From Parcubacteria group bacterium GW2011_GWA2_43_13 (GTDB lineage: Bacteria > Patescibacteriota > Patescibacteriia > UBA9629 > GWA2-43-13), in the NCBI GenBank assembly GCA_000999025.1, contig LCFM01000001.1, positions 1,198 to 65,197 on the forward strand: a stretch of DNA of 64,000 nt. The letters are read 5' to 3'. Below the pieces are notes generated by a model. The model was not told where the DNA came from, made no database searches, and saw only the letters and a list, made by a program, of their open reading frames with translations. Shown here in pieces: positions 1-64,000 of the stretch; position 1 is the first letter of the stretch; the number at the start of each line of letters is the position of its first letter. The position numbers and the translations under genes were made by a program.

Positions 1-1200
1 GGCAAGACCGGTGCTTGCATTAAGCCCGGCTACTCCAAATCGTGTTGCCCCACCAATTGTAGTAAACCATCCACCTGCATATACGGTGTTGCCATCAGCG
101 CTTACTACCAATGCTTTCACCCCAGCGGCAGCAGATTCATTTGGATTCCAAGCGGTTATATTGCCCGTAGATGTATCAAATGCCGCGATACCATTCCGCG
201 TATTGGCTCCATTGTTAAAAGAAGTAAACCATCCGCCAGCATAGAGCGTGGTGCCATAGAGGGCTAAACTTAATACCGTACTATCACCATATGGCGTCCA
301 TGCATTTAAATTCCCTGTTGTTGTATTATAGGATGCGAGATATGGCCGTTCCTCACATCCTAATTCAGAATCCATGCACCAAAAATCCCCGCCAACATAC
401 AACGTTGTCCCATCTATCAAAAGCGCATATACATATGAATCCGGCTGGGGAACCCACGCAGTAGCATTGCCTGTCGTCGTATCCAATGCCGCTAAATACC
501 ATCGTGCCTGTCCACCAATGGTAGTAAACCATCCGCCAACATATAATGTTGTTCCAGTAAGAGCCATGGTAAGGACTTCAGCATTACCATTTGGATTCCA
601 GGCCGTGGCATTCCCTGTCGTGGTATCCAATGCGGCAATATAGTTCCGTGTCTGACCGCCAATAGTAGTAAAAGCTCCGCCGACGTATAATGTTGAGCCA
701 TTTAAGAGTAAAGAATAAACCATTCCATTTGCATTTGGGTTCCATGATCCATCAAGTGTACCGTTGGAATTGATATGAGCAATATAATTCCTACTAACTC
801 CTCCAACAAGTATAAATTCACCGCCAATATACCACCCGCCAGAGCCATCAGAAACAACTGCATTAACAGCATAATCCACACTCGGAAAAGGCGTCACAGC
901 CGCTCCGGTTGCAGTACTTACCGGCACCCCAAACCCGCCTTCATTCGGGCCAGCGACATAAGAACTCGCATTGCCGACATACTGTGTCCCATCGCTGGCA
1001 ACGGTTATTGCTGAATACGCATCTCTCATCGGGTACTCTGGAACCCACTGTGTCCCCTCTGGCGTTGCTTCCACAATCCCCAACACCTCTCCTCTGGAAG
1101 ATGGAGATGGCGCGGTCAACTTTCGAAAAACAAAAAAGCCAACCACGGCAACACATATAATAACAATGCTTGCAAAAAGAAAAATGGTTTTTTTACTCAT
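1..1200 (-). CDS. Secreted/anchored beta-propeller repeat protein, partial (N-terminus at 1200, C-terminus beyond the window start)
   Basis: Missed by the ORF track. Reverse-complement translation from ATG at 1200 gives MSKKTIFLFASIVIICVAVVGFFVF (signal/anchor), then at least 7 roughly 47-aa repeats of the form TG(N)ATAWNPN.NG.V..L.L.G.TLYVGG.FT.IGG..RNYIAALD. The frame stays open to position 1. Confidence 0.6.
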   Translation of the reverse strand, partial: MSKKTIFLFASIVIICVAVVGFFVFRKLTAPSPSSRGEVLGIVEATPEGTQWVPEYPMRDAYSAITVASDGTQYVGNASSYVAGPNEGGFGVPVSTATGAAVTPFPSVDYAVNAVVSDGSGGWYIGGEFILVGGVSRNYIAHINSNGTLDGSWNPNANGMVYSLLLNGSTLYVGGAFTTIGGQTRNYIAALDTTTGNATAWNPNGNAEVLTMALTGTTLYVGGWFTTIGGQARWYLAALDTTTGNATAWVPQPDSYVYALLIDGTTLYVGGDFWCMDSELGCEERPYLASYNTTTGNLNAWTPYGDSTVLSLALYGTTLYAGGWFTSFNNGANTRNGIAAFDTSTGNITAWNPNESAAAGVKALVVSADGNTVYAGGWFTTIGGATRFGVAGLNASTGLA

Positions 1201-1285
1201 AGATTCTTCATCTAAAATTTATTCTTTTATTATATCACTCCCTCTGCAATTGTAACACATTTTTGTCAAATTGATGTACGATGCC

Positions 1286-2848
1286 TTATGTAATTGACCG
1301 GTCTCTCATTTTTCCCATCAGCATCTCTTTCACCATTTGTGGGTTGGCTTTTCCTTTACTTTCTTTCATCACGCTCCCCACTAAAAACATAATGGCATTT
1401 TCTTTGCCGCCCTTGTAATCCGTAACCACTGAAGGATTTTCCGCTATCGCTTTGGCAATAAGCGCATCTAATTCCGCTGAATCAGAAACCTGTTCCAACC
1501 CTTCCTGCCCCATAATAGAGCGAGGGTCATCGCCTGTCTCAAACACTTTTCCCAAAATTACTTGAGCCGCAGAACTATTCACCTTATGTTCAAACACTAA
1601 TGCAAGCAACTCTGCAAAATTTTCCGGCGTTACTTTTGTATCTCGCAATCGCGCGCCGCTTGCATTAAGCACTGTCGCAAGTTTATTAATAAGCCAATTC
1701 CCAACTAATTGCGCTAATTTTTTCCCATGCTTTTCCCATACTTCTTCAGCGCTTCCTTCTGTTGTTTCCAAAGAGAGGAGCCATGCTCTTAATTCTGTAA
1801 TTGTCTGCTCGGCAAACTCTGCCCAATCGCGATCTTCGGTCAACACATACGCGTCTGCGTAACTAAACTCGTACTGGCTGATAAACCGCGCGCGCATCTG
1901 TTGGGGAAGTTCTGGTAATGATTCACGCAATTGTGGGATGGAGATAATACCTCCCCCTACCCCCTCCTTATCAAGGGAACGGCCACCAGTAAGATCAAAC
2001 CGCAAAGGCGGAATATCAGGGTCTGGGAAATAGCGATAATCTTTTGCATCTTCTTTTTCCCTCTGCACAATGGTTTCGCCTTTATGTTCATCCCATCCTC
2101 GTGTTGACTGCGCTGACGGAGGATTCCCCTGTTCCCATAATTTTGTGAGACGTTTGATCTCATATTCCAATGCCTTTTCAACGGCGCGGAAAGAATTGAG
2201 GTTTTTGATCTCTGTCTTGGGGTATAATTGTGTATCTCCTGCAGGACGCAAACTAATATTGGCATCACATCGCAAATGCCCTTTTTCCATATCTGCGTCA
2301 GAAATATCCAGCGCGCGCGCGAGCATGCGCAATTCTTTCAAAAATAACCCGGCTTGCGCAGAGGTGCGGACATCCGGTTCTGTTACAATTTCTATCAACG
2401 GTGTTCCTGCGCGATTATGATCAACCACGCTTGATCCAGGGGTGTGGTCATGCAATAATTTTGCCGCGTCTTCTTCCAAATGCAACCGATGAATACGAAT
2501 AGGCATCTGCTCTCCTCCATCATTCAATACAACAACCCCCTTGGTACCAAGGGGCTGATCATACTGAGATATTTGATACCCTTTCGGAAGGTCAGGATAA
2601 AAATAGTGCTTCCGATCAAATTTTGATTGTTCAGGAATATCGCACTCAAGCGCAAGCGCCATTTTCAGCGCAGAAATAATTGCATCCCGATTCGGAACAG
2701 GAAGCGTGCCCGGATGGGCAAGATCAATTTCATGTATCGCAGTGTTCATTGGCGCGTATTCACCACGATTATCCGCAGGAGAAAACATTTTGGAACATGT
2801 TTTCAATTGGATATGAATTTCAAGTCCGATAATAGTTTCAAGCGTCAT
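1286..2848 (-). CDS. gatB: Asp/Glu-tRNA amidotransferase subunit B
   Basis: MTLETIIGLEIHIQL... and the downstream sequence are GatB/GatE-like. Start chosen at MTLET (2848), which gives an ATGA overlap with the upstream gene. Confidence 0.85.
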   Translation of the reverse strand: MTLETIIGLEIHIQLKTCSKMFSPADNRGEYAPMNTAIHEIDLAHPGTLPVPNRDAIISALKMALALECDIPEQSKFDRKHYFYPDLPKGYQISQYDQPLGTKGVVVLNDGGEQMPIRIHRLHLEEDAAKLLHDHTPGSSVVDHNRAGTPLIEIVTEPDVRTSAQAGLFLKELRMLARALDISDADMEKGHLRCDANISLRPAGDTQLYPKTEIKNLNSFRAVEKALEYEIKRLTKLWEQGNPPSAQSTRGWDEHKGETIVQREKEDAKDYRYFPDPDIPPLRFDLTGGRSLDKEGVGGGIISIPQLRESLPELPQQMRARFISQYEFSYADAYVLTEDRDWAEFAEQTITELRAWLLSLETTEGSAEEVWEKHGKKLAQLVGNWLINKLATVLNASGARLRDTKVTPENFAELLALVFEHKVNSSAAQVILGKVFETGDDPRSIMGQEGLEQVSDSAELDALIAKAIAENPSVVTDYKGGKENAIMFLVGSVMKESKGKANPQMVKEMLMGKMRDRSIT

Positions 2849-3660
2849 ACATTTTTCTTTACATCTTGATATAGCACCCATGTCCCGCTGACAAAATAGG
2901 GAGCAATAAGCATAGTCACAACTAATTGCGAAAGTTCAATCCACCAAATTGTTTCCGCGCCTTCACGAAACCCCTCACCAGGAGCGCCAATCAGCAATCC
3001 GATAATAAACACCATACCATACAACGCAATCACTGAAACGGCTAGCCCGACTATCACAAGCCATGCGGAACGAATAAAAAGCGCGCACCATTTTCCTCGC
3101 ACCAACGCGATACTCTTGCGCACCGTGTCGCTCATTGAGCAGTGCTCATCAATCAATACATATAAAGGGAAGGAAAAATAAACACTCAACGCAAAAAATA
3201 CCGCAAGAATCAGTAAAAATGTAATCACCGAAGCGCCTGGGATGTGCAGAGAAAACGCAGTTAACACAACCATTGGAAGTGAAACGATAAGAATGGCAAG
3301 CAATGACACTATCACCACAATCGCCACAATGCCGACAGCGGCTGGAAGATAGACCAGCGTTGATAAGAGATGTTTTTTAGAAAACCCACCACTCTCTCCT
3401 TGTGAATACTGTTTCATTGCCCGAATCAGGCACAGTTGAACCAATAACGCCAATAGTCCAAAAAAAACATAAAACACAATAGTTAAAAGTAATGTGTATC
3501 CTCCAAAATAAATGAGCTGGCCTATAGCATGGACAATAATCAGCGGAAGAATATACCATTTCACAAGGTGTAAAAATTCTCGCCAATGAGCACGAACAAC
3601 ACACCATGCTTCACTCACAAGCTGTTGCGAAGAAATCAGCCCGATTGTTTTATTTTTCAT
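2845..3660 (-). CDS. Polytopic membrane protein of unknown function
   Basis: 271-aa ORF with multiple hydrophobic helices; 4-nt overlaps with both neighbours. Confidence 0.55.
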   Translation of the reverse strand: MKNKTIGLISSQQLVSEAWCVVRAHWREFLHLVKWYILPLIIVHAIGQLIYFGGYTLLLTIVFYVFFGLLALLVQLCLIRAMKQYSQGESGGFSKKHLLSTLVYLPAAVGIVAIVVIVSLLAILIVSLPMVVLTAFSLHIPGASVITFLLILAVFFALSVYFSFPLYVLIDEHCSMSDTVRKSIALVRGKWCALFIRSAWLVIVGLAVSVIALYGMVFIIGLLIGAPGEGFREGAETIWWIELSQLVVTMLIAPYFVSGTWVLYQDVKKNV

Positions 3661-4346
3661 AGAACATTTTTTGTAATATGAGGAAGTACCTTTTTGTATA
3701 GTGTATCATGAATTTCTTGCTTGGACAAAAGGATTCCGTCGGGCGCGCACTCAACTAACTCGATAGCGTCATAGACCGTGGTTAAATCACAATACGCAGA
3801 TCGCGCGGCTGACAAGTGAGCAGTATTTTTTTCATGGATATCCTGCTTTTTATCGCCTAAATATTCACGTTGCGATTTTTCCAAAATAAGCGCTTGAGAA
3901 ATCTCAACCGGCATGGAAAGAATAAATGTCCAATCAGGTCGCGGTATGCCAAACACGTCGTATTCCATAGCCGACAACCATTCCCAAAATTTTTTTCGCT
4001 CTTCAAGCGTTGCAAAATGCGCTCCCTGATGCCCCATATTACTTGAAACATACCGGTTCGCGAGCACGACTTTTCCCTCATTCAGCCAGACGAGTAATTT
4101 CTTTTTTGCCGCAAACCGATCAATCGTGTAAAACAGCGAGGCGACATAGGGGGAAATATCTTCAAACTCGCCATATCTGCCATTGAGATACTCTTCAATC
4201 GGGCCAGCTGATTTTGAACCATATTGAGGGAAATCAATGGTTTCAACTGCATATCCTTCGGTTTGCAGACGCTTTGCAAGTAACATATGCTGGGTGCCTT
4301 TCCCTGACCCATCCGTGCCGTCGAGAACAATCAATGTACCTTTCAT
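3657..4346 (-). CDS. tmk: Thymidylate kinase
   Basis: P-loop LDGTDGSGKGTQ with dTMP kinase-like architecture. Confidence 0.85.
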   Translation of the reverse strand: MKGTLIVLDGTDGSGKGTQHMLLAKRLQTEGYAVETIDFPQYGSKSAGPIEEYLNGRYGEFEDISPYVASLFYTIDRFAAKKKLLVWLNEGKVVLANRYVSSNMGHQGAHFATLEERKKFWEWLSAMEYDVFGIPRPDWTFILSMPVEISQALILEKSQREYLGDKKQDIHEKNTAHLSAARSAYCDLTTVYDAIELVECAPDGILLSKQEIHDTLYKKVLPHITKNVL

Positions 4347-4472
4347 ACAATATCAAATTTCAAATGGCAAATATCAAATCAAACCCTAATGACAAAATAA
4401 AAAATTGTTTATTCTGTATTTTGGCATTCATTTGTAATGTGTCATTACGATTACATATTATCGAAATGTATA

Positions 4473-5930
4473 CTACGACTTCAACGCCTGTTCAAATTGT
4501 GCTGGTGTACCAACTGTCGAAAGATATTCCCCACTTGTATCAACGCGAATATATTTCGCCAACAACGGATGCACCTGTTCAATCGTGGAATACAATTGCT
4601 GTGCGATACGGCGATACGACGGATGCCCCTTCGGCGTTGAACGCAAGGCAATCACATGATGAAGTTCGCGTAAATTCCATGACACTAATGTCCGTTTTCG
4701 ATATGCAAGAGGAACACAATACTGCGCCTCATATGGAAAATCACCGGATACCTCATGATACAATTCTGCGGCGCGTGCCATCGCGGTTTCAAACTCGGAT
4801 TCAAGATGCGCCTCTGATATTTTGTACGGCATCTCATACCCATGAACCACAGTAACATCTTGGTTCATCTGCGTGCTCATGCGATGCCGTTGGATATCGC
4901 GAAACGCGCCATAGTCCATTAAGATATCATGCATATACTCCACAACCTCGCACTCCCGAGGAGGAGCATCAAAAGGGCCGCGTTGTACGAAACTGGCATC
5001 CACGATGCGTTCTTTTTCGCGCCAACTCATGCGCGAGGCGGTCTGAAAAATCTGATGATACGACTGCTGACCTCCGTGATACAGCAACGCGGTTATATAC
5101 TTTTCAACTGCCAGCGGATCATGCCACACCAATTCTACAGCCGATCGCGGTTGCTCCGGCGAGATACCTTCATAATGGTTGCACGATTCTGTGCGAATCA
5201 ATTCAACGTGCTGTTTGATATACTCCCGCTCATCTGCGAATTTAATCAACGTCGGAGTCACTTTCAACGCAACTTCTTTCATTTCCCTGCCAATAGCGCG
5301 AAGCTCTTCCAATGGATGAGAAAGAAATTTTACCAAAGCGTATTCAAGCCCGCGCGCATTGATTGTCATTCCAAGGTTGGTATATGTCGCGGTTGGCAAC
5401 AAATAACGCGCAACATCGCATGCCTGCGCTTTGCAAGATGCTTCCCAATATTTTAAGGGCTGATCAGCAGTAAGCGGTTGTTGTTTTTTTATATACTCAA
5501 TCAATTTACCGACAACTATCTCGTACTTTTCAAACATATCATCAAGCGTATCTTGATAACGCGCGCCATATTTTGATTGCATAACAGATGCAGGTTTGTA
5601 ATACCTGCCTTTGTCAAAAATCTGATACCGCGTTGATTTTTCAGTATACGAAGCCAGGCGATTATCCTCAATCACTTTGCTCGCGAGAATGGATACGTTC
5701 TCTATGGCAATAGAAAGAACCGCGTGTTCCGCGACTGATGCATGGCCATACCCAACAACCCATTTTTCATGAAACTGAGCAGACGATGCAGCAGTCAATT
5801 CTTTGGCAATATCTTTAAACGATTCAGGAGAACGCGATGTCTTGGCAAAGGCAACAGCAACAACCTCAGGACTTAACCCAAGGTCGTTCATCGTGTAGAT
5901 ATGTCTGTCGGTATCTGATGGAGAAAACAT
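4473..5930 (-). CDS. thyX: Flavin-dependent thymidylate synthase ThyX, tandem (two-domain) form
   Basis: GHASVAEH motif. First half carries a ThyX-like DNRLASYTEKSTRY (RHR replaced by DNR); second half carries RHRMSTQMNQ. At 485 aa it is about twice a normal ThyX. Confidence 0.75.
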   Translation of the reverse strand: MFSPSDTDRHIYTMNDLGLSPEVVAVAFAKTSRSPESFKDIAKELTAASSAQFHEKWVVGYGHASVAEHAVLSIAIENVSILASKVIEDNRLASYTEKSTRYQIFDKGRYYKPASVMQSKYGARYQDTLDDMFEKYEIVVGKLIEYIKKQQPLTADQPLKYWEASCKAQACDVARYLLPTATYTNLGMTINARGLEYALVKFLSHPLEELRAIGREMKEVALKVTPTLIKFADEREYIKQHVELIRTESCNHYEGISPEQPRSAVELVWHDPLAVEKYITALLYHGGQQSYHQIFQTASRMSWREKERIVDASFVQRGPFDAPPRECEVVEYMHDILMDYGAFRDIQRHRMSTQMNQDVTVVHGYEMPYKISEAHLESEFETAMARAAELYHEVSGDFPYEAQYCVPLAYRKRTLVSWNLRELHHVIALRSTPKGHPSYRRIAQQLYSTIEQVHPLLAKYIRVDTSGEYLSTVGTPAQFEQALKS

Positions 5931-5950
5931 AGTTTGTACAGCGATCTGAA

Positions 5951-6008
5951 TTTACGAATAACGCTCCGTATTCGTAGATTAGAATGTATTCGTAGATTAG
6001 GATTGTAT
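5951..6008. repeat. Family C element upstream of thyX: TACGAATA...TATTCGTA palindrome plus two ATTCGTAGATT direct repeats
   Basis: ATTCGTAGATTAGAATGTATTCGTAGATTAGGATTG; compare 20195-20234 ATTCGTAGATTCGGATGTCATTCGCAGATTGGGATTG. Confidence 0.65.
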
Positions 6009-6009
6009 A

Positions 6010-7125
6010 TTACCAAGCATTTTTAAAATGCTTTGAAAGCTTAGGGCCCAAATCCGTGTAATACGATCCTGCGCTTTGGGAATACACTTTTTCCGGTTGT
6101 TCGCTTAATTTTTCGTAAATCATCTTGCAAATAACCTGGCCATGCGTAATACGAAATGGAACGCTGTGAGGCCTCACTTCCAATACCGCAGTCGCTCCAG
6201 GCACACTGCCATCAACGCCATATCCGAATCCGGGATCAAAAAAACCGGCATAATGAGAACGTAGTTCGCCTGATGATACGTCATAGGCCGCCATTTCACA
6301 TGAATACGGAATAGGAACCCGTATCCGCTCAACTGATGCAAGTAAATAAAAAGAATTCGGCGCAAGAATGAGTTCTTCGCGCTCTTGGCGATAAATCGGT
6401 TCCCAGCATTGTTCAGCTTCAAGTGCTTCGCGCTGGCTTAAATCAATCACAACAGTGCTTGGCTTTGACCGCCAACCGATAATATCTCTGTTCTTTAAAT
6501 CCACGGTTAAAGCCAAAGAATTATTGTGAATATTCAACGCATGGGGAGGAAGCGGTTCATGCGCGTACGGATCAAATACTAATCCATACTGCGAATGTGC
6601 CAGTTTCAAATCAATCGTAGAAAGTTGTTGCGATTCATCGGTCTTAAACCGCAACTGGTTTAAAGAAAGTCCGGAAGAAACGGAAACAACAAACGAGAGA
6701 GGAATCACTTCAATATAGATCGGCCCTTTATACCCTCGCGGCACATAATCAAACTGTGGAGTGGCATCAACCAAAAGCCGCACAAATACATCAACCCTGC
6801 CAATAGAACTTTTCGGGCTTGCAACGGCAAAAATTTCATCAGGAAGCTCAACCGACTCTTGCAAAGGGATGATATAACTCGCATTTTTCTCAAGAATAGT
6901 ATGCTCTTTCAATTCAAAACTATATAAGGTGTATTTTTCAAGCAACTCCGCAATGGTTTCATTTTTTCGCGGTAAAATACTCGATGAAACCCGATATGCT
7001 CGTCGTCCCAATGTCATATCAAGAGACGCCGGCTGGATTTGATCTTCCCGGATACCGACTGATGACACAATCATGGGAGATGCCCCTAAAATCATCTCTT
7101 TGAGTTTTTGATACGGCAAAGTCAT
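6010..7125 (-). CDS. dcd: Long-form dCTP deaminase-like (dUTPase fold) protein
   Basis: Segments align to Dcd: IQPASLDMTLG, FYLLASVERIRVP, VLEVRPHSVPFRITHGQ. About 370 aa, as in the DCD long family. Confidence 0.65.
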   Translation of the reverse strand: MTLPYQKLKEMILGASPMIVSSVGIREDQIQPASLDMTLGRRAYRVSSSILPRKNETIAELLEKYTLYSFELKEHTILEKNASYIIPLQESVELPDEIFAVASPKSSIGRVDVFVRLLVDATPQFDYVPRGYKGPIYIEVIPLSFVVSVSSGLSLNQLRFKTDESQQLSTIDLKLAHSQYGLVFDPYAHEPLPPHALNIHNNSLALTVDLKNRDIIGWRSKPSTVVIDLSQREALEAEQCWEPIYRQEREELILAPNSFYLLASVERIRVPIPYSCEMAAYDVSSGELRSHYAGFFDPGFGYGVDGSVPGATAVLEVRPHSVPFRITHGQVICKMIYEKLSEQPEKVYSQSAGSYYTDLGPKLSKHFKNAW

Positions 7126-7189
7126 AGTGTGTGGGATGTGTCATTGTATCAAACCCACTACCGAGCAACAATGTGAATAAACTGTGCAC

Positions 7190-7228
7190 AAAAAAACCCG
7201 TACTCACCGGGGTGAGCACGGGTTTTGA
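7190..7228 (-). terminator. Rho-independent terminator after the response-regulator gene
   Basis: Minus strand reads AAACCCGUGCUCACCCCGGUGAGUACGGGUUUUUUU: GC stem followed by a U-run. Confidence 0.7.
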
Positions 7229-7238
7229 AATTCCTAAC

Positions 7239-7613
7239 CTATTTGCTTACATGCCCTACAATATAATCAAGCAATTCTGTCAATGAAACCTTTGTTTTAT
7301 AAAAATAATCTTTAATGCCGAGCTTACGTGCCCGATCTCTATCTTCTTCTTGCTCAAGATTCGACCATACAACAATCGGAGGAACTTTAGAACGATTACG
7401 CAACTCCTCCAATACTTCAAAGCCGTTCTTTGTCGGAAGAATAATATCAAGCACCACCAGCCCAATAGGATATTTTTCCAAAAAGCCAATAACCTCTCCG
7501 CCATCTTCGCAGATGAGCGGAATCAATCCCGCGGCCTCAATTTTTAAACTCAATACATGAGCCAACGGCTGATCATCTTCCACAATCAAGATATGTTTGT
7601 GTGTTTTTGACAT
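7239..7613 (-). CDS. Stand-alone response regulator receiver (CheY-like) protein
   Basis: HILIVEDDQPLAHVL...VVLDIILPTKNGFEVL...: acidic pocket and phospho-acceptor Asp in REC-domain context; 124 aa. Confidence 0.8.
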   Translation of the reverse strand: MSKTHKHILIVEDDQPLAHVLSLKIEAAGLIPLICEDGGEVIGFLEKYPIGLVVLDIILPTKNGFEVLEELRNRSKVPPIVVWSNLEQEEDRDRARKLGIKDYFYKTKVSLTELLDYIVGHVSK

Positions 7614-7639
7614 AGATACAACCCAAGGGATACGACCAC

Positions 7640-8317
7640 TTAAACACGTATCCGAACACTCGGACCCATGGTGGATGAAATTGTCACTTTGTGAATAAAC
7701 AATCCTTTGGATCCATCCGGTTTCATCCTCTTTAAGATATCAATAAACGCCTGTATGTTTTCCAGAAGATCTGCAGAAGAAAACGAAGACCTTCCAACTG
7801 CCACATGAACGTTTCCAGTGTCATCGTTTTTAAAACTTACTCTGCCTTGCTTTATTTCAGCGATGGCTTTTTCAATATCTTGAGTAACTGTTCCTGATTT
7901 TGGCGATGGCATGAGCCCTTTAGGGCCTAAAATTTTCGCGATCACTGCCATGCTTTTCATCAGTGCCGGTTCCGCGATTGCGATATCAAAACCAATTTTC
8001 TTTGTAGTTTGAATTTCTTTAATCAAATCATCTCCTCCGGCAATATCAGCGCCTGCTTTTTTTGCCGCTTCAGGATTTGTCGTAAATACCGCCACTTTCT
8101 GCGTTTTCCCGGTACCATGAGGAAGAAGCAATGATCCTCTCACCTGCTGATCGCCCTGGCGCGGATCAATGCCAAGGTTGGCATGAATTTCAATAGTACT
8201 TTCAAACTTCGTTGTCGCTGTTTCTTTTACCTTTTCAACAGCTTCTTCCAGCGAATAATCACGAGATGAATCAACCTTTTTTACAGCGGTCTGATACCGC
8301 TTTGAACGTTGCGCCAT
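7640..8317 (-). CDS. rplA: 50S ribosomal protein L1
   Basis: MAQRSKRYQ...VDSSRDYSLEEAV... is L1-like. Start chosen at MAQRSKRY. Confidence 0.85.
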   Translation of the reverse strand: MAQRSKRYQTAVKKVDSSRDYSLEEAVEKVKETATTKFESTIEIHANLGIDPRQGDQQVRGSLLLPHGTGKTQKVAVFTTNPEAAKKAGADIAGGDDLIKEIQTTKKIGFDIAIAEPALMKSMAVIAKILGPKGLMPSPKSGTVTQDIEKAIAEIKQGRVSFKNDDTGNVHVAVGRSSFSSADLLENIQAFIDILKRMKPDGSKGLFIHKVTISSTMGPSVRIRV

Positions 8318-8722
8318 AATGAAAATCGTGGTAAACGAAAAACGTCTCAAATGTCAGTTATCAGTTGTCAAATATCAAATTTGATCCGCCAGCTATCGGA
8401 GATATTTGAAAACTAACATTTGATCGTCTTTTCTCCCACAATGAAAAATAACCTACAAAATGTATCACAATAGTCAATAAAAGTCAAAACTCATGGGTTA
8501 CCCATTAATGAACTTATTCATATAAAATGTCCCCACAATTAAAGCTATAATGACAAATACCGCTCCGCTAAACTCAAAAAATTGCGGCAAAAAAGCATCC
8601 CCTGAACGCAATCCATTACACCATACCACACGCACTTCTTCAATCGGCTGAACAGCGCATGTTGACATGGTCAACGGAATCGCAAAATGGGTTTCTCCCC
8701 ATGTGATTTCCATATATTCCCA

Positions 8723-9205
8723 TTATGCCGCTTTCCGAGCTAAACGCCAATGGTACAGATACAACGGCAGACCCACCACAATCATGGCAATAGAAATCGC
8801 GGAAGTGCGGTAACGCTCTTGAATATAATACGGGATTTCCTGATCTTGCTGTTTGTTATAATCAGCCAAAAAATCACGCGCCTGCTGTTTTTCTTCTTCG
8901 CTGAACCCACACTTTTCCGCGCAACTAATAACCGCTTCGGCTGTTTGTTTTTCATACGGGACTGGCATAGCAGGATAAAACTGACGGCTATCGGCCTCTG
9001 CTTTTTTAAAAAGCGTTGCTTTCAACCCCATATCAAGCATCCGGACAGAACTAATCACTACCAACACCAACCCGATGATCGAAAATAAATAAATATATAC
9101 TAATCGTATCCAATGCATTTTTTCTGACATAGAAATAAAACAAATAACAATAAACAAAAAACAAATTACCACTACACAGCCGAAAACATATATAGTATAC
9201 CACAA
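8723..9205 (-). CDS. Membrane protein of unknown function
   Basis: 160 aa with three hydrophobic helices; sits between rplA and rplK. Confidence 0.45.
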   Translation of the reverse strand: MWYTIYVFGCVVVICFLFIVICFISMSEKMHWIRLVYIYLFSIIGLVLVVISSVRMLDMGLKATLFKKAEADSRQFYPAMPVPYEKQTAEAVISCAEKCGFSEEEKQQARDFLADYNKQQDQEIPYYIQERYRTSAISIAMIVVGLPLYLYHWRLARKAA

Positions 9206-9212
9206 TCTGTCT

Positions 9213-9243
9213 TAACGACAAAAGCCGCCTATTAAGCGGCTTG
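9213..9243 (-). terminator. Rho-independent terminator downstream of rplK
   Basis: Minus strand reads CAAGCCGCUUAAUAGGCGGCUUUUGUCGUU. Confidence 0.6.
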
Positions 9244-9343
9244 AATGAAATACTCTCTACTAACAAAATACATATTTTTTGTCGCTTGTTTTTTGTTTCT
9301 CTGTTCTTTGGTGTATAGGTTCTTTCGTTTCTCAGTTCTTCTA

Positions 9344-9766
9344 TCACTTCACCTCCACTCCCATCTGACGCGCGGTGCCTGCAATAATCTTCATTGCATT
9401 ATCAACATCATATGCATTCAGATCAGGCATTTTGATCTCTGCAATTTCACGCAACTGATCTTGAGTAATTGATCCTTTTTTTTCAGTACTCGGCTTGCCT
9501 GATCCTTTTTCTATCTTTGCCGCTTTTTTGATCAATTCAGATGCCGGCGGTGTTTTTAAAACAAACGAAAATGTGCGATCTTCATAAATCGTAATCTCAA
9601 CCGGAATAATCTGACCGGTTTTGTCTTTTGTGGCATCATTATATTTTGTGCAAAAATCCTGAATATTAAGTCCATGCGGGCCGAGCGCAGTACCGACAGG
9701 AGGCGCGGGAGTTGCTTTTCCTGCAGGGATTTGTAGTTTTACCATTGCTTTGATTGGTTTTGCCAT
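9344..9766 (-). CDS. rplK: 50S ribosomal protein L11
   Basis: [35 protein letters not shown]... is canonical L11. Confidence 0.9.
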
Positions 9767-9826
9767 AGAATATACAACATTCGCGCGAAGCTCTCGAATA
9801 GTAATTCGAAATACGAAACATAATAA

Positions 9827-10831
9827 TTAAATAACAAAAATAATATTCCTGTATTTTTCCAAAACTCCCAAACACCACAACGGAGCGGAATCAGAAGTAA
9901 GCGCGTCAGGAATATCTTCAAACAAAGAACACTGTTCTATACAGCGTTTTATATAATACTGACTCTCGCCTTCATTGTCAACTCTTTTATCCATTCGCCA
10001 TACCAGCGCTGAAGTTACCGCTGTCAGATACGCTGTATTCTGATTGGTAATCATCATACGCCACCGTTTCTTTTTCCAAGCTGTATATCCATATAAAAAA
10101 CGAAGATGCAGAGCGTGTGGCGGATTGTACAATATCATCCAATCAAGAATAATTTGAGTAACTATGCGCCAATCATGCTCGTCATACGGGCAGACACCTT
10201 GCATTCTCCCCATCAAAAGACGTGAAAGCACCTGCTCTTCTTCAGGGGTAATGGATTGAAGCAGTGGAACCAATAAAGAGACACTTTGATAGGAAAAAAG
10301 GTCATGCCCCTGTCCTCTGCCTTCTTCATGTGCTATGAGTTGCGCGACACGCAACGCGGCGCGGGACAGCGCGACTCCATCATGCACAATCCCTGCCCGC
10401 GCGAGAGAACATAAACAGCTTTTTACCGCAGTAAGATGCGTCGGTGTATCGCCAAGAGAGTACGAAATAAACTGCCGAAGATCATCATCTCTTCCTTGAG
10501 ACACAACCACCTTTCCGCTTAATTTAAACCATCCAAGCCGAAGCAAAAACTCCGGCATGATATGAATTGACACTTCAATATCATTGGCCTGATACACTGA
10601 CTGTTTCCACTCTTTCAGCTGATCACGGGTACGCAGAACACGCGCCGTATCAAGCGCTTTATGCGAAACAATATATATATCGCAATCAGAAACGCCATGA
10701 AGCTGTTCATCCCTCCAAAAACTCCCCCCAAAGAAAATTGTTTCATTAGGAAGGATCTTGACAAGAGCGGTTAAAAAATGTTGCGAAAACGGCACCTCTG
10801 CCATATCGGATGTAGTGTAGGCAGTTTTCAA
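9827..10831 (-). CDS. Predicted nucleotidyltransferase-fold (Pol beta superfamily) protein
   Basis: FFGGSFWRDEQLHGVSDCDIYIV fits the hG[GS]...D.D minimal NTase signature; 334 aa, inserted between nusG and rplK. Confidence 0.45.
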   Translation of the reverse strand: MKTAYTTSDMAEVPFSQHFLTALVKILPNETIFFGGSFWRDEQLHGVSDCDIYIVSHKALDTARVLRTRDQLKEWKQSVYQANDIEVSIHIMPEFLLRLGWFKLSGKVVVSQGRDDDLRQFISYSLGDTPTHLTAVKSCLCSLARAGIVHDGVALSRAALRVAQLIAHEEGRGQGHDLFSYQSVSLLVPLLQSITPEEEQVLSRLLMGRMQGVCPYDEHDWRIVTQIILDWMILYNPPHALHLRFLYGYTAWKKKRWRMMITNQNTAYLTAVTSALVWRMDKRVDNEGESQYYIKRCIEQCSLFEDIPDALTSDSAPLWCLGVLEKYRNIIFVI

Positions 10832-10844
10832 AAAAATGCAATAA

Positions 10845-10883
10845 GAGACGCCCCTCCGCCAGACGGCGGAGGAGCGTCTCTAC
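10845..10883. repeat. Family A palindromic repeat (GAGACG...CGTCTC), variant copy
   Basis: GAGACGCCCCTCCGCCAGACGGCGGAGGAGCGTCTCTAC. Confidence 0.7.
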
Positions 10884-10906
10884 AAACAACACCGATACTC
10901 TCTTAT

Positions 10907-11452
10907 TTACACTTTTTTGATCTGCAAAAAGTCGAGCTCAACCGGGGTCTCACGTCCGAACATGGAAATAATAATCTTAATCTTTCCACGCGCGACATCA
11001 ACATCGCTCACTTTGCCTTCGAATTCTTTAAACGGTCCATCAATAATTTTAACCGTATCCCCTGTTTCTACATCAATATTATAGGTCGGATCTTCCACGC
11101 CCATACGGCGCTGAAGTTCTTCTATCTCTTTGTCATCTATCGGGGTAGGAATAACGCCGGTGCCGATAAATCCAGTAACATTAGGAGTATTGCGCACCAC
11201 ATACCATGAATCATCTGTTACAACCATGCTCACCAACACATATCCGGGAAAAATCTTCTCTCTCGTTGTCTTGCGTTTGCCGTTTTTAATTTTAATCTTC
11301 GTTTCCGTAGGAATCAGAATATCAAAAATCTTATCCTCCATGTCTAAGGATTCTATGCGTTGTCTCAAATTTCGGGAGACATTTTCTTCATACCCAGAAT
11401 AGGTATGAATAGCATACCATCGCTGGCCTAATCCTTCATTCTGTTTCGCCAT
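10907..11452 (-). CDS. nusG: Transcription antiterminator NusG
   Basis: QRWYAIHTYSGYEENV at the N-terminus and a C-terminal KOW region (GDTVKIIDGPFKEFEGKV). Start chosen at MAKQNEG. Confidence 0.85.
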   Translation of the reverse strand: MAKQNEGLGQRWYAIHTYSGYEENVSRNLRQRIESLDMEDKIFDILIPTETKIKIKNGKRKTTREKIFPGYVLVSMVVTDDSWYVVRNTPNVTGFIGTGVIPTPIDDKEIEELQRRMGVEDPTYNIDVETGDTVKIIDGPFKEFEGKVSDVDVARGKIKIIISMFGRETPVELDFLQIKKV

Positions 11453-11551
11453 AAAAAAAACGTATAAACATATGAGCTGAGGAACCAATTGACCTAAAAA
11501 ACGCAAACGATTGTACGTGTTCTTTGTTTTCTCGTTCTTCAATTCTTATGT

Positions 11552-11758
11552 TTATCTATTTAACACCCACAACAATCCTTGATTAAACGCGTAATCAAGT
11601 CCGCCTAAAAACGCGGCGATGGCAAGAGATACAATAATCACGCCAAGCGTATTTTTAATCAAATCATTGCGCGTTGGCCATGAAACCTTACGCAGTTCTT
11701 CTTTAGAATTGCGCACATATTCAATCAACGCGCCTACGATACCCTTATGTAAAGCCAT
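11552..11758 (-). CDS. secE: Preprotein translocase subunit SecE
   Basis: 68 aa with a single C-terminal TM helix; classic position upstream of nusG. Confidence 0.8.
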   Translation of the reverse strand: MALHKGIVGALIEYVRNSKEELRKVSWPTRNDLIKNTLGVIIVSLAIAAFLGGLDYAFNQGLLWVLNR

Positions 11759-11767
11759 ATTTTAAGT

Positions 11768-11795
11768 ATTTTAAAACCCCTCGTCTGGGGTTAGA
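11768..11795 (-). terminator. Rho-independent terminator after the 11855..14158 gene
   Basis: Minus strand reads AACCCCAGACGAGGGGUUUUAAAAU. Confidence 0.55.
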
Positions 11796-11854
11796 TATAC
11801 TGTACGCTTTCTGAATATTTCTGTCAACATATGAAAAACCGGTATGTTTTCCCC

Positions 11855-14158
11855 CTACTCCGCTCCTTGGTTAATAGTAAAATTACGGGTATTGACCACG
11901 CCTTTTGCACTGTTTGTTGGCGCGATGTTTATACTATACTCATTAGAAGCAGTCAGTCCGACAGGAATCACCCATGCGTATGAGCCGATATTTTCCGCGC
12001 TTGAAGATATGGTTTTTATTACTTTCCCTCCCTTATCCAGCCGCAAAAAAACCTTTGTCACGCTCGTGCCAACAAACCATGCCGGCCATGTTACAGTGAG
12101 CGTATCCCCGACAACAAAGACAGCAGTTTGAATAGGCGCAATAGAAATAGTACTGCCAGTCATTCGTATACTTGTGGAGACAGATCCGGTTTGAGTGCCA
12201 GATGCTTTCTTTTGAATCACCTCTATTACATAATCTCCTGTTGGCATATCAGAAGGGACATTCCATAAAAAACTCCCTTCAACGCCAATATCGTCGGCAA
12301 TAATTGTTTGCGTTTGAGGATACCAGCTTGATTTAAGAAGAATTTTTGCTTTATCCCCTGATCCGCCTTTCCACGATATCGCAACAGAACTGCCAGCCAC
12401 AATCTCACTACCGGAAACAGGCGCTGTTAGTTCTAATGCGCCTGATATAATGGCGGTGGATATTCGATGTGTATCTTTATATCCCTCATTTGCGGTTGAA
12501 CACAAATCATTACTACTTGAACATGACACAGTAACGTCAATAAAAAGAGTCCCTTCAGTATCTTTAGGCGCTGTAAGAGCAAGAGCATACAGGTTGGTGC
12601 TCTTTTGCCATACAGCCAAAACAGGACTGTTCTCTTTTGAGCCATACACTAATGTGGCATGAACCGCAATGCGAAGGGACGTGCCAAGTTGCGAAAGTTC
12701 AGGCGCCTGTGCCACTCGAACAAACAATGATATTTTTTCACCCTGCCTGTATTCGGGATTCAACCCGGTAATTTCCTCTATTGTTACCAACTGCCCCTGA
12801 AACAATACCTTTTTTCGGATCTCTACTTTTTCGCGACGGACGCATACATCACCATTGCATACGCGCAATGTATACATTCCGGCCTGTGCCTGTATCTGAA
12901 ACGCGTATTCCTGCCTCTCCTCTTTCCCGTCGCTTACTGGAACCGTTCCTATGGGCAGAATTTCATTTTTTGCAGACACAAACGAAAGCGTTGTCGCGCT
13001 TTCCTGAAGATTACGATACGTCCATGCTATCACTGCCGATCCTTCCTGATGCCATACATCAGTCGCATTCGGCCGTACGATTTCTATGAATGGTATTTTT
13101 TGCGGTTGAAACCCTTCTTGCAGTTTCGCAACTCGCGGCTTGGGTAATGCACCAGCATCAACTCCTCCGTCTGTAAAAGTTGCTAATAATGACTGCATAA
13201 CCGAAATGGCACGAGTTGTATCAATGCCTTTCTTTGTCAATTCCGTGAGCGTTCCTGAAAGTTTCTTTTTACTATATGTTGAACCAAATTTTTCTATTCT
13301 ATAATAATCATTCCCGCTTTTAATAAGGGTCCCTGCTGGGATAGCGGTATTTTCCGTCCAATCGGCGCCAATCTCATAATGGAATTTTTCCACCACATCA
13401 TCAGGAATCCAAATCACGCGCTTCCATTGCGGATCATTGTATATTTTTTGATACACTTCCGCGGAAATGATCGGACGAAGCTGGCCATTTTCAACAACAA
13501 ACACTGTTCGCCTATCCTTAGAGCCGACACTTTTTTCCGTGCCTCTAAACAGCGTACCGTCTGGGAATGCGAGAGGGTTTGTTGTTTCAAAATCAGATAA
13601 ACTGACGGGCTTAACAGCATTAAAATCCTTATATCCGTACGCGTAAAATACGCTTTCATGCGGCACCACGCTTAACCGCAAATCATCTGTAACATAATAC
13701 ACTGCTTGCGAATTCGACGATTTTACAAAATCCCCAATTGCAACTCGTTCCGTTGCTTTGGGAAGTATCTCAACCGATAGCAAAACAGTGCGCTGATCTG
13801 CGCCACTTTTCACAGAAAGAGTAAATGGTATTATTTGCGCTGTACTCGACGTATTATGCGCGATTCCATACAACTGGGTTCGTGCTCCCACATTAAACCC
13901 CGGCCCATTGCACCGAAGGCCAAGCATGTCTGAAATACTCATGTCTTTGGGGCACTGCACCGATAGAGTAACTGTATCCTGCGGAAGATATTGCTCAATC
14001 TGCCAACGAAGCGTAATGCGATCTCCAGAAATAACCTGCGGGCGATAGTCCTGTTTAAAGGATTGGATTGTCGCTGAATGAACATCTGACGCAAAAAGGG
14101 CTATCGTTACCGCGCCTGTTATACCAGCAGATACGATGATTGATCGTATGCACTTCAT
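11855..14158 (-). CDS. Large secreted protein with Ig-like beta-sandwich repeats, unknown function
   Basis: Signal peptide MKCIRSIIVSAGITGAVTIALFA, taken as the start at 14158; ORF is open to 14230. Ser/Thr/Val-rich beta-rich repeats follow. Confidence 0.55.
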   Translation of the reverse strand: MKCIRSIIVSAGITGAVTIALFASDVHSATIQSFKQDYRPQVISGDRITLRWQIEQYLPQDTVTLSVQCPKDMSISDMLGLRCNGPGFNVGARTQLYGIAHNTSSTAQIIPFTLSVKSGADQRTVLLSVEILPKATERVAIGDFVKSSNSQAVYYVTDDLRLSVVPHESVFYAYGYKDFNAVKPVSLSDFETTNPLAFPDGTLFRGTEKSVGSKDRRTVFVVENGQLRPIISAEVYQKIYNDPQWKRVIWIPDDVVEKFHYEIGADWTENTAIPAGTLIKSGNDYYRIEKFGSTYSKKKLSGTLTELTKKGIDTTRAISVMQSLLATFTDGGVDAGALPKPRVAKLQEGFQPQKIPFIEIVRPNATDVWHQEGSAVIAWTYRNLQESATTLSFVSAKNEILPIGTVPVSDGKEERQEYAFQIQAQAGMYTLRVCNGDVCVRREKVEIRKKVLFQGQLVTIEEITGLNPEYRQGEKISLFVRVAQAPELSQLGTSLRIAVHATLVYGSKENSPVLAVWQKSTNLYALALTAPKDTEGTLFIDVTVSCSSSNDLCSTANEGYKDTHRISTAIISGALELTAPVSGSEIVAGSSVAISWKGGSGDKAKILLKSSWYPQTQTIIADDIGVEGSFLWNVPSDMPTGDYVIEVIQKKASGTQTGSVSTSIRMTGSTISIAPIQTAVFVVGDTLTVTWPAWFVGTSVTKVFLRLDKGGKVIKTISSSAENIGSYAWVIPVGLTASNEYSINIAPTNSAKGVVNTRNFTINQGAE

Positions 14159-14298
14159 ATGTTGTTTTATATTTTTTTCACCTTCAGGAACAGTCCCCTT
14201 TTGCACGCGCCATTTTTTATTATCGAACAAGCGAGAGAAGTGGGAAAGCTACGCTTTCACATTTCCGAGCGAGTGAAGATAACACAGGGGTAATACCT

Positions 14299-16329
<2,031 letters not shown>

Positions 16330-16379
16330 CTAATAGTACTCTATTTTAGCACAACTGCGCTAAAAAAACAATACATTAC

Positions 16380-17351
16380 TTAATGAACAGCTGGAGTTGC
16401 AACCATAGTCGCTACAATATAGATAACATACATGGCAATGAGAAAAAAACCCTCCCATCTCACTAACCGCGATCCTGTTGTGAGAAAACCAATCCCAACA
16501 ATCGTCGCAAGAATTAACAAAGGAATATCACGAACAAAAAGCGTCTGTGATACTGAAATGGAATGAATCACGCTGACGACACCAATAATGAAAAGCGTAT
16601 TGAATATAACACCTCCAAAAACATTTCCAATGTTCACATCACTTGCGTGATGCGTGCTTGCTATGATAGAAGTAATCATTTCAGGCAGAACTGTCCCGGC
16701 TGATACAAGCGTCATTCCAATAATGAATGATGGTACCCCCCACCATGTTGCTAAAGTAACGCCTGAATCAACAATCAGCCACGCTCCGATAATCAAAGCA
16801 ACAACGCCAATACCAAGCTTCGCGAATGAACGCTCCAGGGAATGGGTCTCTCTATGTGCATTCAGCGCACGAAGACGATTCAGAATGTGCGGATGAATAT
16901 GCTCATTGCGAAGTTGAAGGGTAAGAAGGAAAAAAAACGCACCATAGGCAATCAATAACAGTATGCCGTCAAAACGATCAATCACACCGTCTATTCCAAG
17001 CACCCATACCAGAGCAATGGCCAATACAACAAATGGCGCTTCTCCAGTAAGGGTTGATTTATTGATTGATACCGGATTGATAAGCGCGGCTAACCCCAAC
17101 ACAACACACAGGTTTAAAAATCCAGCGCCAATAATATTGCCTAAACTTAAAGCAGTATCCCCTCCTATCGCGGAAAAAATTCCAACCCCCAATTCAGGCA
17201 ACGATGTTCCGATCGCAATAATCGTCAATCCAACCATCAGGCGAGGAAAGCCAAAAAAACGAGCCACTTTTGTTGACCCGTCAACTACAGAAGTCGCGCC
17301 CTTCCATACCGCAACAGCTCCAAGAGCAAGCAACAAAATGCGCAAAACCAT
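16380..17351 (-). CDS. Na+/Ca2+ exchanger (CaCA/YrbG-like) membrane protein
   Basis: Two alpha-repeat motifs: GTSLPELGVGIFSAIGGD and GNIIGAGFLN. Confidence 0.75.
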   Translation of the reverse strand: MVLRILLLALGAVAVWKGATSVVDGSTKVARFFGFPRLMVGLTIIAIGTSLPELGVGIFSAIGGDTALSLGNIIGAGFLNLCVVLGLAALINPVSINKSTLTGEAPFVVLAIALVWVLGIDGVIDRFDGILLLIAYGAFFFLLTLQLRNEHIHPHILNRLRALNAHRETHSLERSFAKLGIGVVALIIGAWLIVDSGVTLATWWGVPSFIIGMTLVSAGTVLPEMITSIIASTHHASDVNIGNVFGGVIFNTLFIIGVVSVIHSISVSQTLFVRDIPLLILATIVGIGFLTTGSRLVRWEGFFLIAMYVIYIVATMVATPAVH

Positions 17352-17363
17352 ATAAAAAAACGG

Positions 17364-17675
17364 TTACCGTTCTTTAGTTAATTTTAAATCAAACTCAACG
17401 CCTCCGATACAGCGTGCCCATATATTATATAATCCGGAAACAACAAACCCTGCCACAAACCCGAGAGCAATGGCAATTAACGGAAATACGGTCGTATTAA
17501 AAGCGACATGCACCCAATAGAGCGGATTATTCATTCCCCACCCTCCTCCGGATATCACTGCCCGAATACCATCAACAAAAATCGCGACCACGGACCAAGT
17601 AAAAAATCCGCTTCCGGCAAGCAACCCGATTATCATGGCACAAGATACAGGCGGTATGCGTTTTATTTCATACAT
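17364..17675 (-). CDS. Small membrane protein
   Basis: 103 aa, three hydrophobic segments. Confidence 0.4.
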   Translation of the reverse strand: MYEIKRIPPVSCAMIIGLLAGSGFFTWSVVAIFVDGIRAVISGGGWGMNNPLYWVHVAFNTTVFPLIAIALGFVAGFVVSGLYNIWARCIGGVEFDLKLTKER

Positions 17676-17760
17676 AGATATATAAGATACGAAACTCGAA
17701 ACATATTCAAACTTTAAAATTAAAAACTCTATTAAAAAGTTTAAATGCCGAAATTCGAAT

Positions 17761-20130
17761 TTACTCTATTGTTCCTTTATATTTTTTCACGATCATCGCA
17801 ATAATGGAAGATTCTATCGTTGCAACCGCCTCATGTGTCAGTGTCGCATCTTGCGAACGATACACAATACGCAGGGTCATAGTAATGATCCCCTCACTTT
17901 CAAACCGTGATATATAATCCACTTTCTCAATCAATGGACTCATCTTTTGAATGGCTATATGTAGTATAGCAAATTCAGGAGCATTGGTGAAGTACAAAGA
18001 AATATCACGGATAATGGCGGGATAGACCGGAGGAGAAATAAAACGCTTCTGCGACAATTCACTCTCCGCGCATATATCAAGATTAATCCATCCATACGCG
18101 AATGGAGACCCAAGTTTAAAAACAGGAAGAGAATGGTACGCTCCGACTTCGGCAACAACACGGCGAGCATACATAATCCGAGCGCGCTGATTTTCTTTAT
18201 CCGCAACCCAGTGCAAAGGAATCACTGCGATACGCGACAGTATATGTTCAACCGTTCCTTTCATCTCTTGAAACACTGTATCCAATAATGCTGTTTTGAA
18301 ACTTCTCACCCCTGCCCACTGGCGTATTTCATCAGGCAAATCTCGCTTTGCGCTCTTATGATACACTGAACCGCATTCAAACACAGCAATGTTGTCATGC
18401 TGTTTCAATGCGCGACTCAATGACTCTGCCAACTGCGGAATCAACGATGTTCGTAAATATTTTTGATCTTCGCTCAAAGGGTTCGCTATCTCTATATGTT
18501 GCGCTGTAATGCCACCACATGCGGTACTGTGCTCATCTCCATAAAACGCAAGATGGATAAGCTCATCATATCCCAACGCGACACTCTCTTTTCGCGCGCA
18601 ATTTCTGCGGACAAAAACAGGATCACATACAGGAACGCGAAGTTCGCCTCGAGGAAGTGTTGGTGTGAGACGATGAAATCCATACAAACGTCCCACCTCT
18701 TCAATGATATCTTCTTCCAAATAAAGATCATGCCGATACGAAGGCGGCACAACGCGAAATCCATTTGGCGCAGGGCTTACTGCACACCCATCTGATAACA
18801 GAATCCGCTCCACCTGCTCTAAAGGAATCGTTACCCCTAAAAGAGCATCAAGCCGATCATGAGGCAATAAAATAGCAGGGATTTTGGGCTTCGGATCGCT
18901 CACGCTCACCTGGCCTTTGAGTATTTCGCCGCCAGTCATTTCGGCAATCATACGGCTGGCGCGATCAAGCGCCTTGCTTGTGATATCCCAATCAATCCCT
19001 TTTTCAAACCGGGTAAGCGCTTCGGTTCGCATGCCCAAATACTGGCCTGCGCGCCGCACCGCAACCCCATCAAATTGAGCGCTTTCAATGACAATATCTC
19101 TGGTCTTTTCAGTAACTGACGATGCAATCCCTCCCATAACTCCTGCCACAGCAAGAGGCCCTTTGGAATCAGCAATCACTAATATATCATCAGATAATCC
19201 GTATTCCTGATCATCTAATAATGTAATTTTTTCCCCTTTGCGCGCTTTCCTGACTTCAATGCGATGCAGTCCGGACACGCGATTGATTGTTTTTAAATCA
19301 AAGGCGTGGAGTGGCTGGCCGTATGCCATCATCACATAATTCGTACAGTCCACAACAACATTAATAGGCCGTATTCCAACAGCACGCAATCGCGCCTCAA
19401 GCCAGGCGGGCGATTGACCGATGGCAACATTTCGCACAACACGCGCTCGATATTGCGGACACCACTTGGGAATTCTAACATCAACGCTCATTACATCGGA
19501 AACCATTGATTTCCCTTGCGATCCGATAAGCGATTCCTTATGGATCATCTGCTCAATCGCAGAGCTCAAAGCAGGATTATGAACAAGAGCGGCGATCTCT
19601 CTCGCCATACCGATATGGCTTAAACAATCAGCTCGGTTCGGGGTTATAGAACAATCAAACACAGTATCATCCAGGCCCAATGCGGACTGAAGCGAACTCC
19701 CCTTGTTTGCATCAGAAGGAAGAATATAAATACCTGCGTGGTCATCTCCTATTCCCAATTCTTTTGAAGAACACAGCATGCCTTGAGACAGTGTTCCTCG
19801 AATCGTTGATTCTTCAATCACACGGCCGTCCGAAAGCCGCGCTCCGTGAGGAGCAACTGGCACTTTTTGTCCAACCGCGATATTAGAAGCGCCACATACA
19901 ATGGTCAATGGTTTTATTTTCCCGACAGTCACTGTTGCCACACGCAGACGATCGGCATTCGGATGCGGTTCAATGGTTATAATTTCCCCTACAATAATAT
20001 CTTTTAACCCCTTACCAACATATTCAATGCTTTCAACTTCAATTCCGCCAAAGGTAAAATCACGCGCGATTTCTTCCGCGCTTTTGTCAGTATGAATATA
20101 ATCACGAAGCCAATTGAGAGAAACCTTCAT
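17761..20130 (-). CDS. pheT: Phenylalanyl-tRNA synthetase beta subunit
   Basis: MKVSLNWLRDYI is the canonical PheT start (20130). tRNA-binding, B3/B4 and B5 regions follow. Confidence 0.9.
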   Translation of the reverse strand: MKVSLNWLRDYIHTDKSAEEIARDFTFGGIEVESIEYVGKGLKDIIVGEIITIEPHPNADRLRVATVTVGKIKPLTIVCGASNIAVGQKVPVAPHGARLSDGRVIEESTIRGTLSQGMLCSSKELGIGDDHAGIYILPSDANKGSSLQSALGLDDTVFDCSITPNRADCLSHIGMAREIAALVHNPALSSAIEQMIHKESLIGSQGKSMVSDVMSVDVRIPKWCPQYRARVVRNVAIGQSPAWLEARLRAVGIRPINVVVDCTNYVMMAYGQPLHAFDLKTINRVSGLHRIEVRKARKGEKITLLDDQEYGLSDDILVIADSKGPLAVAGVMGGIASSVTEKTRDIVIESAQFDGVAVRRAGQYLGMRTEALTRFEKGIDWDITSKALDRASRMIAEMTGGEILKGQVSVSDPKPKIPAILLPHDRLDALLGVTIPLEQVERILLSDGCAVSPAPNGFRVVPPSYRHDLYLEEDIIEEVGRLYGFHRLTPTLPRGELRVPVCDPVFVRRNCARKESVALGYDELIHLAFYGDEHSTACGGITAQHIEIANPLSEDQKYLRTSLIPQLAESLSRALKQHDNIAVFECGSVYHKSAKRDLPDEIRQWAGVRSFKTALLDTVFQEMKGTVEHILSRIAVIPLHWVADKENQRARIMYARRVVAEVGAYHSLPVFKLGSPFAYGWINLDICAESELSQKRFISPPVYPAIIRDISLYFTNAPEFAILHIAIQKMSPLIEKVDYISRFESEGIITMTLRIVYRSQDATLTHEAVATIESSIIAMIVKKYKGTIE

Positions 20131-20162
20131 ACAAAGCAATCCTAATCCGCCATCTGGCGGAA

Positions 20163-20234
20163 CAAATCTCATCCGAATCTACTAATACAACGACTGGATT
20201 CGTAGATTCGGATGTCATTCGCAGATTGGGATTG
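20163..20234. repeat. Family C element: CCGAATCTAC...GTAGATTCGG palindrome plus ATTCGTAGATT direct repeats
   Basis: Near-identical to the 5951-6008 element. Lies between pheS and pheT. Confidence 0.65.
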
Positions 20235-20239
20235 CCTCC

Positions 20240-21292
20240 TTAAAATTGTCGCACAAACTCAACATCTCCAGAATATCCTAATCGAATATCAGGAATCCCG
20301 TACGCAAGCATCATCATACGATCAATCCCCATGCCAAAAGCAAATCCGGAATATTTCCGCGAATCAACTTTCATATTTTTTAACACCACAGGGTGTACCA
20401 TACCGGCGCCTAACATTTCCACCCATCCGGTACGCTTGCACACAGAACATCCTCCATCTCTCCTGCCCCCCCCTTGGTAAGGAGGTTGAGTACTCCCCCC
20501 GCACATCATACAACTGATATCAACCTCAAACCCGGGTTCAACAAAGGGGAAATAACTCGGCCTCAAACGTATGGTTGTATCTTTCCCATACAACCCTTTC
20601 ATGGCCGCAGAAAGGCACCCCATTAAATCCGTAACGCGAATGCCTTTGTCTATCACCAAACCCTCAAGCTGAAAAAAATTACTTCCATGAGTCGCATCAG
20701 TCGCCTCATGCCGAAAAACCCTTCCGGGAACAATAAGCCGAACAGGCGGGGTTCGATGTTCCATGGCTCGAATTTGCACTGGCGACGTATGAGTGCGCAA
20801 CACAACGCTTTCCTCTTCTTTCCCATGCCGAACATAAAACGTATCCCACATATCGCGGGCAGGATGATCTTTAGGGATATTCAATGCAGAAAAATTATAA
20901 TACCCAAGCTCTATTTCCGGCCCTTCAACAACATCAAATCCCATCCCTAAAAAAACAGAAATCACCTGATCCATCACTTGATATAATGGGTGCTCATGCC
21001 CGCGTTCAGGAATACGGCCAGGCAAGGACATATCAATTCGGGCGTTCGCTCCGCGCGCATCGTGTGTTTTAAACAATTGCATCAATTCTTGTTTTATCGC
21101 ATTGGCTATAGGGCCGATCTCTTTTTTTTCTTCCACAGATAGACCTGCCAATTGCTTCATAAGAAGGGCAACTTTCCCTTTTCTTCCCACATACAACGAC
21201 CGCCACGCTTCACGCGCGCGGTTATCAGTTTCTTTGATGTTCTTAAAAGTGTCAGTTGCTTCTTTTTGAAGAGATAAAAACGCGTCTTTCAT
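20240..21292 (-). CDS. pheS: Phenylalanyl-tRNA synthetase alpha subunit
   Basis: Class II motifs (FRHEATDATH; GFAFGMGIDRMMM). Carries an in-frame family B repeat insertion (..CGGSTQPPYQGGGRRDGGCSVC..). Confidence 0.9.
   Translation of the reverse strand: MKDAFLSLQKEATDTFKNIKETDNRAREAWRSLYVGRKGKVALLMKQLAGLSVEEKKEIGPIANAIKQELMQLFKTHDARGANARIDMSLPGRIPERGHEHPLYQVMDQVISVFLGMGFDVVEGPEIELGYYNFSALNIPKDHPARDMWDTFYVRHGKEEESVVLRTHTSPVQIRAMEHRTPPVRLIVPGRVFRHEATDATHGSNFFQLEGLVIDKGIRVTDLMGCLSAAMKGLYGKDTTIRLRPSYFPFVEPGFEVDISCMMCGGSTQPPYQGGGRRDGGCSVCKRTGWVEMLGAGMVHPVVLKNMKVDSRKYSGFAFGMGIDRMMMLAYGIPDIRLGYSGDVEFVRQF
20459..20501. repeat. Family B hairpin repeat inside pheS (in frame)
   Basis: CCCCCCCCTTGGTAAGGAGG matches the 31160 and 49755 copies (CCTTGGTAAGGAGG). 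Confidence 0.6.
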
Positions 21293-21338
21293 ATGTCCGT
21301 GTAAAGACGCATTGTTAATGCGTCTTTACTATTTATCA

Positions 21339-21722
21339 TCACGTCTTTCGTTGCGAACGATACAATAAAAGAAGTTCTATCATAGCGAACAAAAGGATAA
21401 AGAGCAAGATATTTGTCCACGGCAATAACCCGTGCGCCTGAAGGTACAAAGCAAAGTTAACAACCAACGCGTACCATATGGCATGGCGAAATGAAACTAC
21501 CACATCATGCTCATCCAGTGCGCCACGCGTACGGATTGCGTGGTACCCTAATCCGATCAGCGCAAATGTGCCTACTAATGCACATACCGATGTCGCATAA
21601 AATAATACAACACCAGTCATGCCAGATGTAAACGGATCTACAAACATCAAAACCCCACTCCATGCAATCCACATCAAGAGTGTTCCGATAAGTAAAGCAA
21701 CAGTATAGCGTTTGATAGACAT
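21339..21722 (-). CDS. Membrane protein of unknown function
   Basis: 127 aa, four predicted TM helices. Confidence 0.45.
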   Translation of the reverse strand: MSIKRYTVALLIGTLLMWIAWSGVLMFVDPFTSGMTGVVLFYATSVCALVGTFALIGLGYHAIRTRGALDEHDVVVSFRHAIWYALVVNFALYLQAHGLLPWTNILLFILLFAMIELLLLYRSQRKT

Positions 21723-21736
21723 ACATGACGATTATT

Positions 21737-21764
21737 GTAGAGACGGGGTTAACCCCGTCTCTAC
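21737..21764. repeat. Family A palindromic repeat, canonical copy
   Basis: GTAGAGACGGGGTTAACCCCGTCTCTAC, a perfect 12-4-12 palindrome. Confidence 0.85.
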
Positions 21765-21773
21765 AATAGTGTG

Positions 21774-24700
21774 TTACTTCTTTTTCAACCAGCCGAAGAT
21801 ATCAGAAAAATTCTTCACAATAACATCTATAACATTTTCCGTATTAGTCGCGGCAAGCATGGTATAGGTATCTGACTCGCTTTTGTTTCCACTTTCATCA
21901 ATACTCACAACTTTATACTGATACACCGCTCCTGGCGCTTGTCGTGTCAAAACAACAACGTGATTCCGAGTATATTCCTTACTCTCTTGAGTTTTCATTT
22001 CCTCACCTTGTGTCGCTCCCAATCCTGCCCAAAATACAACCTGACTATTTGACGGCTCATCTGTGCGCCATGTCATCAAGGTCTGCACTTTTGCCTCCAC
22101 TCCCGGATACAATGTTGACTGGGCATCAACTTGGCTGATCTGCGGACCTTCTCGGTCTATCAAGGTTGTTGCATCGCCCAGCACCCGCTCAACCGCTTTT
22201 TCGCTCCGATCACGGCTGATAATCCGCAACGCGTACCGCGTGCCAGGAGCAAGGTTTGTAAGTTCAATGTTGTGATCTAAAGAAAAATCCGTTTTTCCCT
22301 GCGTTCCCCTGCGTGCTGTGTCTAATGCGCCAGTTCCATTATATGGTGTATATTCCACCTGCCCGTCCGCATCCACATTTGTACGCCACTGCAATGTAAT
22401 GCGACTTGCGGTTATATCAGTAACATTGGCAACCACTATTTCTAATGTATCTGACGGCGTGATAAATTCATAATCACGGCTTTTTGCCACTGCACCGACA
22501 GCGCCTTGTGAACGCAACTGGTAATGATATTTTGTCGCAGATCGCAAATCGGAAATTTTAACAGTATGCTCGCTCACATATTCACGGGAATTACCCACCT
22601 CAACCAGATACGGTTCTTTTGCAGTTGAAGAATACAAAGCATCAGGAACAAGACCGACTAAACTATTTGACGACTTATCTGTTTTCCAATAAAACGTAGC
22701 ACTGGTTGGCGTTAATTCAATAATAGGCAACCCTTCCACAATTTGCGGGCCTGGAATGTCCTGCGAAGCAGTGGCGATTAACTCCTGCAACACACCCGGA
22801 TCATTCCTTAATGATCCTGATGCCAATTGCCGCACTAATTGTTCAAAATTCCGTGTTACCTTTTTTACCGCATCTTCTCGCGTGCCGGCATTTTGCGGCA
22901 CTTCCACTGACAAAGATAATGTTTTAGTTAAAATTTCTTTTTGTTCTTCTTTTGGTTTATCTTGTATCTCATTTTTAATCTCTTTTATTTTATCGGCAGT
23001 AAGCGGTTCTTGTATCACCTCTTCTTTCGGCGGTATCGGATCTGTCGCCTTGAGAGCGCCGGTTGTAAAATTCTTCACCTCACTACTTCGCTTATTGCCT
23101 GCGCTGTCCGCCACTTCCGCTTTTACAAAATATTTCGTCGCGCTCTTTAATCCGCTCAACGAAAGAGTATGAGTTGTGTTCAATGAGTCCGATTCTTTTG
23201 TTTGCGATAAACTCGCGCTTGTTGTTCCGTATGAAAGAATAGCGCGCGATGATTCATCTGTGCGGACGTTAATGACAGCTGTTGTTGAAGACGTTTCTGT
23301 TATATCAAAAATGAGAATACTCGGCGCGAGGCGATCCGGCTCAACAGTGATCATTCCGCTGGAAGCACCCGTTGTTGCCGCAGTTCTGAACGTCAAACTA
23401 TTACTGCTATTTTCTGTGGCGCTGTTAGCGCTCGCGTCTTTGCTCCGCACTTGATAATAATAGGTGGTAAATGCGTTCAGCCCTGTCAATACAACAGTAT
23501 GCGTTTGCCCGGCGCTTACCATTGTCGGCACACCTTGACTTAAACCATATGTTAAATTCGTACTGTAATCAATCCAACTATCACTGGTCTCGTTTGTCTG
23601 AAACGTAAGAGTTACAGTCGTTCCGCTCACCGAAGGAGTTCCGATAGCGCTGATTGTAGGCGCTGTTTGATCATCGCTTCCTGCTGTTTCACCAGTATCA
23701 ACTCTCCCGTTTGCTGTTCCTGCTACTGTACTTGATCTTTGGCTGACATTTCCAGCGCTGTCAACAGTAACAACATAATATGTATATGCCGTGCTATCGC
23801 TCACACTCGTATCAGTATAATAATTCACCTCATTATCACCGGCTATCGTACTTGCTAACGCATACGATCCGCTTCCAACTTTTCGGTATACTTTATAACT
23901 CCCAAATCCAGGCGCAGGATCTGCAACGACCTGCCATGATACAAACAACCGATACACCGGCGTGGATAATTTTGTGTTTGATGTCTCAATTATTGCCAGA
24001 TTTGTTGGCGTTGTCGGCGTAATGCTTGAAACGGTTGTGATATTTCCTTTCGCATCTTTAATATGCAAATATAGAGTCGCAGGATCGGCGCTTAACGCAT
24101 AATCTGTTTTACTGGTTGCGTATGTTTCGTACTCGCCGGTCGGACTACTGGTACTTGCCGCGCGCATGGTGATGGAATTGTCATCTGATCCTGCAATAGT
24201 TACATCCGCCGTATTTGCTGTTTCTTTATTTGCATTCACCACCAAGCTCACGCTGATTGGGTCTTTGGTATCTAATGTAAATGACGATGCATTAGCGCTT
24301 CCAAAACGATTTCCTGCCTCACCGTCATCTGCCAAAACCTTTACAACCATGCTCCCGTACAATCCGTCAATATCGGTATTGGCTGTCCATGCAATAGTTT
24401 TGCCAGTGCCAGTTGCAATATTTACGCCAACACCTGTTCCGCTTGTGGTAACTGCTTTTACAAACAACGCAGTGCCAGGTGTATGCGCCGCGGCCGCAGA
24501 GCTGTTTACCCCACGCGTGATAGTGCCTTGTAAATTACTCCCTGTTTTGGACGTATATGTCATCATCTCATTATCTATCAAAATCGTTGCCGCGTCTGGT
24601 AAATTCGCAATACTTGATACAATAATCGCAGTTGTATCGCTGTTAGATAATTCTTCGTTTAATGTTACCCCTGCTGGTTGATAATACACTGTAATATCGG

Positions 24701-27700
24701 CATCGCTGTTATCGGCATCGGCAAAATCATACGCAATATTCACAGCGCCGTCACTGCCTTGAGTTGCGGTAATATTACTGATAACCGGCGCGGCATTCAC
24801 AGTATAGGTTACTGTTACATCACTGACAGTTGGTGTTGCGAATCCTGCGCTTGCTAAAAAAAGTTTATATTGAAAATACTGATCATTCGCTCCGATATTC
24901 AAAAGATGTCCTGCCGCCAATGAAGAATTGTTATTGGCTGTTTCAAAATAGTTACTCCCACTGCACGATCCGGCGGAATCCGCATATCCGCACCAATTGC
25001 TCCACGTATTACCATCTGATGAAGAACGAATTTGGAATTTTATGGTCTCGGTTCCGGATGTTCCTGTGGCCGTCCATGCAATTTTATTCATCACATTGCC
25101 TGATGACTGGGTGTTAAATGTATTAGAAGTGAGCGTGCCAGGTTGATAATTGTTATACGCAATCGTAATATCGCTTAAGGTAGAGGTATAGCCAGTATCT
25201 GCGGTTGCAAGAAATAATTTATACCTGATATACCGCTTGCCGTTTAATGCTGAATGAATAGCTGTTCCTGATGAGCTAAAATACGTTCCACTTGTTCCAT
25301 CGCTACCGACATAGTCGCCAGAGACCCAACCGCTGTCTGCGTCTTTTCCGGCGACTTGCACGCTGAACGCATTATCTCCTGTTTGCGAAGGAACGGTAGA
25401 TGTCCATGTGAGATTGCCAAAACTCGCAGGCAGTGTTGCCAAATCAATGGTCGCGGATTCAAAGTTGCCTGATGTGGTATATGCATTAGTAGATACCAAA
25501 TACCTAAACAGCGCATATGTATTATTAGCTGTAGTATAATATACTCCTATATGCGTACTTTCTGTAACAAAAACCATACCAGTCGTCGTATAATTTGACG
25601 AATCTCCACTTACAGACGTACCTCCTAATGCAGTCCACGCGTTATCAGCAATAGAATATTTTAAAAATTCGTATGACGAAACTCCAGGCGTAAGATAAAA
25701 TAGACCGTTAGTAGAATCATATGCAAACCCAGCACCCCCTTGTATTGTACCTGCGCTTGAGGGAGCCGATTTTGCGCTCCATACTCCTGTCCCAGCATTA
25801 TAGGTGTACAATGTTGGGCTTGATCCTCCAAACAACACATAAAAAACTCCGTCTGTAACATAATATCGAGCAAAATTCCCATAATTATTATTTGCGTTTT
25901 GAGGCGCGGCTGTCAGTGTTTCCCAAGAATTGCCAGATATACTGTAACGATAAAAAGTAGTTGCACCACCACCTGCAAGTACATAAATATAATTATCTCC
26001 CGGAACACGAAAAACAACAGATCCAGTGGTGATTGTGCCCGGCGCGTCAGTCAACGGAGCGATGGTATTGGTGGAGATAGTATATTTTTTAAATGTTGCT
26101 GTTGCTCCACCATAAACAATATAAATAGTATCTGATGTGCCGTCACGAGATAGTGAATATCCATTACTCACAGAGCCACCGATTGACGCGCTTGCTGTGC
26201 ATGTATTTGAGGTGATGGAATATTTATAAACAGTATTATTACCGTTTCCTAAAAAAAATATTTCATCATCAATGCTGTTGCGGATCATACCAACACCTCT
26301 AGCGCTATTATTTCCCATGCAAGTTGAAAGGGATGACCAAGTATCTGTACTTATTGTATATTTGACAAGGTTATTATTCCCTCCCCCCCTGTGTATAAAA
26401 ATCTTCCCATCTCCGTCAGCATATATCATCTGCGCACCAGATGCAAAATAATAAATGGGAGAAACAGACAGAGATGAACTATCAGAACTCTGCCAAGAAT
26501 TTCCCGAAATAGAATATCGAGCAAAATGAGGCTGAGATAATTGATACCCATAAATATAATCACCCAAAATCACAGGGTGCTTTGCATTGAAAGCGACAGT
26601 GCCTGGAACAGAGCTTGACCATGTTCCACCTGCAATTGAATATATTCTAATGATTGCTGAAAAAACAGCATAAAGATTCGTTCCTGCGTCATTTATGAAC
26701 AGATTTCCGTTGCCATTTACCGTCGCTGGCAATGAAGTAAGAGCGCTCCAATTATCATCTCCGGTTGCATATTTATAAAAACTACTAGATCCTCCTCCGA
26801 CTACAACATAAATATCAGTTCCCACCATCCGCATTGATCCTCCATCCCCTACAGATGCCGGCACAATGGCTAATGTACTCCAACTATTGCCTGAAATAGA
26901 ATACTTATAAAATCCGGTTGAGCTATTACCACTCATAACATAAATGCCATTTGAACCATCCCAAAGCATCCGTGCTCCGGTACTAACACCCGAAGGAACA
27001 GATGTAAGAGCACTACTCCAAGTCCCTGCACTTATCGAATATCTATAAAACAGTACACCCCCGCCTGCAGGCAAAAAATAAATATAACCATCTGCAAGTA
27101 ACAATCCTCCACCCGAATCACTTGAAGTGGTTGCTGTGGAATTTAATGTTACCCATTGATTCGTGCTGATAGAGTATTTATAAAAACCAGTACCCGCAGC
27201 ACCTCTTGTAACATATAGATCAGTCCCATTCAACACCATCCGAGGGTTCCCTATTGTTTCTGGAGCAGATGCCAATGTAGTCCACTGATTTGTGCTAATT
27301 GTATATTTATAAAAATTGGTTGTCGTTACTCCTGCTAATACATATAAGTCGTCTGTACCATAGGGAAGCATTGGTGCATTTATTGATCCAACAGGAAGTC
27401 TAGCGAAAGATGTGCTCCACGCGTTTACAGCAGATGTTCCGCCTTGCAAAGTAACGGTCCCGCTCGCTCCGGAACCGTTCACTTGGGTGGATGTGTTTGC
27501 GCCATTTCCAAATCCGCCACCTGTGGCGCTACTAGTGGTTGTTAATGTGCCGTCGTCAGTTGCGGTAAAAGATGATGTTGCAAGCGTGATATCGGCACCT
27601 GCGGTAACATTACTATCTTTGTCTAAATATTCTGTCCATCCGTTTTGGTTAGAGGCGTGCGTTGCCGGATTTTCCGTTTCAGTATTCCATGCGGTTTGAA

Positions 27701-27830
27701 GAAAGGTATAGTTTGCGCTTCTGCCAAAATCCCAAAATGATGCAAGTAATATCACAACCACAAACATCACCATAGCGCCACACCCAATACCTATTAAAAA
27801 TGTTTTTTTATTTTTAAAAAACTGAATCAT
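21774..27830 (-). CDS. Giant (about 2000 aa) cell-surface protein with Kelch-type beta-propeller repeats and fibronectin-III-like domains
   Basis: N-terminal TM/signal (MIQFFKNKKTFLIGIGCGAMVMFVVVILL). More than 15 repeats of ..FYKYSIS.N.W..L.. . Several FN3-like units (TYYYQVRSKDASAN; TKYHYQLRS). Confidence 0.75.
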   Translation of the reverse strand: MIQFFKNKKTFLIGIGCGAMVMFVVVILLASFWDFGRSANYTFLQTAWNTETENPATHASNQNGWTEYLDKDSNVTAGADITLATSSFTATDDGTLTTTSSATGGGFGNGANTSTQVNGSGASGTVTLQGGTSAVNAWSTSFARLPVGSINAPMLPYGTDDLYVLAGVTTTNFYKYTISTNQWTTLASAPETIGNPRMVLNGTDLYVTRGAAGTGFYKYSISTNQWVTLNSTATTSSDSGGGLLLADGYIYFLPAGGGVLFYRYSISAGTWSSALTSVPSGVSTGARMLWDGSNGIYVMSGNSSTGFYKYSISGNSWSTLAIVPASVGDGGSMRMVGTDIYVVVGGGSSSFYKYATGDDNWSALTSLPATVNGNGNLFINDAGTNLYAVFSAIIRIYSIAGGTWSSSVPGTVAFNAKHPVILGDYIYGYQLSQPHFARYSISGNSWQSSDSSSLSVSPIYYFASGAQMIYADGDGKIFIHRGGGNNNLVKYTISTDTWSSLSTCMGNNSARGVGMIRNSIDDEIFFLGNGNNTVYKYSITSNTCTASASIGGSVSNGYSLSRDGTSDTIYIVYGGATATFKKYTISTNTIAPLTDAPGTITTGSVVFRVPGDNYIYVLAGGGATTFYRYSISGNSWETLTAAPQNANNNYGNFARYYVTDGVFYVLFGGSSPTLYTYNAGTGVWSAKSAPSSAGTIQGGAGFAYDSTNGLFYLTPGVSSYEFLKYSIADNAWTALGGTSVSGDSSNYTTTGMVFVTESTHIGVYYTTANNTYALFRYLVSTNAYTTSGNFESATIDLATLPASFGNLTWTSTVPSQTGDNAFSVQVAGKDADSGWVSGDYVGSDGTSGTYFSSSGTAIHSALNGKRYIRYKLFLATADTGYTSTLSDITIAYNNYQPGTLTSNTFNTQSSGNVMNKIAWTATGTSGTETIKFQIRSSSDGNTWSNWCGYADSAGSCSGSNYFETANNNSSLAAGHLLNIGANDQYFQYKLFLASAGFATPTVSDVTVTYTVNAAPVISNITATQGSDGAVNIAYDFADADNSDADITVYYQPAGVTLNEELSNSDTTAIIVSSIANLPDAATILIDNEMMTYTSKTGSNLQGTITRGVNSSAAAAHTPGTALFVKAVTTSGTGVGVNIATGTGKTIAWTANTDIDGLYGSMVVKVLADDGEAGNRFGSANASSFTLDTKDPISVSLVVNANKETANTADVTIAGSDDNSITMRAASTSSPTGEYETYATSKTDYALSADPATLYLHIKDAKGNITTVSSITPTTPTNLAIIETSNTKLSTPVYRLFVSWQVVADPAPGFGSYKVYRKVGSGSYALASTIAGDNEVNYYTDTSVSDSTAYTYYVVTVDSAGNVSQRSSTVAGTANGRVDTGETAGSDDQTAPTISAIGTPSVSGTTVTLTFQTNETSDSWIDYSTNLTYGLSQGVPTMVSAGQTHTVVLTGLNAFTTYYYQVRSKDASANSATENSSNSLTFRTAATTGASSGMITVEPDRLAPSILIFDITETSSTTAVINVRTDESSRAILSYGTTSASLSQTKESDSLNTTHTLSLSGLKSATKYFVKAEVADSAGNKRSSEVKNFTTGALKATDPIPPKEEVIQEPLTADKIKEIKNEIQDKPKEEQKEILTKTLSLSVEVPQNAGTREDAVKKVTRNFEQLVRQLASGSLRNDPGVLQELIATASQDIPGPQIVEGLPIIELTPTSATFYWKTDKSSNSLVGLVPDALYSSTAKEPYLVEVGNSREYVSEHTVKISDLRSATKYHYQLRSQGAVGAVAKSRDYEFITPSDTLEIVVANVTDITASRITLQWRTNVDADGQVEYTPYNGTGALDTARRGTQGKTDFSLDHNIELTNLAPGTRYALRIISRDRSEKAVERVLGDATTLIDREGPQISQVDAQSTLYPGVEAKVQTLMTWRTDEPSNSQVVFWAGLGATQGEEMKTQESKEYTRNHVVVLTRQAPGAVYQYKVVSIDESGNKSESDTYTMLAATNTENVIDVIVKNFSDIFGWLKKK

Positions 27831-27894
27831 AGGACCATCTTCAAAACAAACAAAAAAGTTATGCACAATTTATAATAGTATATCACATTTCATT

Positions 27895-27922
27895 GTAGAG
27901 ACGTATAGCAATACGTCTCTAC
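27895..27922. repeat. Family A repeat, variant loop
   Basis: GTAGAGACGTATAGCAATACGTCTCTAC. Confidence 0.75.
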
Positions 27923-30900
27923 GCATCGCTGAAATCACACATTTTTTTAAACGGACACCACTGGCAATGATAGCCAGGGGTTGCAGAAAACGCACTCTCC
28001 TCCATATGCTGAATCTGCTGTTTGATATTGAGCTGTAATTGCTCAAGGTCATCAGTGCCTCCTAAAAATGAGACCATTGAATCATCTTCAAGATAATGAT
28101 ATGTCAATCGCAACGGCACATACCCCAACACCTGTTGAACCGCAATCTGATACAATAACAATTGATGCTTGTCTTCTATGCTCATCTTGTCTCCTTTCGG
28201 CGTACCGGTTTTGTAATCAATGATTTCAACCCCTTCGTGCCCATCTATCACAATCGGATCAATGCGGTCAATACGACCCCACAGCGCGTATCGTTTCCCA
28301 TTATTCATCACTGGAAATTCAAACATTTTTTCAAGCGCAATTGGAACCGGCCATCCGCCTTTATATCGCTCTATCAGTGATGCAATAATCTCTTTCCCTT
28401 TTTTATCATACTCGTCTCGTTGTGTTTTTGATGTATACCAATCATCAATCCAACACTGATCATAGAATTTTAATAATTCCTTTTCTTCTAACACAATAGT
28501 GCTACCGGTTTCAGAAATGCTGTTGCCAAAAAGATCTGTCTGACCAATACGGGATGCGCGATCCTGAACCAAAAAAAACGCTTTTTGTAGCAATGAATGC
28601 ATAGTGGTGCCAAAAGAAAACATTGGCGTGCCTTCAACTACTGGAACTTTTAAAATATGTTCGTATTTATATTTCAGCGGGCAGGTTGCGAATGATTGTA
28701 ATTTTGTGTGGCTTAATGCATAAATATTTCGATATTTTGATATGTCGATATTTCGGGTGTCGGATTGCGGATTGTGGGGATCAATACCGCCCTCGGAGCG
28801 TAGAGACGGGGTTAACCCCGTCTCTACGGATGGGAGGGAGAGAATGTTTGCCACAATGTTTGCCTCAACAACAAACCGCGAGATTTTCTTTTTTCTTACT
28901 CCGCCGTAATCATCCGCGCTGGTAAAGTAAAGCGCATTTTTTGCCCGTGTCATGGCGACATAGCAAAGCCGCCGCTCTTCCTGCAGGTGTTCGTCTCCTG
29001 TTGGCAGTGTTTCGTGAATCAAGTCATCAGGGAGCGGGATACTATCCCCACGATTTGAAGTTGGAAACTTTTGTTCCACCATATTCACCACGCAGACAGT
29101 ATCAAACTCAAGCCCTTTCGCAGAATGCACAGTTAAAATATTGACCGCGTCTTCATCTCGTAATTCCAATTGTTCAAACCTGCCGTCATTGCCTGACCCG
29201 CGCTCAAGTTCAATTTCATCTGTAAAATGCTTAATGTGTGTATCGTCATGCGATTGCTCAAATTCGGCAACACGCTGATAAAACTGGCCCACGCACCATA
29301 AATCATCAATCGCTCTTTGCTGTTCTTGGGATGCGGGACTATTTGCTCTATCGCTTAATACCTTCATATACCCACTCTCTTGCATAAAATCATCAATAAT
29401 CTGGCCAGCAGAGTACTCGCGCGCAAGCGCAGTATGGCGGGAAATCAAATGAGTAAGTTTTTGAATACGCTCCCGCGCTTCGTCTGAAAGCGACGGAATA
29501 AGTTGCGCGTCTTTTAACGCCTCATAAAACGACACTGCTTTTCTTTTCATGTACTGTTGAATACAGGAAATATCCTCATACCGAATGGCATATACAGGAG
29601 TTGTCAGTAAACGGTAACACGACTGGGCATCATGGTAGTTATCCAAAAGATTAATATACGCAAAAATATCTAAAATAACCGGCGTACGATACAACCCCCG
29701 TTGCGCCCAAAATTGATATGGTATCTGTTCTGATCCGCACGCACGGCAGAATGGGTCAGCAGAATCATTTGCTCGCACAAGAAGCGCCATATCTTTCCAC
29801 GCAACGCCGGTATCATGCCTCTGTTTGAGAAGCGCCATAACAGATCCAATTTCATCATCAAGCTTTGCGCAATGAATATGTTTGATAATCCCTATTTCAT
29901 GCGACTGGGAAATGAGTTTTTTTGAAATTGGCATGTGCCGATTATCTACTCCCGTAGAGACGGGGTTAACCCCGTCTCTACGTGGCATAAGCGTCTCTAC
30001 ACTCTCATCCTCTTTATCCCGCCTTCCCGAACTCTTCAACTGCGCCTCTAATCGATCAGGATTATTATACTGAATAAGAGTGTATGCAGAATCCAATATA
30101 TTCTGCTTTGACCTATAATTTTGCGTAAGAACAATCTCCTCGCTTTCTGGAAAATCTTTTTTAAAACTTAAAATATTGCTCACTGACGCGCCGCGAAATT
30201 TATAAATTGCCTGATCATCATCTCCCACAACCATGATATTTTTTTCACGGCCTGCAGAGACGCCCCCCTGGGGCGTCTCATCTCGCGCGCCATTAGAGAC
30301 GCGCCCCTGGCGCGTCTCTACCCCTACAAGAAGTTTAGTGAGTTCATATTGTGCCCAGTTCGTATCCTGAAATTCATCAACTAATATGTAGTGGAACTTC
30401 TGTTGATAATACGCCCTCACGCGCGGACGCTGTTGCAACAACTGCACGGCATAGACAATAAGATCGCCAAAATCCATCACATTCTCTGTGAGCAATAATT
30501 GCTGATATGAGTGATAGATATGTGCTATTTCTTGAACGCGATCTGACTTGCTCTCATCTCCGGCTTCGGCACGATCTTTGTTTAATCTTATACTATCAGC
30601 ATATTCCAAATACCGTTCAGGTGTAATCAGCTCATCTTTTGCGCGGCTGAAATGTTTTAACAAATCACGCAAAAATTTTGTCGGATTGCCTTTGGGCTTA
30701 TAATATGAAAGTGGCAGATCATCAAGATGATTGCGTAACAACAGCCACTGATCTGTTTCATTTAACAACTTTGCGTCAGCTGGTAAACCGATCTCAATAC
30801 CAAACCTGCGTATAATTTTTTCGCAAAATGAATGAAAAGTTGAAATTTCTAAATCATAATATCCCTGCGTCAAAAGCCCGGCAACGCGATCTTCCATTTC

Positions 30901-31095
30901 GGCAGACGCTTTGTCAGTAAAGGTAAGCGCGAGAATGCGATCGCTTGAAATTTTTTTTTCTTCAATCAGCCATGCGATACGACGGGTAATAACTGTTGTT
31001 TTTCCGGTTCCTGCGCCAGCGATAATCAGCACAGGGCCATCTTGCGCAGTGACTGCCTGAAGTTGCTCATTGTTTAATCCTTCTAAATGATTCAT
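27919..31095 (-). CDS. UvrD/PcrA-family helicase fused to a C-terminal RecB-type PD-(D/E)xK nuclease (AddA-like)
   Basis: N-terminal AGAGTGKT Walker A; DExQD (ILVDEFQDTN); motif III VVGDDDQAIYKFRGA. C-terminal nuclease IDYKTG plus a Cys cluster (CQWCPFKKMC). Three in-frame family A inserts. Confidence 0.85.
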   Translation of the reverse strand: MNHLEGLNNEQLQAVTAQDGPVLIIAGAGTGKTTVITRRIAWLIEEKKISSDRILALTFTDKASAEMEDRVAGLLTQGYYDLEISTFHSFCEKIIRRFGIEIGLPADAKLLNETDQWLLLRNHLDDLPLSYYKPKGNPTKFLRDLLKHFSRAKDELITPERYLEYADSIRLNKDRAEAGDESKSDRVQEIAHIYHSYQQLLLTENVMDFGDLIVYAVQLLQQRPRVRAYYQQKFHYILVDEFQDTNWAQYELTKLLVGVETRQGRVSNGARDETPQGGVSAGREKNIMVVGDDDQAIYKFRGASVSNILSFKKDFPESEEIVLTQNYRSKQNILDSAYTLIQYNNPDRLEAQLKSSGRRDKEDESVETLMPRRDGVNPVSTGVDNRHMPISKKLISQSHEIGIIKHIHCAKLDDEIGSVMALLKQRHDTGVAWKDMALLVRANDSADPFCRACGSEQIPYQFWAQRGLYRTPVILDIFAYINLLDNYHDAQSCYRLLTTPVYAIRYEDISCIQQYMKRKAVSFYEALKDAQLIPSLSDEARERIQKLTHLISRHTALAREYSAGQIIDDFMQESGYMKVLSDRANSPASQEQQRAIDDLWCVGQFYQRVAEFEQSHDDTHIKHFTDEIELERGSGNDGRFEQLELRDEDAVNILTVHSAKGLEFDTVCVVNMVEQKFPTSNRGDSIPLPDDLIHETLPTGDEHLQEERRLCYVAMTRAKNALYFTSADDYGGVRKKKISRFVVEANIVANILSLPSVETGLTPSLRSEGGIDPHNPQSDTRNIDISKYRNIYALSHTKLQSFATCPLKYKYEHILKVPVVEGTPMFSFGTTMHSLLQKAFFLVQDRASRIGQTDLFGNSISETGSTIVLEEKELLKFYDQCWIDDWYTSKTQRDEYDKKGKEIIASLIERYKGGWPVPIALEKMFEFPVMNNGKRYALWGRIDRIDPIVIDGHEGVEIIDYKTGTPKGDKMSIEDKHQLLLYQIAVQQVLGYVPLRLTYHYLEDDSMVSFLGGTDDLEQLQLNIKQQIQHMEESAFSATPGYHCQWCPFKKMCDFSDA
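28800..28827. repeat. Family A repeat inside the helicase gene (encodes SVETGLTPSL)
   Basis: GTAGAGACGGGGTTAACCCCGTCTCTAC. Confidence 0.85.
29954..30000. repeat. Family A repeat plus partial copy inside the helicase gene (encodes RRDGVNPVSTGVDNRH)
   Basis: Full 28-mer followed by GCGTCTCTAC. Confidence 0.85.
30254..30322. repeat. Two variant family A units inside the helicase gene, between motifs II and III
   Basis: GCAGAGACGCCCCCCTGGGGCGTCTC and TTAGAGACGCGCCCCTGGCGCGTCTCTAC. Confidence 0.75.
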
Positions 31096-31156
31096 ATGTA
31101 AACATCATGTAAAGTGTATACGACCCTCTCATCTCAATGAATACCTTGGAAGTAAA

Positions 31157-31270
31157 CCTCTCCCTCCCCCCTCCTTGGTAAGGAGGAGGAATAACGCACG
31201 GCCTCTCTCCTTTACAAAGGAAAAAGATAACGACGACCTCTCTCCTTGACAAGGAGTGGGTAGGTGAGGT
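31157..31270. repeat. Cluster of about 3 family B hairpin units
   Basis: CCCTCCTTGGTAAGGAGGAGG .. CTCTCCTTTACAAAGGAAAAAG .. CTCTCCTTGACAAGGAGTGGG. Confidence 0.7.
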
Positions 31271-31316
31271 AAAAAGTTGACTCTTTTTGCTAAAAGATTT
31301 ATATATACAGTAATAT

Positions 31317-31886
31317 ATGATCCAACAATGGATAGCAACTTTTTTACTTGCCATGACGCCGATTGGAGAACTCCGAGCCGCTATTCCGGTAGCGCTTGCG
31401 GTGTATAAACTCAGCCCATGGCCTGTGCTGTTCGTCGCCATCGCAGGGAATATCATTCCTGTTTTTTTTATCTATCAGGCATTGGTGTGGATTGAACACA
31501 CAATACAATCATCATTAGAGAAAACACTCTCGCTGTTGCATCACGGCAATCGGGAAGAATTTATAAAAATAGTACTTGAAGATCCACAAAAAATAAAACC
31601 CCATCTGTCAAACACTCTCTTGTTGTGGGGATTCGCTTTGTATACTTTTTTACTCCGCAGGACTGCAAAAAAGTATGTCAACGCTCATAAACAACTTACC
31701 TTTTTTTCTCTTGCCGCGTTTGTCGCAATACCATTGCCAATGACCGGCGCCTGGACCGGCACGATACTGGCCTATCTCTTGGGAATCCCGCTCGGCAGAG
31801 CATTCCCATCCATATTGCTCGGCATTGGAATAGCAGGACTTATCACCACAGTGCTCTCATTAGGAGGCATCGCGCTTTCAAGTTAG
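31317..31886 (+). CDS. Small multidrug-export-like membrane protein (COG2426-like)
   Basis: N-terminal ..MTPIGELRAAIPVALAV.. motif, 4-5 TM helices; plus strand. Confidence 0.55.
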   Translation: MIQQWIATFLLAMTPIGELRAAIPVALAVYKLSPWPVLFVAIAGNIIPVFFIYQALVWIEHTIQSSLEKTLSLLHHGNREEFIKIVLEDPQKIKPHLSNTLLLWGFALYTFLLRRTAKKYVNAHKQLTFFSLAAFVAIPLPMTGAWTGTILAYLLGIPLGRAFPSILLGIGIAGLITTVLSLGGIALSS

Positions 31887-33146
31887 CTATTTTGAACTCA
31901 TCTCCCACACCCCATTCCATCCGCTTGCAGGCGGCTGTTTTTTATACTGCTCACATCGTTCCATAAACATATCTGCCAACTGTTCGCTTTTGTATGATTT
32001 TACGCGATCCCATGCCTCAAGAGCTTCATCCCATCTCTGCGCAGTATAGAGCGATAACGCTACCTCTGTCGCTTGAATCAAAGGTTCATACTCGACTTTG
32101 CGCTCATTGACATCCAACACTTCATATATCTCAACTGGTTCTTTTTTCCCTTTTACTGCGACCATATCCAATTTTCGCGTTACAAAAAAATCTTTTACCC
32201 CAAGATACGTTCCCTGGCTTATGATAATCATTGCGCCGTAATATTTTGTCAGCCCTTCAAGCCGAGATGCAAGATTCACGGCATCGCCCATAACTGTATA
32301 ATTAAACCGCGTATTTGATCCCATATTACCAACGACCATGCGCCCTGTGTTGATTCCTATCCCTATTTTTATATCCGGCCATCCGTGTGTATGACATGTC
32401 TGATTCACAAAACCAAGGGCTTGCTTCATATCCAATGCCGCCTGCACCGCATGCCACGCATGATCACTATCATCAAGAGGAGCTCCCCAAAACGCCATCA
32501 CCGCATCTCCGATATATTTATCCACTACGCCTTTGTGGCGCAGGACAATATCTGTCATTGGCGTTAAATATTCATTCAATACAGCAACCAGCTGTTGAGG
32601 AGTCAATTGTTCAGAAAAAGATGAAAACGAACGAATATCGGAAAAAAATACTGTCATTTCGCGCTCTTCGCCTCCAAGTTTCAATTGCTCAGGATGCTCT
32701 GAAAGCTCTTTCACATACTGCGGAGCAAGGTAGAGTTCAAAACTCTTTTTAATATAATTTTTCTCTTTATCCAGCAATAAAACATTATACGCAATATTTA
32801 TACCGTATACGACCATGCCAAATAGAAACGGCATGGCAATATCTAATCCTCCGATTCCCTTTGCTATTCCCATATACACCGCCAGCATGCCGAACGGCAC
32901 TGGCAAGGAATATTTCGGAGGAACATTGTTGATGAATAGTACCAACATAACGCCTTCAAACAACAAATTGCGCATGAGCAATATCATGCTTTCTACTATA
33001 TAAGGTGTGCCGTAAAACCATGAACCAATTCCTACGCGGAATGATTCCGCCATTCCGGCAAACGCGCCGAACGCAATCCAAATACACCCTGCCGCAATAA
33101 GATTGCGCTGAATTTTTTTATTCCAATACTGGAATGTCACGCGCAT
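31887..33146 (-). CDS. Membrane-anchored class III adenylate/guanylate cyclase
   Basis: Catalytic domain MTVFFSDIRSFSSFSE...DKYIGDAVMAFWGAP; N-terminal TM region. Confidence 0.75.
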   Translation of the reverse strand: MRVTFQYWNKKIQRNLIAAGCIWIAFGAFAGMAESFRVGIGSWFYGTPYIVESMILLMRNLLFEGVMLVLFINNVPPKYSLPVPFGMLAVYMGIAKGIGGLDIAMPFLFGMVVYGINIAYNVLLLDKEKNYIKKSFELYLAPQYVKELSEHPEQLKLGGEEREMTVFFSDIRSFSSFSEQLTPQQLVAVLNEYLTPMTDIVLRHKGVVDKYIGDAVMAFWGAPLDDSDHAWHAVQAALDMKQALGFVNQTCHTHGWPDIKIGIGINTGRMVVGNMGSNTRFNYTVMGDAVNLASRLEGLTKYYGAMIIISQGTYLGVKDFFVTRKLDMVAVKGKKEPVEIYEVLDVNERKVEYEPLIQATEVALSLYTAQRWDEALEAWDRVKSYKSEQLADMFMERCEQYKKQPPASGWNGVWEMSSK

Positions 33147-33156
33147 ACATTACATT

Positions 33157-34278
33157 CTAATCATCTGTCTGCGGTTTATCCAACATGAGAGCTTCTATCT
33201 CACCGCCTGTTTCTTTATCTGTAATCTTCATAACATCCTTATCTATTTTTTGAAGTTCTTTATACGCCGTATTGTAGGCATTAACGGTTGTGCCAAGATT
33301 CCCTCCCAATTTTTTCATATACTCGTCATACGCTGTCATGTGCCGACCTAACTGCCCGATTCTTCCAATAATATCTTTTATTGACTCTTGTACTTTCATG
33401 GCGCGCAACCCATGCAACACTGTTTGCAAATACGCGAAAAAAGAGGTAGGAGAAACAATTAAAACATTTTTCCGAAACGCATATTCCATCAAACTCTGCG
33501 CGTTCACATCTAATGTCCCGGTTTTAAACACTAATAAATCATAATAAATACCTTCAGCAGGCAAAAACATAAACGAAAAATCAAGAGTGCGCTTTTGCGG
33601 CTGGATATATTTTGCTGTTTCGTCTATGCGCATTTTCACGTCCGCTTTAAACGATTTTTCAAGTTCCGCGCGTCGAGCAGGATCATTTTCTTCTTGGATC
33701 ATATTGTATTTTTCCAAAGAAAACTTTGCATCAATCGGAATAATTTTATCCTGCACAAAAATTGCGGCATCCACAATCAATTCCTGATTTGTTTTATCAT
33801 CTATGCCCAACGAATACTGCATTTGATACTGCCCGGGTTGAAGACAATTGGAAAGAAGGGCTTCAAGCCAGTACTCGCTTAACACACCGCGGCGTTTGGG
33901 ATTTTTTAAAATATTCTCCAATGACTGCATTTGCTCGGCAAACCCTTTCACCTGTTTGTTTGTCTCGTCGAGTTGGGTTAATTTTTGCGTTACTTCGGTA
34001 ATAATTTTTGTTGTCTGGCCAAAATGCTGTTGCAATGTTTGCGTTGATTGATTTTGATGCGCCATGATTTGATTTGTTATTTTATCCAACTGGGATACCA
34101 TCTCCTGCCTGCTCTTGCCACCTGATTCTTGAAATTCTTTGCGCAGATTATCAACCATATCTAACATCAACCTCTGCCAACTATCATCAGCCGGTTTTTG
34201 AAGTTTGCTAAATTTGGTGATCAAAAATATTACCGCACCAAGTACTATGAGTAATAAAACAATAAAAATAATTTCCAT
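33157..34278 (-). CDS. rmuC: DNA recombination protein RmuC
   Basis: N-terminal TM, long coiled coil, then C-terminal RmuC-like region (FMFLPAEGIYYDL). Confidence 0.75.
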   Translation of the reverse strand: MEIIFIVLLLIVLGAVIFLITKFSKLQKPADDSWQRLMLDMVDNLRKEFQESGGKSRQEMVSQLDKITNQIMAHQNQSTQTLQQHFGQTTKIITEVTQKLTQLDETNKQVKGFAEQMQSLENILKNPKRRGVLSEYWLEALLSNCLQPGQYQMQYSLGIDDKTNQELIVDAAIFVQDKIIPIDAKFSLEKYNMIQEENDPARRAELEKSFKADVKMRIDETAKYIQPQKRTLDFSFMFLPAEGIYYDLLVFKTGTLDVNAQSLMEYAFRKNVLIVSPTSFFAYLQTVLHGLRAMKVQESIKDIIGRIGQLGRHMTAYDEYMKKLGGNLGTTVNAYNTAYKELQKIDKDVMKITDKETGGEIEALMLDKPQTDD

Positions 34279-34292
34279 ATAGAAAGAATCCT

Positions 34293-34314
34293 GTAGAGAC
34301 GGGGTCGTCTCTAC
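34293..34314. repeat. Family A repeat, truncated-loop copy
   Basis: GTAGAGACGGGGTCGTCTCTAC. Confidence 0.7.
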
Positions 34315-35093
34315 AATCCAAAAAATTCAATCGCATTCTGTGTCGTCTGTTCAAGCACCTCATCATACTCCTTGCCATGAATCTCGGCAACTTTAAGGGC
34401 AACCTCCTCAACATACAGCGGTTCATTCTGTTTTCCGCGATAACGAGCAGGGGCAAGATACGGAGAATCCGTCTCTACCATAAGCCGATCAAGAGATACT
34501 GCTTTTACTGTTGCCTCCAGCTCTTTGGCAAATGTAATCACACCGGTAAACGAAATCATGCATCCAGTAGATAAAATCTGTTGTGCTTGTTTAGCAGTAC
34601 CAGTAAAACAGTGGAATACGGCGCGTACAGCCATCCCCCCTCTCAATACCCCCAAAACATCCTCAATCGCTGTTGGTAATGTTTCTGCAGTGCCACGTGA
34701 ATGAATAATCAACGGTTTATCCAATGCGCGCGCAACGTGCACATGCCCTGTTAAAAATTCTTTTTGCAATTCATGCGACGCAATCTCTTCTGGCCGGTAA
34801 AGATCAATACCTGTTTCCCCTATCCCCACCACCTTATTGTCCTGTGCCAAGGAGGTCAACCAATCGCCATCAAACGGCTCATCACCCACATGACTTGGAT
34901 GCTGTCCCACTGCCACGTATACTGGATCATTGGTATACTCATGCGCAATCATCACTGCTCGCTCGCTGGTATCTTTCGCCGCTCCGATAATAATCAAGCC
35001 CATGTCTTTGGCAAGGGCTCGCTCAATCGTTTCGCGATAGGTATCTCGAAACACCTTAAAATTAAGATGACAGTGCGTGTCAATTATCCTCAT
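34311..35093 (-). CDS. tatD: TatD-family metal-dependent DNase/hydrolase
   Basis: MRIIDTHCHLNF.. start and the motif pattern (HSRG; ETDSPYLAP). Confidence 0.85.
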   Translation of the reverse strand: MRIIDTHCHLNFKVFRDTYRETIERALAKDMGLIIIGAAKDTSERAVMIAHEYTNDPVYVAVGQHPSHVGDEPFDGDWLTSLAQDNKVVGIGETGIDLYRPEEIASHELQKEFLTGHVHVARALDKPLIIHSRGTAETLPTAIEDVLGVLRGGMAVRAVFHCFTGTAKQAQQILSTGCMISFTGVITFAKELEATVKAVSLDRLMVETDSPYLAPARYRGKQNEPLYVEEVALKVAEIHGKEYDEVLEQTTQNAIEFFGL

Positions 35094-35620
35094 AATAAAG
35101 AGACGGCATTCAAAGCATCTCGAATTGATGGCGGTAAAATGGGAAGCAGTATTCCGGTCAAAGCGAATATAAGTTTCATAATCAAACTTCTTTCAATTTG
35201 GCCTAATAAAAACGGATTGGTCACCATGCGGATCACAACTGGAAATCCCATCCCAATACCCAAAATGTAAGCCGCAATGGCGAACACCGCACCCAATAGC
35301 TTATTGATAAATTTTGTCAAAGGAATGATTTGTATCATTCTCCAAAACCTATCAAGCAAGAGAATAAACAAAGCAACCAAGCGATTCGCCAACACGAAAA
35401 TAAAAGCAAAGGCAAGCACTGTTTTAAATGTTCCGCCACCGATAAACGCGGCGGCAGGCTCATATAACCAAGTGGCAACCAAAAAACCTATGGCAACAGC
35501 AAAAAAAACGCCTATGCTTTTAATAAGACCTTTCCCCCATCCATACGCCCAAACAAAGAGAGCGCCGACAACAAGAATTGCGTCAAAATACGACATACGA
35601 AAATACATTACAAAAAACAA
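35090..35620 (-). CDS. cvpA: CvpA-family membrane protein
   Basis: About 170 aa, four TM helices. Start could also be the internal MSYFDAIL. Confidence 0.6.
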   Translation of the reverse strand: MFFVMYFRMSYFDAILVVGALFVWAYGWGKGLIKSIGVFFAVAIGFLVATWLYEPAAAFIGGGTFKTVLAFAFIFVLANRLVALFILLLDRFWRMIQIIPLTKFINKLLGAVFAIAAYILGIGMGFPVVIRMVTNPFLLGQIERSLIMKLIFALTGILLPILPPSIRDALNAVSLL

Positions 35621-35664
35621 ATAACAGGAGACAAAAACGATTATTACATACTACCAACAAACTA

Positions 35665-37107
35665 TCATGCCTTTCGTGGAAAAAGCGCATCCCCTTTTGT
35701 AATATCGCGAGAAGAAAAACGAACCAATATCTCTTGACACACATGTGGCATAACCGGTTCAAGCGCAGATGCTATTGTTACAATGCTATTGCTCGCATCT
35801 TGTAAAATCTGCTTCACTTCAGTTCGATCACTCTCGATAGTTGGATCTTTTTTCCATGGCTCGGAAGTTGCAAGCGCAAGATCGCTCTCACGCGCTTTTT
35901 TCATAATCTCGGCAATGGATTCGGTAATTTGAAATCCCTTCATGTGCTCTCGAATAGATACCATAAACCCTTCATCAACACACGGTGTAATATCTGCTTG
36001 TAAATGAAAATTTTCAATTAACGTACTCACTCGCTGAACAAGGTTACCAATCCCGTTCGCAAGATCTGCGTTGTAATTTTCTTTAAATCGTGAAAATGCG
36101 ATATCGCCATCCTGTCCAAATGGAAATTGCGTCAGTAATAAATACCGCGCGCTGTCTGCTCCATATTCAGAAACCAAATCATTCGGACTAATAACATTAC
36201 CTATTGTCTTTGACATTTTTTGTCCGTCAACAGTAAAAAAACCATGAATAGTAACTCCTCGCGGAGGCATAAGATCAATTGCCATTAACAGCGCTGGCCA
36301 ATATATCGCATGGAATTTTAAAATATCTTTTCCACACACATGAACATCAGCTGGCCATTTCGGAAGATTTTCTTGCGATTGATTATTCCCCCACCCAGTT
36401 GCGGAAAGATAATTAATCAACGCATCCACCCATACATAAATAGTTTGCGTCTCATCCCATGGGAGCGGTATCCCCCAGTCAACACCAGCTCTGGTGACTG
36501 AAAAATCCTGCAAATCCTGTTTCAACAACGCCAGCACTTCATTGCGAAAATGGTCAGGCGCAACAATAATACGATTTTCTTGAATCGCCCGCTCTACCTG
36601 GGGAAGATATGCGGTCAGCCGAAAAAACCAGTTATTCTCTTTCAAAAGTTCCGGCTCTTTATTATGATGCGGACATTTCCCATCAATCAAATCTTTTTCT
36701 TGAATAAAACTTTCACATCCTGTGCAATACAGGCCTTCATATTCCCCTTCATAGATAGCGTCTTTTGCTTTTAATTCTTTTAAAAATGCCTGCACGGTTT
36801 CAATATGATAGCTTTCCGTGGTTCGAATGAACCGATTGTGGGAAATACAAAGACCTGCCCAAGCAGATTGAAACAGTTCTGCTATTTCATCACAAAACTC
36901 CTGCGGTTGTTTGCCTACTTTTTCCGCTGACTGGGCTACTTTCGCCCCGTGCTCATCAGTGCCAGTTAAAAAATACGCGGACTCGCCGCAAGCCCGATGA
37001 GCCCGCGCCACAACATCAGCAACAAGTGTAGCATACGCATGCCCGATATGGGGCTTGTCATTGACATAATAGATCGGCGTTGTAATAAAAAATTCATTCT
37101 CTTTCAT
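35665..37107 (-). CDS. metG: Methionyl-tRNA synthetase (short form)
   Basis: HIGH-type PHIGHAYATLVADV, KMSKTIGN, and a zinc knuckle CTGCESF...CPHH. Confidence 0.9.
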   Translation of the reverse strand: MKENEFFITTPIYYVNDKPHIGHAYATLVADVVARAHRACGESAYFLTGTDEHGAKVAQSAEKVGKQPQEFCDEIAELFQSAWAGLCISHNRFIRTTESYHIETVQAFLKELKAKDAIYEGEYEGLYCTGCESFIQEKDLIDGKCPHHNKEPELLKENNWFFRLTAYLPQVERAIQENRIIVAPDHFRNEVLALLKQDLQDFSVTRAGVDWGIPLPWDETQTIYVWVDALINYLSATGWGNNQSQENLPKWPADVHVCGKDILKFHAIYWPALLMAIDLMPPRGVTIHGFFTVDGQKMSKTIGNVISPNDLVSEYGADSARYLLLTQFPFGQDGDIAFSRFKENYNADLANGIGNLVQRVSTLIENFHLQADITPCVDEGFMVSIREHMKGFQITESIAEIMKKARESDLALATSEPWKKDPTIESDRTEVKQILQDASNSIVTIASALEPVMPHVCQEILVRFSSRDITKGDALFPRKA

Positions 37108-37155
37108 ACTGGTTAGAATATCAAAAAAGAGAGCTCATGTACAGCTCAACGATGC

Positions 37156-37222
37156 GAAGACGCCCCATCGGGGCGTCTCTACAATATAGTGCAGTGGAGA
37201 CGGGGCGTTGCCCCGTCTCCAC
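37156..37222. repeat. Two family A variant units; the second supplies the rsmI C-terminus
   Basis: GAAGACGCCCCATCGGGGCGTCTCTAC and GTGGAGACGGGGCGTTGCCCCGTCTCCAC. Confidence 0.75.
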
Positions 37223-37886
37223 TATATGAAAACAGGGCAAGAATGACGACAAACTCACCTTTTTCTACAATATTTGGCACAATTTCTTCAATCGTGCCGC
37301 GATACACGGTTTCAAACATTTTTGTCAACTCCCTGCATACAATAACATGACGATCACCAATCAACGGCTTAAGTTCGTTCAACGTTTTTTTGATTCTATG
37401 GCAGGATTCATAAAAGACGGCTGGATAAGATGATTCGGCAATGTTAGCAAGAAAGGTTTTGCGCCCTTTTTTATGAGGGATAAAACCCCAAAATACAAAT
37501 CGATCTGTACCAATACCGGCAACTGAAAGAGCGGCAGAAAGAGCGCTTGGTCCGGGAACGGAAACAACCTCAATCCCAGCCATAATTGCATGATGAACAA
37601 AGATATTCCCAGGATCAGAAATACCTGGTGTCCCGGCGTCAGTAACCAATGCCGCATGCTCACCATTTTTCAAACGCTCTATAATCATTTCAATCTTTTG
37701 AGATGAACTGTGATGATGACAACTTACACACTCTTTTTTTATATCATACATTCCCAAAAGTTTATGCGTAACCCGCGTATCCTCGCATAATATAAAATCA
37801 ACCTCGCGCAATATTCGCAAGGCCCTCAATGTAATATCTTCTCTGTTTCCAATGGGAGTGGCTACACTATACAGCATACTATGCAT
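37179..37886 (-). CDS. rsmI: 16S rRNA (cytidine1402-2'-O)-methyltransferase
   Basis: MHSMLYSVATPIGNREDITLRALRILREVDFILCEDTR is the RsmI hallmark. The last ~13 codons (SGDGATPRLHCTIL) are read from a family A repeat. Confidence 0.8.
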   Translation of the reverse strand: MHSMLYSVATPIGNREDITLRALRILREVDFILCEDTRVTHKLLGMYDIKKECVSCHHHSSSQKIEMIIERLKNGEHAALVTDAGTPGISDPGNIFVHHAIMAGIEVVSVPGPSALSAALSVAGIGTDRFVFWGFIPHKKGRKTFLANIAESSYPAVFYESCHRIKKTLNELKPLIGDRHVIVCRELTKMFETVYRGTIEEIVPNIVEKGEFVVILALFSYSGDGATPRLHCTIL

Positions 37887-38967
37887 CTTCTTCTTTATCT
37901 TCCTTTTCAAACACATCTCTTAAAAACACTGACGCGGCAGTTACCAACGGGATCGCAATAATAGCGCCGGCAATACCTGCAATTTTCCCGCCAACCAATA
38001 CAGCAACAATACTGACAATCGGATTCAATCCGACTGCTTTCTGCATGATCTTTGGCACAATAACATGATTTTCAAAAAACTGAATAATGTAATATAACCC
38101 TCCAACTAATATCACCTTCACAATGTCACCCTGCGCAAGCACAAAAAACATTGCAACCAAGGCGGAAAAAATCGGCCCTAAAAATGGAACTATCTCAAAA
38201 ATCCCGGCAATCAAAGCAAGCAGTAAACTATACGGCACACCTAAAATAGTAAGCCCAAGCCAGGTGAAAGCAAAAATAATAAAAGATAAAATAATCTGAC
38301 CCCGTAACCATAACCCCATTTTCGTCTGAATCCGAGAAAGTAGTTGTGTTAAATAGGGTTGAATTTTATCAGGAGTAACCGCGCGTAAGGCACGTTTCAT
38401 GCCGCGATCTTCCACAACCAAATAAAATGTCAGCACCAATACCAAAACAAACATCGCAACCGAGCCGATCACACCGCTTGCCGCGGAAAAAAGATTGCTC
38501 GGGTTTGTCCATTTATTGATTTGGTCAGACACACCCTGCAATGACTGATGAAGCGTATCAGATGATTGCGTATTCTGCGGAGTTGACAGTTGAAAATTCC
38601 CAATGACAGTTTGAACGCTTTCGTAATATTTAGGAAAATAGGTAGTTACCTGATTCACCTGCTCGCGCAAGGCAGGGATCAGTTGAACAAAAATCAATAT
38701 AATGATTGAAAAAAACGCAATATACATGACAAGCATTCCCAACCATCGAGGCATTTTCCGCCGCTCAAACCAGTCAACCCATGGATCAATGGCTGAAGCA
38801 AAAATCAGCGCCAAAAAAAGAACCAATACAATATCTCTCACAATATACAAAAAAACCAATGCCAAAAGCACGATCACTATTTTAACAATCGTGAGAGATG
38901 AAATCGTAACAGTATAATGTTTTTCAGGCATACCCTGTTTTATGCCAAATATGGTATTCGGCAACAA
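37879..38967 (-). CDS. AI-2E/PerM-family transporter
   Basis: Eight TM helices and a C-terminal acidic tail typical of UPF0118. Confidence 0.75.
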   Translation of the reverse strand: MLPNTIFGIKQGMPEKHYTVTISSLTIVKIVIVLLALVFLYIVRDIVLVLFLALIFASAIDPWVDWFERRKMPRWLGMLVMYIAFFSIIILIFVQLIPALREQVNQVTTYFPKYYESVQTVIGNFQLSTPQNTQSSDTLHQSLQGVSDQINKWTNPSNLFSAASGVIGSVAMFVLVLVLTFYLVVEDRGMKRALRAVTPDKIQPYLTQLLSRIQTKMGLWLRGQIILSFIIFAFTWLGLTILGVPYSLLLALIAGIFEIVPFLGPIFSALVAMFFVLAQGDIVKVILVGGLYYIIQFFENHVIVPKIMQKAVGLNPIVSIVAVLVGGKIAGIAGAIIAIPLVTAASVFLRDVFEKEDKEEDA

Positions 38968-39020
38968 CCCCTAATAGTATATCGCAGATAAGATTGAGCC
39001 ACAATACTTTGTAAAAACGC

Positions 39021-39048
39021 GTAGAAACGGGGTTAACCCCGTCTCTAC
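39021..39048. repeat. Family A repeat
   Basis: GTAGAAACGGGGTTAACCCCGTCTCTAC. Confidence 0.85.
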
Positions 39049-40319
39049 AACTGCAACAGCGGATGAAACTGCTGTGTGTCTTCAAACGGACCGATAATGG
39101 CAAGAGCGAGTTTATTCTTTTTCAACAATTGCATGCTGACTCGCTGAATATCAGCACGGGTTACTCTATCAATTTCTGCAAGAACTTCTTCCGGGGTCTT
39201 GATTTCATTGACTAATAATTTTCGCGTTCCAAAAAACTGGGCAATGCTTAACGAATCCTCAACCTGTAACATAGTACTGCCGCGCACGCCTTCTTTTGCT
39301 TCTTTTAATTCTTTAAGCGTTACCCCCTTGGTTTTCAAGCGGTTTAATTCTTTCAAAATCAAGCGTATCGCCTCATGGATTCTGCTTTTATCCAATCCAG
39401 CCCGAACATACCATGATCCGGCATCTGCGTACGAGTCAGCAGAAGATCGAATATAATAACACAACCCTTGCCGTTCGCGGATATTAATGAATAGCCGTGA
39501 ACTCATTGATCCCCCTAAAATACGATTCGCAACAGCAAGCGCAAACCGATCTTTATGCGTATAGGATATGCCCGGCACGCCCATCACCAAGTGCACCTGT
39601 TCTGTGTCTTTGAATTTCACTGCGACCTGCGGTTTAGCAAGAGTGTTGATATATGAAGATCGCTTTAGTCGGCGTCCATTCGCCTGTTTTTTGTTAAACA
39701 TTTTTTCAATATCTTTTTTTAAGTGTTCTTTTTCAGGAACCCTTCCAGAAACAACCAACAATACATGGTGCGACGCGTACCAACTTTTTCGATACGCAAG
39801 AATGGTGTTGCGCGTCATTCCTGCAATACTTCTTTTTGTACCGATGACAGACCGACCCAAACAGGTGGCATCGTCAAAAAGCGTTTGTTCGAACAAATCC
39901 TCGGAAGACATCATTGGGTTGTCTTCATACATGTTGATTTCTTCCAAAATCACTCCTCGCTCCCGCTCGATTTCTTCTGCCGCAAACAGCGGGTTGTATA
40001 GCATATCGGAAAGCACATCAAACGCAAGGCATAATTTTTCATGCTGAATTTTGATGTAATAGGCAGTATGATCTTTGCTCGTATACGCGTTAAACTCCGC
40101 GCCAACAGCGTCCAATGTACGGGAGAGTATTTCCGTATTAGGATATTTTTTTGTGCCCTTAAATAACAGATGTTCAATAAAATGAGACACTCCTGTGTTT
40201 TTTGCGTTTTCTTCCCGCGAGCCGACGTTTACCATCATCATGACACTTGCGGCCTGCGTTTCATGCTGGGGAATCACCAGCACTTCTATTCCGTTTGATA
40301 ATTTTTCTAAATAGTACAT
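39045..40319 (-). CDS. M16-family zinc peptidase
   Basis: Inverted zinc motif HFIEHLLFKGT....E (HxxEH). Confidence 0.8.
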   Translation of the reverse strand: MYYLEKLSNGIEVLVIPQHETQAASVMMMVNVGSREENAKNTGVSHFIEHLLFKGTKKYPNTEILSRTLDAVGAEFNAYTSKDHTAYYIKIQHEKLCLAFDVLSDMLYNPLFAAEEIERERGVILEEINMYEDNPMMSSEDLFEQTLFDDATCLGRSVIGTKRSIAGMTRNTILAYRKSWYASHHVLLVVSGRVPEKEHLKKDIEKMFNKKQANGRRLKRSSYINTLAKPQVAVKFKDTEQVHLVMGVPGISYTHKDRFALAVANRILGGSMSSRLFINIRERQGLCYYIRSSADSYADAGSWYVRAGLDKSRIHEAIRLILKELNRLKTKGVTLKELKEAKEGVRGSTMLQVEDSLSIAQFFGTRKLLVNEIKTPEEVLAEIDRVTRADIQRVSMQLLKKNKLALAIIGPFEDTQQFHPLLQL

Positions 40320-40332
40320 ATTCGATGCAATT

Positions 40333-40360
40333 GTAGAGACGGGGTTAACCCCGTCTCTAC
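40333..40360. repeat. Family A repeat
   Basis: GTAGAGACGGGGTTAACCCCGTCTCTAC. Confidence 0.85.
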
Positions 40361-40390
40361 GACTTACAATGCGTCATACTCCATTGTGTA

Positions 40391-41743
40391 TCAACTACTA
40401 AAATTTTGAAGCTTCTCTTGTATATATAATTTCAATTCATCAATTGCAACTCTCTCCTGCTCCATGGTATCGCGATGGCGGACAGTTACTTTGTTGTCTT
40501 CTACGCTTTCAAAATCAACAGTAATACACAACGGCGTGCCGATTTCATCCTGCCTGCGATACCGCCGTCCGATAGAACCGGATTCATCGTACTGTATAAC
40601 CCACTGCTTGCGCAATGTCGCGCAGATATCATGCGCAATCTGCGTTAATGGCTCTTTTTTTGAAAGCGGAAAAATTGCCGCTTTTACCGGCGCGATACTC
40701 GGATGAAACTTCAAGACCACTTCTGCGTCTTTATTCGCTGAAGTTGTCATGCTTCTGCCTCCTTCAATCACTGTATATGCGTTCAAGAGCGCGGCAAGCA
40801 TCAAACGAGATACGCCAACTGATGGCTCTATCACAAACGGAATATATTTTTCTCCTGTTGCGGGATCAAGATATTCCAATTTCTGACCAGAATATGTACT
40901 ATGCTGGGTTAAATCATATGCTTGCCGATTAGCAATACCCCATAATTCCTTAACGCCAAACGGGTATTCGAATTCTATATCAGTGGTTGCCTTGGAATAA
41001 AAGCACAGCTCTGCTTTTTCATGATCGCGAAAATGGAGATGTTCTTTTTTCAATCCAATATCATTAATGAGAAAATCCATACAAAATGTCCGCCAATAGG
41101 CAAACCATTCGTCATCAGTCCCGGGCTTTACAAAAAACTCCAATTCCATTTGTTCAAACTCGCGCACACGAAAAATAAAATTGCGAAATGTAATTTCATT
41201 ACGAAACGCCTTGCCGATTTGCGCAATGCCAAACGGAACTTTTGCACGCATCGCCTTTTGTACATTATCAAAGTTAACAAAAATACCTTGCGCTGTTTCC
41301 GGCCGCAAATACACACTATCCGAATCCTCTTGCGTAACTCCCACATGCGTTTGTAACATACCGTTAAACTGCCTTGGTTCTGTCAATTCACCGTTACATT
41401 CAGGACATTGAGTAACGCCCTCTTCTTGTAAATGATCCGCGCGAAATCGTTTATGGCAACTCTTGCATTCGGTCAATGGCTCTACAAACGATTTCACATG
41501 GCCGGATGCCTCCCAAATTTTTGATGCCATTAAAATCTGTGAGTCCAATCCATACACATCATCACGCTCCTGCACGATTTTTTGCCACCACTGTTTTTTT
41601 ATGTTATTGGCAAGTTCAATCCCCAACGGTCCTAAATCATATACCCCTGCCATACCGCCATATAGTTCTGATGACTGAAAAATAAACCCCCGCTGTTTTG
41701 CAAGCGAAACAATAGTTTCCATACGATCTTGTTCTTGTGGCAT
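40391..41743 (-). CDS. glyQS: Glycyl-tRNA synthetase (alpha2 type)
   Basis: GFIFQSSELYGGMAGVYDLGPLG...; class II motifs and Cys cluster typical of GlyRS. Confidence 0.9.
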   Translation of the reverse strand: MPQEQDRMETIVSLAKQRGFIFQSSELYGGMAGVYDLGPLGIELANNIKKQWWQKIVQERDDVYGLDSQILMASKIWEASGHVKSFVEPLTECKSCHKRFRADHLQEEGVTQCPECNGELTEPRQFNGMLQTHVGVTQEDSDSVYLRPETAQGIFVNFDNVQKAMRAKVPFGIAQIGKAFRNEITFRNFIFRVREFEQMELEFFVKPGTDDEWFAYWRTFCMDFLINDIGLKKEHLHFRDHEKAELCFYSKATTDIEFEYPFGVKELWGIANRQAYDLTQHSTYSGQKLEYLDPATGEKYIPFVIEPSVGVSRLMLAALLNAYTVIEGGRSMTTSANKDAEVVLKFHPSIAPVKAAIFPLSKKEPLTQIAHDICATLRKQWVIQYDESGSIGRRYRRQDEIGTPLCITVDFESVEDNKVTVRHRDTMEQERVAIDELKLYIQEKLQNFSS

Positions 41744-41847
41744 ATGCGTAGTGCCTAAAAATAACCTAAAACATTCTTACTATACCCAGTTAAGAACAAA
41801 AAAACAAGAGAGTCGCACTATACCGCGTACCCTCTTGTATATCGAGT

Positions 41848-42057
41848 TCACTGTGCATTGAACCCGAATAGAACATATCTGCCACATTGGTTGCATCGAA
41901 ACCCTACCACCTTCCCTTTTTTGATTTCCAATTGCAGGGTATTACTTTTCCCGCAATGCTGACACTCGTTTGTGCCCGATGAATAACTGCTATTGGCTCT
42001 TTTCCCTTCGCGAGGCGGAAACAACACCCCCCATAACCATGCTATTTGCTGTCTCAT
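41848..42057 (-). CDS. Small zinc-ribbon protein (CxxC...CxxC), hypothetical
   Basis: ECQHCGKS...CNQCGRY. Start uncertain (MRQQIAW..). Confidence 0.3.
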   Translation of the reverse strand: MRQQIAWLWGVLFPPREGKRANSSYSSGTNECQHCGKSNTLQLEIKKGKVVGFRCNQCGRYVLFGFNAQ

Positions 42058-42113
42058 AGCAACTCCTTCCTCTAAATCAACTGTACCACGACTGATAAAA
42101 AAGAAAAGCGTTC

Positions 42114-43211
42114 TCACTTAAAAAGCGAAAGATATGTCTCTATATTATTCAACGTTGCAAGGCGTAAAGCAAGTGGTTCTTGGGATATAAAAAGATGACG
42201 CAGATACGCTTTTGTATATGTCCGCAGTTCTTCTAATTGCGAATCAGAATGTATTGGAGAAAAATCGTTTTTATATTGTTCATTGGTAATGGAGGTGGGG
42301 GCGACAGAGGGAAGATACAACCTTCCATGCCGGGCCTCGCGAGTTGGGATCACGCAATCAAACATATCAATCCCCTTTTTATATGCTTCGATCACTTGTT
42401 CCGGCTTTCCCACACCCATTAAATACCGCGGTTTATCTTCCGGCAAAATCGGAATCACCCAATCAAGAACTTTACGCGCTTCTTCCCACGGCTCGCCAAC
42501 CGATACCCCGCCAATCGCATACCCGTCAAACGGCATATCAACCAATGTTCGCGCGCATTGTTCACGCAAATCCTGATACATCCCACCCTGAACAATGGCA
42601 AACAGTAAATAATCGCCTTTATTTTTTTGTTTATACTTTAACGAACGCTCGGCCCATCGCAGAGTGCGTTCCATATCCTGCCCTGCTTTTTCATGTGTAC
42701 ATGGATATTCAGAACATACATCCAACACCATGCGGATATCAGAACCGATTGTGTCTTGAATTTCCAAAACTCGCTCCGGAGTAAAAAAATGCTTTGCTCC
42801 TGAAATATGATCGCGAAATTCCACACCGTTGTTAGTTATACGAACAAGAGATTTCTCTATCTGGAGAGACGGAGTTAACCCCGTCTCTCCATGACTGCTA
42901 TGACGCTTTATCCTGCCTAACGAAAATACCTGATAGCCACCGCTATCAGTTAAAATCGGCTTATCCCATTTCATAAAGCCATGCAACCCGCCTGCCTCTT
43001 TTAAACACTCTTCCCCGGGGCGCAAGTACATATGATAGGTATTGGAAAGAATAATGGTTGCTCCTAATTGCTCAAGGTCGCGCGTTGTCAGTGACTTTAC
43101 CGCCCCTTTTGTTGCAATAGGCATGAAGAAGGGGGTTCGCAATTCTCCATGTGGTGTTATGATTGCCAACTTTCTTATCATATCTATCAATGCATCGAAA
43201 TAAAAAAGCAA
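42114..43211 (-). CDS. tgt: Queuine tRNA-ribosyltransferase
   Basis: TPHGELRTPFFMP, LTDSGGYQVFSL and a Cys/His zinc site are all TGT-like. Carries an in-frame family A insert (..HGETGLTPSLQ..). Confidence 0.85.
   Translation of the reverse strand: MLFYFDALIDMIRKLAIITPHGELRTPFFMPIATKGAVKSLTTRDLEQLGATIILSNTYHMYLRPGEECLKEAGGLHGFMKWDKPILTDSGGYQVFSLGRIKRHSSHGETGLTPSLQIEKSLVRITNNGVEFRDHISGAKHFFTPERVLEIQDTIGSDIRMVLDVCSEYPCTHEKAGQDMERTLRWAERSLKYKQKNKGDYLLFAIVQGGMYQDLREQCARTLVDMPFDGYAIGGVSVGEPWEEARKVLDWVIPILPEDKPRYLMGVGKPEQVIEAYKKGIDMFDCVIPTREARHGRLYLPSVAPTSITNEQYKNDFSPIHSDSQLEELRTYTKAYLRHLFISQEPLALRLATLNNIETYLSLFK
42863..42890. repeat. Family A repeat inside tgt
   Basis: GGAGAGACGGAGTTAACCCCGTCTCTCC. 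Confidence 0.8.
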
Positions 43212-43267
43212 AAATTAAAAATTAAAATGACAATGTAAATATTGTAAAACATTCTTTAGTATTTACA

Positions 43268-44782
43268 TTAAATTGCTCGATCATCTCCTTGTTGCGGTTG
43301 AGGCGCGGTAATAACTGCCTCTTGCAATTCGCTGGTATACTTAAGCGGAGCTTGAATATCAGGCGATTGCGCCTCAAGTCGCGCTTGAGCTGTCACCTTA
43401 AATTCCGTAATCGTAGCATCAAGAGGAACATCTAAAATATTCACAGAAAAGCTCATAGCCGCGCCATCATTGGTGTTGAATGTCTCAAGTTGAGACAACT
43501 CCTCTTTTGTCCATGTCAAGGTGAGCGATCCTTGTGCTTTTTTCATACTCGGAGTTGAACGTGGGAATCTAAAACTATCACTGTCTATGATCCCTTCTTC
43601 ATCCTCAATAACAACTCTTAAAATTCCGTCTTTCAACACAATATCACTGTGGTTCGTCAGTACCACGGTATAGGCAAGCTCGCCGCCAAATTGCAATACA
43701 TCAGAGGTTGATGTTTGAGAAAGCTGAAGATCAACATCAGGAGTAACAAATGTGGCAATATGAGACACCTGTGCTTGAATAATAAATTGATCATTTTCAA
43801 CAATCCCGACTTGAGCGACAAACTCAAGAGCTTGGTCGCGTTTGCCTGCAACTGTGCCTTTTATGGTAATAACCCCTTCCTGACTTGGAGTCAATACACC
43901 TTGCTCCCAATCATTTTCCCTCGATGGTTCAGGCGTTTTACTGATAATACCCAATCCTTGCGGAGGGACAAGCCGGACCACAATGCCCTGCATATCAGCC
44001 GAACTGGTATTGATATACTTCACGATATAACTCACTTCTTGGCCGTCAATAAATGATGACGGAGCATCCACAGTCATAACAATCACTGAATTTTTGATTT
44101 CTGTTTCAAATTGCGCCTTTTTGCTGAATCTTGAATGAAAATTAAGCGGAGTATACGAAAGCGTCGCTTGTAGTTCTTTTTTTTCACCAACCGAACCTAT
44201 CACCTGTCCGATAATCTCAAGTTTCTTTGTTTCCCCTGGCTCCAAAGACCCAACTTTCCAAATCGTATTATACGAATTCACCGGCTGATCAGGCGCGCTT
44301 CTTAAAAAAATAAACTGATCAGAGTAGCGAAGCACTAATTCAAGGTCGCGCACAAGCACGTTCTCATTATTCGTATACACAACAGTAAAACGCGTTTCTT
44401 CGCCCGAGGCAACTTGCGCATTCCCCTCCAACGCAACCGATACGCCACTTTCAAATTTCCCATCAGGCAATAATTTTACTGAATTAAAATTCACTTGCGA
44501 ATTTTTTATAACATACACCCATACAAACCACGAACCGACGCTCACAACTAATAACGCGATCACCCATACCGTTATCACATGCCATACTCCCGGCGCTTTC
44601 TCAAGTTTGGTAAAGTCCTCTTTTGTCCCACCCTGTTCTTGATAGATTTCTTTGAGCGCTGTGTTTTCTAATTTTTCTTGTTCAGGCGAAACGAGATTCT
44701 CCTGAACGAGTATTTCATTGCTGGTTGATTCTTGTTTCTGTTTCTTGTTTTGAGACATAGAATATAAAAATACAAAATTCAA
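43268..44782 (-). CDS. Membrane-anchored protein with repeated beta-sandwich (DUF11-like) domains
   Basis: One TM (VITVWVIALLVVSVGSWFVWVYVI), then about 3 repeats with ..L.YT.VYTN.. / ..LAYTVVLTNHSD.. patterns. Confidence 0.5.
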   Translation of the reverse strand: MNFVFLYSMSQNKKQKQESTSNEILVQENLVSPEQEKLENTALKEIYQEQGGTKEDFTKLEKAPGVWHVITVWVIALLVVSVGSWFVWVYVIKNSQVNFNSVKLLPDGKFESGVSVALEGNAQVASGEETRFTVVYTNNENVLVRDLELVLRYSDQFIFLRSAPDQPVNSYNTIWKVGSLEPGETKKLEIIGQVIGSVGEKKELQATLSYTPLNFHSRFSKKAQFETEIKNSVIVMTVDAPSSFIDGQEVSYIVKYINTSSADMQGIVVRLVPPQGLGIISKTPEPSRENDWEQGVLTPSQEGVITIKGTVAGKRDQALEFVAQVGIVENDQFIIQAQVSHIATFVTPDVDLQLSQTSTSDVLQFGGELAYTVVLTNHSDIVLKDGILRVVIEDEEGIIDSDSFRFPRSTPSMKKAQGSLTLTWTKEELSQLETFNTNDGAAMSFSVNILDVPLDATITEFKVTAQARLEAQSPDIQAPLKYTSELQEAVITAPQPQQGDDRAI

Positions 44783-44809
44783 AGCACGAAATTCGAAACT
44801 TATAAAATC

Positions 44810-45592
44810 CTAATGAACTACAGGAGAAAAAACCGCGCGATGAAAAAGAATACTGCGAGGAATGACTGCGTCTCCAAGGCAGTATTGATAATAATGTAAA
44901 ATAAGGCGTGCAATGCCTCTGTCTTCAGGTGATAGTGTATCACGCTTGCGCCAAATCGCCAACGGCGCAGTCATTAAAAAATGGAGCGTTTCAAGGCCTT
45001 CTCTGCTTGTTGGCCACATAACAGCAGAAACACCCTCTTTCATGCATTCATTACACACAAATCCTGCTTCGATAAAATGAAAAAAAGACGCTTGTGCTTG
45101 AGCTCCTGACAACTCTGTTTTACACCGCACGCATGCAGTCACGTGAGGAGCAAATCCCAGCAGAGCCATCAATTTCCAAATAACATGGTAAATCAACATG
45201 GGAGGGTGATCAGAATCGTTATTCAACGCATCAAATGCTTGGTGAATATGAGTATACACGGCATAATCCTCAAATCCTGATTTTGTAAGAAGATCAACTG
45301 CTTCAGCAATAACACCAGCGCACGCAAGTCCGGAAAGCGTTGTTTTAAGCGTTGAAAACGCATCTAATGTAATGCTTTGTGTCAAAACATCCCACCGCCT
45401 GCCATCGGCAACCATCAACTTACTGACTGTGTATGGCTCAAGGTGGCCGGCAAGCTTGGAAAGTAATTTTCCAGTCCCCTTGCCTATCACATCAATTTTG
45501 CCATGCTCTTTGGTATAAATCGTAAAAATCCTATCAAAATCACGATAGGGATAATATTTTAACACAATCCCTTCAGTGATGTAGGTGGACAT
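44810..45592 (-). CDS. recO: DNA repair protein RecO
   Basis: N-terminal OB fold (GIVLKYYPYRDFDRIFTIYTKEHGKI) and a C-terminal zinc site (CVRC...CNEC). Confidence 0.75.
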   Translation of the reverse strand: MSTYITEGIVLKYYPYRDFDRIFTIYTKEHGKIDVIGKGTGKLLSKLAGHLEPYTVSKLMVADGRRWDVLTQSITLDAFSTLKTTLSGLACAGVIAEAVDLLTKSGFEDYAVYTHIHQAFDALNNDSDHPPMLIYHVIWKLMALLGFAPHVTACVRCKTELSGAQAQASFFHFIEAGFVCNECMKEGVSAVMWPTSREGLETLHFLMTAPLAIWRKRDTLSPEDRGIARLILHYYQYCLGDAVIPRSILFHRAVFSPVVH

Positions 45593-45620
45593 ATAATGAC
45601 ATGTAACACGTAACAAGTTG

Positions 45621-48605
45621 TTATGTGTTTTTTGTTATGTGTTTTTTGTTTTTTATCGTCAACCGTACACTCATGTTTTCCCCATCTATGTCCAACTCTT
45701 CATCACCAGTGCCTGCGACTATATCACTCGCAATCACCGCCCACTTGATATCCTTGGCATATAATGCCAGCACTCCGCGAAGCGCATCAGAATCAGTCGA
45801 ATATTCAAGCACAATAGAATCATTGATTGTTAATTTCTTTTTTTTGCGAAGCGCGTTAATTTGGCGAGTCAACTCACGCACATATCCTTCTTGTCGCAAT
45901 GATACGTCTATCACAGTCGAAAGCGCGATGACATGGTTCTGCCCGATCCATCCTTCTCCCTGCGGCCACGCATCCTCACTCTTTAGGGTCACTTTTTTTA
46001 CATTAACGCGGTCGGCAATAATATCACGCAAATCATCAGAAATATCATCCGCTATCACCAATTCCGATAATGGTTGACGGACCTTAATTTTTGCTTCAGC
46101 TCGCAACGCAAGCGCATGATCAATAATCTCCCACACGCGGGACATATCAACCAAAACCCCATCCCGATCACTTGAAAAACTCGGCCAGTCAACGCCATGC
46201 ACCGAATCTGCGCCAACAATATCACGGTATACATATTCCGCGATAAACGGAGCAAATGGCGCAATCAATTTTGCGAATTCCATTAACACATATCGCAAGA
46301 CCTCTTTTGACTCCTCATTCCCTTCACGAAACCGATCACGGCTCAACTGAATATAGCCAGTTGAAAGATCGGTCATATATTTCTCAATTTCACGCGCGGC
46401 AGTCACTACCTGATATGATTCCAAATGAGAAGTGACCATATCTATTGTTTCATTCAAACGAGCTATAATCCACTTATCTAAAATATGATGAGGATCTAAC
46501 CTCGACACCTGACCTCCAGCACCCGAAACCTGGTAGAGTTGATAAAATGCCAAACAGTTGACCAAGGGGATAAACATTCTTCTTTGCACTTTTTTCAATT
46601 CTTCTGCATCAAACCGAATCGGCGTACCTGGCTGGCTGACGGTATAAAAATACCATCTGATAGTATCAAAACCGAACTCATCGCCTAATGCGATCGGATC
46701 CACCACATTGCCTTTTGATTTTGACATCTTTTTCCCGTGCTTATCCAATACATGGGCAAAGGTAATGACATTTTTATACGGCGATTCCAATCCCAAAGCA
46801 GTTGCAATGGCTTGCAAGGTATAAAACCACCCACGCGTTTGGTCAATCGCCTCGCTGATGTAATCCGCCGGATATGGGATACGACCAGCAATATTCGTAT
46901 CATTCGCGTACATTCGTGTATTGGCGTCGTATTTCTGAAACGGATAATGATATTGCGCAAATGGCATTGCGCCAGAATCAAACCATACATCAACCACCTC
47001 TGGCACACGCTTCATCTGCTCGCCGGTATCAGGATGAGATAATTCCACTTCATCAAGATACGGCCGGTGATAATCCTTTTCAGCTATCTTGCCACGGAAA
47101 TGTTCAATCGCTTCCCGTATCGCATCTTTTTTCTCTGCTTGGTTTCGCGTCAATCCCAAAAATGTTTCCTCACCGTTCTTAGTAACCCAAATCGGCAATG
47201 GCGTACCCCAATATCGATCGCGCGATAATGCCCAATCCTTCACATTCTCAAGCCACTCTCCCATTCTGCCGTCACGGATATATTCAGGAACCCAGTGAAC
47301 ACTTTTATTGTTCGCTATCAGCTGATCTTTCACCTTTGTCATTGCAATAAAATACGATGGCTTTGCATAGTACAGTAATGGCGTTTCGCACCGCCAGCAA
47401 AACGGATAATCATGTTCATAATCCTCGATGCGCAATAATCTACTTCGTTCTTGAATATCTTGAGTGATCACGCTATCCGCATCTTTTGCAAATAGTCCTT
47501 TCCCAGGCACATCTGCGCTGATAGCGCCTGCAAGATCTACGGTCTGAAAAACAGGCAAGTTCTCCTTGATCCCTACTTCGTAATCATCTTCGCCAAAAGC
47601 CGGAGCAATATGAACGATACCTGACCCATCCGTTGTGCTGACAAATTCCGCTCCAATAACGTGATACGCAAAAGTCGTATCCTGTGCCAAAGCGCTCATA
47701 TCATAGAGTGGCTCGTAGACAATCCCTATCAATTCCTTTCCTAAAAACGTTTTTTCAACTTTATACGGCTCTTTCCCAAATACACCAGCAACCCTGCTCA
47801 ATGCTAACACATAATACTGATCTATTGATGTTACAAGCGCATATTCAATGGTTGAATTCACTGCTAACGCGACATTGCCCGGCAATGTCCATGGAGTCGT
47901 GGTCCATGCAATACACTCCACCTGATCAATCCCCCAATCAACAGGAATATTTTTGATTGGAAATGTTACATATACCGACGGCTCTTTAATTTTTTTATAC
48001 CCTAATGCAAGTTCGTGCGATGACAATGCTGTGCCACACCGCGCGCAATACGGCATCACTTTGTGTCCGCGATACAAAAATCCTTTTTTCCATAATTCTC
48101 CCAGCACCCACCACACGCTTTCGATATATTCATTTGTATATGTGATATAAGGAGTATTCATGTCTAACCAATATGCCATGCGCTCTGTTAAAACCTCAAA
48201 ATCATGCTGATACTCCCACACGCTTTCTTTACACTGCTTATTAAACTCGATGATACTCTGCCGCGAGTCATGTGGTACAATATTTTCTATCTGTTGTTTG
48301 CCTGATATGTTTAATTTTTTTTCCACCTGCAATTCAACAGGAAGTCCGTGCGTATCCCAACCGGCTTTACGCTCTACATGATACCCTTGCATGGTTTTAA
48401 ACCGCGGATATACATCTTTAAACGCGCGCGCCAGCACATGATGAATTCCGGGCTTGCCATTTGCAGTAGGCGGACCTTCATAAAATACAAAGTCGCCAGA
48501 CGGAGCGTCTTTGTGAACTGTTTTTGAAAAAATATCGTGCTTTTTCCAGTATTCCAAAATATCTTTTTCAATGTGAGGAAAATTTGGGATAGACATAGAC
48601 GTCAT
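45621..48605 (-). CDS. ileS: Isoleucyl-tRNA synthetase
   Basis: PPTANGKPGIHHV (HIGH) and KMSKSKGN. Confidence 0.9.
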   Translation of the reverse strand: MTSMSIPNFPHIEKDILEYWKKHDIFSKTVHKDAPSGDFVFYEGPPTANGKPGIHHVLARAFKDVYPRFKTMQGYHVERKAGWDTHGLPVELQVEKKLNISGKQQIENIVPHDSRQSIIEFNKQCKESVWEYQHDFEVLTERMAYWLDMNTPYITYTNEYIESVWWVLGELWKKGFLYRGHKVMPYCARCGTALSSHELALGYKKIKEPSVYVTFPIKNIPVDWGIDQVECIAWTTTPWTLPGNVALAVNSTIEYALVTSIDQYYVLALSRVAGVFGKEPYKVEKTFLGKELIGIVYEPLYDMSALAQDTTFAYHVIGAEFVSTTDGSGIVHIAPAFGEDDYEVGIKENLPVFQTVDLAGAISADVPGKGLFAKDADSVITQDIQERSRLLRIEDYEHDYPFCWRCETPLLYYAKPSYFIAMTKVKDQLIANNKSVHWVPEYIRDGRMGEWLENVKDWALSRDRYWGTPLPIWVTKNGEETFLGLTRNQAEKKDAIREAIEHFRGKIAEKDYHRPYLDEVELSHPDTGEQMKRVPEVVDVWFDSGAMPFAQYHYPFQKYDANTRMYANDTNIAGRIPYPADYISEAIDQTRGWFYTLQAIATALGLESPYKNVITFAHVLDKHGKKMSKSKGNVVDPIALGDEFGFDTIRWYFYTVSQPGTPIRFDAEELKKVQRRMFIPLVNCLAFYQLYQVSGAGGQVSRLDPHHILDKWIIARLNETIDMVTSHLESYQVVTAAREIEKYMTDLSTGYIQLSRDRFREGNEESKEVLRYVLMEFAKLIAPFAPFIAEYVYRDIVGADSVHGVDWPSFSSDRDGVLVDMSRVWEIIDHALALRAEAKIKVRQPLSELVIADDISDDLRDIIADRVNVKKVTLKSEDAWPQGEGWIGQNHVIALSTVIDVSLRQEGYVRELTRQINALRKKKKLTINDSIVLEYSTDSDALRGVLALYAKDIKWAVIASDIVAGTGDEELDIDGENMSVRLTIKNKKHITKNT

Positions 48606-48736
48606 TGTTACATTGTTGGATTATTGAATACCAGCTAACAATAAAGCAACTATACCACTATACCATGCTTTTTCAATAAAAAAGACATGGAGAGGATACC
48701 ATGACTGTTTACCATAAACATATAATTTTTTCAATA

Positions 48737-48783
48737 AAACTATCGCTCCCTCTCCTTGATAAGAAGAGGGTTGGGGTGAGGGT
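48737..48783. repeat. Family B hairpin unit
   Basis: CTCCCTCTCCTTGATAAGAAGAGGGTTGGGGTGAGGG. Confidence 0.65.
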
Positions 48784-48795
48784 ATACACTCCCTA

Positions 48796-49614
48796 TTATT
48801 CATCCAACCGTACCGCGTTGATCATTTTCTCAACAGCCGCATTCATACCTGAAGAAAGCGCATGTGTCCATGACCCGCTTTCATTGGCACCTGTCTCATA
48901 AATCTTAATTCCAGCAACATGTGATTGTTCCTGTTGTTGAATCAGCTCGCGCGCGACGATACGCTCCTGCGCGCGATTCCACTCATCACCCACTTCTCCG
49001 ACTTTTTGCCATATGACTTCAGTTCCGGCTATAATCCGGGCAACAAAACCCTGCGATGGAGGTTGAACTCCTTGAAAAAATCCAATACTGCCTAAAAACG
49101 CGGTTACTGCAAGAATACCAATCAATGAACTTATCAACACTCGCTCTAAAACCGTTTGATTCAACACCAACCTCGTAAACAGCATGCATACCGCGCCGAT
49201 ACGCACCCAAAAAGAAAAAGAATGCTTTGGCGGTTGCGGCACACACATACCCACTGTCTTCTGTGATATATTTTGTACTATTAGTTCTGCCTCAGAGTGT
49301 ACTTGTTTCTTGTTTTGTGTGTATTGTACTGGTGATGTGTATTCTTGTTTTTTCCCGCCAGGAACGGATCCGCCTTTGGCGAAATTATTTGTTTTTTGTC
49401 CACTTGCATTGTACGCTTCTTTTTTTTGTTCCCATGACGATTGATCAATATAATCATCAACCCATGCGCGGGTTGTTACCCACGAGCGGCCCTGTTTCAC
49501 TGCTTTTAATTTCCCCTGACGAGCGCGCAGAGAAAGATATTCTTGGGAATATGGCGTACCCTGCGCCGCTTGAGTTAAAGAAATATATTCTGTTGATTGT
49601 TTTTTTTGTGGCAT
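48796..49614 (-). CDS. Hypothetical membrane protein
   Basis: 272 aa; central TM helices (LISSLIGILAVTAFLGSIGFF). Confidence 0.45.
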   Translation of the reverse strand: MPQKKQSTEYISLTQAAQGTPYSQEYLSLRARQGKLKAVKQGRSWVTTRAWVDDYIDQSSWEQKKEAYNASGQKTNNFAKGGSVPGGKKQEYTSPVQYTQNKKQVHSEAELIVQNISQKTVGMCVPQPPKHSFSFWVRIGAVCMLFTRLVLNQTVLERVLISSLIGILAVTAFLGSIGFFQGVQPPSQGFVARIIAGTEVIWQKVGEVGDEWNRAQERIVARELIQQQEQSHVAGIKIYETGANESGSWTHALSSGMNAAVEKMINAVRLDE

Positions 49615-49749
49615 AAAAAGTATCGGGTAAATTTTCTTTTTTATAGTATATCACCTCTTTACACATACCAACATATCATTTGTCCACACTGCATGACTCA
49701 TTATTGCTATATTGTTACATTGTTGTATTGTTATTATTGATAAATGAAT

Positions 49750-49860
49750 GTAAGACCTCCCCTCTCCTTGGTAAGGAGGGGAGACGCGTCGGTTCCCTCT
49801 CTTTTAAGAAGGAGAGGGTTAGGGTGAGGTATCCCCTCCTTTTTAAGGAGGGGGGAGAAG
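49750..49860. repeat. Cluster of about 3 family B hairpin units upstream of smpB
   Basis: CTCTCCTTGGTAAGGAGGGGAG .. CTCTCTTTTAAGAAGGAGAGGG .. CCCCTCCTTTTTAAGGAGGGGGG. Confidence 0.7.
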
Positions 49861-49876
49861 TGGCGGTATTCTCAAT

Positions 49877-50329
49877 ATGCCAACTATTGCAACAAACAAA
49901 GAAGCTCTGCAGAATTACGAAGTTATGGAAACATCTGAAGCAGGGATTGTGCTCACCGGGCCGGAAGTGCGGAGTGTTAAGCGCGGGTCAATCCAATTAA
50001 AAGGGAGCTATTGCTCCTTGGACGGCAAAGGAGAATTATTTTTAAAAAACGCCCACATCTCCGCGTATAAGCCAGCGGCATCGGTTCAGCGTGATTACAC
50101 ACCAACGCACCGCAGAAAACTTTTACTTTCAAAACAGGAACTGCGATCGCTGATTGGAAAACTTCAAGCAAAAGGAATCACACTGATCCCCTTGCGCGTC
50201 TACACCACGCGCGGGCTTATTAAAGTGGAGCTTGGGTTGTGCAGAGGCAGAAAGACATACGACAAACGCGAACAAAAAAAGAAAAAAGATATCGAACGCG
50301 ATGTCAAAAGAGAGTTGCGGAAAAAATAA
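49877..50329 (+). CDS. smpB: SsrA-binding protein
   Basis: ..NKEALQNYEVMETSEAGIVLTGPEV..G.EL.L...HI..Y.. with a basic C-terminal tail. Confidence 0.85.
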   Translation: MPTIATNKEALQNYEVMETSEAGIVLTGPEVRSVKRGSIQLKGSYCSLDGKGELFLKNAHISAYKPAASVQRDYTPTHRRKLLLSKQELRSLIGKLQAKGITLIPLRVYTTRGLIKVELGLCRGRKTYDKREQKKKKDIERDVKRELRKK

Positions 50330-50339
50330 TGTAGAAATA

Positions 50340-50372
50340 AAAAAACACCCCATAATGGGGTGTTTTTTATCA
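50340..50372. terminator. Bidirectional rho-independent terminator (smpB and rplT converge here)
   Basis: AAAAAACACCCCATAATGGGGTGTTTTTTA. Confidence 0.75.
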
Positions 50373-50373
50373 A

Positions 50374-50718
50374 TTACTCAATGCTCTTTACAATCTTTGT
50401 AAATACTTCGGGATGATTTTTTGCAATATTGGAAAGTACCTTTCTATCCAATTCAACATTCTTTATTTTCAGCGCGTGGATAAACTTTGAATACGATAGC
50501 CCCAATGGTCGCAGTGCCGCGTTCAGGCGGATTTGCCACAGCCGACGGAATGTGCGCTTTTTCTTTCTGCGATCATTATATGCGTGCTGACCAGCTTTCA
50601 TGACTGCGGTTTTCGCAAGTTTTATCTTATTTTTTCTCCCCCAACTAAAACCTTTCGCGCGCTTCATAATGCCAGCGCGGCGTTTTGTGTGCATTGTTCC
50701 TCGTTTAACTCTTGGCAT
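50374..50718 (-). CDS. rplT: 50S ribosomal protein L20
   Basis: MPRVKRGTMHTKRR.. is the canonical L20 N-terminus; start taken at 50718. Confidence 0.9.
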   Translation of the reverse strand: MPRVKRGTMHTKRRAGIMKRAKGFSWGRKNKIKLAKTAVMKAGQHAYNDRRKKKRTFRRLWQIRLNAALRPLGLSYSKFIHALKIKNVELDRKVLSNIAKNHPEVFTKIVKSIE

Positions 50719-50725
50719 ACTCATT

Positions 50726-50808
50726 AAAGGCGACACCAATACGCGAATGTCACACGAATGACACAAATCTTCGCGTCATTCGCGTGTATTCGTGTATTGA
50801 TGTCTCAT
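50726..50808. repeat. About 85-nt leader element upstream of rplT (copy 1 of 2)
   Basis: Near-identical to 51024-51102: ..GCGACACC.ATAC.C.AATG.CACA.ATGACACAAAT.TTCGCGTCATTCGCGTGTATTCGTGTATTG. Confidence 0.7.
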
Positions 50809-50815
50809 TATATTA

Positions 50816-51019
50816 CTAACTGTACGGCAATAACTTTTTAAGATTACCTGCTATCGTATCGCTCACAAGTCCATCACGGCGTTTATTTCGTCTTGCCTTA
50901 CCGGTCTCTCGTGAATTAAAATGGTCCTGACCTGCGGTTCTGTGAACCATCTTGCCACTCTTTTTAACTTTCACCCGCTTTACAGCGGCTTTATGTGTTT
51001 TGAGTTTCATTTTCGGCAT
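50816..51019 (-). CDS. rpmI: 50S ribosomal protein L35
   Basis: MPKMKLKTHKAAVKRVKV... Confidence 0.85.
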   Translation of the reverse strand: MPKMKLKTHKAAVKRVKVKKSGKMVHRTAGQDHFNSRETGKARRNKRRDGLVSDTIAGNLKKLLPYS

Positions 51020-51023
51020 ATAC

Positions 51024-51102
51024 TACGCATTAAATGCGACACCGATACACAAATGACACAAATATTCGCGTCATTCGCGTGTATTCGTGTATTGGTATCG
51101 CA
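51024..51102. repeat. About 85-nt leader element upstream of rpmI (copy 2 of 2)
   Basis: See 50726-50808. Confidence 0.7.
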
Positions 51103-51657
51103 TTAGTCACTTTTTGCTTGTAAAATCATAAACAATTTCGGGCCTTGTGATTGAAGTGGCGTATCAATAGTTGCGTCCTGTGAAAGCATATCGCTAAAGA
51201 TATGAAACACCTCCTCTGCTCGGTCCCGATGCGCCTTCTCTCGACCGCGCATCACAATTTCAGCTTTCACCTTATGTCCTTTTTCAAAAAATTTCAAGGC
51301 CTGCTTCTTGCGAACCTCTAAATCATGCTCTTTCATCCCCACAGAAAGCCGCACTCCCTTTACTTCAACTGCCTTTACTTTTGCCTTTTGCTTTTGCCGT
51401 TTTTTCTGCTCTTGATAGTTAAAACTGCCCCAATTCTCAAATTTGCATACCGGTGGCACTGCAACAGGCGATACTTCTATCAAATCATATCCCCGCTCTT
51501 CTGCCAATGACAAGGCATCTCGGGTTTTCATAACCCCAAGATTATTTCCCGCTTCATCAACAACCCGTACTTCTGGAACGCGAATACGATCATTCACTCG
51601 AAATAATGGCTGTTGTATCTGGCGTCTTTTATAATGACTAACTCGACGTATTCTCAT
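51103..51657 (-). CDS. infC: Translation initiation factor IF-3
   Basis: ..RVPEVRVVDEAGNNLGVMKTRDALSLAEERGYDLIEV.. and C-terminal domain. Confidence 0.85.
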   Translation of the reverse strand: MRIRRVSHYKRRQIQQPLFRVNDRIRVPEVRVVDEAGNNLGVMKTRDALSLAEERGYDLIEVSPVAVPPVCKFENWGSFNYQEQKKRQKQKAKVKAVEVKGVRLSVGMKEHDLEVRKKQALKFFEKGHKVKAEIVMRGREKAHRDRAEEVFHIFSDMLSQDATIDTPLQSQGPKLFMILQAKSD

Positions 51658-51953
51658 CTCGATTCTTGATCATTTGAAGTAGGAATATCCTCCCACCCTA
51701 TTGATCGTAAAAAATGGTGTAATTGATGTTTTAATTGCCGTCTCCCTTTACTAGTTTTAAGAAATTGCTCCCGAACAACCGCATCAATTTTCAATATATA
51801 CACTTCGTAGTATACCAATTTCAATGGTCTTCGCCCCTTCGTTGATATAACCATGCCTTGGTTGTGAACATGGACACGATTTTTGAGATCTGATGAACTC
51901 CCAATATAGAAACCATTATCCTTTGTGCTATGAAGAATATACACATAATACAT
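51654..51953 (-). CDS. Stand-alone GIY-YIG domain protein
   Basis: YYVYILHSTKDNGFYIGSSSDLKNRVHVHN matches the GIY..YIG..R..H.N pattern; 4-nt overlap with infC. Confidence 0.7.
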   Translation of the reverse strand: MYYVYILHSTKDNGFYIGSSSDLKNRVHVHNQGMVISTKGRRPLKLVYYEVYILKIDAVVREQFLKTSKGRRQLKHQLHHFLRSIGWEDIPTSNDQESR

Positions 51954-52690
51954 AGCATTCTATCTATTGGCACGGGGACCTGGCACTCCGCTTCGCTTCG
52001 GCCTGGGCATGGCACTTCTCCCTTCTTCAGGTGCTCACACTATAATAACCTACTTGTGGCTTGCCGCGGTCTTGGCCCCGTCACTTCGTTCGCTCATGCT
52101 CACTTCGGACAGGGCACGACACTCGCATATATTATTCAAACTTCAACGCTCTATCAAATGCTTCTGGCTTGCCACGACCGAGCCATCGAAAATGGCGAGT
52201 GTCGTGGAGATGGCGGGAATTTCACCCGCGTCTAAACAGTGTTTCATTTTTGGTGTGCCATCAGAGAGCATCTTTAAAATTTTGCGGAAAATGGTTAAAG
52301 ATGTTCAAAAAAACATTTCCGCTATCACCGATCAAGGGGTCAAAAGCGCCACGATGACAAGCACTTTCCAATCACCATGGTTGGCGCCAGTGATTCGCTA
52401 TGGTGACTCGCGAAGCTGACGGCATGTCACTGTTTAGGCGACAGCTGGTGCGAATGAAAAACCAGCAAAAGCTGATTTCACGCGCGCGACAAGATTCTTG
52501 GCATTTGTCGGCTTGGTTAAGAGATTAACGAGCGATCAACCACGCTCGAATGGCCAAAATATGAAACAATCTGCTTATCGAATAATACCATCCCCATGTT
52601 TGTGGGCTATTCGTAAAGATTCGTGATGTATTCGTGGCGAAGTATAATAAAAAACAACCCTGCCGTCAAGCCCATCGAGCAAAAAATAGG

Positions 52691-53323
52691 TTATTCCAAA
52701 CTAAACTCAACTAACTCTTTTTTTATCTTTTTCTCACTCACCTCAACCCCGGGCATAAAAACCACCTTTTCATCATATTTGACATCATCAAAATACGCTA
52801 ATTGTATTCTAAACAATTTACTGTTAAATTGTGTGCCAAATATGGATTCAGCTTGTTGTACAATCTCCTGCAACGAATGATAACCTTTCATAATAAAACG
52901 CAAATCAACATAATCCTTCCACTTTGCCCGCCGACCTAAAGCGTATGCTTTCATCGCGGCCAACGTGACTAAATTTGGCATTTTGATTATACCCTCAAAA
53001 TCTTCCGTGTATGCTATATCAAATGGATAATGATAAAACGTAACTTTTACATCCCCCACTAAAAAGGTTAATTCTCCTGATTTATCAACAATAACGTGGC
53101 TTATTTTTACAACTCGTTCAATTTTTTTCTTAAGAGCGGATGTCCTAAACTCCTTGTTTGAAAATAAATCAAAATCAATTGATTCTCTATGACCAATGTG
53201 TAAAGCGATAGCAGTACCTCCAACCAACCCATATTCTTTCCTCATGTACTTTAACAACGGCAATAATGCTACCTGTTCGTCTGTGAGTATTTCCTTATGC
53301 ATATTTATTAAAATACAAGGCAA
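52691..53323 (-). CDS. AbiEii/AbiGii-family nucleotidyltransferase (DUF1814-like), module 2
   Basis: GLVGGTAIALHIGHRESIDFDLF corresponds to the GGTAL...R.S.D(I/L)D(F/L) hallmark of AbiEii NTase toxins. Confidence 0.65.
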   Translation of the reverse strand: MPCILINMHKEILTDEQVALLPLLKYMRKEYGLVGGTAIALHIGHRESIDFDLFSNKEFRTSALKKKIERVVKISHVIVDKSGELTFLVGDVKVTFYHYPFDIAYTEDFEGIIKMPNLVTLAAMKAYALGRRAKWKDYVDLRFIMKGYHSLQEIVQQAESIFGTQFNSKLFRIQLAYFDDVKYDEKVVFMPGVEVSEKKIKKELVEFSLE

Positions 53324-53570
53324 AGTAATGCTTTACTTCCGCCCGATAATTTTGCCGACCCATTTTTGAGGGTTTGGATTTTTCACGAAAAATTTTAGCA
53401 ACTTTTTTGATGCCTAAAATCTTAATTAATGTCTGCACGTCATCCCAATCCCCATAATTCAGAGTTGCCTCCACAATGGACTCTGCCTTTAGTTTATCGT
53501 AATCCTTTACCCACCAAATAAGATGTTTTCTTTCTTTAATAAAATCATGAATGGTCATAGTCAAATACAT
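53295..53570 (-). CDS. Small partner protein of NTase module 2 (candidate antitoxin)
   Basis: 91 aa; overlaps both flanking genes; weak similarity to the 54176..54406 product (W..., .DWDD/.YWDT..L..IL motifs). Confidence 0.4.
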   Translation of the reverse strand: MYLTMTIHDFIKERKHLIWWVKDYDKLKAESIVEATLNYGDWDDVQTLIKILGIKKVAKIFREKSKPSKMGRQNYRAEVKHYFALYFNKYA

Positions 53571-54258
53571 CCTTTTCTAATTTTTCTGCTTCTTTCAAAA
53601 AAAATTTCTTCCAATGATTATGATTAAACGGTTGTACCATGCGCGGATAATCTTTCAATTTTTGCGCCTGAATAAACTGTGTCCCCAATTGAAGCGGGTC
53701 AATATGCCAGTCGAATTTTATCTTTGCTTTCTTCGTAATATCTGAAAGTGAAAATGGATACGTCTGCAAAATAAAAAAAAGATCAATAAAATCCCTGGCC
53801 GTTAAGCGCTGGTATATGGTAAAAAGTTTATTCACCGCTAAATCTATAATACTCTCAACCCGTATCCCCTCCTGCTGGAGAGGATTTTCAATCGGAGAAA
53901 ACGGGAAATAGGTGAATTCCATTTTGAGTATTTCACTGTTTTTAAGCGTCAAAAAATAGATATGACGGTTAAAGGTATGCTGAAAATCAATGTCAGTGAT
54001 TGCAAGTTCTTTTCGTAAAGATGTCAAAAAAACATGGATCATCTCAGGGTCAACTTCTTCTTGTGAGAACAAATCAAGATCTTCGGAAAACCGATGATGC
54101 AAATAAAACCCTGCCAAAGCGGTACCGCCGGTTAAAACAAACTGGTCATTTATATCTTTAGCTTGAGATATTTTTTTAATGACTTTTCTTTGGGATGCGG
54201 TAAGAATTTTCTTTGTCATGGATAAAAAGGTTAAGAAACTCCCGCCGGTGAGGATCAA
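53545..54258 (-). CDS. AbiEii/AbiGii-family nucleotidyltransferase (DUF1814-like), module 1
   Basis: LTGGTALAGFYLHHRFSEDLDLF. The likely true start is MTKKILT at 54219. Confidence 0.65.
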   Translation of the reverse strand: MILTGGSFLTFLSMTKKILTASQRKVIKKISQAKDINDQFVLTGGTALAGFYLHHRFSEDLDLFSQEEVDPEMIHVFLTSLRKELAITDIDFQHTFNRHIYFLTLKNSEILKMEFTYFPFSPIENPLQQEGIRVESIIDLAVNKLFTIYQRLTARDFIDLFFILQTYPFSLSDITKKAKIKFDWHIDPLQLGTQFIQAQKLKDYPRMVQPFNHNHWKKFFLKEAEKLEKDVFDYDHS

Positions 54259-54406
54259 TGTTCAGTGTATCCCAGTACTTGCGAAGTTCTTGCATAGAGA
54301 GCTTTTCTTTGCCAATGCCAAAATTAATTAGCTGTTCAAGTCGCCATTTAGCATACTGTTTTTTACCTTTTTTCAGCGCTGTTGTATCTGTAGACCAATT
54401 GTACAT
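54176..54406 (-). CDS. Small partner protein of NTase module 1 (candidate antitoxin)
   Basis: 76 aa, first gene of the apparent four-gene operon; overlaps the NTase gene. Confidence 0.4.
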   Translation of the reverse strand: MYNWSTDTTALKKGKKQYAKWRLEQLINFGIGKEKLSMQELRKYWDTLNIDPHRREFLNLFIHDKENSYRIPKKSH

Positions 54407-54420
54407 AAAATGTATTCTAA

Positions 54421-54452
54421 ACCACCCCTATCCCCTCCTTTTAGAGGAAGGA
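54421..54452. repeat. Family B hairpin in the 5' UTR of the NTase operon
   Basis: CCCCTATCCCCTCCTTTTAGAGGAAGG. Confidence 0.6.
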
Positions 54453-54463
54453 TATTTACCTGT

Positions 54464-54493
54464 ATTATAGCATAGAATTGAAATTTTAGACAA
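54464..54493 (-). promoter_or_regulatory. Sigma70-type promoter for the small-protein/NTase operon
   Basis: Minus strand: TTGTCT, 18 nt, TGcTATAAT (extended -10), about 55 nt upstream of the ATG at 54406. Confidence 0.55.
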
Positions 54494-54539
54494 TAACGTA
54501 TTATCAAAAATAGGGCTTATTTTAGCTAATCTCTGGTTG

Positions 54540-54568
54540 TTGACAATAATTACAAGATATGGTACTAT
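54540..54568 (+). promoter_or_regulatory. Sigma70-type promoter firing rightward toward the GC-rich island
   Basis: TTGACA, 17 nt, TGgTACTAT (extended -10). Confidence 0.55.
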
Positions 54569-54762
54569 GGCATGTTTTCTGAAAACTGAAGTTGAGAGTT
54601 GATCAAACGTGCGGTGTAAGGCCTTGTGTCGTACATCGCGCGCTCTGATGAGCTCTTAATACATGTAAGAATAGTACAAATCACGAAAAAACTGATACAT
54701 CCAAGATATTAAGCGATTGTGAGTTGCGTGACTTGTACTTATTTTCATTCAATTGGTGGGCG

Positions 54763-54852
54763 ACCTCACCCTAACCCTCTCCTTATAAAGGAGAGGGAAA
54801 CGAATCCCCCCTTAAGAGGGGAACGACGCGCCTCCTTCCTTGAGGAAGGTGG
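54763..54852. repeat. Cluster of about 3 family B hairpin units in the long leader of the GC-rich island
   Basis: CCCTCTCCTTATAAAGGAGAGGG .. CCCCCCTTAAGAGGGG .. CCTCCTTCCTTGAGGAAGGTGG. Confidence 0.7.
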
Positions 54853-55140
54853 CACCCGCAGGGTGACGGAAGGTGTTACCACTAATTGACTTGCCCAGTC
54901 CTCGTGACTGGGGCTCACTTCATATCTGATAATACACAACCGATATTCGTATCATTTGCATGAATTTGTATATTTGCGTCGCATTTGTCAGATAAAAAGT
55001 GGGACTTTCGTGAGCGTGGGTATGTTGCCTGCGCTTAATGCGTCGTTCATCGACAACGAGTTGAGGTTACGTTGTCCCCTACCTCAACTACACTTCACAA
55101 CGCATCACGCAAGTGATGCGCTCTCGTAAGGAGCTTCAAA

Positions 55141-56262
55141 ATGCGTCAAAAACTGAGTTTTCAACTCTACCTCATCAAGACCGGTGACGAGAGGAAAGAC
55201 AAAGGAAACGGAACTGCGGAAGCGTTGCTCGTCGAAATCACGGACCTTGACCAAACGGGTCCGTATGAGTTGTACTGCGAGAATGGGATCATGGCCGAAG
55301 GCGACCGCGCAGCGATCCAGAAATTTCTCGAGGCGGAGGTTGCCAAGCAACCGACGGCCGAAGAAGAGCTTCTTGCCGAGACGCAAGACGAGCTCGCCAC
55401 AAGGACGAGCGAGCTACGTGCTGTCCAGGGGACGGCACGGCAGATCGCCGGCGAGCGCGACGTGGCGGTTGCCCAGCGGGATGAATCCCGCCTCGGGCAC
55501 GATCTGATCGTGAACAAGCTCGCCGAAGTCGCGAAAGCGAATGGCGAGCTCCAGGAGACGTTCGAGCAAACGTACGAGAAGCTCACCGACGCTCAGGCCG
55601 ACGTGTTGTCGGCGAAAAGCGAGCTCAGGACCGCGAACGATGCCTTGGCTTGGATGCGTGCGCGGATGACAAACTTTCTTGGCATGATCGGCCTCACGGC
55701 CAATCTCATCAACGACTCCAACGCAGATCATAACGTAACAGCAAGGATCTACGAAATCAAACAACATACGGCCTGGTACTGCGGTGTCACTGGTCTCGTC
55801 GTCGGCGGGATCATCGTCGGCGCCATCTGGCTCTTCACGACGGCGTTCGACGGCTGTGCGGGGAAACCCAACAACCAGCCGCCGACACTGTCGGTTACGC
55901 CGACAGCGACGACGGTCGAGATCGGGAAGGTCGCGACGGTGTCCTACGATGTCACCGACCCTGACGACAAGAAGCATGACGTCGAGGTTGTGACCAGTCC
56001 CAAAATCGGGAAGGTCACAGTCGACCAGGAATCGAAGACTCTGACGTACACCTCCGATGGCATCAGCCTCGGGGATGATACGTTCCAGGTCGTCGCAAAA
56101 GACAAAGAGTCCACCTCACCCGCTATTGACGTCAACGTTACCGTCAACGCCGCTCCGGCGCCCACCCCACCCGCCACGACTGGCGGCGGTGGGACGACAC
56201 CGCTGGCCGACGACTGGGATAAGGTAACGATCCCCGACGTGTCGGGGATCAAAGGACGCTAA
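55141..56262 (+). CDS. High-GC island gene 1: coiled-coil / single-TM / cadherin-like (bacterial Ig-like) domain protein
   Basis: AAGGAG 8 nt upstream of ATG. N-terminal coiled coil, TM (GLVVGGIIVGAIWLF), then VTDPDDKKHDVEV..TYTSDGISLGDDTFQVVAKDKESTSPAIDVNVTVN (cadherin/VCBS-like). About 60% GC against ~40% background. Confidence 0.7.
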   Translation: MRQKLSFQLYLIKTGDERKDKGNGTAEALLVEITDLDQTGPYELYCENGIMAEGDRAAIQKFLEAEVAKQPTAEEELLAETQDELATRTSELRAVQGTARQIAGERDVAVAQRDESRLGHDLIVNKLAEVAKANGELQETFEQTYEKLTDAQADVLSAKSELRTANDALAWMRARMTNFLGMIGLTANLINDSNADHNVTARIYEIKQHTAWYCGVTGLVVGGIIVGAIWLFTTAFDGCAGKPNNQPPTLSVTPTATTVEIGKVATVSYDVTDPDDKKHDVEVVTSPKIGKVTVDQESKTLTYTSDGISLGDDTFQVVAKDKESTSPAIDVNVTVNAAPAPTPPATTGGGGTTPLADDWDKVTIPDVSGIKGR

Positions 56263-56328
56263 CAACCAAGGCAATGGCGTGGGGGAGGAGAAATACAACC
56301 CCACGCACTCTCTTAAGGAGTTCGACGA

Positions 56329-57315
56329 ATGAAACGAATTTTCGTTCCGCTCTTCGTGTTTGGAATCGTGAGTGCCTCCTATGGTCAAGTGGACCCGGAG
56401 GCACGGTCGCGCACGGTGGTGTTGAAACAAGAGCTCGCAAAGCAAGGTGGCGCTCTGAACAACCTCGATACGCGGCTCACCGCCGTCGAGGGAAAACCGG
56501 CGCCGAAGACGCCAAGTTCAGGGCACGACGTTACAGCGCGACAAATGGCGTTGTGGCTCGCAGAACGAGCGTTTGTGCGGGATGGCTATACACCCGAAGC
56601 CGCACAGGCCGAAGCCGCCCGTGTGATCACGGGGGGACTCGGGAAAAACGCTCGTCTCCGCGAGTTGCGCGCGTATGCCACGGCATACGCACTCCGCGAC
56701 CCATCGAAACTCATCGGCGACGTGGAGCGCAACGTAAACACAAAAATCGTCGGGTTGAAAACCGACGTCGACGCGCTTGCCGGACGCGTCGGAAAGAACG
56801 AAACGACCCTGACGGAACAGGGCACCAGCCTCGGCGTCGTCGAGACAGACTTGAAAGCCCTGAAATACGGGCTCAAGGCCACGATCAACGATGCGATCAC
56901 GGCGAAGTGCGTCGGCTATTACACGAAAGCCGACGCCGACGCCGCGGTCACGAAGGCCATCTTCGAAGCAGTTACAAAGCTACAGACAGATGGTCTCATG
57001 ACCAGTGCCAAGGAGGTTCGTGAGTTCGTCGGCGACGCTCTCGCGCCATACGCGAAGGGCGCCGAGCTCGCGGTAGTGCTCAAGCAAACCCTCGCGCTCA
57101 CGAGCGAACTGATCGGATTCGTCCCCCACGTCAAGGTAGACGTAAGGGGATCCGACGATCACTACCGCGACGCGCGAATCGGCGAGCTGACCGCCATCGA
57201 AAACGCCCTCAAGGCGGCGATGGCACCGGACAAGCCGGCGGAGGCGACGACGCCTTCCGCCGCGGACGATCACGAACACGAAGCCAACCTCGAATTCGAC
57301 TTCATCACCCAGTAG
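56329..57315 (+). CDS. High-GC island gene 2: secreted coiled-coil protein
   Basis: AAGGAG RBS; signal peptide MKRIFVPLFVFGIVSASYG; long alpha-helical/coiled-coil body. Confidence 0.65.
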   Translation: MKRIFVPLFVFGIVSASYGQVDPEARSRTVVLKQELAKQGGALNNLDTRLTAVEGKPAPKTPSSGHDVTARQMALWLAERAFVRDGYTPEAAQAEAARVITGGLGKNARLRELRAYATAYALRDPSKLIGDVERNVNTKIVGLKTDVDALAGRVGKNETTLTEQGTSLGVVETDLKALKYGLKATINDAITAKCVGYYTKADADAAVTKAIFEAVTKLQTDGLMTSAKEVREFVGDALAPYAKGAELAVVLKQTLALTSELIGFVPHVKVDVRGSDDHYRDARIGELTAIENALKAAMAPDKPAEATTPSAADDHEHEANLEFDFITQ

Positions 57316-57336
57316 AGACCTGGGTGTATGCTACAC

Positions 57337-57397
57337 ATCGGATTGGAATGGAATCATACACAACGCTGTATTGAGACCACCAATCCGATTTTTTTAT
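57337..57397 (+). terminator. Terminator-like hairpin after island gene 2
   Basis: ATCGGATTGG...CCAATCCGAT followed by TTTTTTT. Confidence 0.5.
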
Positions 57398-57410
57398 TTA
57401 CGAAAAACAT

Positions 57411-57440
57411 CCCCCTACCCTCTCCTTGGCAAGGAGAGAA
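57411..57440. repeat. Family B hairpin unit at the right edge of the GC island
   Basis: CCCCCTACCCTCTCCTTGGCAAGGAGAGAA. Confidence 0.65.
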
Positions 57441-57460
57441 AAATTCTAAAATGTCTCTCC

Positions 57461-57721
57461 TTATTTCCTATAAACATCTTTGCGATGACCAATAGTGACA
57501 AACAATGCAACGCCACTCTCTATAAAAACAAAAATTACTCGATACTCTCGAGTAATACGAAAAGAAAAGGCCATGTGCTAATCTACTAATTTTTTAACAT
57601 GCAACCGCGAATCACGCCAATCGGCACAAAAAATATCTTCTTGTTTGTGGTACAATCCCTGAATATGCGCAGGAAGTTTATGAAATCTCTTACGAAATTC
57701 ATCGGCATACAGAACTTTCAT
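57461..57721 (-). pseudogene. RelE/ParE-family toxin gene interrupted by one in-frame amber codon
   Basis: MKVLYADEFRKRFHKLPAHIQGLYHKQEDIFCADWRDSRLHVKKLVD, then TAG, then HMAFSFRITREYRVIFVFIESGVALFVTIGHRKDVYRK. The halves match the N- and C-terminal parts of RelE/ParE; ATGA overlap with the antitoxin gene. Confidence 0.6.
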
Positions 57722-57948
57722 AACCTCGAAGATACTTTACCATTGTGCCAATCTTGTATACCTCGCTTAAACGATGACTTTAACGCCTGTGGTTGATCGT
57801 AATTGGCAAAAGCATCTTTAGGAAATTCTGAAGCGATCCCTTCTAACACGCGCACACTAAAATCATGCAAAGAAAGACCATATGATAAAGCTAACCCCTG
57901 CAATCGCCGAGCAGATTTAGGAGGTAATTTTATTGTTACTGTTTCCAT
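57718..57948 (-). CDS. Ribbon-helix-helix (CopG/ParD-like) antitoxin
   Basis: METVTIKLPPKSARRLQGLALSYGLSLHDFSVRVLEGI: beta strand plus two helices; upstream of and translationally coupled to the toxin remnant. Confidence 0.6.
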   Translation of the reverse strand: METVTIKLPPKSARRLQGLALSYGLSLHDFSVRVLEGIASEFPKDAFANYDQPQALKSSFKRGIQDWHNGKVSSRL

Positions 57949-58016
57949 ACATCTTTTACTATACTACACAAATACTCCCTATGACAATAGTCGCAAGCAT
58001 TACACAAAAGACGCTC

Positions 58017-58043
58017 CACCGGAGCGTCTCTACAATATCATCA
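58017..58043. repeat. Family A variant just downstream of the giant gene
   Basis: AAAGACGCTCCACCGGAGCGTCTCTAC. Confidence 0.65.
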
Positions 58044-58045
58044 TG

Positions 58046-61000
58046 TTACGCGGCTTTGGAAAGATGTTTTGCAAGTTCTTGTTCAACAGTATCGAACACT
58101 AATTTGCTTTTTGGATCCAGATGCTCCACTATACCGGCAAGAACGCGCCAGCTATGCCATGACTGCTGATTTAATATATTCTTATTAAGCATATCTTGGG
58201 CAGAAAGCCCTAAAATATTTCTCACCCCGATTGCCGCATTTTTCCGCAATTTCGTGTCATCAGACAGTAAATTATTTATTAAACTTTGCGCGTTACCTTT
58301 ATATTTTCCCAACGCATCAACTGAATCGATTGACGTATTCATATACTCAACCAACTCGGACTGTTTCACCGCTCCAACAACCTCTTGAAATGAGGCATCA
58401 TCATGAATAATAGTATGAGCAGAATCAAGCCACTCCGGGGTAATAATTTTTTTAGCATCGTAGGTGAAAAGTTCTGCAATGGCTTTACCGTCATCATCGG
58501 AGACGGGGCGACGCCCCGTCTCTACAACACCAGCAATGGCACTGCTGGTTTCGTGATGCGCATTTGGGATGACATCAACAGTGCCGATGTCTTTATCAGT
58601 TCCTTTGATAGGATGATCTTTGAGCCATTCGGTATAATCGTGCAGTTCGTGACCACGCGCGCCGTTGGGCAGAACGTGACGGATTGAAATAATTTTTTCA
58701 TTGCCCTTGGGGAGTTGCTCTAATACTACATCAGGTGTTTGCGGGTTGCTTGCGCCAAATTTGACGGCAATAATCTCTGGTGGTTGAGACCCCACCCCAC
58801 CCTCCCCTTGTAAAGGGGAGGGAGACGACAATTCACCATGTGAAAAACGGGCGATGTCGTGCGGATCAGTAACAGGTCGCACCCATGCGTGATGATCATG
58901 CATTGTAATATGGTTCCATGGTCCGCCTTCATCTTTAGAAAGATGCTCAAGTGTTTTTGAAATAGTTCCAACATCAGCATCTTGATGAATTGCATGGAAT
59001 GAAGTTAAAATATTTGCTTCTTCTGCGCCGATACTTCCTGATACCGGACCTGGGATATCGCCAGTTGCGCCAATGCTTTCGCGCAGGGCTTCTAATGCTT
59101 CAGACCTCACCCCGCCCTCTCCTTGGAAAGGAGAGGTGGACGATAACTCCCCTTCACCCTCTCTGACCTCAAGAAGGAGGACATGCGCGTCGGTGTTGGG
59201 TAATTGCAATTCATGGGTATGGCCATCAACAATCATGCCTTGCGGAGAAGGGACCGCAAGCGGTTCAAACCTCACCCTCCCCTCTCCTTTTAAAGGGGAG
59301 GGTAACGACGACGACACACCCTCTGTCCTCCTCTCAAGAGGGGGGATCGTCGCCCCCCTTCCTTGAGGAAGGGTTGGGGAAGGTGTTGCGTCATGCGATT
59401 TCGAAAAATCATATTCATGGGAAATATCAGACGGACGCTCAAACACAGCGCCTGCAGTATGGGTTTCAAACGGAGCATACGCGCCACGCGTTGGGTCATA
59501 TGTATATTCACCAACCGCCCATGTTCCTTGCGGTGTTTTATGCAACCAATACGCAGGATTCTCGCCAGCTCCGGCAACGCCGGTATCCAGTACACGCACC
59601 TCATGACCTGCATTATCAACATACCCATAATCGCGCGCAATCAAATGCGCCAGATTGCCACGATCTCCTGTTCCATAACGCTGTGAAAAATATGAAAACG
59701 CATCATGGTTTTGCCCGAGTTGACGATGTAACACATGCTCAACACCCTCCCCCCTGCCAACCACAGCGCTCATTGGAAGATGCCCTGCATCAGGCAAAGG
59801 AACAGGGCCATGAGGCGTGGCTCCACCACCATCTGCCGCATGCGCGACTTCGCGCAAATGAGCAACCTCACCCAACAAAAACGCTCCTATAATCGCTCCG
59901 CCAACTTTATACACTAACCTACGATTTCTATTTCTAATATCTAACACATTATTACCTTGAGCATCATACATTCCGCTTCGCGTCCGTTCTGCTTGCCGAA
60001 ACTCGGTATATTCAGCGTGAAGTGATCCGCCTGTCTGTTGAATAGTTTCAAATTTTTGAGGAATGCTTTTTTCACCTGTTCTCAATCCATCCGGCCTCAC
60101 GCGCGGAGGTTGGGCATTCGTGCTCCACAATGGTCGCTCCCATTCTACCAAAAGTTTTAAATGCATTACTTTAGTATACATTTTTTTAAACCGTTCATAT
60201 TGATGGCTAAATTCATGATGATTTTTTAAATTTTCAATATATGGCTGGGTTTCTGCAAGTACTTTCAGCATTGGCTGCAATTGGGCATCAATATTCGCAA
60301 CGTCGGAAATGGTTAATTCGTTCTCTATTTTTTGCAATGTCTTTTCGTATTCCCCCAACTTACCCGATTCAAGCGCTTTGAGCGATTGCTCAACACCTGT
60401 CTCTGGCGCATTCCTGCCTGTGCGCAATGCAAACCCCCACCTGCCATGAGGCCCGCCCCATGGCCGACCAATACCACCTGAATCAGCTAATGCTCCTCCC
60501 ATTTTCCATCCGCTGTACGCGCCTACTGCCGCCGCCCCCGCTACCCCAAAAGTGCGCAAAAACGATAATCCCAACCCAACGCCTAATGCTGTAGCGCCTG
60601 CAAACGCTTTATCACGTGGCGAAGTGTTATGCCATAAAATTCCGCGGTTGCGATCTTGCTTTGTAAATCCAAGCGGCCGAGTAGTGCGCATGCCATCCGC
60701 AACTGTGCCAAAAAATTCATGATACCCATGTTGCGCGCCCTGACTGCGCTGATCCATTGCCTCTTGATACCGTGTTTTTGCCTCATCATCCATTGAATAA
60801 TACAATGCAAATCGCATGGCGCGGGATTGAATATCTTCTGCAGATAATCGTTGCGCCTCTTCTAATGCGTTATTTTCAGCAGTCAGCGCGCCTAAAAACC
60901 GATTATAATATTCATCAACTCCTAACGGGTCTTGAATCCCCTGCTCTGCTCTGATACGATTGCGGTTTGTGTTTTCAACATAATTGGCAATAGAAAATGA

Positions 61001-63991
61001 AAACGAGTGCAACAGTTGCCCGCGCGCGGCGTCGTAATTTTCTTCTTTCCACTTATTCACGTTTCTGCGCTGTTTGTTATGATGATACAAACCATCAATG
61101 ACTCGCGCGCCAGTAAGAACGCCGACAGCAAGAACAGGATTCCATGATAACGCAAGCGCGCTTAACCCCCACCAGCCCACGGCTCTACCAAGTATACCGC
61201 CAACTTTTGACCGAGAACGCTCCCTGCGCGTTGACGCTTCGGCATATCCTTTACCTGTTTGCGCATCCTGATATGGCTGTCCTAATTTTTTGCCCAGCAT
61301 GGCATTTTCTAAAACCTGCCGTTTTGCAGAATAAAACAAATCATGGCAAAAATCTTCTGTCAGCCGCGCTTCTTGCGGAATGTTTTGCGCATTCGGGCCA
61401 AGTTGTTCAATCATTTTTTGAATCACTTCCTGTTCCCGCGTTCCTAAATGCCGCTCCCCTGCCTCATGACCTGCTTGAGGGCCGGTGTTTTGCAAGCTTC
61501 CAAACCATGTTTCTTTTGCCAATACCACATCTGACACTTCTTGAATCAATTGCGCGTAGTTCTGCTGAACCTCTTTGTGATCAAGCATTTTAATGATTTC
61601 CGGATTATCAATGCCCAATGCAAGCGCCTTTCTTCTGCCTTCTTGCACTTCATCCGCGCTCACATTGATCTTATCAATTTTATCCTTCATTGCTTTTTCA
61701 ATCTTTTCTTTTTCTTCCCTTGCTTTTTTTTGTTCTGGTGTTTCCTTTGGTTGTTTATCTGGTTGATTTGGTTGCGGTTGTTCTGGAGTAGTGGGTTGCT
61801 GTTCTTGCGGTGCCACAACAACGGCAGAAAGTAAATCAAGCCGAGCGCGAACAAAACGTCTATTATTGCTACCGGTTGTAAATTCAAAATCACCAAGCCG
61901 ATAGCCCAATCCATGCGCAATTACCCGAAACGCGGAAAATCTATCTTGATCTTGCCGGTTAAATGTCTGACGTTGAAAACGCCACGCTAATTGAAAATGG
62001 CTTCGATTTTGTCTAATTGCGCCTTGAATTTGCGCAATCATACCTGCGCGGGCCTCCTCTCTCCGTCGTTCATTGCGGATACTGTTGAAAAAATTTTGTG
62101 CCGATGATTGCTGATCGCGCCAGTAGCGCTCTTCTTCTGTTAATTCGCGTTCTTCCTCTTCAATCGGTTCAAGTACTTCTGGTTCTTGTTCTGGAGGTTG
62201 AGATTCTTGTGGTTGCGTCTCTTGCGATGGTGTCTGTTCTGGCTCTTCTGCAACACCCAAAACAAGCGGTTCTAAAAACGCAACTGCTACCCTGCGATTA
62301 GTGGAATCTATGTGAAACGCGCTTAACTGAAAACCAAGCTCTTGCGCAATCATGCGATGCGCGGCAAACCGCTCTTGATCCCGATCTGTCAATGTTTGCC
62401 TTTCTCTGCCCAATGTGAGATGAAATTCAGTGCCACCTGCGTCAATTACTCTCTGTAATTGATCGCGCATTTTATTTTTAATGGTTTCCCTTTTTTCTTT
62501 TGCCTGCCTGTCCCAAAATCCTTGAGCCAATACTTCTTGATCCTGCCCATCTATCTCGCCACTTTCATCCGATTCTGTTGTCGGCGTTTCAGTTGGAGTT
62601 GATGATGTAGTCGGCACAGATTCTGTTGTGTCTGTATCGCCAGATTGATCTTCAACAGGAGGTTCTTGTGTTAAACTCGTGGGCTGTCCTTTTGGATTTT
62701 CCACGTTTCCTGGAGATCCTTCTTTAGGAAGAGTTGAATATACCTCATCCATCTCTGCCGCCCGTGCAATCCCCGAAATGTCTACCCCTTTTTCAAGCGC
62801 TCGCATAATACGAAAATAGGCGCGCAGTATCTCTTTGCTTTTATTAATAAATTGTGTGCCATCTGAAGGAATAGACAAATCCTGTAATAATTCACAAGCC
62901 CTGCCCACTCGCTCATACGCATGATCAATCCACTGCATAAGCAATGTATAACGAACAGATGGCTCATTTTCTTTATTTATGCGTTCAATAATTGGACGAT
63001 AACGTCCAGTAAGGATATAAACCTCTGGTAATGTGGTCAGGTCAACATTCCTCTGATCTTTAGGAATTGGCTTTTTTTCAGCATCCAATGATAGTATATC
63101 TTCTAACTCAACTAATTCCTTTTTCCATATTTCAAAATATGAAGAAAGATTATTCCTGTCTTTCCCTATAATATCATCTTTGAATTTCACGATATCAGTA
63201 CGCGTTGGTGGCTTTTCCTGATCAATCAGCCGCCGCGCCCTATCAATAAAATCCTGATGATACGCTGGATCAATAGGAGGGAGACGATACTCTTTGAACA
63301 GTTCTCTTTTTGTATCCGGTATCTGTATATCAGGATGTTCTTGCGCAAAAATATTTTTAAATATTTTCCTAAAATCAATAGAGCCGCCATTTCGAAATTC
63401 GCCAACATGTGCTGGCACTTGCTCAAGTAATGTATTGATCTGTTCAGGGTGTTGTTCCATCTCATCCCAAAGATATCGCAGTTCATTCACAGACATTGGG
63501 TTCACCCGTAACTTGCGATTATTTTTGTCATCAGATGCCACATACGTGGCAATCCCGCCAAATCCTATCAATGTTACCCATAACTGTTGAGAGGTTTGTA
63601 CTTTTTTTAATTCTCTATCAAAATCTTCTGCGAGATTGTATCTCCGGTCAGAAAAATTAAATGTAATACTATGCAACTCATTCATCTTGTTTTCAACAAC
63701 AGTGCGAATTGATAGCGGCAATTCCTCCAAATAACCACGACCGCCCCAAATCACTTCTGTCATGATTTTTACAAAATCTTCTCGCGTGTATTCAATGTCG
63801 CCATCTCGTGATGAAACCTTCACAACTCCTTCAAATACATCAAGCGCCGCAATAATCTCTGCCATTGACTTGGCTCGCGCAAGGCGTTGTTCCCAGATCA
63901 AAGGTTGCGGGGGGAGTTGTTTTCCTATTTCTTCTACGCTCGGCGGAATGGGTGGGGTTATTTCTTTACCTTCATCCGATGCTTCTGGCAC
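58046..63991 (-). CDS. Giant (at least 1981 aa) membrane-associated protein of unknown function; may extend past the window end
   Basis: Tandem duplicated ~80-aa module with acidic/Pro-rich linkers; central TM helices; C-terminal His-rich region; helical repeats at the C-terminus. Contains four in-frame repeat insertions (one family A, three family B). Confidence 0.7.
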   Translation of the reverse strand: MPEASDEGKEITPPIPPSVEEIGKQLPPQPLIWEQRLARAKSMAEIIAALDVFEGVVKVSSRDGDIEYTREDFVKIMTEVIWGGRGYLEELPLSIRTVVENKMNELHSITFNFSDRRYNLAEDFDRELKKVQTSQQLWVTLIGFGGIATYVASDDKNNRKLRVNPMSVNELRYLWDEMEQHPEQINTLLEQVPAHVGEFRNGGSIDFRKIFKNIFAQEHPDIQIPDTKRELFKEYRLPPIDPAYHQDFIDRARRLIDQEKPPTRTDIVKFKDDIIGKDRNNLSSYFEIWKKELVELEDILSLDAEKKPIPKDQRNVDLTTLPEVYILTGRYRPIIERINKENEPSVRYTLLMQWIDHAYERVGRACELLQDLSIPSDGTQFINKSKEILRAYFRIMRALEKGVDISGIARAAEMDEVYSTLPKEGSPGNVENPKGQPTSLTQEPPVEDQSGDTDTTESVPTTSSTPTETPTTESDESGEIDGQDQEVLAQGFWDRQAKEKRETIKNKMRDQLQRVIDAGGTEFHLTLGRERQTLTDRDQERFAAHRMIAQELGFQLSAFHIDSTNRRVAVAFLEPLVLGVAEEPEQTPSQETQPQESQPPEQEPEVLEPIEEEERELTEEERYWRDQQSSAQNFFNSIRNERRREEARAGMIAQIQGAIRQNRSHFQLAWRFQRQTFNRQDQDRFSAFRVIAHGLGYRLGDFEFTTGSNNRRFVRARLDLLSAVVVAPQEQQPTTPEQPQPNQPDKQPKETPEQKKAREEKEKIEKAMKDKIDKINVSADEVQEGRRKALALGIDNPEIIKMLDHKEVQQNYAQLIQEVSDVVLAKETWFGSLQNTGPQAGHEAGERHLGTREQEVIQKMIEQLGPNAQNIPQEARLTEDFCHDLFYSAKRQVLENAMLGKKLGQPYQDAQTGKGYAEASTRRERSRSKVGGILGRAVGWWGLSALALSWNPVLAVGVLTGARVIDGLYHHNKQRRNVNKWKEENYDAARGQLLHSFSFSIANYVENTNRNRIRAEQGIQDPLGVDEYYNRFLGALTAENNALEEAQRLSAEDIQSRAMRFALYYSMDDEAKTRYQEAMDQRSQGAQHGYHEFFGTVADGMRTTRPLGFTKQDRNRGILWHNTSPRDKAFAGATALGVGLGLSFLRTFGVAGAAAVGAYSGWKMGGALADSGGIGRPWGGPHGRWGFALRTGRNAPETGVEQSLKALESGKLGEYEKTLQKIENELTISDVANIDAQLQPMLKVLAETQPYIENLKNHHEFSHQYERFKKMYTKVMHLKLLVEWERPLWSTNAQPPRVRPDGLRTGEKSIPQKFETIQQTGGSLHAEYTEFRQAERTRSGMYDAQGNNVLDIRNRNRRLVYKVGGAIIGAFLLGEVAHLREVAHAADGGGATPHGPVPLPDAGHLPMSAVVGRGEGVEHVLHRQLGQNHDAFSYFSQRYGTGDRGNLAHLIARDYGYVDNAGHEVRVLDTGVAGAGENPAYWLHKTPQGTWAVGEYTYDPTRGAYAPFETHTAGAVFERPSDISHEYDFSKSHDATPSPTLPQGRGATIPPLERRTEGVSSSLPSPLKGEGRVRFEPLAVPSPQGMIVDGHTHELQLPNTDAHVLLLEVREGEGELSSTSPFQGEGGVRSEALEALRESIGATGDIPGPVSGSIGAEEANILTSFHAIHQDADVGTISKTLEHLSKDEGGPWNHITMHDHHAWVRPVTDPHDIARFSHGELSSPSPLQGEGGVGSQPPEIIAVKFGASNPQTPDVVLEQLPKGNEKIISIRHVLPNGARGHELHDYTEWLKDHPIKGTDKDIGTVDVIPNAHHETSSAIAGVVETGRRPVSDDDGKAIAELFTYDAKKIITPEWLDSAHTIIHDDASFQEVVGAVKQSELVEYMNTSIDSVDALGKYKGNAQSLINNLLSDDTKLRKNAAIGVRNILGLSAQDMLNKNILNQQSWHSWRVLAGIVEHLDPKSKLVFDTVEQELAKHLSKAA
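58500..58526. repeat. Family A variant inside the giant gene (encodes VVETGRRPVSD)
   Basis: GGAGACGGGGCGACGCCCCGTCTCTAC. Confidence 0.75.
58787..58826. repeat. Family B hairpin inside the giant gene (encodes ..SPLQGEGG..)
   Basis: CCCCACCCTCCCCTTGTAAAGGGGAGGGAGACG. Confidence 0.7.
59104..59188. repeat. Family B hairpins inside the giant gene (encode ..SPFQGEGGVRSE..)
   Basis: CCCTCTCCTTGGAAAGGAGAGG .. CCTCAAGAAGGAGG. Confidence 0.7.
59270..59382. repeat. Family B hairpins inside the giant gene (encode ..SPLKGEGRVRFEPL..)
   Basis: CCCTCCCCTCTCCTTTTAAAGGGGAGGG .. CCTCTCAAGAGGGGGG .. CCCCCCTTCCTTGAGGAAGGG. Confidence 0.7.
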
Positions 63992-64000
63992 ACTACTATC

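Follow-up and report, generated by a model that had tools for sequence, protein, structure and literature searches.

Two Stacked AbiEii-Type Nucleotidyltransferase Genes, Each Preceded by a Gene for a Small Helical Candidate Antitoxin, in a Parcubacteria Group Bacterium

Introduction

Nucleotidyltransferase (NTase) toxins of the AbiE and MenAT systems are actively studied for two roles, the regulation of growth by tRNA modification and defence against phages. In AbiE (S. agalactiae, Lactococcus) and the other COG5340-DUF1814 systems, including MenAT3, the operon is bicistronic and the partner gene precedes that of the NTase. The partner, AbiEi/COG5340, is ~200-300 aa long and consists of an N-terminal winged HTH and a C-terminal neutralising domain. 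In the NTase AbiEii of S. agalactiae, residues G49/G50, R63, T65, D67, D69, K173, R180, and D192 have been mutated (PMC3985639). MenA1, the antitoxin of MenAT1 from M. tuberculosis, is small and helical, has no HTH and shows no autoregulation; it binds MenT1 and induces the auto-phosphorylation of a conserved Thr/Ser in the motif (S/T)xDxD (PMC11375011). The phospho-acceptor positions are T39 in MenT1, S78 in MenT3, and T65 in AbiEii (PMC11375011; bioRxiv 10.64898/2026.01.19.700257).

Here we describe a locus of four genes, S1, NT1, S2, and NT2, in a Parcubacteria group bacterium. It shares the partner-first order of AbiE, which is seen in the overlapping pairs of the window (the whole stretch of DNA analysed, 64,000 nt) and in ~125 other loci. 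The NTase motifs I to IV and the phospho-acceptor of AbiE are also present in NT1 and NT2. The difference lies in the partner, which here is 62-87 aa long and all-helical, without the winged HTH or the COG5340 C-terminal domain. As in MenAT1 (Rv0078B/Rv0078A), a gene for a small helical HTH-less partner stands ahead of a DUF1814 NTase gene, and NT1 and NT2 retain the acceptor Ser together with the catalytic Asp and Lys. In contrast, S1 and S2 show neither sequence nor fold similarity to MenA1 in searches of PDB by sequence profile and with Foldseek.

Results

Gene Structure and Genomic Context

Four tightly packed ORFs in the order S1-NT1-S2-NT2 were confirmed as real on the minus strand between positions 52691 and 54493 (Table 1). 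Both the overlapping genes and the extended -10 promoter ahead of them had been described in an earlier note on this DNA, and both were recovered, the former by ORF calls and from the sequence. Neighbouring genes overlap by 43 nt (S1/NT1), 14 nt (NT1/S2), and 8 nt (S2/NT2). The dN/dS values against a relative are 0.24 for S1, 0.26 for NT1, 0.01 for S2, and 0.28 for NT2, indicating purifying selection on all four genes. The GC content is 35% at 53-54 kb, compared with ~43% elsewhere in the window.

Table 1. Positions of the genes and other features at the locus in the window.
Feature	Position	Strand	Description
S1	54176-54406	-	ORF, 76 aa
NT1	53545-54219	-	224 aa from ATG; TTG extension to 54258
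S2	53295-53558	-	87 aa from MTIHDF; 91 aa from upstream ATG at 53570
NT2	52691-53302	-	203 aa from ATG; 210 aa from TTG
Promoter	54464..54493	-	-35 TTGTCT, 18-nt spacer, extended -10 TGcTATAAT; consensus scan
REP-like hairpin	54424..54446		CCTTCCTCT-AAA-AGGAGGGG + ATAGGGGTGG; in the S1 5' leader
tmRNA gene (ssrA)	52202-52595	-	Rfam RF00023, 66 bits

The consensus scan for promoters is by itself not above chance (6 sites versus 6.9 expected). The -10 region is, however, kept base for base in a relative, locus L088, despite the divergence of the flanking intergenic DNA. The conserved promoter stretch AAATTTCAATTCTATGCTATAATACA.GTAAATAT is found in L088 directly 5' of S2.

Among the neighbours, the GIY-YIG ORF is real. 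What had been read as a RelE/RHH remnant is a tmRNA gene, detected with Rfam (RF00023) and not with ARAGORN. A functional tie between NT2 and this tmRNA was considered and rejected: a tmRNA gene is near none of 18 other S2-NT2 loci, and thus the adjacency here is lineage-specific synteny.

The NTases NT1 and NT2

Both large proteins are AbiEii/DUF1814 NTases, as had been proposed. They match Pfam AbiEii (PF08843) with 72.0 bits (E = 9e-20) for NT1 and 44.9 bits (E = 1.8e-11) for NT2, above the curated gathering cut-off of 22.5 bits. Many PADLOC models of AbiEii match, with E = 1e-20 for NT1, and NT2 matches as well. All of 120 homologues of NT1 carry the precomputed PF08843 annotation.

The residues invariant within each family are G31, G32, T33, R43, S45, D47, D49, K131, D143, and D146 in NT1 and G28, G29, T30, R39, S41, D43, D45, K118, D130, and D133 in NT2. 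They include the pol-beta motifs I and II (G31 G32...R43-F-S45-E-D47-L-D49 in NT1 and G28 G29...R39-E-S41-I-D43-F-D45 in NT2). Motif III, a Lys in a hydrophobic context with an Arg seven residues on, is present as K131...R138 and K118...R125. The downstream Asp of motif IV is D143/D146 in NT1 and D130/D133 in NT2, the equivalent Asp being assigned by position only. These invariant motif residues correspond to the residues mutated in AbiEii of S. agalactiae (PMC3985639). The residue two positions N-terminal to the first catalytic Asp is a Ser, S45 in NT1 and S41 in NT2, and it is present in all of the sequences aligned, 37 for NT1 and 25 for NT2. This Ser occupies the phospho-acceptor position of MenT1 T39, MenT3 S78, and AbiEii T65. 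NT1 and NT2 are predicted to be toxins.

The closest solved relative of NT1 is PDB 4O8S/4OK0 (E = 1.6e-8 over ~190 residues, ~25-30% identity), with the motifs GxT...RFSEDLDF and K...ARD..DL aligned between the two. The entry was deposited as 'Putative', and we take it to be Helicobacter pylori JHP933, a DUF1814 NTase. To our knowledge, no small partner of JHP933 has been described. In the PDB profile search, NT1 reached this protein only and NT2 reached nothing, 4O8S/4OK0 included; profile search did not connect NT1 or NT2 with the structures of MenT.

The Small Proteins S1 and S2

S1 is a basic protein of 76 aa (pI 9.8). Its AF2 model (pLDDT 75) has three core helices and a short fourth one, and no strands. 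It has 261 homologues, all from CPR and typically 62-69 aa in length; a search of 1.84 billion representative proteins gave 239 clusters at 50% identity. S1 belongs to no Pfam family.

S2 is also basic (87 aa, pI 9.6), and its AF2 model (pLDDT 90.6) is purely helical, without strands. Homologues number 739, and the 120 listed span CPR lineages at 77-92% identity. A loop of S2, P63-S64-x-x-G67-R68-Q69-N70-Y71, is invariant. S2 matches DUF6922 (Pfam PF21956) with 19.5 bits (E = 6.6e-4), against a cut-off of 27, and a similarly weak match is seen in 20 of 21 members of the S2 family. With the HMM built from the S2 family, we retrieved ORFs at E = 1e-6 to 1e-19 whose own DUF6922 scores are 41-69 bits. 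In CPR loci, NT2-like genes are directly preceded by canonical members of DUF6922, which match that family at E = 1e-10 to 1e-19. By this transitive evidence, S2 is assigned to DUF6922, as a stand-alone and divergent domain whose direct score is below the Pfam cut-off. A literature search found no paper on DUF6922.

DUF6922 is also seen in plasmids of Phocaeicola and Bacteroides, where it is joined to HTH_3 in proteins whose genes run into the 5' end of an AbiEii gene. Only three Bacteroidales plasmids were matched by the canonical DUF6922 query. They share with the CPR loci a DUF6922 gene directly 5' of, and overlapping, the NTase gene. In the Bacteroidales proteins, DUF6922 is the C-terminal half, preceded by an N-terminal XRE-type HTH_3, whereas the CPR form is the bare domain with a conserved C-terminal tail.

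That the partners are not AbiEi holds: in scans with Pfam, NCBIfam, and PADLOC, neither S1 nor S2 (76-87 aa, all-helical) matched a model of AbiEi. Across these three and PHROGs, the sole result was the weak DUF6922 match of S2. Searches of PDB by sequence profile gave nothing significant for either protein. Foldseek found nothing with E < 1 for either AF2 model against PDB or for the S2 model against BFVD. The MenA1 chain (8AN5) was absent from the PDB sequence and Foldseek matches of S1 and S2. Carriage by phages or mobile elements was not seen: no S2 match was found with tblastn in INPHARED phages, and no relatives of S1 or S2 were found in IMG/VR. The suggestion of a novel antitoxin is correct only in part. 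S2 falls in a family that is already catalogued, if unstudied, and MenA1 is a precedent for a small helical antitoxin of a DUF1814 NTase (PMC11375011).

S1 and S2 had been described as mutually similar. BLASTP gave E = 14 between them, and hhalign comparison of the family profiles gave probabilities of 0.2-0.4%, with only 8 residues aligned (LEQLINFG / VEATLNYG). The result was the same with broadened families of 342 and 181 sequences, and we reject a paralogous origin of the small proteins. The short motif W..D...L ... hE..hN[FY]G and the three-helix core give the only hint of remote kinship. None of 32 S1 members matched DUF6922, and among 40 divergent members one did (E = 0.012). S1 apparently represents a second family of small partners, specific to NT1-type NTases and unrelated in sequence to S2.

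S2 is more conserved than NT2: compared with the proteins of the window, identity is 79% for S2 and 59% for NT2, and the dN/dS of S2 is the 0.01 given above. Recent horizontal transfer was rejected as the source: the DNA is only ~68-74% identical where the protein is 80-92% identical, so the high protein identity reflects selection. Such conservation is the opposite of the usual antitoxin pattern. It hints at an extra constraint, for example the binding of a conserved cellular partner.

Pairing and Decay across CPR Loci

The survey covered ~150 other CPR loci, 77 informative for S1 and 73 for S2, of which ~125 are intact. An intact NT1-type gene lies directly 3' of S1 in 61 of the 77 loci; it is fragmented in 9 and missing in 7. 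For S2, an intact NT2-type gene follows in 64 of the 73 loci, a fragment in one, and none in 8. The pairing is strictly subfamily-specific, S1 with NT1-type and S2 with NT2-type genes, and the pairwise identities of small proteins and NTases co-vary (r = 0.51-0.58). S1 was upstream in all four look-ups anchored on NT1. A small gene is immediately 5' of 138 out of 141 intact NTase ORFs; two of the three exceptions are at contig edges and the third has a 319-nt gap. The earlier note would have been doubted if the small ORFs were not conserved beside such NTases elsewhere, and the survey found them upstream of NTases in many other genomes. S1 and S2 are predicted to be the antitoxin or regulatory partners of NT1 and NT2, respectively.

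Decay appears asymmetric. Orphan small genes without NTase were found in 15 of ~150 loci, and an intact small gene with a fragmented NTase in 10. The small gene thus persists and the NTase is not seen alone, which is the pattern expected of an antitoxin and its toxin, in a sample biased to the small gene: most loci were gathered via that gene, and only ~18 NTase-anchored or secondary modules probe the reverse dependence.

A natural fusion of S1 and NT1 was observed once (P0256), on a 1.4-kb contig. A labile antitoxin would not be expected in such a fusion, which may be a sequencing frameshift. In another locus (L172), a HepT-like/NTP_transf_2 pair adjoins the S1-NT1 module.

Two Separable Modules

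The four genes had been interpreted as a tandem duplicated operon. This does not agree with the lack of relationship between S1 and S2, nor with the 29% identity between NT1 and NT2. Moreover, the close relative L088 has S2-NT2 alone behind the same promoter, which indicates that the four-gene array consists of two separable modules and did not arise by duplication. The S1-NT1 segment present in the window relative to L088 is ~880 bp. Its left edge is the REP-like hairpin, one of a genome-wide hairpin family, which is absent from the L088 leader. The difference would go back to insertion of S1-NT1 between the promoter and S2-NT2 here or to its loss in the relative. Another relative, L169, keeps the four-gene arrangement. 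Against it, dS is 0.08 for NT1 and 0.48-0.49 for S2 and NT2, a difference of about six-fold.

Discussion

It is likely that the locus comprises two independent AbiE/MenAT-type TA (or abortive-infection) modules, stacked behind one promoter and equipped with small HTH-less antitoxins. Systems of this kind are already known, and the locus extends them by a small step. By analogy with MenT1/3/4 and AbiEii, NT1 and NT2 would add nucleotides to the 3'-CCA ends of tRNA and block aminoacylation. The translationally coupled upstream gene would supply a small, basic, all-helical cognate antitoxin in place of the winged-helix AbiEi/COG5340. Toxicity, the tRNA target, the antitoxin role, and the phosphorylation mechanism are what we infer from these parallels.

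The same domain occurs in the Bacteroidales HTH_3-DUF6922 proteins encoded upstream of AbiEii, and DUF6922 is therefore most likely an NTase-binding and neutralising module. The CPR form would be a minimal antitoxin, in which the autoregulatory HTH was lost or was never present. As judged from the sequences, autoregulation is not obvious where S1 and S2 have no HTH domain. Direct binding is the most likely route of neutralisation. It could sequester the toxin, or it could reposition the conserved Ser (S45 in NT1, S41 in NT2) for auto-phosphorylation, which would inactivate the toxin; the latter route has been shown for MenA1/MenT1, MenA3/MenT3, and AbiEi/AbiEii. Since S1 and S2 are unlike MenA1, AbiEi, and any solved or viral structure, the mechanism is proposed purely by analogy.

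Rather than passive antitoxins, S1- and S2-type proteins could be subunits under strong constraint with a regulatory or sensing role, linking AbiEii-type NTases to something conserved in the cell or in phages, for example a tRNA, tmRNA, or the ribosome. This would account for S2 being far more conserved than its toxin, although we consider it unlikely. If true, DUF1814 toxins would be subject to a new type of control that works without an HTH and is widespread in CPR, and the recurrent stacking of S1-NT1 ahead of DUF6922-NT pairs could reflect functional cross-talk between modules.

To a similarly low degree, we credit the idea that the small proteins are positive accessory adaptors of a non-toxic NTase, recruiting its substrate, binding RNA, or sensing a trigger. 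Each pair would in that case be a two-subunit enzyme or a sensor in defence and not a TA module. The extreme conservation of S2, with 77-92% identity of the protein at only ~68% identity of the DNA and exceeding that of NT2, is compatible with this, as are the basic character of both proteins, which would suit nucleic-acid binding, their lack of a DNA-binding domain or of similarity to known antitoxins, and the natural fusion. On the other hand, the small-gene-first order with overlap of the NTase start fits antitoxin and toxin genes. An adaptor is expected to disappear with its enzyme, whereas here small genes outlive NTases that are missing or in fragments, and the reverse was not seen. The fusion of DUF6922 to an XRE-type HTH in Bacteroidales is a classic antitoxin architecture, and every DUF1814 NTase that is preceded by a partner and has been characterised is a toxin (PMC11375011; bioRxiv 10.64898/2026.01.19.700257; PMC3985639).

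A still less probable alternative is that the four genes constitute one obligate heteromeric system, as the earlier note had suggested, with the tandem itself as the functional unit, for example through cross-regulating pairs. The genes are co-transcribed and overlapping, and L169 keeps the arrangement. In addition, the order of S1-NT1 and then a DUF6922-NT2-like pair turns up again in CPR genomes that are not related (L050, L083, L084, and L175), and the two are stacked in reverse order in L018, which exceeds random placement in genomes of ~1 Mb. In these recurrent tandems, however, the second pair comes from different DUF6922/NTase subfamilies, as expected of island-like clustering and not of a fixed complex. 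One pair only is present in 57 of the 61 intact S1-NT1 loci and in most S2-NT2 loci, so that each pair stands alone in most of the ~125 intact loci; S2-NT2 is alone in L088. The strictly subfamily-specific pairing and the about six-fold dS difference of NT1 from S2 and NT2 also argue against an obligate complex.

The antitoxin of type VII HEPN-MNT systems is an NTase with the pol-beta fold, and a HepT-like/NTP_transf_2 pair stands beside the L172 module. A corresponding reversal of roles, in which the NTase would nucleotidylylate and silence a small toxic protein as in HepT/MntA, is hardly credible: orphan small genes, which a toxin would not permit, are tolerated in 15 of ~150 loci, NT1 and NT2 fall in the clade of AbiEii/DUF1814 and not in MNT (PF01909), and the gene order is opposite to that of MntA-HepT.

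As this locus and the ~150 related ones show, AbiEii-type NTases of Patescibacteria are regularly accompanied by very small helical proteins, which belong to two families. One of them, DUF6922, is unstudied and the other, the S1 family, is uncatalogued, and their pairs with NTases, likewise unstudied, are common in CPR. Current rules, which combine COG5340/AbiEi with DUF1814 in the PADLOC style, would class these CPR NTases as orphans. DUF6922 is likely to be a portable NTase-neutralising domain, which gives it a testable function. The idea of a MenA1-like "minimal antitoxin" would be extended beyond mycobacteria, and proteins of only 62-87 aa would be convenient material for work on the inactivation of DUF1814 toxins. 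The Bacteroidales pairs are annotated only as 'helix-turn-helix transcriptional regulator' and 'AbiEii/AbiGii toxin family protein'.

Organization of the operon

The four genes encode two small proteins (S1 and S2) and two AbiEii/DUF1814 nucleotidyltransferases (NTases; NT1 and NT2), arranged S1-NT1-S2-NT2. Successive genes overlap by 43, 14 and 8 nt; these overlaps fit one transcription unit with translational coupling. The number of promoter sites that the scan alone returns in this region is not above chance, but the -10 region upstream of S1 and its surroundings are exactly kept in a relative whose adjoining intergenic DNA has diverged. Proteins identical to the small proteins of the window bear source names from Candidatus Jacksonbacteria and a Parcubacteria-group bacterium, which places the window in a CPR/Patescibacteria genome. 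GC content is 35% at 53-54 kb versus ~43% elsewhere in the window. Housekeeping genes (infC, rpmI, rplT and smpB) flank the operon on one side and a high-GC block on the other. The closely related locus L169 has all four genes and is 88% identical in nucleotide sequence. The dN/dS values against L169 (S1, 0.24; NT1, 0.26; S2, 0.010 at a dS of 0.48; NT2, 0.28) indicate four real, selected genes.

Features in the window and the two plasmid gene pairs
Feature	Position	Strand	Remarks
Extended -10 promoter	54493-54464	minus	TTGTCT-18-TGcTATAAT; consensus scan; upstream of S1
S1	54176-54406	minus	76 aa
NT1	53545-54219	minus	224 aa from ATG
S2	53295-53558	minus	87 aa from MTIHDF
NT2	52691-53302	minus	203 aa from ATG
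tmRNA gene (ssrA)	52202-52595	minus	Rfam RF00023, 66 bits, full length; directly downstream of NT2
SmpB	49877-50329	plus
High-GC block	~55000-57400	plus	ORFs 55141-56262 and 56329-57315; 58-59% GC vs genome ~43%
REP-like hairpins, first group	e.g. 21740, 28803, 29957, 39024, 40336
REP-like hairpins, second group	31167, 48748, 49761-49854, 54775-54852, 57419, 58800-59374
HTH_3 + DUF6922 / AbiEii pair	L167:2710-3893		Phocaeicola vulgatus plasmid NZ_CP096966.1
HTH_3 + DUF6922 / AbiEii pair	L168:2701-4145		Bacteroides fragilis plasmid NZ_CP054002.1

Two separable modules

The earlier note had read the operon as a tandem duplication. Gene content and divergence in two close relatives contradict this. 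In L088 (Ga0209542_10050084), whose infC/rpmI/rplT are near-identical to those of the window and whose tmRNA is 97% identical, the same promoter (AAATTTCAATTCTATGCTATAATACA.GTAAATAT) is followed by S2-NT2 within ~12 nt, and S1-NT1 is absent. In the window, ~880 bp (54451 to ~53570) carrying S1 and NT1 separate that promoter from S2. This stretch begins with a REP-like hairpin, a second-type copy at 54424-54446, which sits where the S1-NT1 insertion has its left junction. When the window is compared with L169 (NT1 counterpart L169:5188-5862), dS is 0.08 for NT1, ~six-fold below the 0.48-0.49 of the adjacent S2 and NT2, with S1 intermediate (0.28). The contrast between NT1 and S2/NT2 indicates separate histories of the two modules, and the sequences suggest that the S1-NT1 segment was recently exchanged or acquired between the window and L169 lineages.

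Such stacking recurs. S1-NT1 precedes a DUF6922-NT2-like pair (DUF6922 is a Pfam family) in L050, L083, L084 and L175 and follows one in L018. A second DUF6922-NTase pair is also present in several S2 loci, and the second pairs of stacked loci belong to different subfamilies. The simplest reading is clustering of TA or defence modules; S1-NT1 may prefer landing in front of DUF6922 pairs. The Gracilibacteria contig L172 is an example of TA-module clustering, with a HepT-like/NTP_transf_2 (HEPN-MNT) pair (4147-4834, minus strand) ~1 kb downstream of its S1-NT1 module.

Nucleotidyltransferases

The assignment of the large proteins to AbiEii-type NTases was borne out: NT1 and NT2 score 72.0 and 44.9 bits against Pfam AbiEii (PF08843; curated cut-off 22.5), and both match many AbiEii models in PADLOC. 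Identity between the two is only 29%. The invariant residues are G31 G32 T33, R43-x-S45-x-D47-x-D49, K131...R138 and D143/D146 in NT1, and G28 G29 T30, R39-x-S41-x-D43-x-D45, K118...R125 and D130/D133 in NT2. They correspond to the positions mutated in S. agalactiae AbiEii, where changes at G49/G50, R63, D67, D69, K173, R180 and D192 abolish toxicity and GTP binding (PMC3985639). The Ser in both proteins sits at the phospho-acceptor site of MenT1 (T39), MenT3 (S78) and AbiEii (T65) (PMC11375011; bioRxiv 10.64898/2026.01.19.700257). Catalytic and phospho-acceptor residues are thus intact. In the PDB sequence search, the solved structure closest to NT1 was 4o8s/4ok0 (E = 1.6e-8), and no solved relative of NT2 was found.

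Pairing of small genes with NTases

Eighty genome loci were collected via S1 and 80 metagenome loci via S2, and all their ORFs were classified by HMMs derived from the proteins of the window. An intact NT1-type gene lies downstream in 61 of the 77 informative S1 loci (fragmented NTase, 9; none, 7), and an intact NT2-type gene in 64 of the 73 informative S2 loci (fragmented, 1; none, 8), in agreement with the conserved adjacency proposed earlier. In both collections the pairing is strictly subfamily-specific, and the pairwise identities of small protein and NTase co-vary (r = 0.51-0.58). They are two cognate gene pairs. This specificity, and the presence of S2-NT2 alone in L088, do not agree with the heteromeric system envisaged in the earlier note; the modules are independent.

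Across all loci, a small gene is directly upstream of 138 of 141 intact NTase ORFs; of the other three, two are at contig edges and one has a 319-nt spacer. In loci anchored on NT1 homologues, the S1 gene overlaps the NTase start in 4/4. Orphan small genes have, with one exception, no NTase remnant nearby. The small gene persists without the NTase and never the reverse, the asymmetry that a toxin/antitoxin pair predicts, although the sampling favours the small gene. In L073, a 341-aa opposite-strand ORF (3765-4790, minus strand) separates an intact S1 gene from a C-terminal NT1 remnant; here an insertion seems to have broken up the NTase, with S1 retained.

The small proteins

S1 has 261 homologues, all in CPR bacteria and typically 62-69 aa long; in a set of 1.84 billion representative proteins, clustering at 50% identity gives 239 S1 clusters. 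It matched no family in Pfam, NCBIfam, PADLOC or PHROGs. Its AF2 model is all-helical (pLDDT 75; helices 15-29, 38-44 and 52-62). P0256 (282 aa), on one 1356-bp JGI contig, is a natural S1-NT1 fusion in which residues 3-64 are an S1 domain and the NTase behind it is complete and NT1-type. No other fusion occurs among the 120 best of 2792 NT1 homologues, so P0256 could be either genuine but rare or the product of a frameshift error. In P0365, the S1 N-terminus is joined to an NTase C-terminal half without the catalytic motif.

S2 has 739 homologues; among the 120 matches listed, identity is 77-92% across many CPR lineages. Recent transfer was rejected as the cause, because DNA identity is only ~68-74%, which points to selection. 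The constraint on S2 is exceptional: it is much better conserved than NT2 (79% vs 59% identity), which is unusual for an antitoxin. This excess, together with the basic character of both small proteins (pI 9.6-9.8), would suit a regulatory or adaptor role instead of a plain antitoxin, a reading we consider unlikely.

S2 and 20 of 21 relatives match DUF6922 weakly (best E = 2.6e-4, below the cut-off). The S2-family HMM further reaches more distant ORFs upstream of NT2-like genes. These score 41-69 bits on DUF6922, and by this transitive evidence S2 is probably a divergent DUF6922 protein. Its AF2 model is all-helical (pLDDT 90.6; helices 25-35, 38-48, 50-60 and 73-86) with a conserved loop at 61-72 containing the invariant P-S-x-x-G-R-Q-N-Y (63-71).

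Beyond CPR, a search with a canonical DUF6922 sequence gave matches on three Bacteroidales plasmids. On all three, DUF6922 lies in a 171-174-aa protein annotated "helix-turn-helix transcriptional regulator", with N-terminal HTH_3 and C-terminal DUF6922 (74-75 bits), whose gene runs into the start of an AbiEii/AbiGii gene. A DNA-binding domain joined to a toxin-binding domain is a classic layout for an antitoxin, and DUF6922 is therefore likely the NTase-facing module. The CPR proteins are this module alone: small helical partners with no DNA-binding domain. On the B. fragilis plasmid, another AbiEii gene, larger than the first, lies 2 kb upstream. Our literature search found no paper mentioning DUF6922.

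The mutual similarity attributed to S1 and S2 was not recovered by BLASTP (E = 14) or hhalign (probabilities of 0.2-0.4%, whether the profiles were shallow, divergent or broadened). A remote kinship is possible, as both AF2 models have a three-helix core with the first helix ending in hE..hN[FY]G. Only one of 72 S1-family sequences touches DUF6922 (E = 0.012). It is a divergent 73-aa S1-like ORF (FWDY...KFGD...) of L154, L155 and L158-L160, on the opposite strand ~35 nt downstream of NT2, convergent to S2-NT2 and with no NTase of its own. Neither structural comparison of the models (S1 and S2 against PDB, S2 against BFVD) nor profile searches of PDB sequences gave a match.

Relation to known systems

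NT1 and NT2 belong to AbiEii/DUF1814, but the CPR systems are not strictly AbiE, because tests for AbiEi, the partner that defines AbiE, showed it to be absent, as the earlier note had expected. S1 and S2 are not AbiEi and not detectably MenA1. MenAT1 is the closest system functionally, with a small helical antitoxin and no autoregulation, although MenA1 is not homologous to S1 or S2. By analogy with characterised relatives, NT1 and NT2 would be toxins that nucleotidylate tRNA 3' ends. As antitoxins, S1 and S2 would bind their NTases, which would then be sequestered or else made to auto-phosphorylate S45 or S41. The S2 loop 63-71 is, speculatively, a candidate active-site-directed loop like that described for AbiEi and MenA3 (bioRxiv 10.64898/2026.01.19.700257). 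S1-NT1 and S2-NT2 are AbiEii-type modules whose predicted minimal antitoxins come from two families widespread in CPR bacteria; the S2 family is catalogued only as DUF6922, and the S1 family is uncatalogued.

Genomic neighbourhood

The region described earlier as RelE/RHH remnants is the tmRNA gene, which ARAGORN did not detect. It has its own promoter-like site at 52669-52641. It adjoins S2-NT2 only in L088 and L169 and is absent at 18 other S2 loci. The GIY-YIG gene (51654-51953) is missing from L088 between tmRNA and infC, where other small ORFs are found; therefore this gene, on the 3' side of ssrA, is also variable.

Of the two proteins encoded in the high-GC block, one (373 aa) has a borderline Big_9 Ig-like domain and the other (328 aa) has no Pfam family. 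The block is bracketed by similar hairpin elements (54769-54800 and 57412-57443). In L169, too, comparable genes lie on this side of the operon, for proteins of 466 aa (Big_9) and 361 aa, so the block is probably not an assembly chimera. Two intergenic REP-like hairpin families occur genome-wide. The first, GTAGAGACGGGGTTAACCCCGTCTCTAC, has ~9 copies. The second, CCCTCTCCTT-N4-AAGGAGAGGG, often followed by TTAGGGTGAGG, has at least 12 copies, clustered at times.

Follow-up and report, generated by a model that had tools for sequence, protein, structure and literature searches.

A GC-rich two-gene operon with an unusually structured transcript at a conserved chromosomal site in Candidatus Jacksonbacteria

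Anatomy and Base Composition of the Locus

Analysis of a 64-kb stretch of DNA (hereafter the window) from the chromosome of an ultra-small groundwater bacterium of Candidatus Jacksonbacteria (CPR), which has 42-44% GC, revealed a block of approximately 60% GC and GC3 0.73 at positions 55141-57315. The GC profile rose from 0.35-0.40 to 0.54-0.63 over approximately 55100-57350 and was back to 0.37 by 57350-57650, and no 1-kb bin elsewhere in the window exceeded 0.52. The block contained two plus-strand genes, g1 (55141-56262, 373 aa) and g2 (56329-57315, 328 aa), each with an AAGGAG ribosome-binding site 7-8 nt before its ATG. GC at codon positions 1, 2, and 3 was 0.61, 0.43, and 0.74 in g1 and 0.65, 0.44, and 0.72 in g2, a coding-type pattern (GC3>GC1>GC2) that was kept along both entire frames, compared to GC3 values of 0.33-0.42 in seven host genes. 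Several long open reading frames also occurred in other frames of the island.

The operon was preceded on the same strand by a sigma-70-type promoter (54540-54568; TTGACA-17 nt-TACTAT with the TG of an extended -10 element, 10 of 12 matches) and a highly structured 5' untranslated leader of approximately 570 nt (54575-55140). It was closed by an intrinsic terminator (57337-57396, plus strand; z -4.2) with a stem at 57337-57389, including a 10-bp closing stem GGAUUGG.../...CCAAUCC, and the U run UUUUUUUAUUU. An earlier note on this DNA had described a GC jump with matching codon usage, two real genes with AAGGAG sites, a strong promoter, a long leader, and a terminator, and this anatomy was borne out in full. 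A giant envelope protein gene, convergent with the operon, adjoined the terminator end. The tmRNA gene (ssrA; 52202-52595, minus strand) was 2.5 kb away with the island on its 5' side, and two AbiEii toxin-antitoxin modules were present at the locus, where Pfam scans of the neighboring genes identified only AbiEii, IF3, and similar families. The bracketing of the island by hairpin clusters, also claimed in the earlier note, stood as far as copies of a hairpin repeat were found in the leader (54769-54800) and just past the terminator (57412-57443). The bracketing was not specific to the island because the repeat is a dispersed family (10 matches in the window versus 0 expected, with copies also inside the neighboring giant ORF) that has no copy in the marine relative described below.

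Abrupt changes in composition can arise by chimeric assembly, here the joining of a fragment from a high-GC organism into a CPR contig, and several short contigs did break within or near the island. Against this, the junctions were identical in at least 14 independent contigs of different samples, years, and assemblers, including contigs of 100 kb, and the 7-kb stretch 52001-59000 was 99.7-100% identical across contigs from several sources (NCBI GCA_001818105/135, GCA_003485785, ENA megahit, and Logan). In addition, an analogous arrangement occurred in two marine assemblies, and the promoter, ribosome-binding sites, and terminator matched the genes. Since the same junctions recur in so many independent contigs, a chimera was rejected at the level of assembled contigs and was considered exceedingly improbable.

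Encoded Proteins

The g1 product consisted of 60 N-terminal residues without homologues, a coiled coil (residues ~73-190), a transmembrane helix (211-238), one Big_9/bacterial-cadherin-like Ig domain (245-336), and a Pro/Thr/Gly-rich tail, with a predicted N-in, C-out topology. This was consistent with the coiled coil, transmembrane helix, and beta domain of the earlier note, and its description of the latter as "cadherin/VCBS-like" was supported by matches to multi-repeat proteins and by the AF2 model. At the profile level, the domain scored 23.5 bits (E 1.1e-4) over the full-length Pfam Big_9 profile (1-89), marginally below the cut-off of 23.6, and aligned with NCBIfam tand_rpt_95 at E 8e-5 with a score far under its cut-off. 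All 177 phmmer matches fell on residues ~243-350 (E down to 1.8e-19), and each of the eight top matches that were checked carried 3-11 Big_9/Cadherin_4/Cadherin_5 repeats. Single-sequence AF2 models were poor (pLDDT 56 for g1 and 48 for g2) and usable only for the g1 Ig domain, in which residues 249-336 (pLDDT 70-86) formed an Ig-like beta-sandwich of eight strands with Foldseek matches in the PDB to lambda gpV Ig-like, Rib, S-layer, and adhesin Ig domains (E 2e-5 to 1e-3). Residues 243-350 were homologous to the repeats of bacterial cadherin-like, Big_9, and tandem-95 adhesins, including an acidic DVTDPDD stretch. In contrast to the tandem arrays of these adhesins, g1 contained a single copy joined to a transmembrane helix and a cytoplasmic coiled coil that both lack homologues. 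Outside the Ig domain, zero homologues were identified among 5.8 billion and 1.84 billion proteins, and a PDB sequence search with the g1 N-terminus returned nothing at E <= 1.

The 31-kDa g2 product displayed a signal peptide at residues 1-19 (MKRIFVPLFVFGIVSASYG) followed by an all-helical, coiled-coil-like remainder, as the earlier note had proposed, and was predicted to be secreted. No g2 homologue was found outside its own species cluster among 5.8 billion proteins, nor any PDB sequence match at E <= 1. The two proteins were not similar to each other and had no paralogues in the window, and Pfam and NCBIfam identified no S-layer or wall-anchoring domain (SLH, CWB2, and similar) in either.

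Conservation in a Marine Relative and the Leader RNA

A marine Jacksonbacterium (L031) shares 79% (IF3) and 62% (IleRS) amino acid identity with this genome, and third-position identity between the two was 0.27-0.49 at conserved fourfold sites, i.e., synonymous sites are saturated. The gene order was the same in L031, comprising tmRNA, promoter, leader, a 145-aa transmembrane protein (g1'), a 382-aa signal-peptide coiled-coil protein (g2'), a terminator in the same place that was stronger than the one described here, and a convergent giant protein of 1928 aa. The left junction of this arrangement was confirmed in an independent assembly (L019), and the giant proteins of both lineages were collinear homologues (E 5e-7). 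The L031 promoter (TTGACA-17-TATAAT, also with TG) aligned in register with that of the present operon. All four genes had GC3 values of 0.72-0.74 and common preferences for the codons CTC, ACG, GCC/GCG, ATC, and GAC, compared to a host GC3 of 0.25-0.42, and in both lineages GC-rich sequence did not extend beyond the two coding regions and the spacer between them. The transmembrane helix and the signal peptides were likewise present in both. No sequence similarity was detectable between g1 and g1' or g2 and g2', so that orthology of the coding parts refers to position and architecture only. Conservation in a distant relative extends to the promoter, the leader hairpins, the architecture of the genes, their position, and their GC3, the comparison covering two lineages plus one uninformative sister species.

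The leader (RNA fold z -8.6) contained no credible reading frame in the ORF list, and the Rfam scan proposed in the earlier note gave no Rfam 15 family at the gathering score, only weak matches at chance level; the sole Rfam match in the window was the tmRNA. A covariance model built solely from the leader hairpin of L031/L019 had a single match in the whole 64-kb window, at 54588-54662 (plus strand; 38.3 bits, E 4.7e-8, with the next best at E 0.18). This hairpin 1 is approximately 75 nt long and, out of 21 consensus pairs compared with L031, 17 were unchanged, one had a one-sided change, three were compensatory, and none was broken. A hammerhead-like CUGAUGAG within it was considered as a known RNA and rejected as it was not conserved in L031. 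Conserved hairpin 2 (54926-55010, plus strand), identified by alignment with L031, has the stem CUGAUAA/UUGUCAG followed by the motif AAAGUGGGAYUUYC. Its loop is ~46 nt longer than in L031, a collinear blastn match to L031 lies at 54985-55007, and one compensatory C-G to U-A pair was recognized by eye in the alignment. Between the two hairpins lies a GC-rich hairpin cluster closed by an 11-bp stem (54748-54895, plus strand; z -5.4), a lineage-specific insertion of the dispersed repeat that is absent from the 270-nt L031 leader and is the sole polymorphic spot between strains (L001). All copies of the island were 99.6-100% identical, too close for a dN/dS estimate. The single model match and the compensatory changes in hairpin 1 support the suggestion of the earlier note that the leader could hold a regulatory RNA, and hairpins 1 and 2 together with the AAAGUGGGA motif are proposed as a new candidate cis-regulatory RNA on the basis of sequence comparison. 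The hairpin pattern was absent from IMG/VR.

Excess RNA Structure in the Coding Regions

Compared with synonymous-codon permutations, the coding sequences of g1 (z -5.4), g2 (z -7.4), and L031 g2' (z -6.4) were 12-19% more stable when folded, whereas z ranged from +1.1 to -3.3 for 16 host coding segments and from +0.4 to -3.6 for five genuine high-GC ones. The excess survived 30-codon-block permutation and dinucleotide shuffles and was greater on the sense strand. Excess base pairing is written into the synonymous sites of the transcript, and high-GC codon periodicity and Ala-richness were rejected as its cause by the high-GC controls and the synonymous and local-block permutations. From promoter to terminator the mean z was -3.1 versus a background of -0.48, and the corresponding values in L031 were -2.2 versus -0.22. 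Fold values similar to those of the island were reached wherever a window contained tmRNA, a terminator, or intergenic hairpin repeats, and the idea that the excess is unique in the genome was rejected.

High GC depletes stop codons, and a transcript-wide folding excess, long ORFs in other frames of the island, and the lack of protein conservation between lineages would all suit a transcript that is mainly a large structured non-coding RNA with the ORFs as by-products of high GC. This is very unlikely given the codon-position pattern along the called frames and the rightly spaced AAGGAG sites, the transmembrane helix and signal peptides in both lineages, the homology of the g1 Ig domain, and the same two-gene architecture in L031.

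The high G+C may instead be kept in place because the mRNA is selected for unusual structure, as we infer from the folding excess. Klein, Misulovin and Eddy (2002) reportedly described GC-rich structural RNA genes in AT-rich genomes, a situation that the operon may resemble, and Simmonds and co-workers are said to have described genome-scale ordered RNA structure in ssRNA viruses. The operon shares with both a local GC excess and, over its entire transcript, folding far more stable than in shuffled controls, and differs from them in that this transcript is protein-coding, has its signal at synonymous sites, and belongs to no Rfam family. A stronger version, in which selection for RNA structure throughout the transcript drove a protein-coding operon to ~60% GC and held it there in a genome of 40-44% GC, is unlikely but was retained for consideration. 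The operon would then amount to a "structured-RNA gene that also codes", with a new conserved RNA motif in its leader and perhaps a further role for the RNA. If true, the role of the RNA beyond encoding two envelope proteins may be extreme longevity, resistance to the many toxin RNases of the cell, or export, and compositional islands of this type would then be mistaken for horizontal transfer. As an argument against maintenance in place, small symbiont populations are hard to square with selection that would have to hold synonymous sites by the hundred.

Transfer Versus Maintenance in Place

Atypical GC is routinely read as proof of recent horizontal transfer, and the earlier note had interpreted the island as a recent acquisition from a high-GC donor. 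This was not supported. Searches for a donor lineage returned only self-clusters among 5.8 billion proteins and only generic Ig matches among 1.84 billion representatives, Pfam scans of the neighbors revealed no integrase, transposase, or other mobility gene, and no att-type direct repeats were found, the flanking repeats being the dispersed hairpin family. No insertion into a tRNA or tmRNA 3' end was seen, nor an empty site in relatives, as L031/L019 carry an equivalent GC-rich operon in the corresponding position despite saturated divergence. A simple recent import is therefore probably not the explanation. An integron cassette array was rejected, with no tyrosine recombinase in the window or L031 and flanking hairpins that represent a genome-wide repeat, as was the target of a diversity-generating retroelement, with no RT domain among 32 larger ORFs scanned and no long near-identical repeat in 54000-58200. 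PADLOC gave no match for g1, g2, g1', g2', or the sister-species genes, and a defense system was also rejected.

The locus shares with horizontally acquired genomic islands a sharp break in GC and codon usage, ORFan cargo, and a location near ssrA in a plastic region that also contains toxin-antitoxin modules. It differs in that its GC is above rather than below that of the host, that an integrase, att repeats, and a donor are lacking, that an anciently diverged relative shows the same position, architecture, GC3, and promoter/leader, and that its boundaries coincide with coding sequences. The plasticity extends to a sister species (L046), in which one AbiEii module and, in the same neighborhood, two unrelated GC-elevated genes (Zn-ribbon and vWA-like) in opposite orientation were found, one of them with excess folding (z -6.6). 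This pattern is more in keeping with a site prone to taking up foreign DNA, or with a process that generates hairpins across the host genome, than with operon-specific selection. The sister-species contigs are uninformative on an empty site because they end before it, inside this different gene pair. The end of contig L029 was an inverted-duplication artefact.

A foreign origin would be compatible with the conserved site since cassette replacement could give the same pattern, with promoter and leader serving as a fixed expression platform for coding cassettes acquired independently in each lineage from high-GC donors, possibly the organisms on which these episymbionts live. Groundwater Patescibacteria are documented to carry genomic islands and to have undergone transfers between phyla (PMC12455944), and the foreign-type codon usage, the conserved leader ahead of proteins unrelated in sequence, and the plastic locus with its differing AbiEii modules and gene pairs favor such replacement. 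Replacement is a serious rival to the operon reading but less likely than not. No homologue was recovered (generic Ig matches of g1 aside) although the home aquifer has been very deeply sequenced, mobility genes and att sites are lacking, and two independent donors would have to supply the same architecture, the same GC3 of 0.72-0.74, and the same unusual preference for CTC and ACG, and in each case the boundaries would have to coincide with the start and stop codons. Moreover, ordinary high-GC genes do not display the synonymous-site folding excess.

Genome-wide secondary structure is typical of elements with a single-stranded life phase. The GC-elevated hairpin-rich segments could accordingly be remnants of an integrated ssDNA/ssRNA replicon, such as a filamentous-phage-like element, in line with a folding excess spread diffusely over g1, g2, g2', and a 389-aa gene of the sister species whatever their orientation or protein type, genes for small membrane or secreted proteins, and the nearby tmRNA. 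Such an origin appears quite improbable. No replication, morphogenesis, or integration gene was present, ssrA has the island on its 5' side rather than at its 3' end, and promoter and leader are native in composition and conserved like host RNA genes. Tblastn in 50,697 phage genomes gave no match, IMG/VR contained no relative, and PHROGs matches were limited to E >= 0.02; together with the lack of the hairpin pattern in IMG/VR, these results led to the rejection of a phage or viral origin.

The block is tentatively regarded, with confidence slightly short of even, as a chromosomal two-gene operon that is an old, lineage-conserved feature of Candidatus Jacksonbacteria rather than a fresh import, encoding fast-evolving envelope proteins on an unusually structured mRNA. 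The island keeps a foreign-looking composition at the same site across synonymously saturated lineages while its synonymous sites encode excess RNA pairing, and, if this reading is upheld, RNA-structure selection or another locus-specific force mimics transfer.

Proposed Function

Under the operon reading, the strong sigma-70 promoter would drive a long 5' UTR with two conserved hairpins and a species-specific inserted hairpin-repeat cluster, and the intrinsic terminator would close the operon beside the convergent giant envelope protein gene. The g1 product would be bitopic, its coiled coil lying in the cytoplasm and its single cadherin-like Ig domain outside the cell, whereas the helical g2 product would be secreted. 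The structure of the mRNA may provide a long-lived or tightly regulated message in a tiny, slow-growing cell. Together, g1 as membrane anchor and g2 as secreted coiled-coil partner could constitute an abundant and fast-evolving module of the cell surface that serves in envelope architecture or in attachment. Surface proteins are the molecules likeliest to mediate attachment of CPR cells to hosts, and an adhesion or host-interaction role for the operon is a plausible candidate. If this reading is upheld, the operon offers a way into the question of how fast-evolving surface proteins are expressed in ultra-small CPR cells.

The arrangement may be compared with S-layer and major surface-protein operons, which are known for strong promoters and stabilized mRNAs (PMC8056022). 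Differences include the lack of a detected S-layer or cell-wall-anchoring domain, the nature of g2 as a helical protein of 31 kDa, and structure and GC enrichment that extend beyond the leader through the coding regions of an operon known here from sequence. Shared features are a strong promoter, a long structured 5' UTR, a canonical Shine-Dalgarno site, a signal peptide, a strong terminator, and rapid sequence divergence between relatives.

Composition and encoded proteins of the GC-rich block

The GC-rich two-gene block at 55141-57315 (plus strand; the island) is tentatively read as a lineage-conserved, fast-evolving envelope operon, the mRNA of which would be selected to be extensively structured, high GC being a means or by-product. 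The composition jump that the earlier note had described was real: in 300-nt windows GC was 0.33-0.39 up to 54650, 0.46-0.49 in the hairpin-rich leader, 0.54-0.63 from 55100 to 57350, and back at 0.37 by 57350-57650, while only the island exceeded 0.52 in 1-kb bins (window mean ~0.43). The genes g1 (55141-56262 (+), 373 aa) and g2 (56329-57315 (+), 328 aa) had GC at codon positions 1/2/3 of 0.61/0.43/0.74 and 0.65/0.44/0.72, compared with a GC3 of 0.33-0.42 in seven host genes, and both carried the canonical ribosome-binding site AAGGAG 7-8 nt before the ATG. A coding-type position pattern was kept throughout both genes, and a mainly non-coding RNA is considered highly unlikely.

The g1 protein was predicted to contain a short N-terminal region, long helices at residues ~53-239 including a transmembrane segment (211-238), and an eight-strand beta domain (249-336). 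When 1.84 billion representatives were searched exhaustively with HMMER, 177 matches were obtained, every one to residues ~243-350 (best E 1.8e-19) and in large proteins composed of Big_9/Cadherin_4/Cadherin_5 repeats, with no homologue of residues 1-240. These data bear out the proposed membrane protein with a cadherin-like domain, which scored 23.5 bits to Pfam Big_9 (cut-off 23.6) and was grouped by Foldseek with Ig-like domains of phage tail tubes, Rib, S-layer proteins, and adhesins. The g2 protein likewise had the character of a real secreted-type protein, with a signal peptide and an otherwise all-helical prediction, and gave no match of any weight in Pfam, NCBIfam, PHROGs, PADLOC, or PDB. 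In public data the homologue search for donor taxa recovered g1 and g2 only in their own 90% clusters, among the members of which were KKS94435.1/KKS94436.1 (UV70_C0001G0049/50, Parcubacteria group) as well as OGY71604.1/OGY73702.1 (Candidatus Jacksonbacteria). No relatives were found in phage genomes or IMG/VR, and an integrated single-stranded replicon is an unlikely source of the block. The literature searched held no mention of these proteins and almost nothing on Jacksonbacteria.

Genomic context and assembly

The surrounding window was an ordinary CPR chromosome encoding GatB, ThyX, GyrB, PheST, an AddA-like helicase, MetRS, TGT, RecO, IleRS, SmpB, L20, L35, and IF3, with almost all named housekeeping genes on the minus strand. 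Contigs (up to 100 kb) that were assembled from different samples and by different programs were 99.7-100% identical over the region 52001-59000, so that a chimeric assembly is very unlikely. Plus-strand GC skew was negative across the whole window and nearly all genes lay on the minus strand, which would place transcription of the strongly promoted island operon head-on to replication if the skew marks the leading strand.

A tmRNA gene divergent from the operon was identified at 52202-52595 (-) by Rfam (RF00023, 66 bits) and missed by ARAGORN; GC was also raised (0.52) in the 250 nt past its 3' end (51950-52200). At 52691-54406 (-) the window had a pair of AbiEii modules (type IV toxin-antitoxin) in tandem, each with a small partner gene upstream, compared with one module in the sister species, and a 35-nt promoter stretch (54452-54486) was conserved before whichever module stands last. 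The sister-species contigs (L029, L046, and L049 having L20 identical and IF3 98% identical to the window's) carried after this module two other genes in opposite orientation, one coding for a 389-aa Zn-ribbon protein, the other for a 264-aa vWA-like protein (DxSxS ... SDGEDN), with GC 0.47-0.60 (L046 1-2059; also L029, L049, and L050), where all contigs stop. This different pair therefore indicated a plastic neighborhood, seen on contigs that stop before any operon site. The L029 contig end was an inverted duplication.

Conservation in a marine relative and origin of the operon

Using IF3 as anchor, a 39.9-kb marine Jacksonbacterium contig (L031; IF3 79% identical) and its independent assembly (L019; 98% identical to L031) were located. 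In L031, viewed in the window's orientation, IF3 and tmRNA were followed by a TTGACA-17-TATAAT promoter and a leader of 270 nt, then by a GC-rich block (0.59-0.68 GC in a 0.40 GC genome) with genes for a 145-aa TM protein and for a 382-aa coiled-coil protein that has a signal peptide, and finally by a strong terminator and a convergent 1928-aa protein. Orthologues were 51-79% identical in protein and third-position identity at conserved fourfold residues was 0.27-0.49, so synonymous sites were close to saturation. All four island genes nevertheless agreed in GC3 (0.72-0.74), had third-position base frequencies that were almost identical, and shared their codon preferences (CTC, ACG, GCC/GCG, ATC, and GAC), whereas the proteins themselves were unrelated at the detection limit (Smith-Waterman z < 1).

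The window's promoter at 54540-54568 (+; TTGACA-17-TACTAT, with TG) scored 10/12, in keeping with the strong rightward promoter noted earlier, and a terminator was found 3' of g2. The promoter and downstream sequence were 76% identical to L031. The 576-nt leader (fold z -8.6) matched no Rfam family, and a regulatory RNA gained support from a covariance model built from the L031/L019 hairpin only, which had a single significant match over both strands of the 64-kb window (54588-54662, 38.3 bits, E 4.7e-8; next best E 0.18) and none in other CPR loci. Among the 21 consensus pairs of this hairpin, three were changed on both sides, one on one side, and none was broken. Conservation extended to another hairpin (CUGAUAA/UUGUCAG) and to the motif AAAGUGGGAYUUYC, with the hairpin loop ~46 nt longer in the window, and the hairpin-repeat cluster at 54748-54895 was an insertion specific to its lineage. 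The sole cluster of differences from another strain (L001) fell in these repeats (54801-54860, 11 substitutions/60 nt); three positions differed in the 2.2-kb coding block.

The recent acquisition from a high-GC donor suggested by the earlier note was poorly supported, since a one-off recent import leaves several observations unexplained: L031 shares the promoter, leader, and gene architecture at its orthologous site; its GC3 is equal although the two lineages diverged anciently; the GC-rich sequence coincides with the coding sequences; and no donor homologue was detected. A scenario in which cassettes were replaced repeatedly downstream of a conserved expression platform is a serious if less probable rival, and gene transfers into Patescibacteria are documented (PMC12455944). 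The favored envelope operon may functionally resemble genes for S-layer and major surface proteins, in which strong promoters go together with stabilised mRNAs (PMC8056022).

In both lineages a giant protein gene with TM segments and without a Pfam domain converged on the operon (2158 aa, window 58046-63991 (-) and beyond; 1928 aa, L031 712-6498), the two being weak collinear homologues (E 5e-7) over ~160 aa only. In the Rifle genome a further protein (at least 1668 aa) came next.

Folding of the coding sequences

Against dinucleotide shuffles of 1-kb pieces, g1, g2, and the second L031 gene (g2') had z-scores of -8.2, -9.0, and -5.2 (-6.1 and -12.1 with a separate set of shuffles), compared with +0.9 to -2.7 for host coding segments and +0.5 to -2.3 for 11 ORFs from genuinely high-GC loci. 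Synonymous-codon permutation, holding protein sequence and codon usage constant, gave z -5.4, -7.4, and -6.4 with 12, 19, and 13% extra stability for g1, g2, and g2', versus +1.1 to -3.3 (-2 to +9%) for 16 host segments and +0.4 to -3.6 for five high-GC controls, although the unrelated 389-aa gene at the same locus of the sister species reached -6.6. The excess remained under 30-codon-block permutation (-3.5, -7.8, and -6.0, respectively) and was greater on the sense than the antisense strand. In 200-nt windows the mean z was -3.1 from 54500 to 57500, coinciding with the promoter-to-terminator limits, against a background of -0.48 +/- 0.93 (L031, -2.2 against -0.22), but windows with intergenic hairpin repeats, terminators, or tmRNA show similar excess. 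Folding of the AbiEii, IF3, and SmpB genes was ordinary.

Two 800-nt windows (20001-20800 and 11001-11800 (+)) had a folding excess equal to the island's (17-18%); an imperfect hairpin lies between pheT and pheS (20172-20240). An unrelated 709-kb contig labelled Gammaproteobacteria (L020, CAYVLY010000001.1; median GC 0.44) had several blocks of up to 0.74 GC (~1-1100, 2760-4220, and 11170-15270), three ORFs of which showed no excess (z +0.5 to -0.7), indicating that a GC-rich block in a lower-GC genome is not necessarily rich in hairpins.

Dispersed hairpin repeats

The "family B" hairpins said to bracket the island did flank it, but are no signature of insertion because they are a dispersed repeat, with 10 matches in the window versus 0 expected, three of them in frame within the giant ORF. 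The dispersed GC-rich hairpin repeat CCCTCTCCTTnnnAAGGAGAGGG, often flanked by GGGTTAGGGTGAGG, formed intergenic clusters; it occurred at 31167-31260, 48748-48770, and 49760-49854, and inside the giant ORF (58046-63991 (-)) at 58800-58822, 59115-59137, and 59280-59302. The in-frame copies, translated as motifs like SPLQGEGGVGS, resembled Rickettsia palindromic elements, and the repeat was absent from the marine relative. A second family (CGTAGAGACGGGGttaaCCCCGTCTCTACG; TAGAGACGCGCCaggGGCGCGTCTCTA) with perfect stems of 10-13 bp lay at ~29953-29982 and 30294-30320, within the housekeeping coding sequence of the AddA-like helicase-nuclease (27919-31095 (-)), and the leader model gave its second-best match to a similar hairpin, located at 21733-21772. 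Near-identical repeats of ~70 nt 3' of L20 and L35 (50730-50810 and 51035-51100; cgacaccaatacgcgaatgtcacac...cattcgcgtgtattcgtgtattg) belonged to a different family, and similar "cattcg...attcgt" strings occurred in L031 intergenic DNA.
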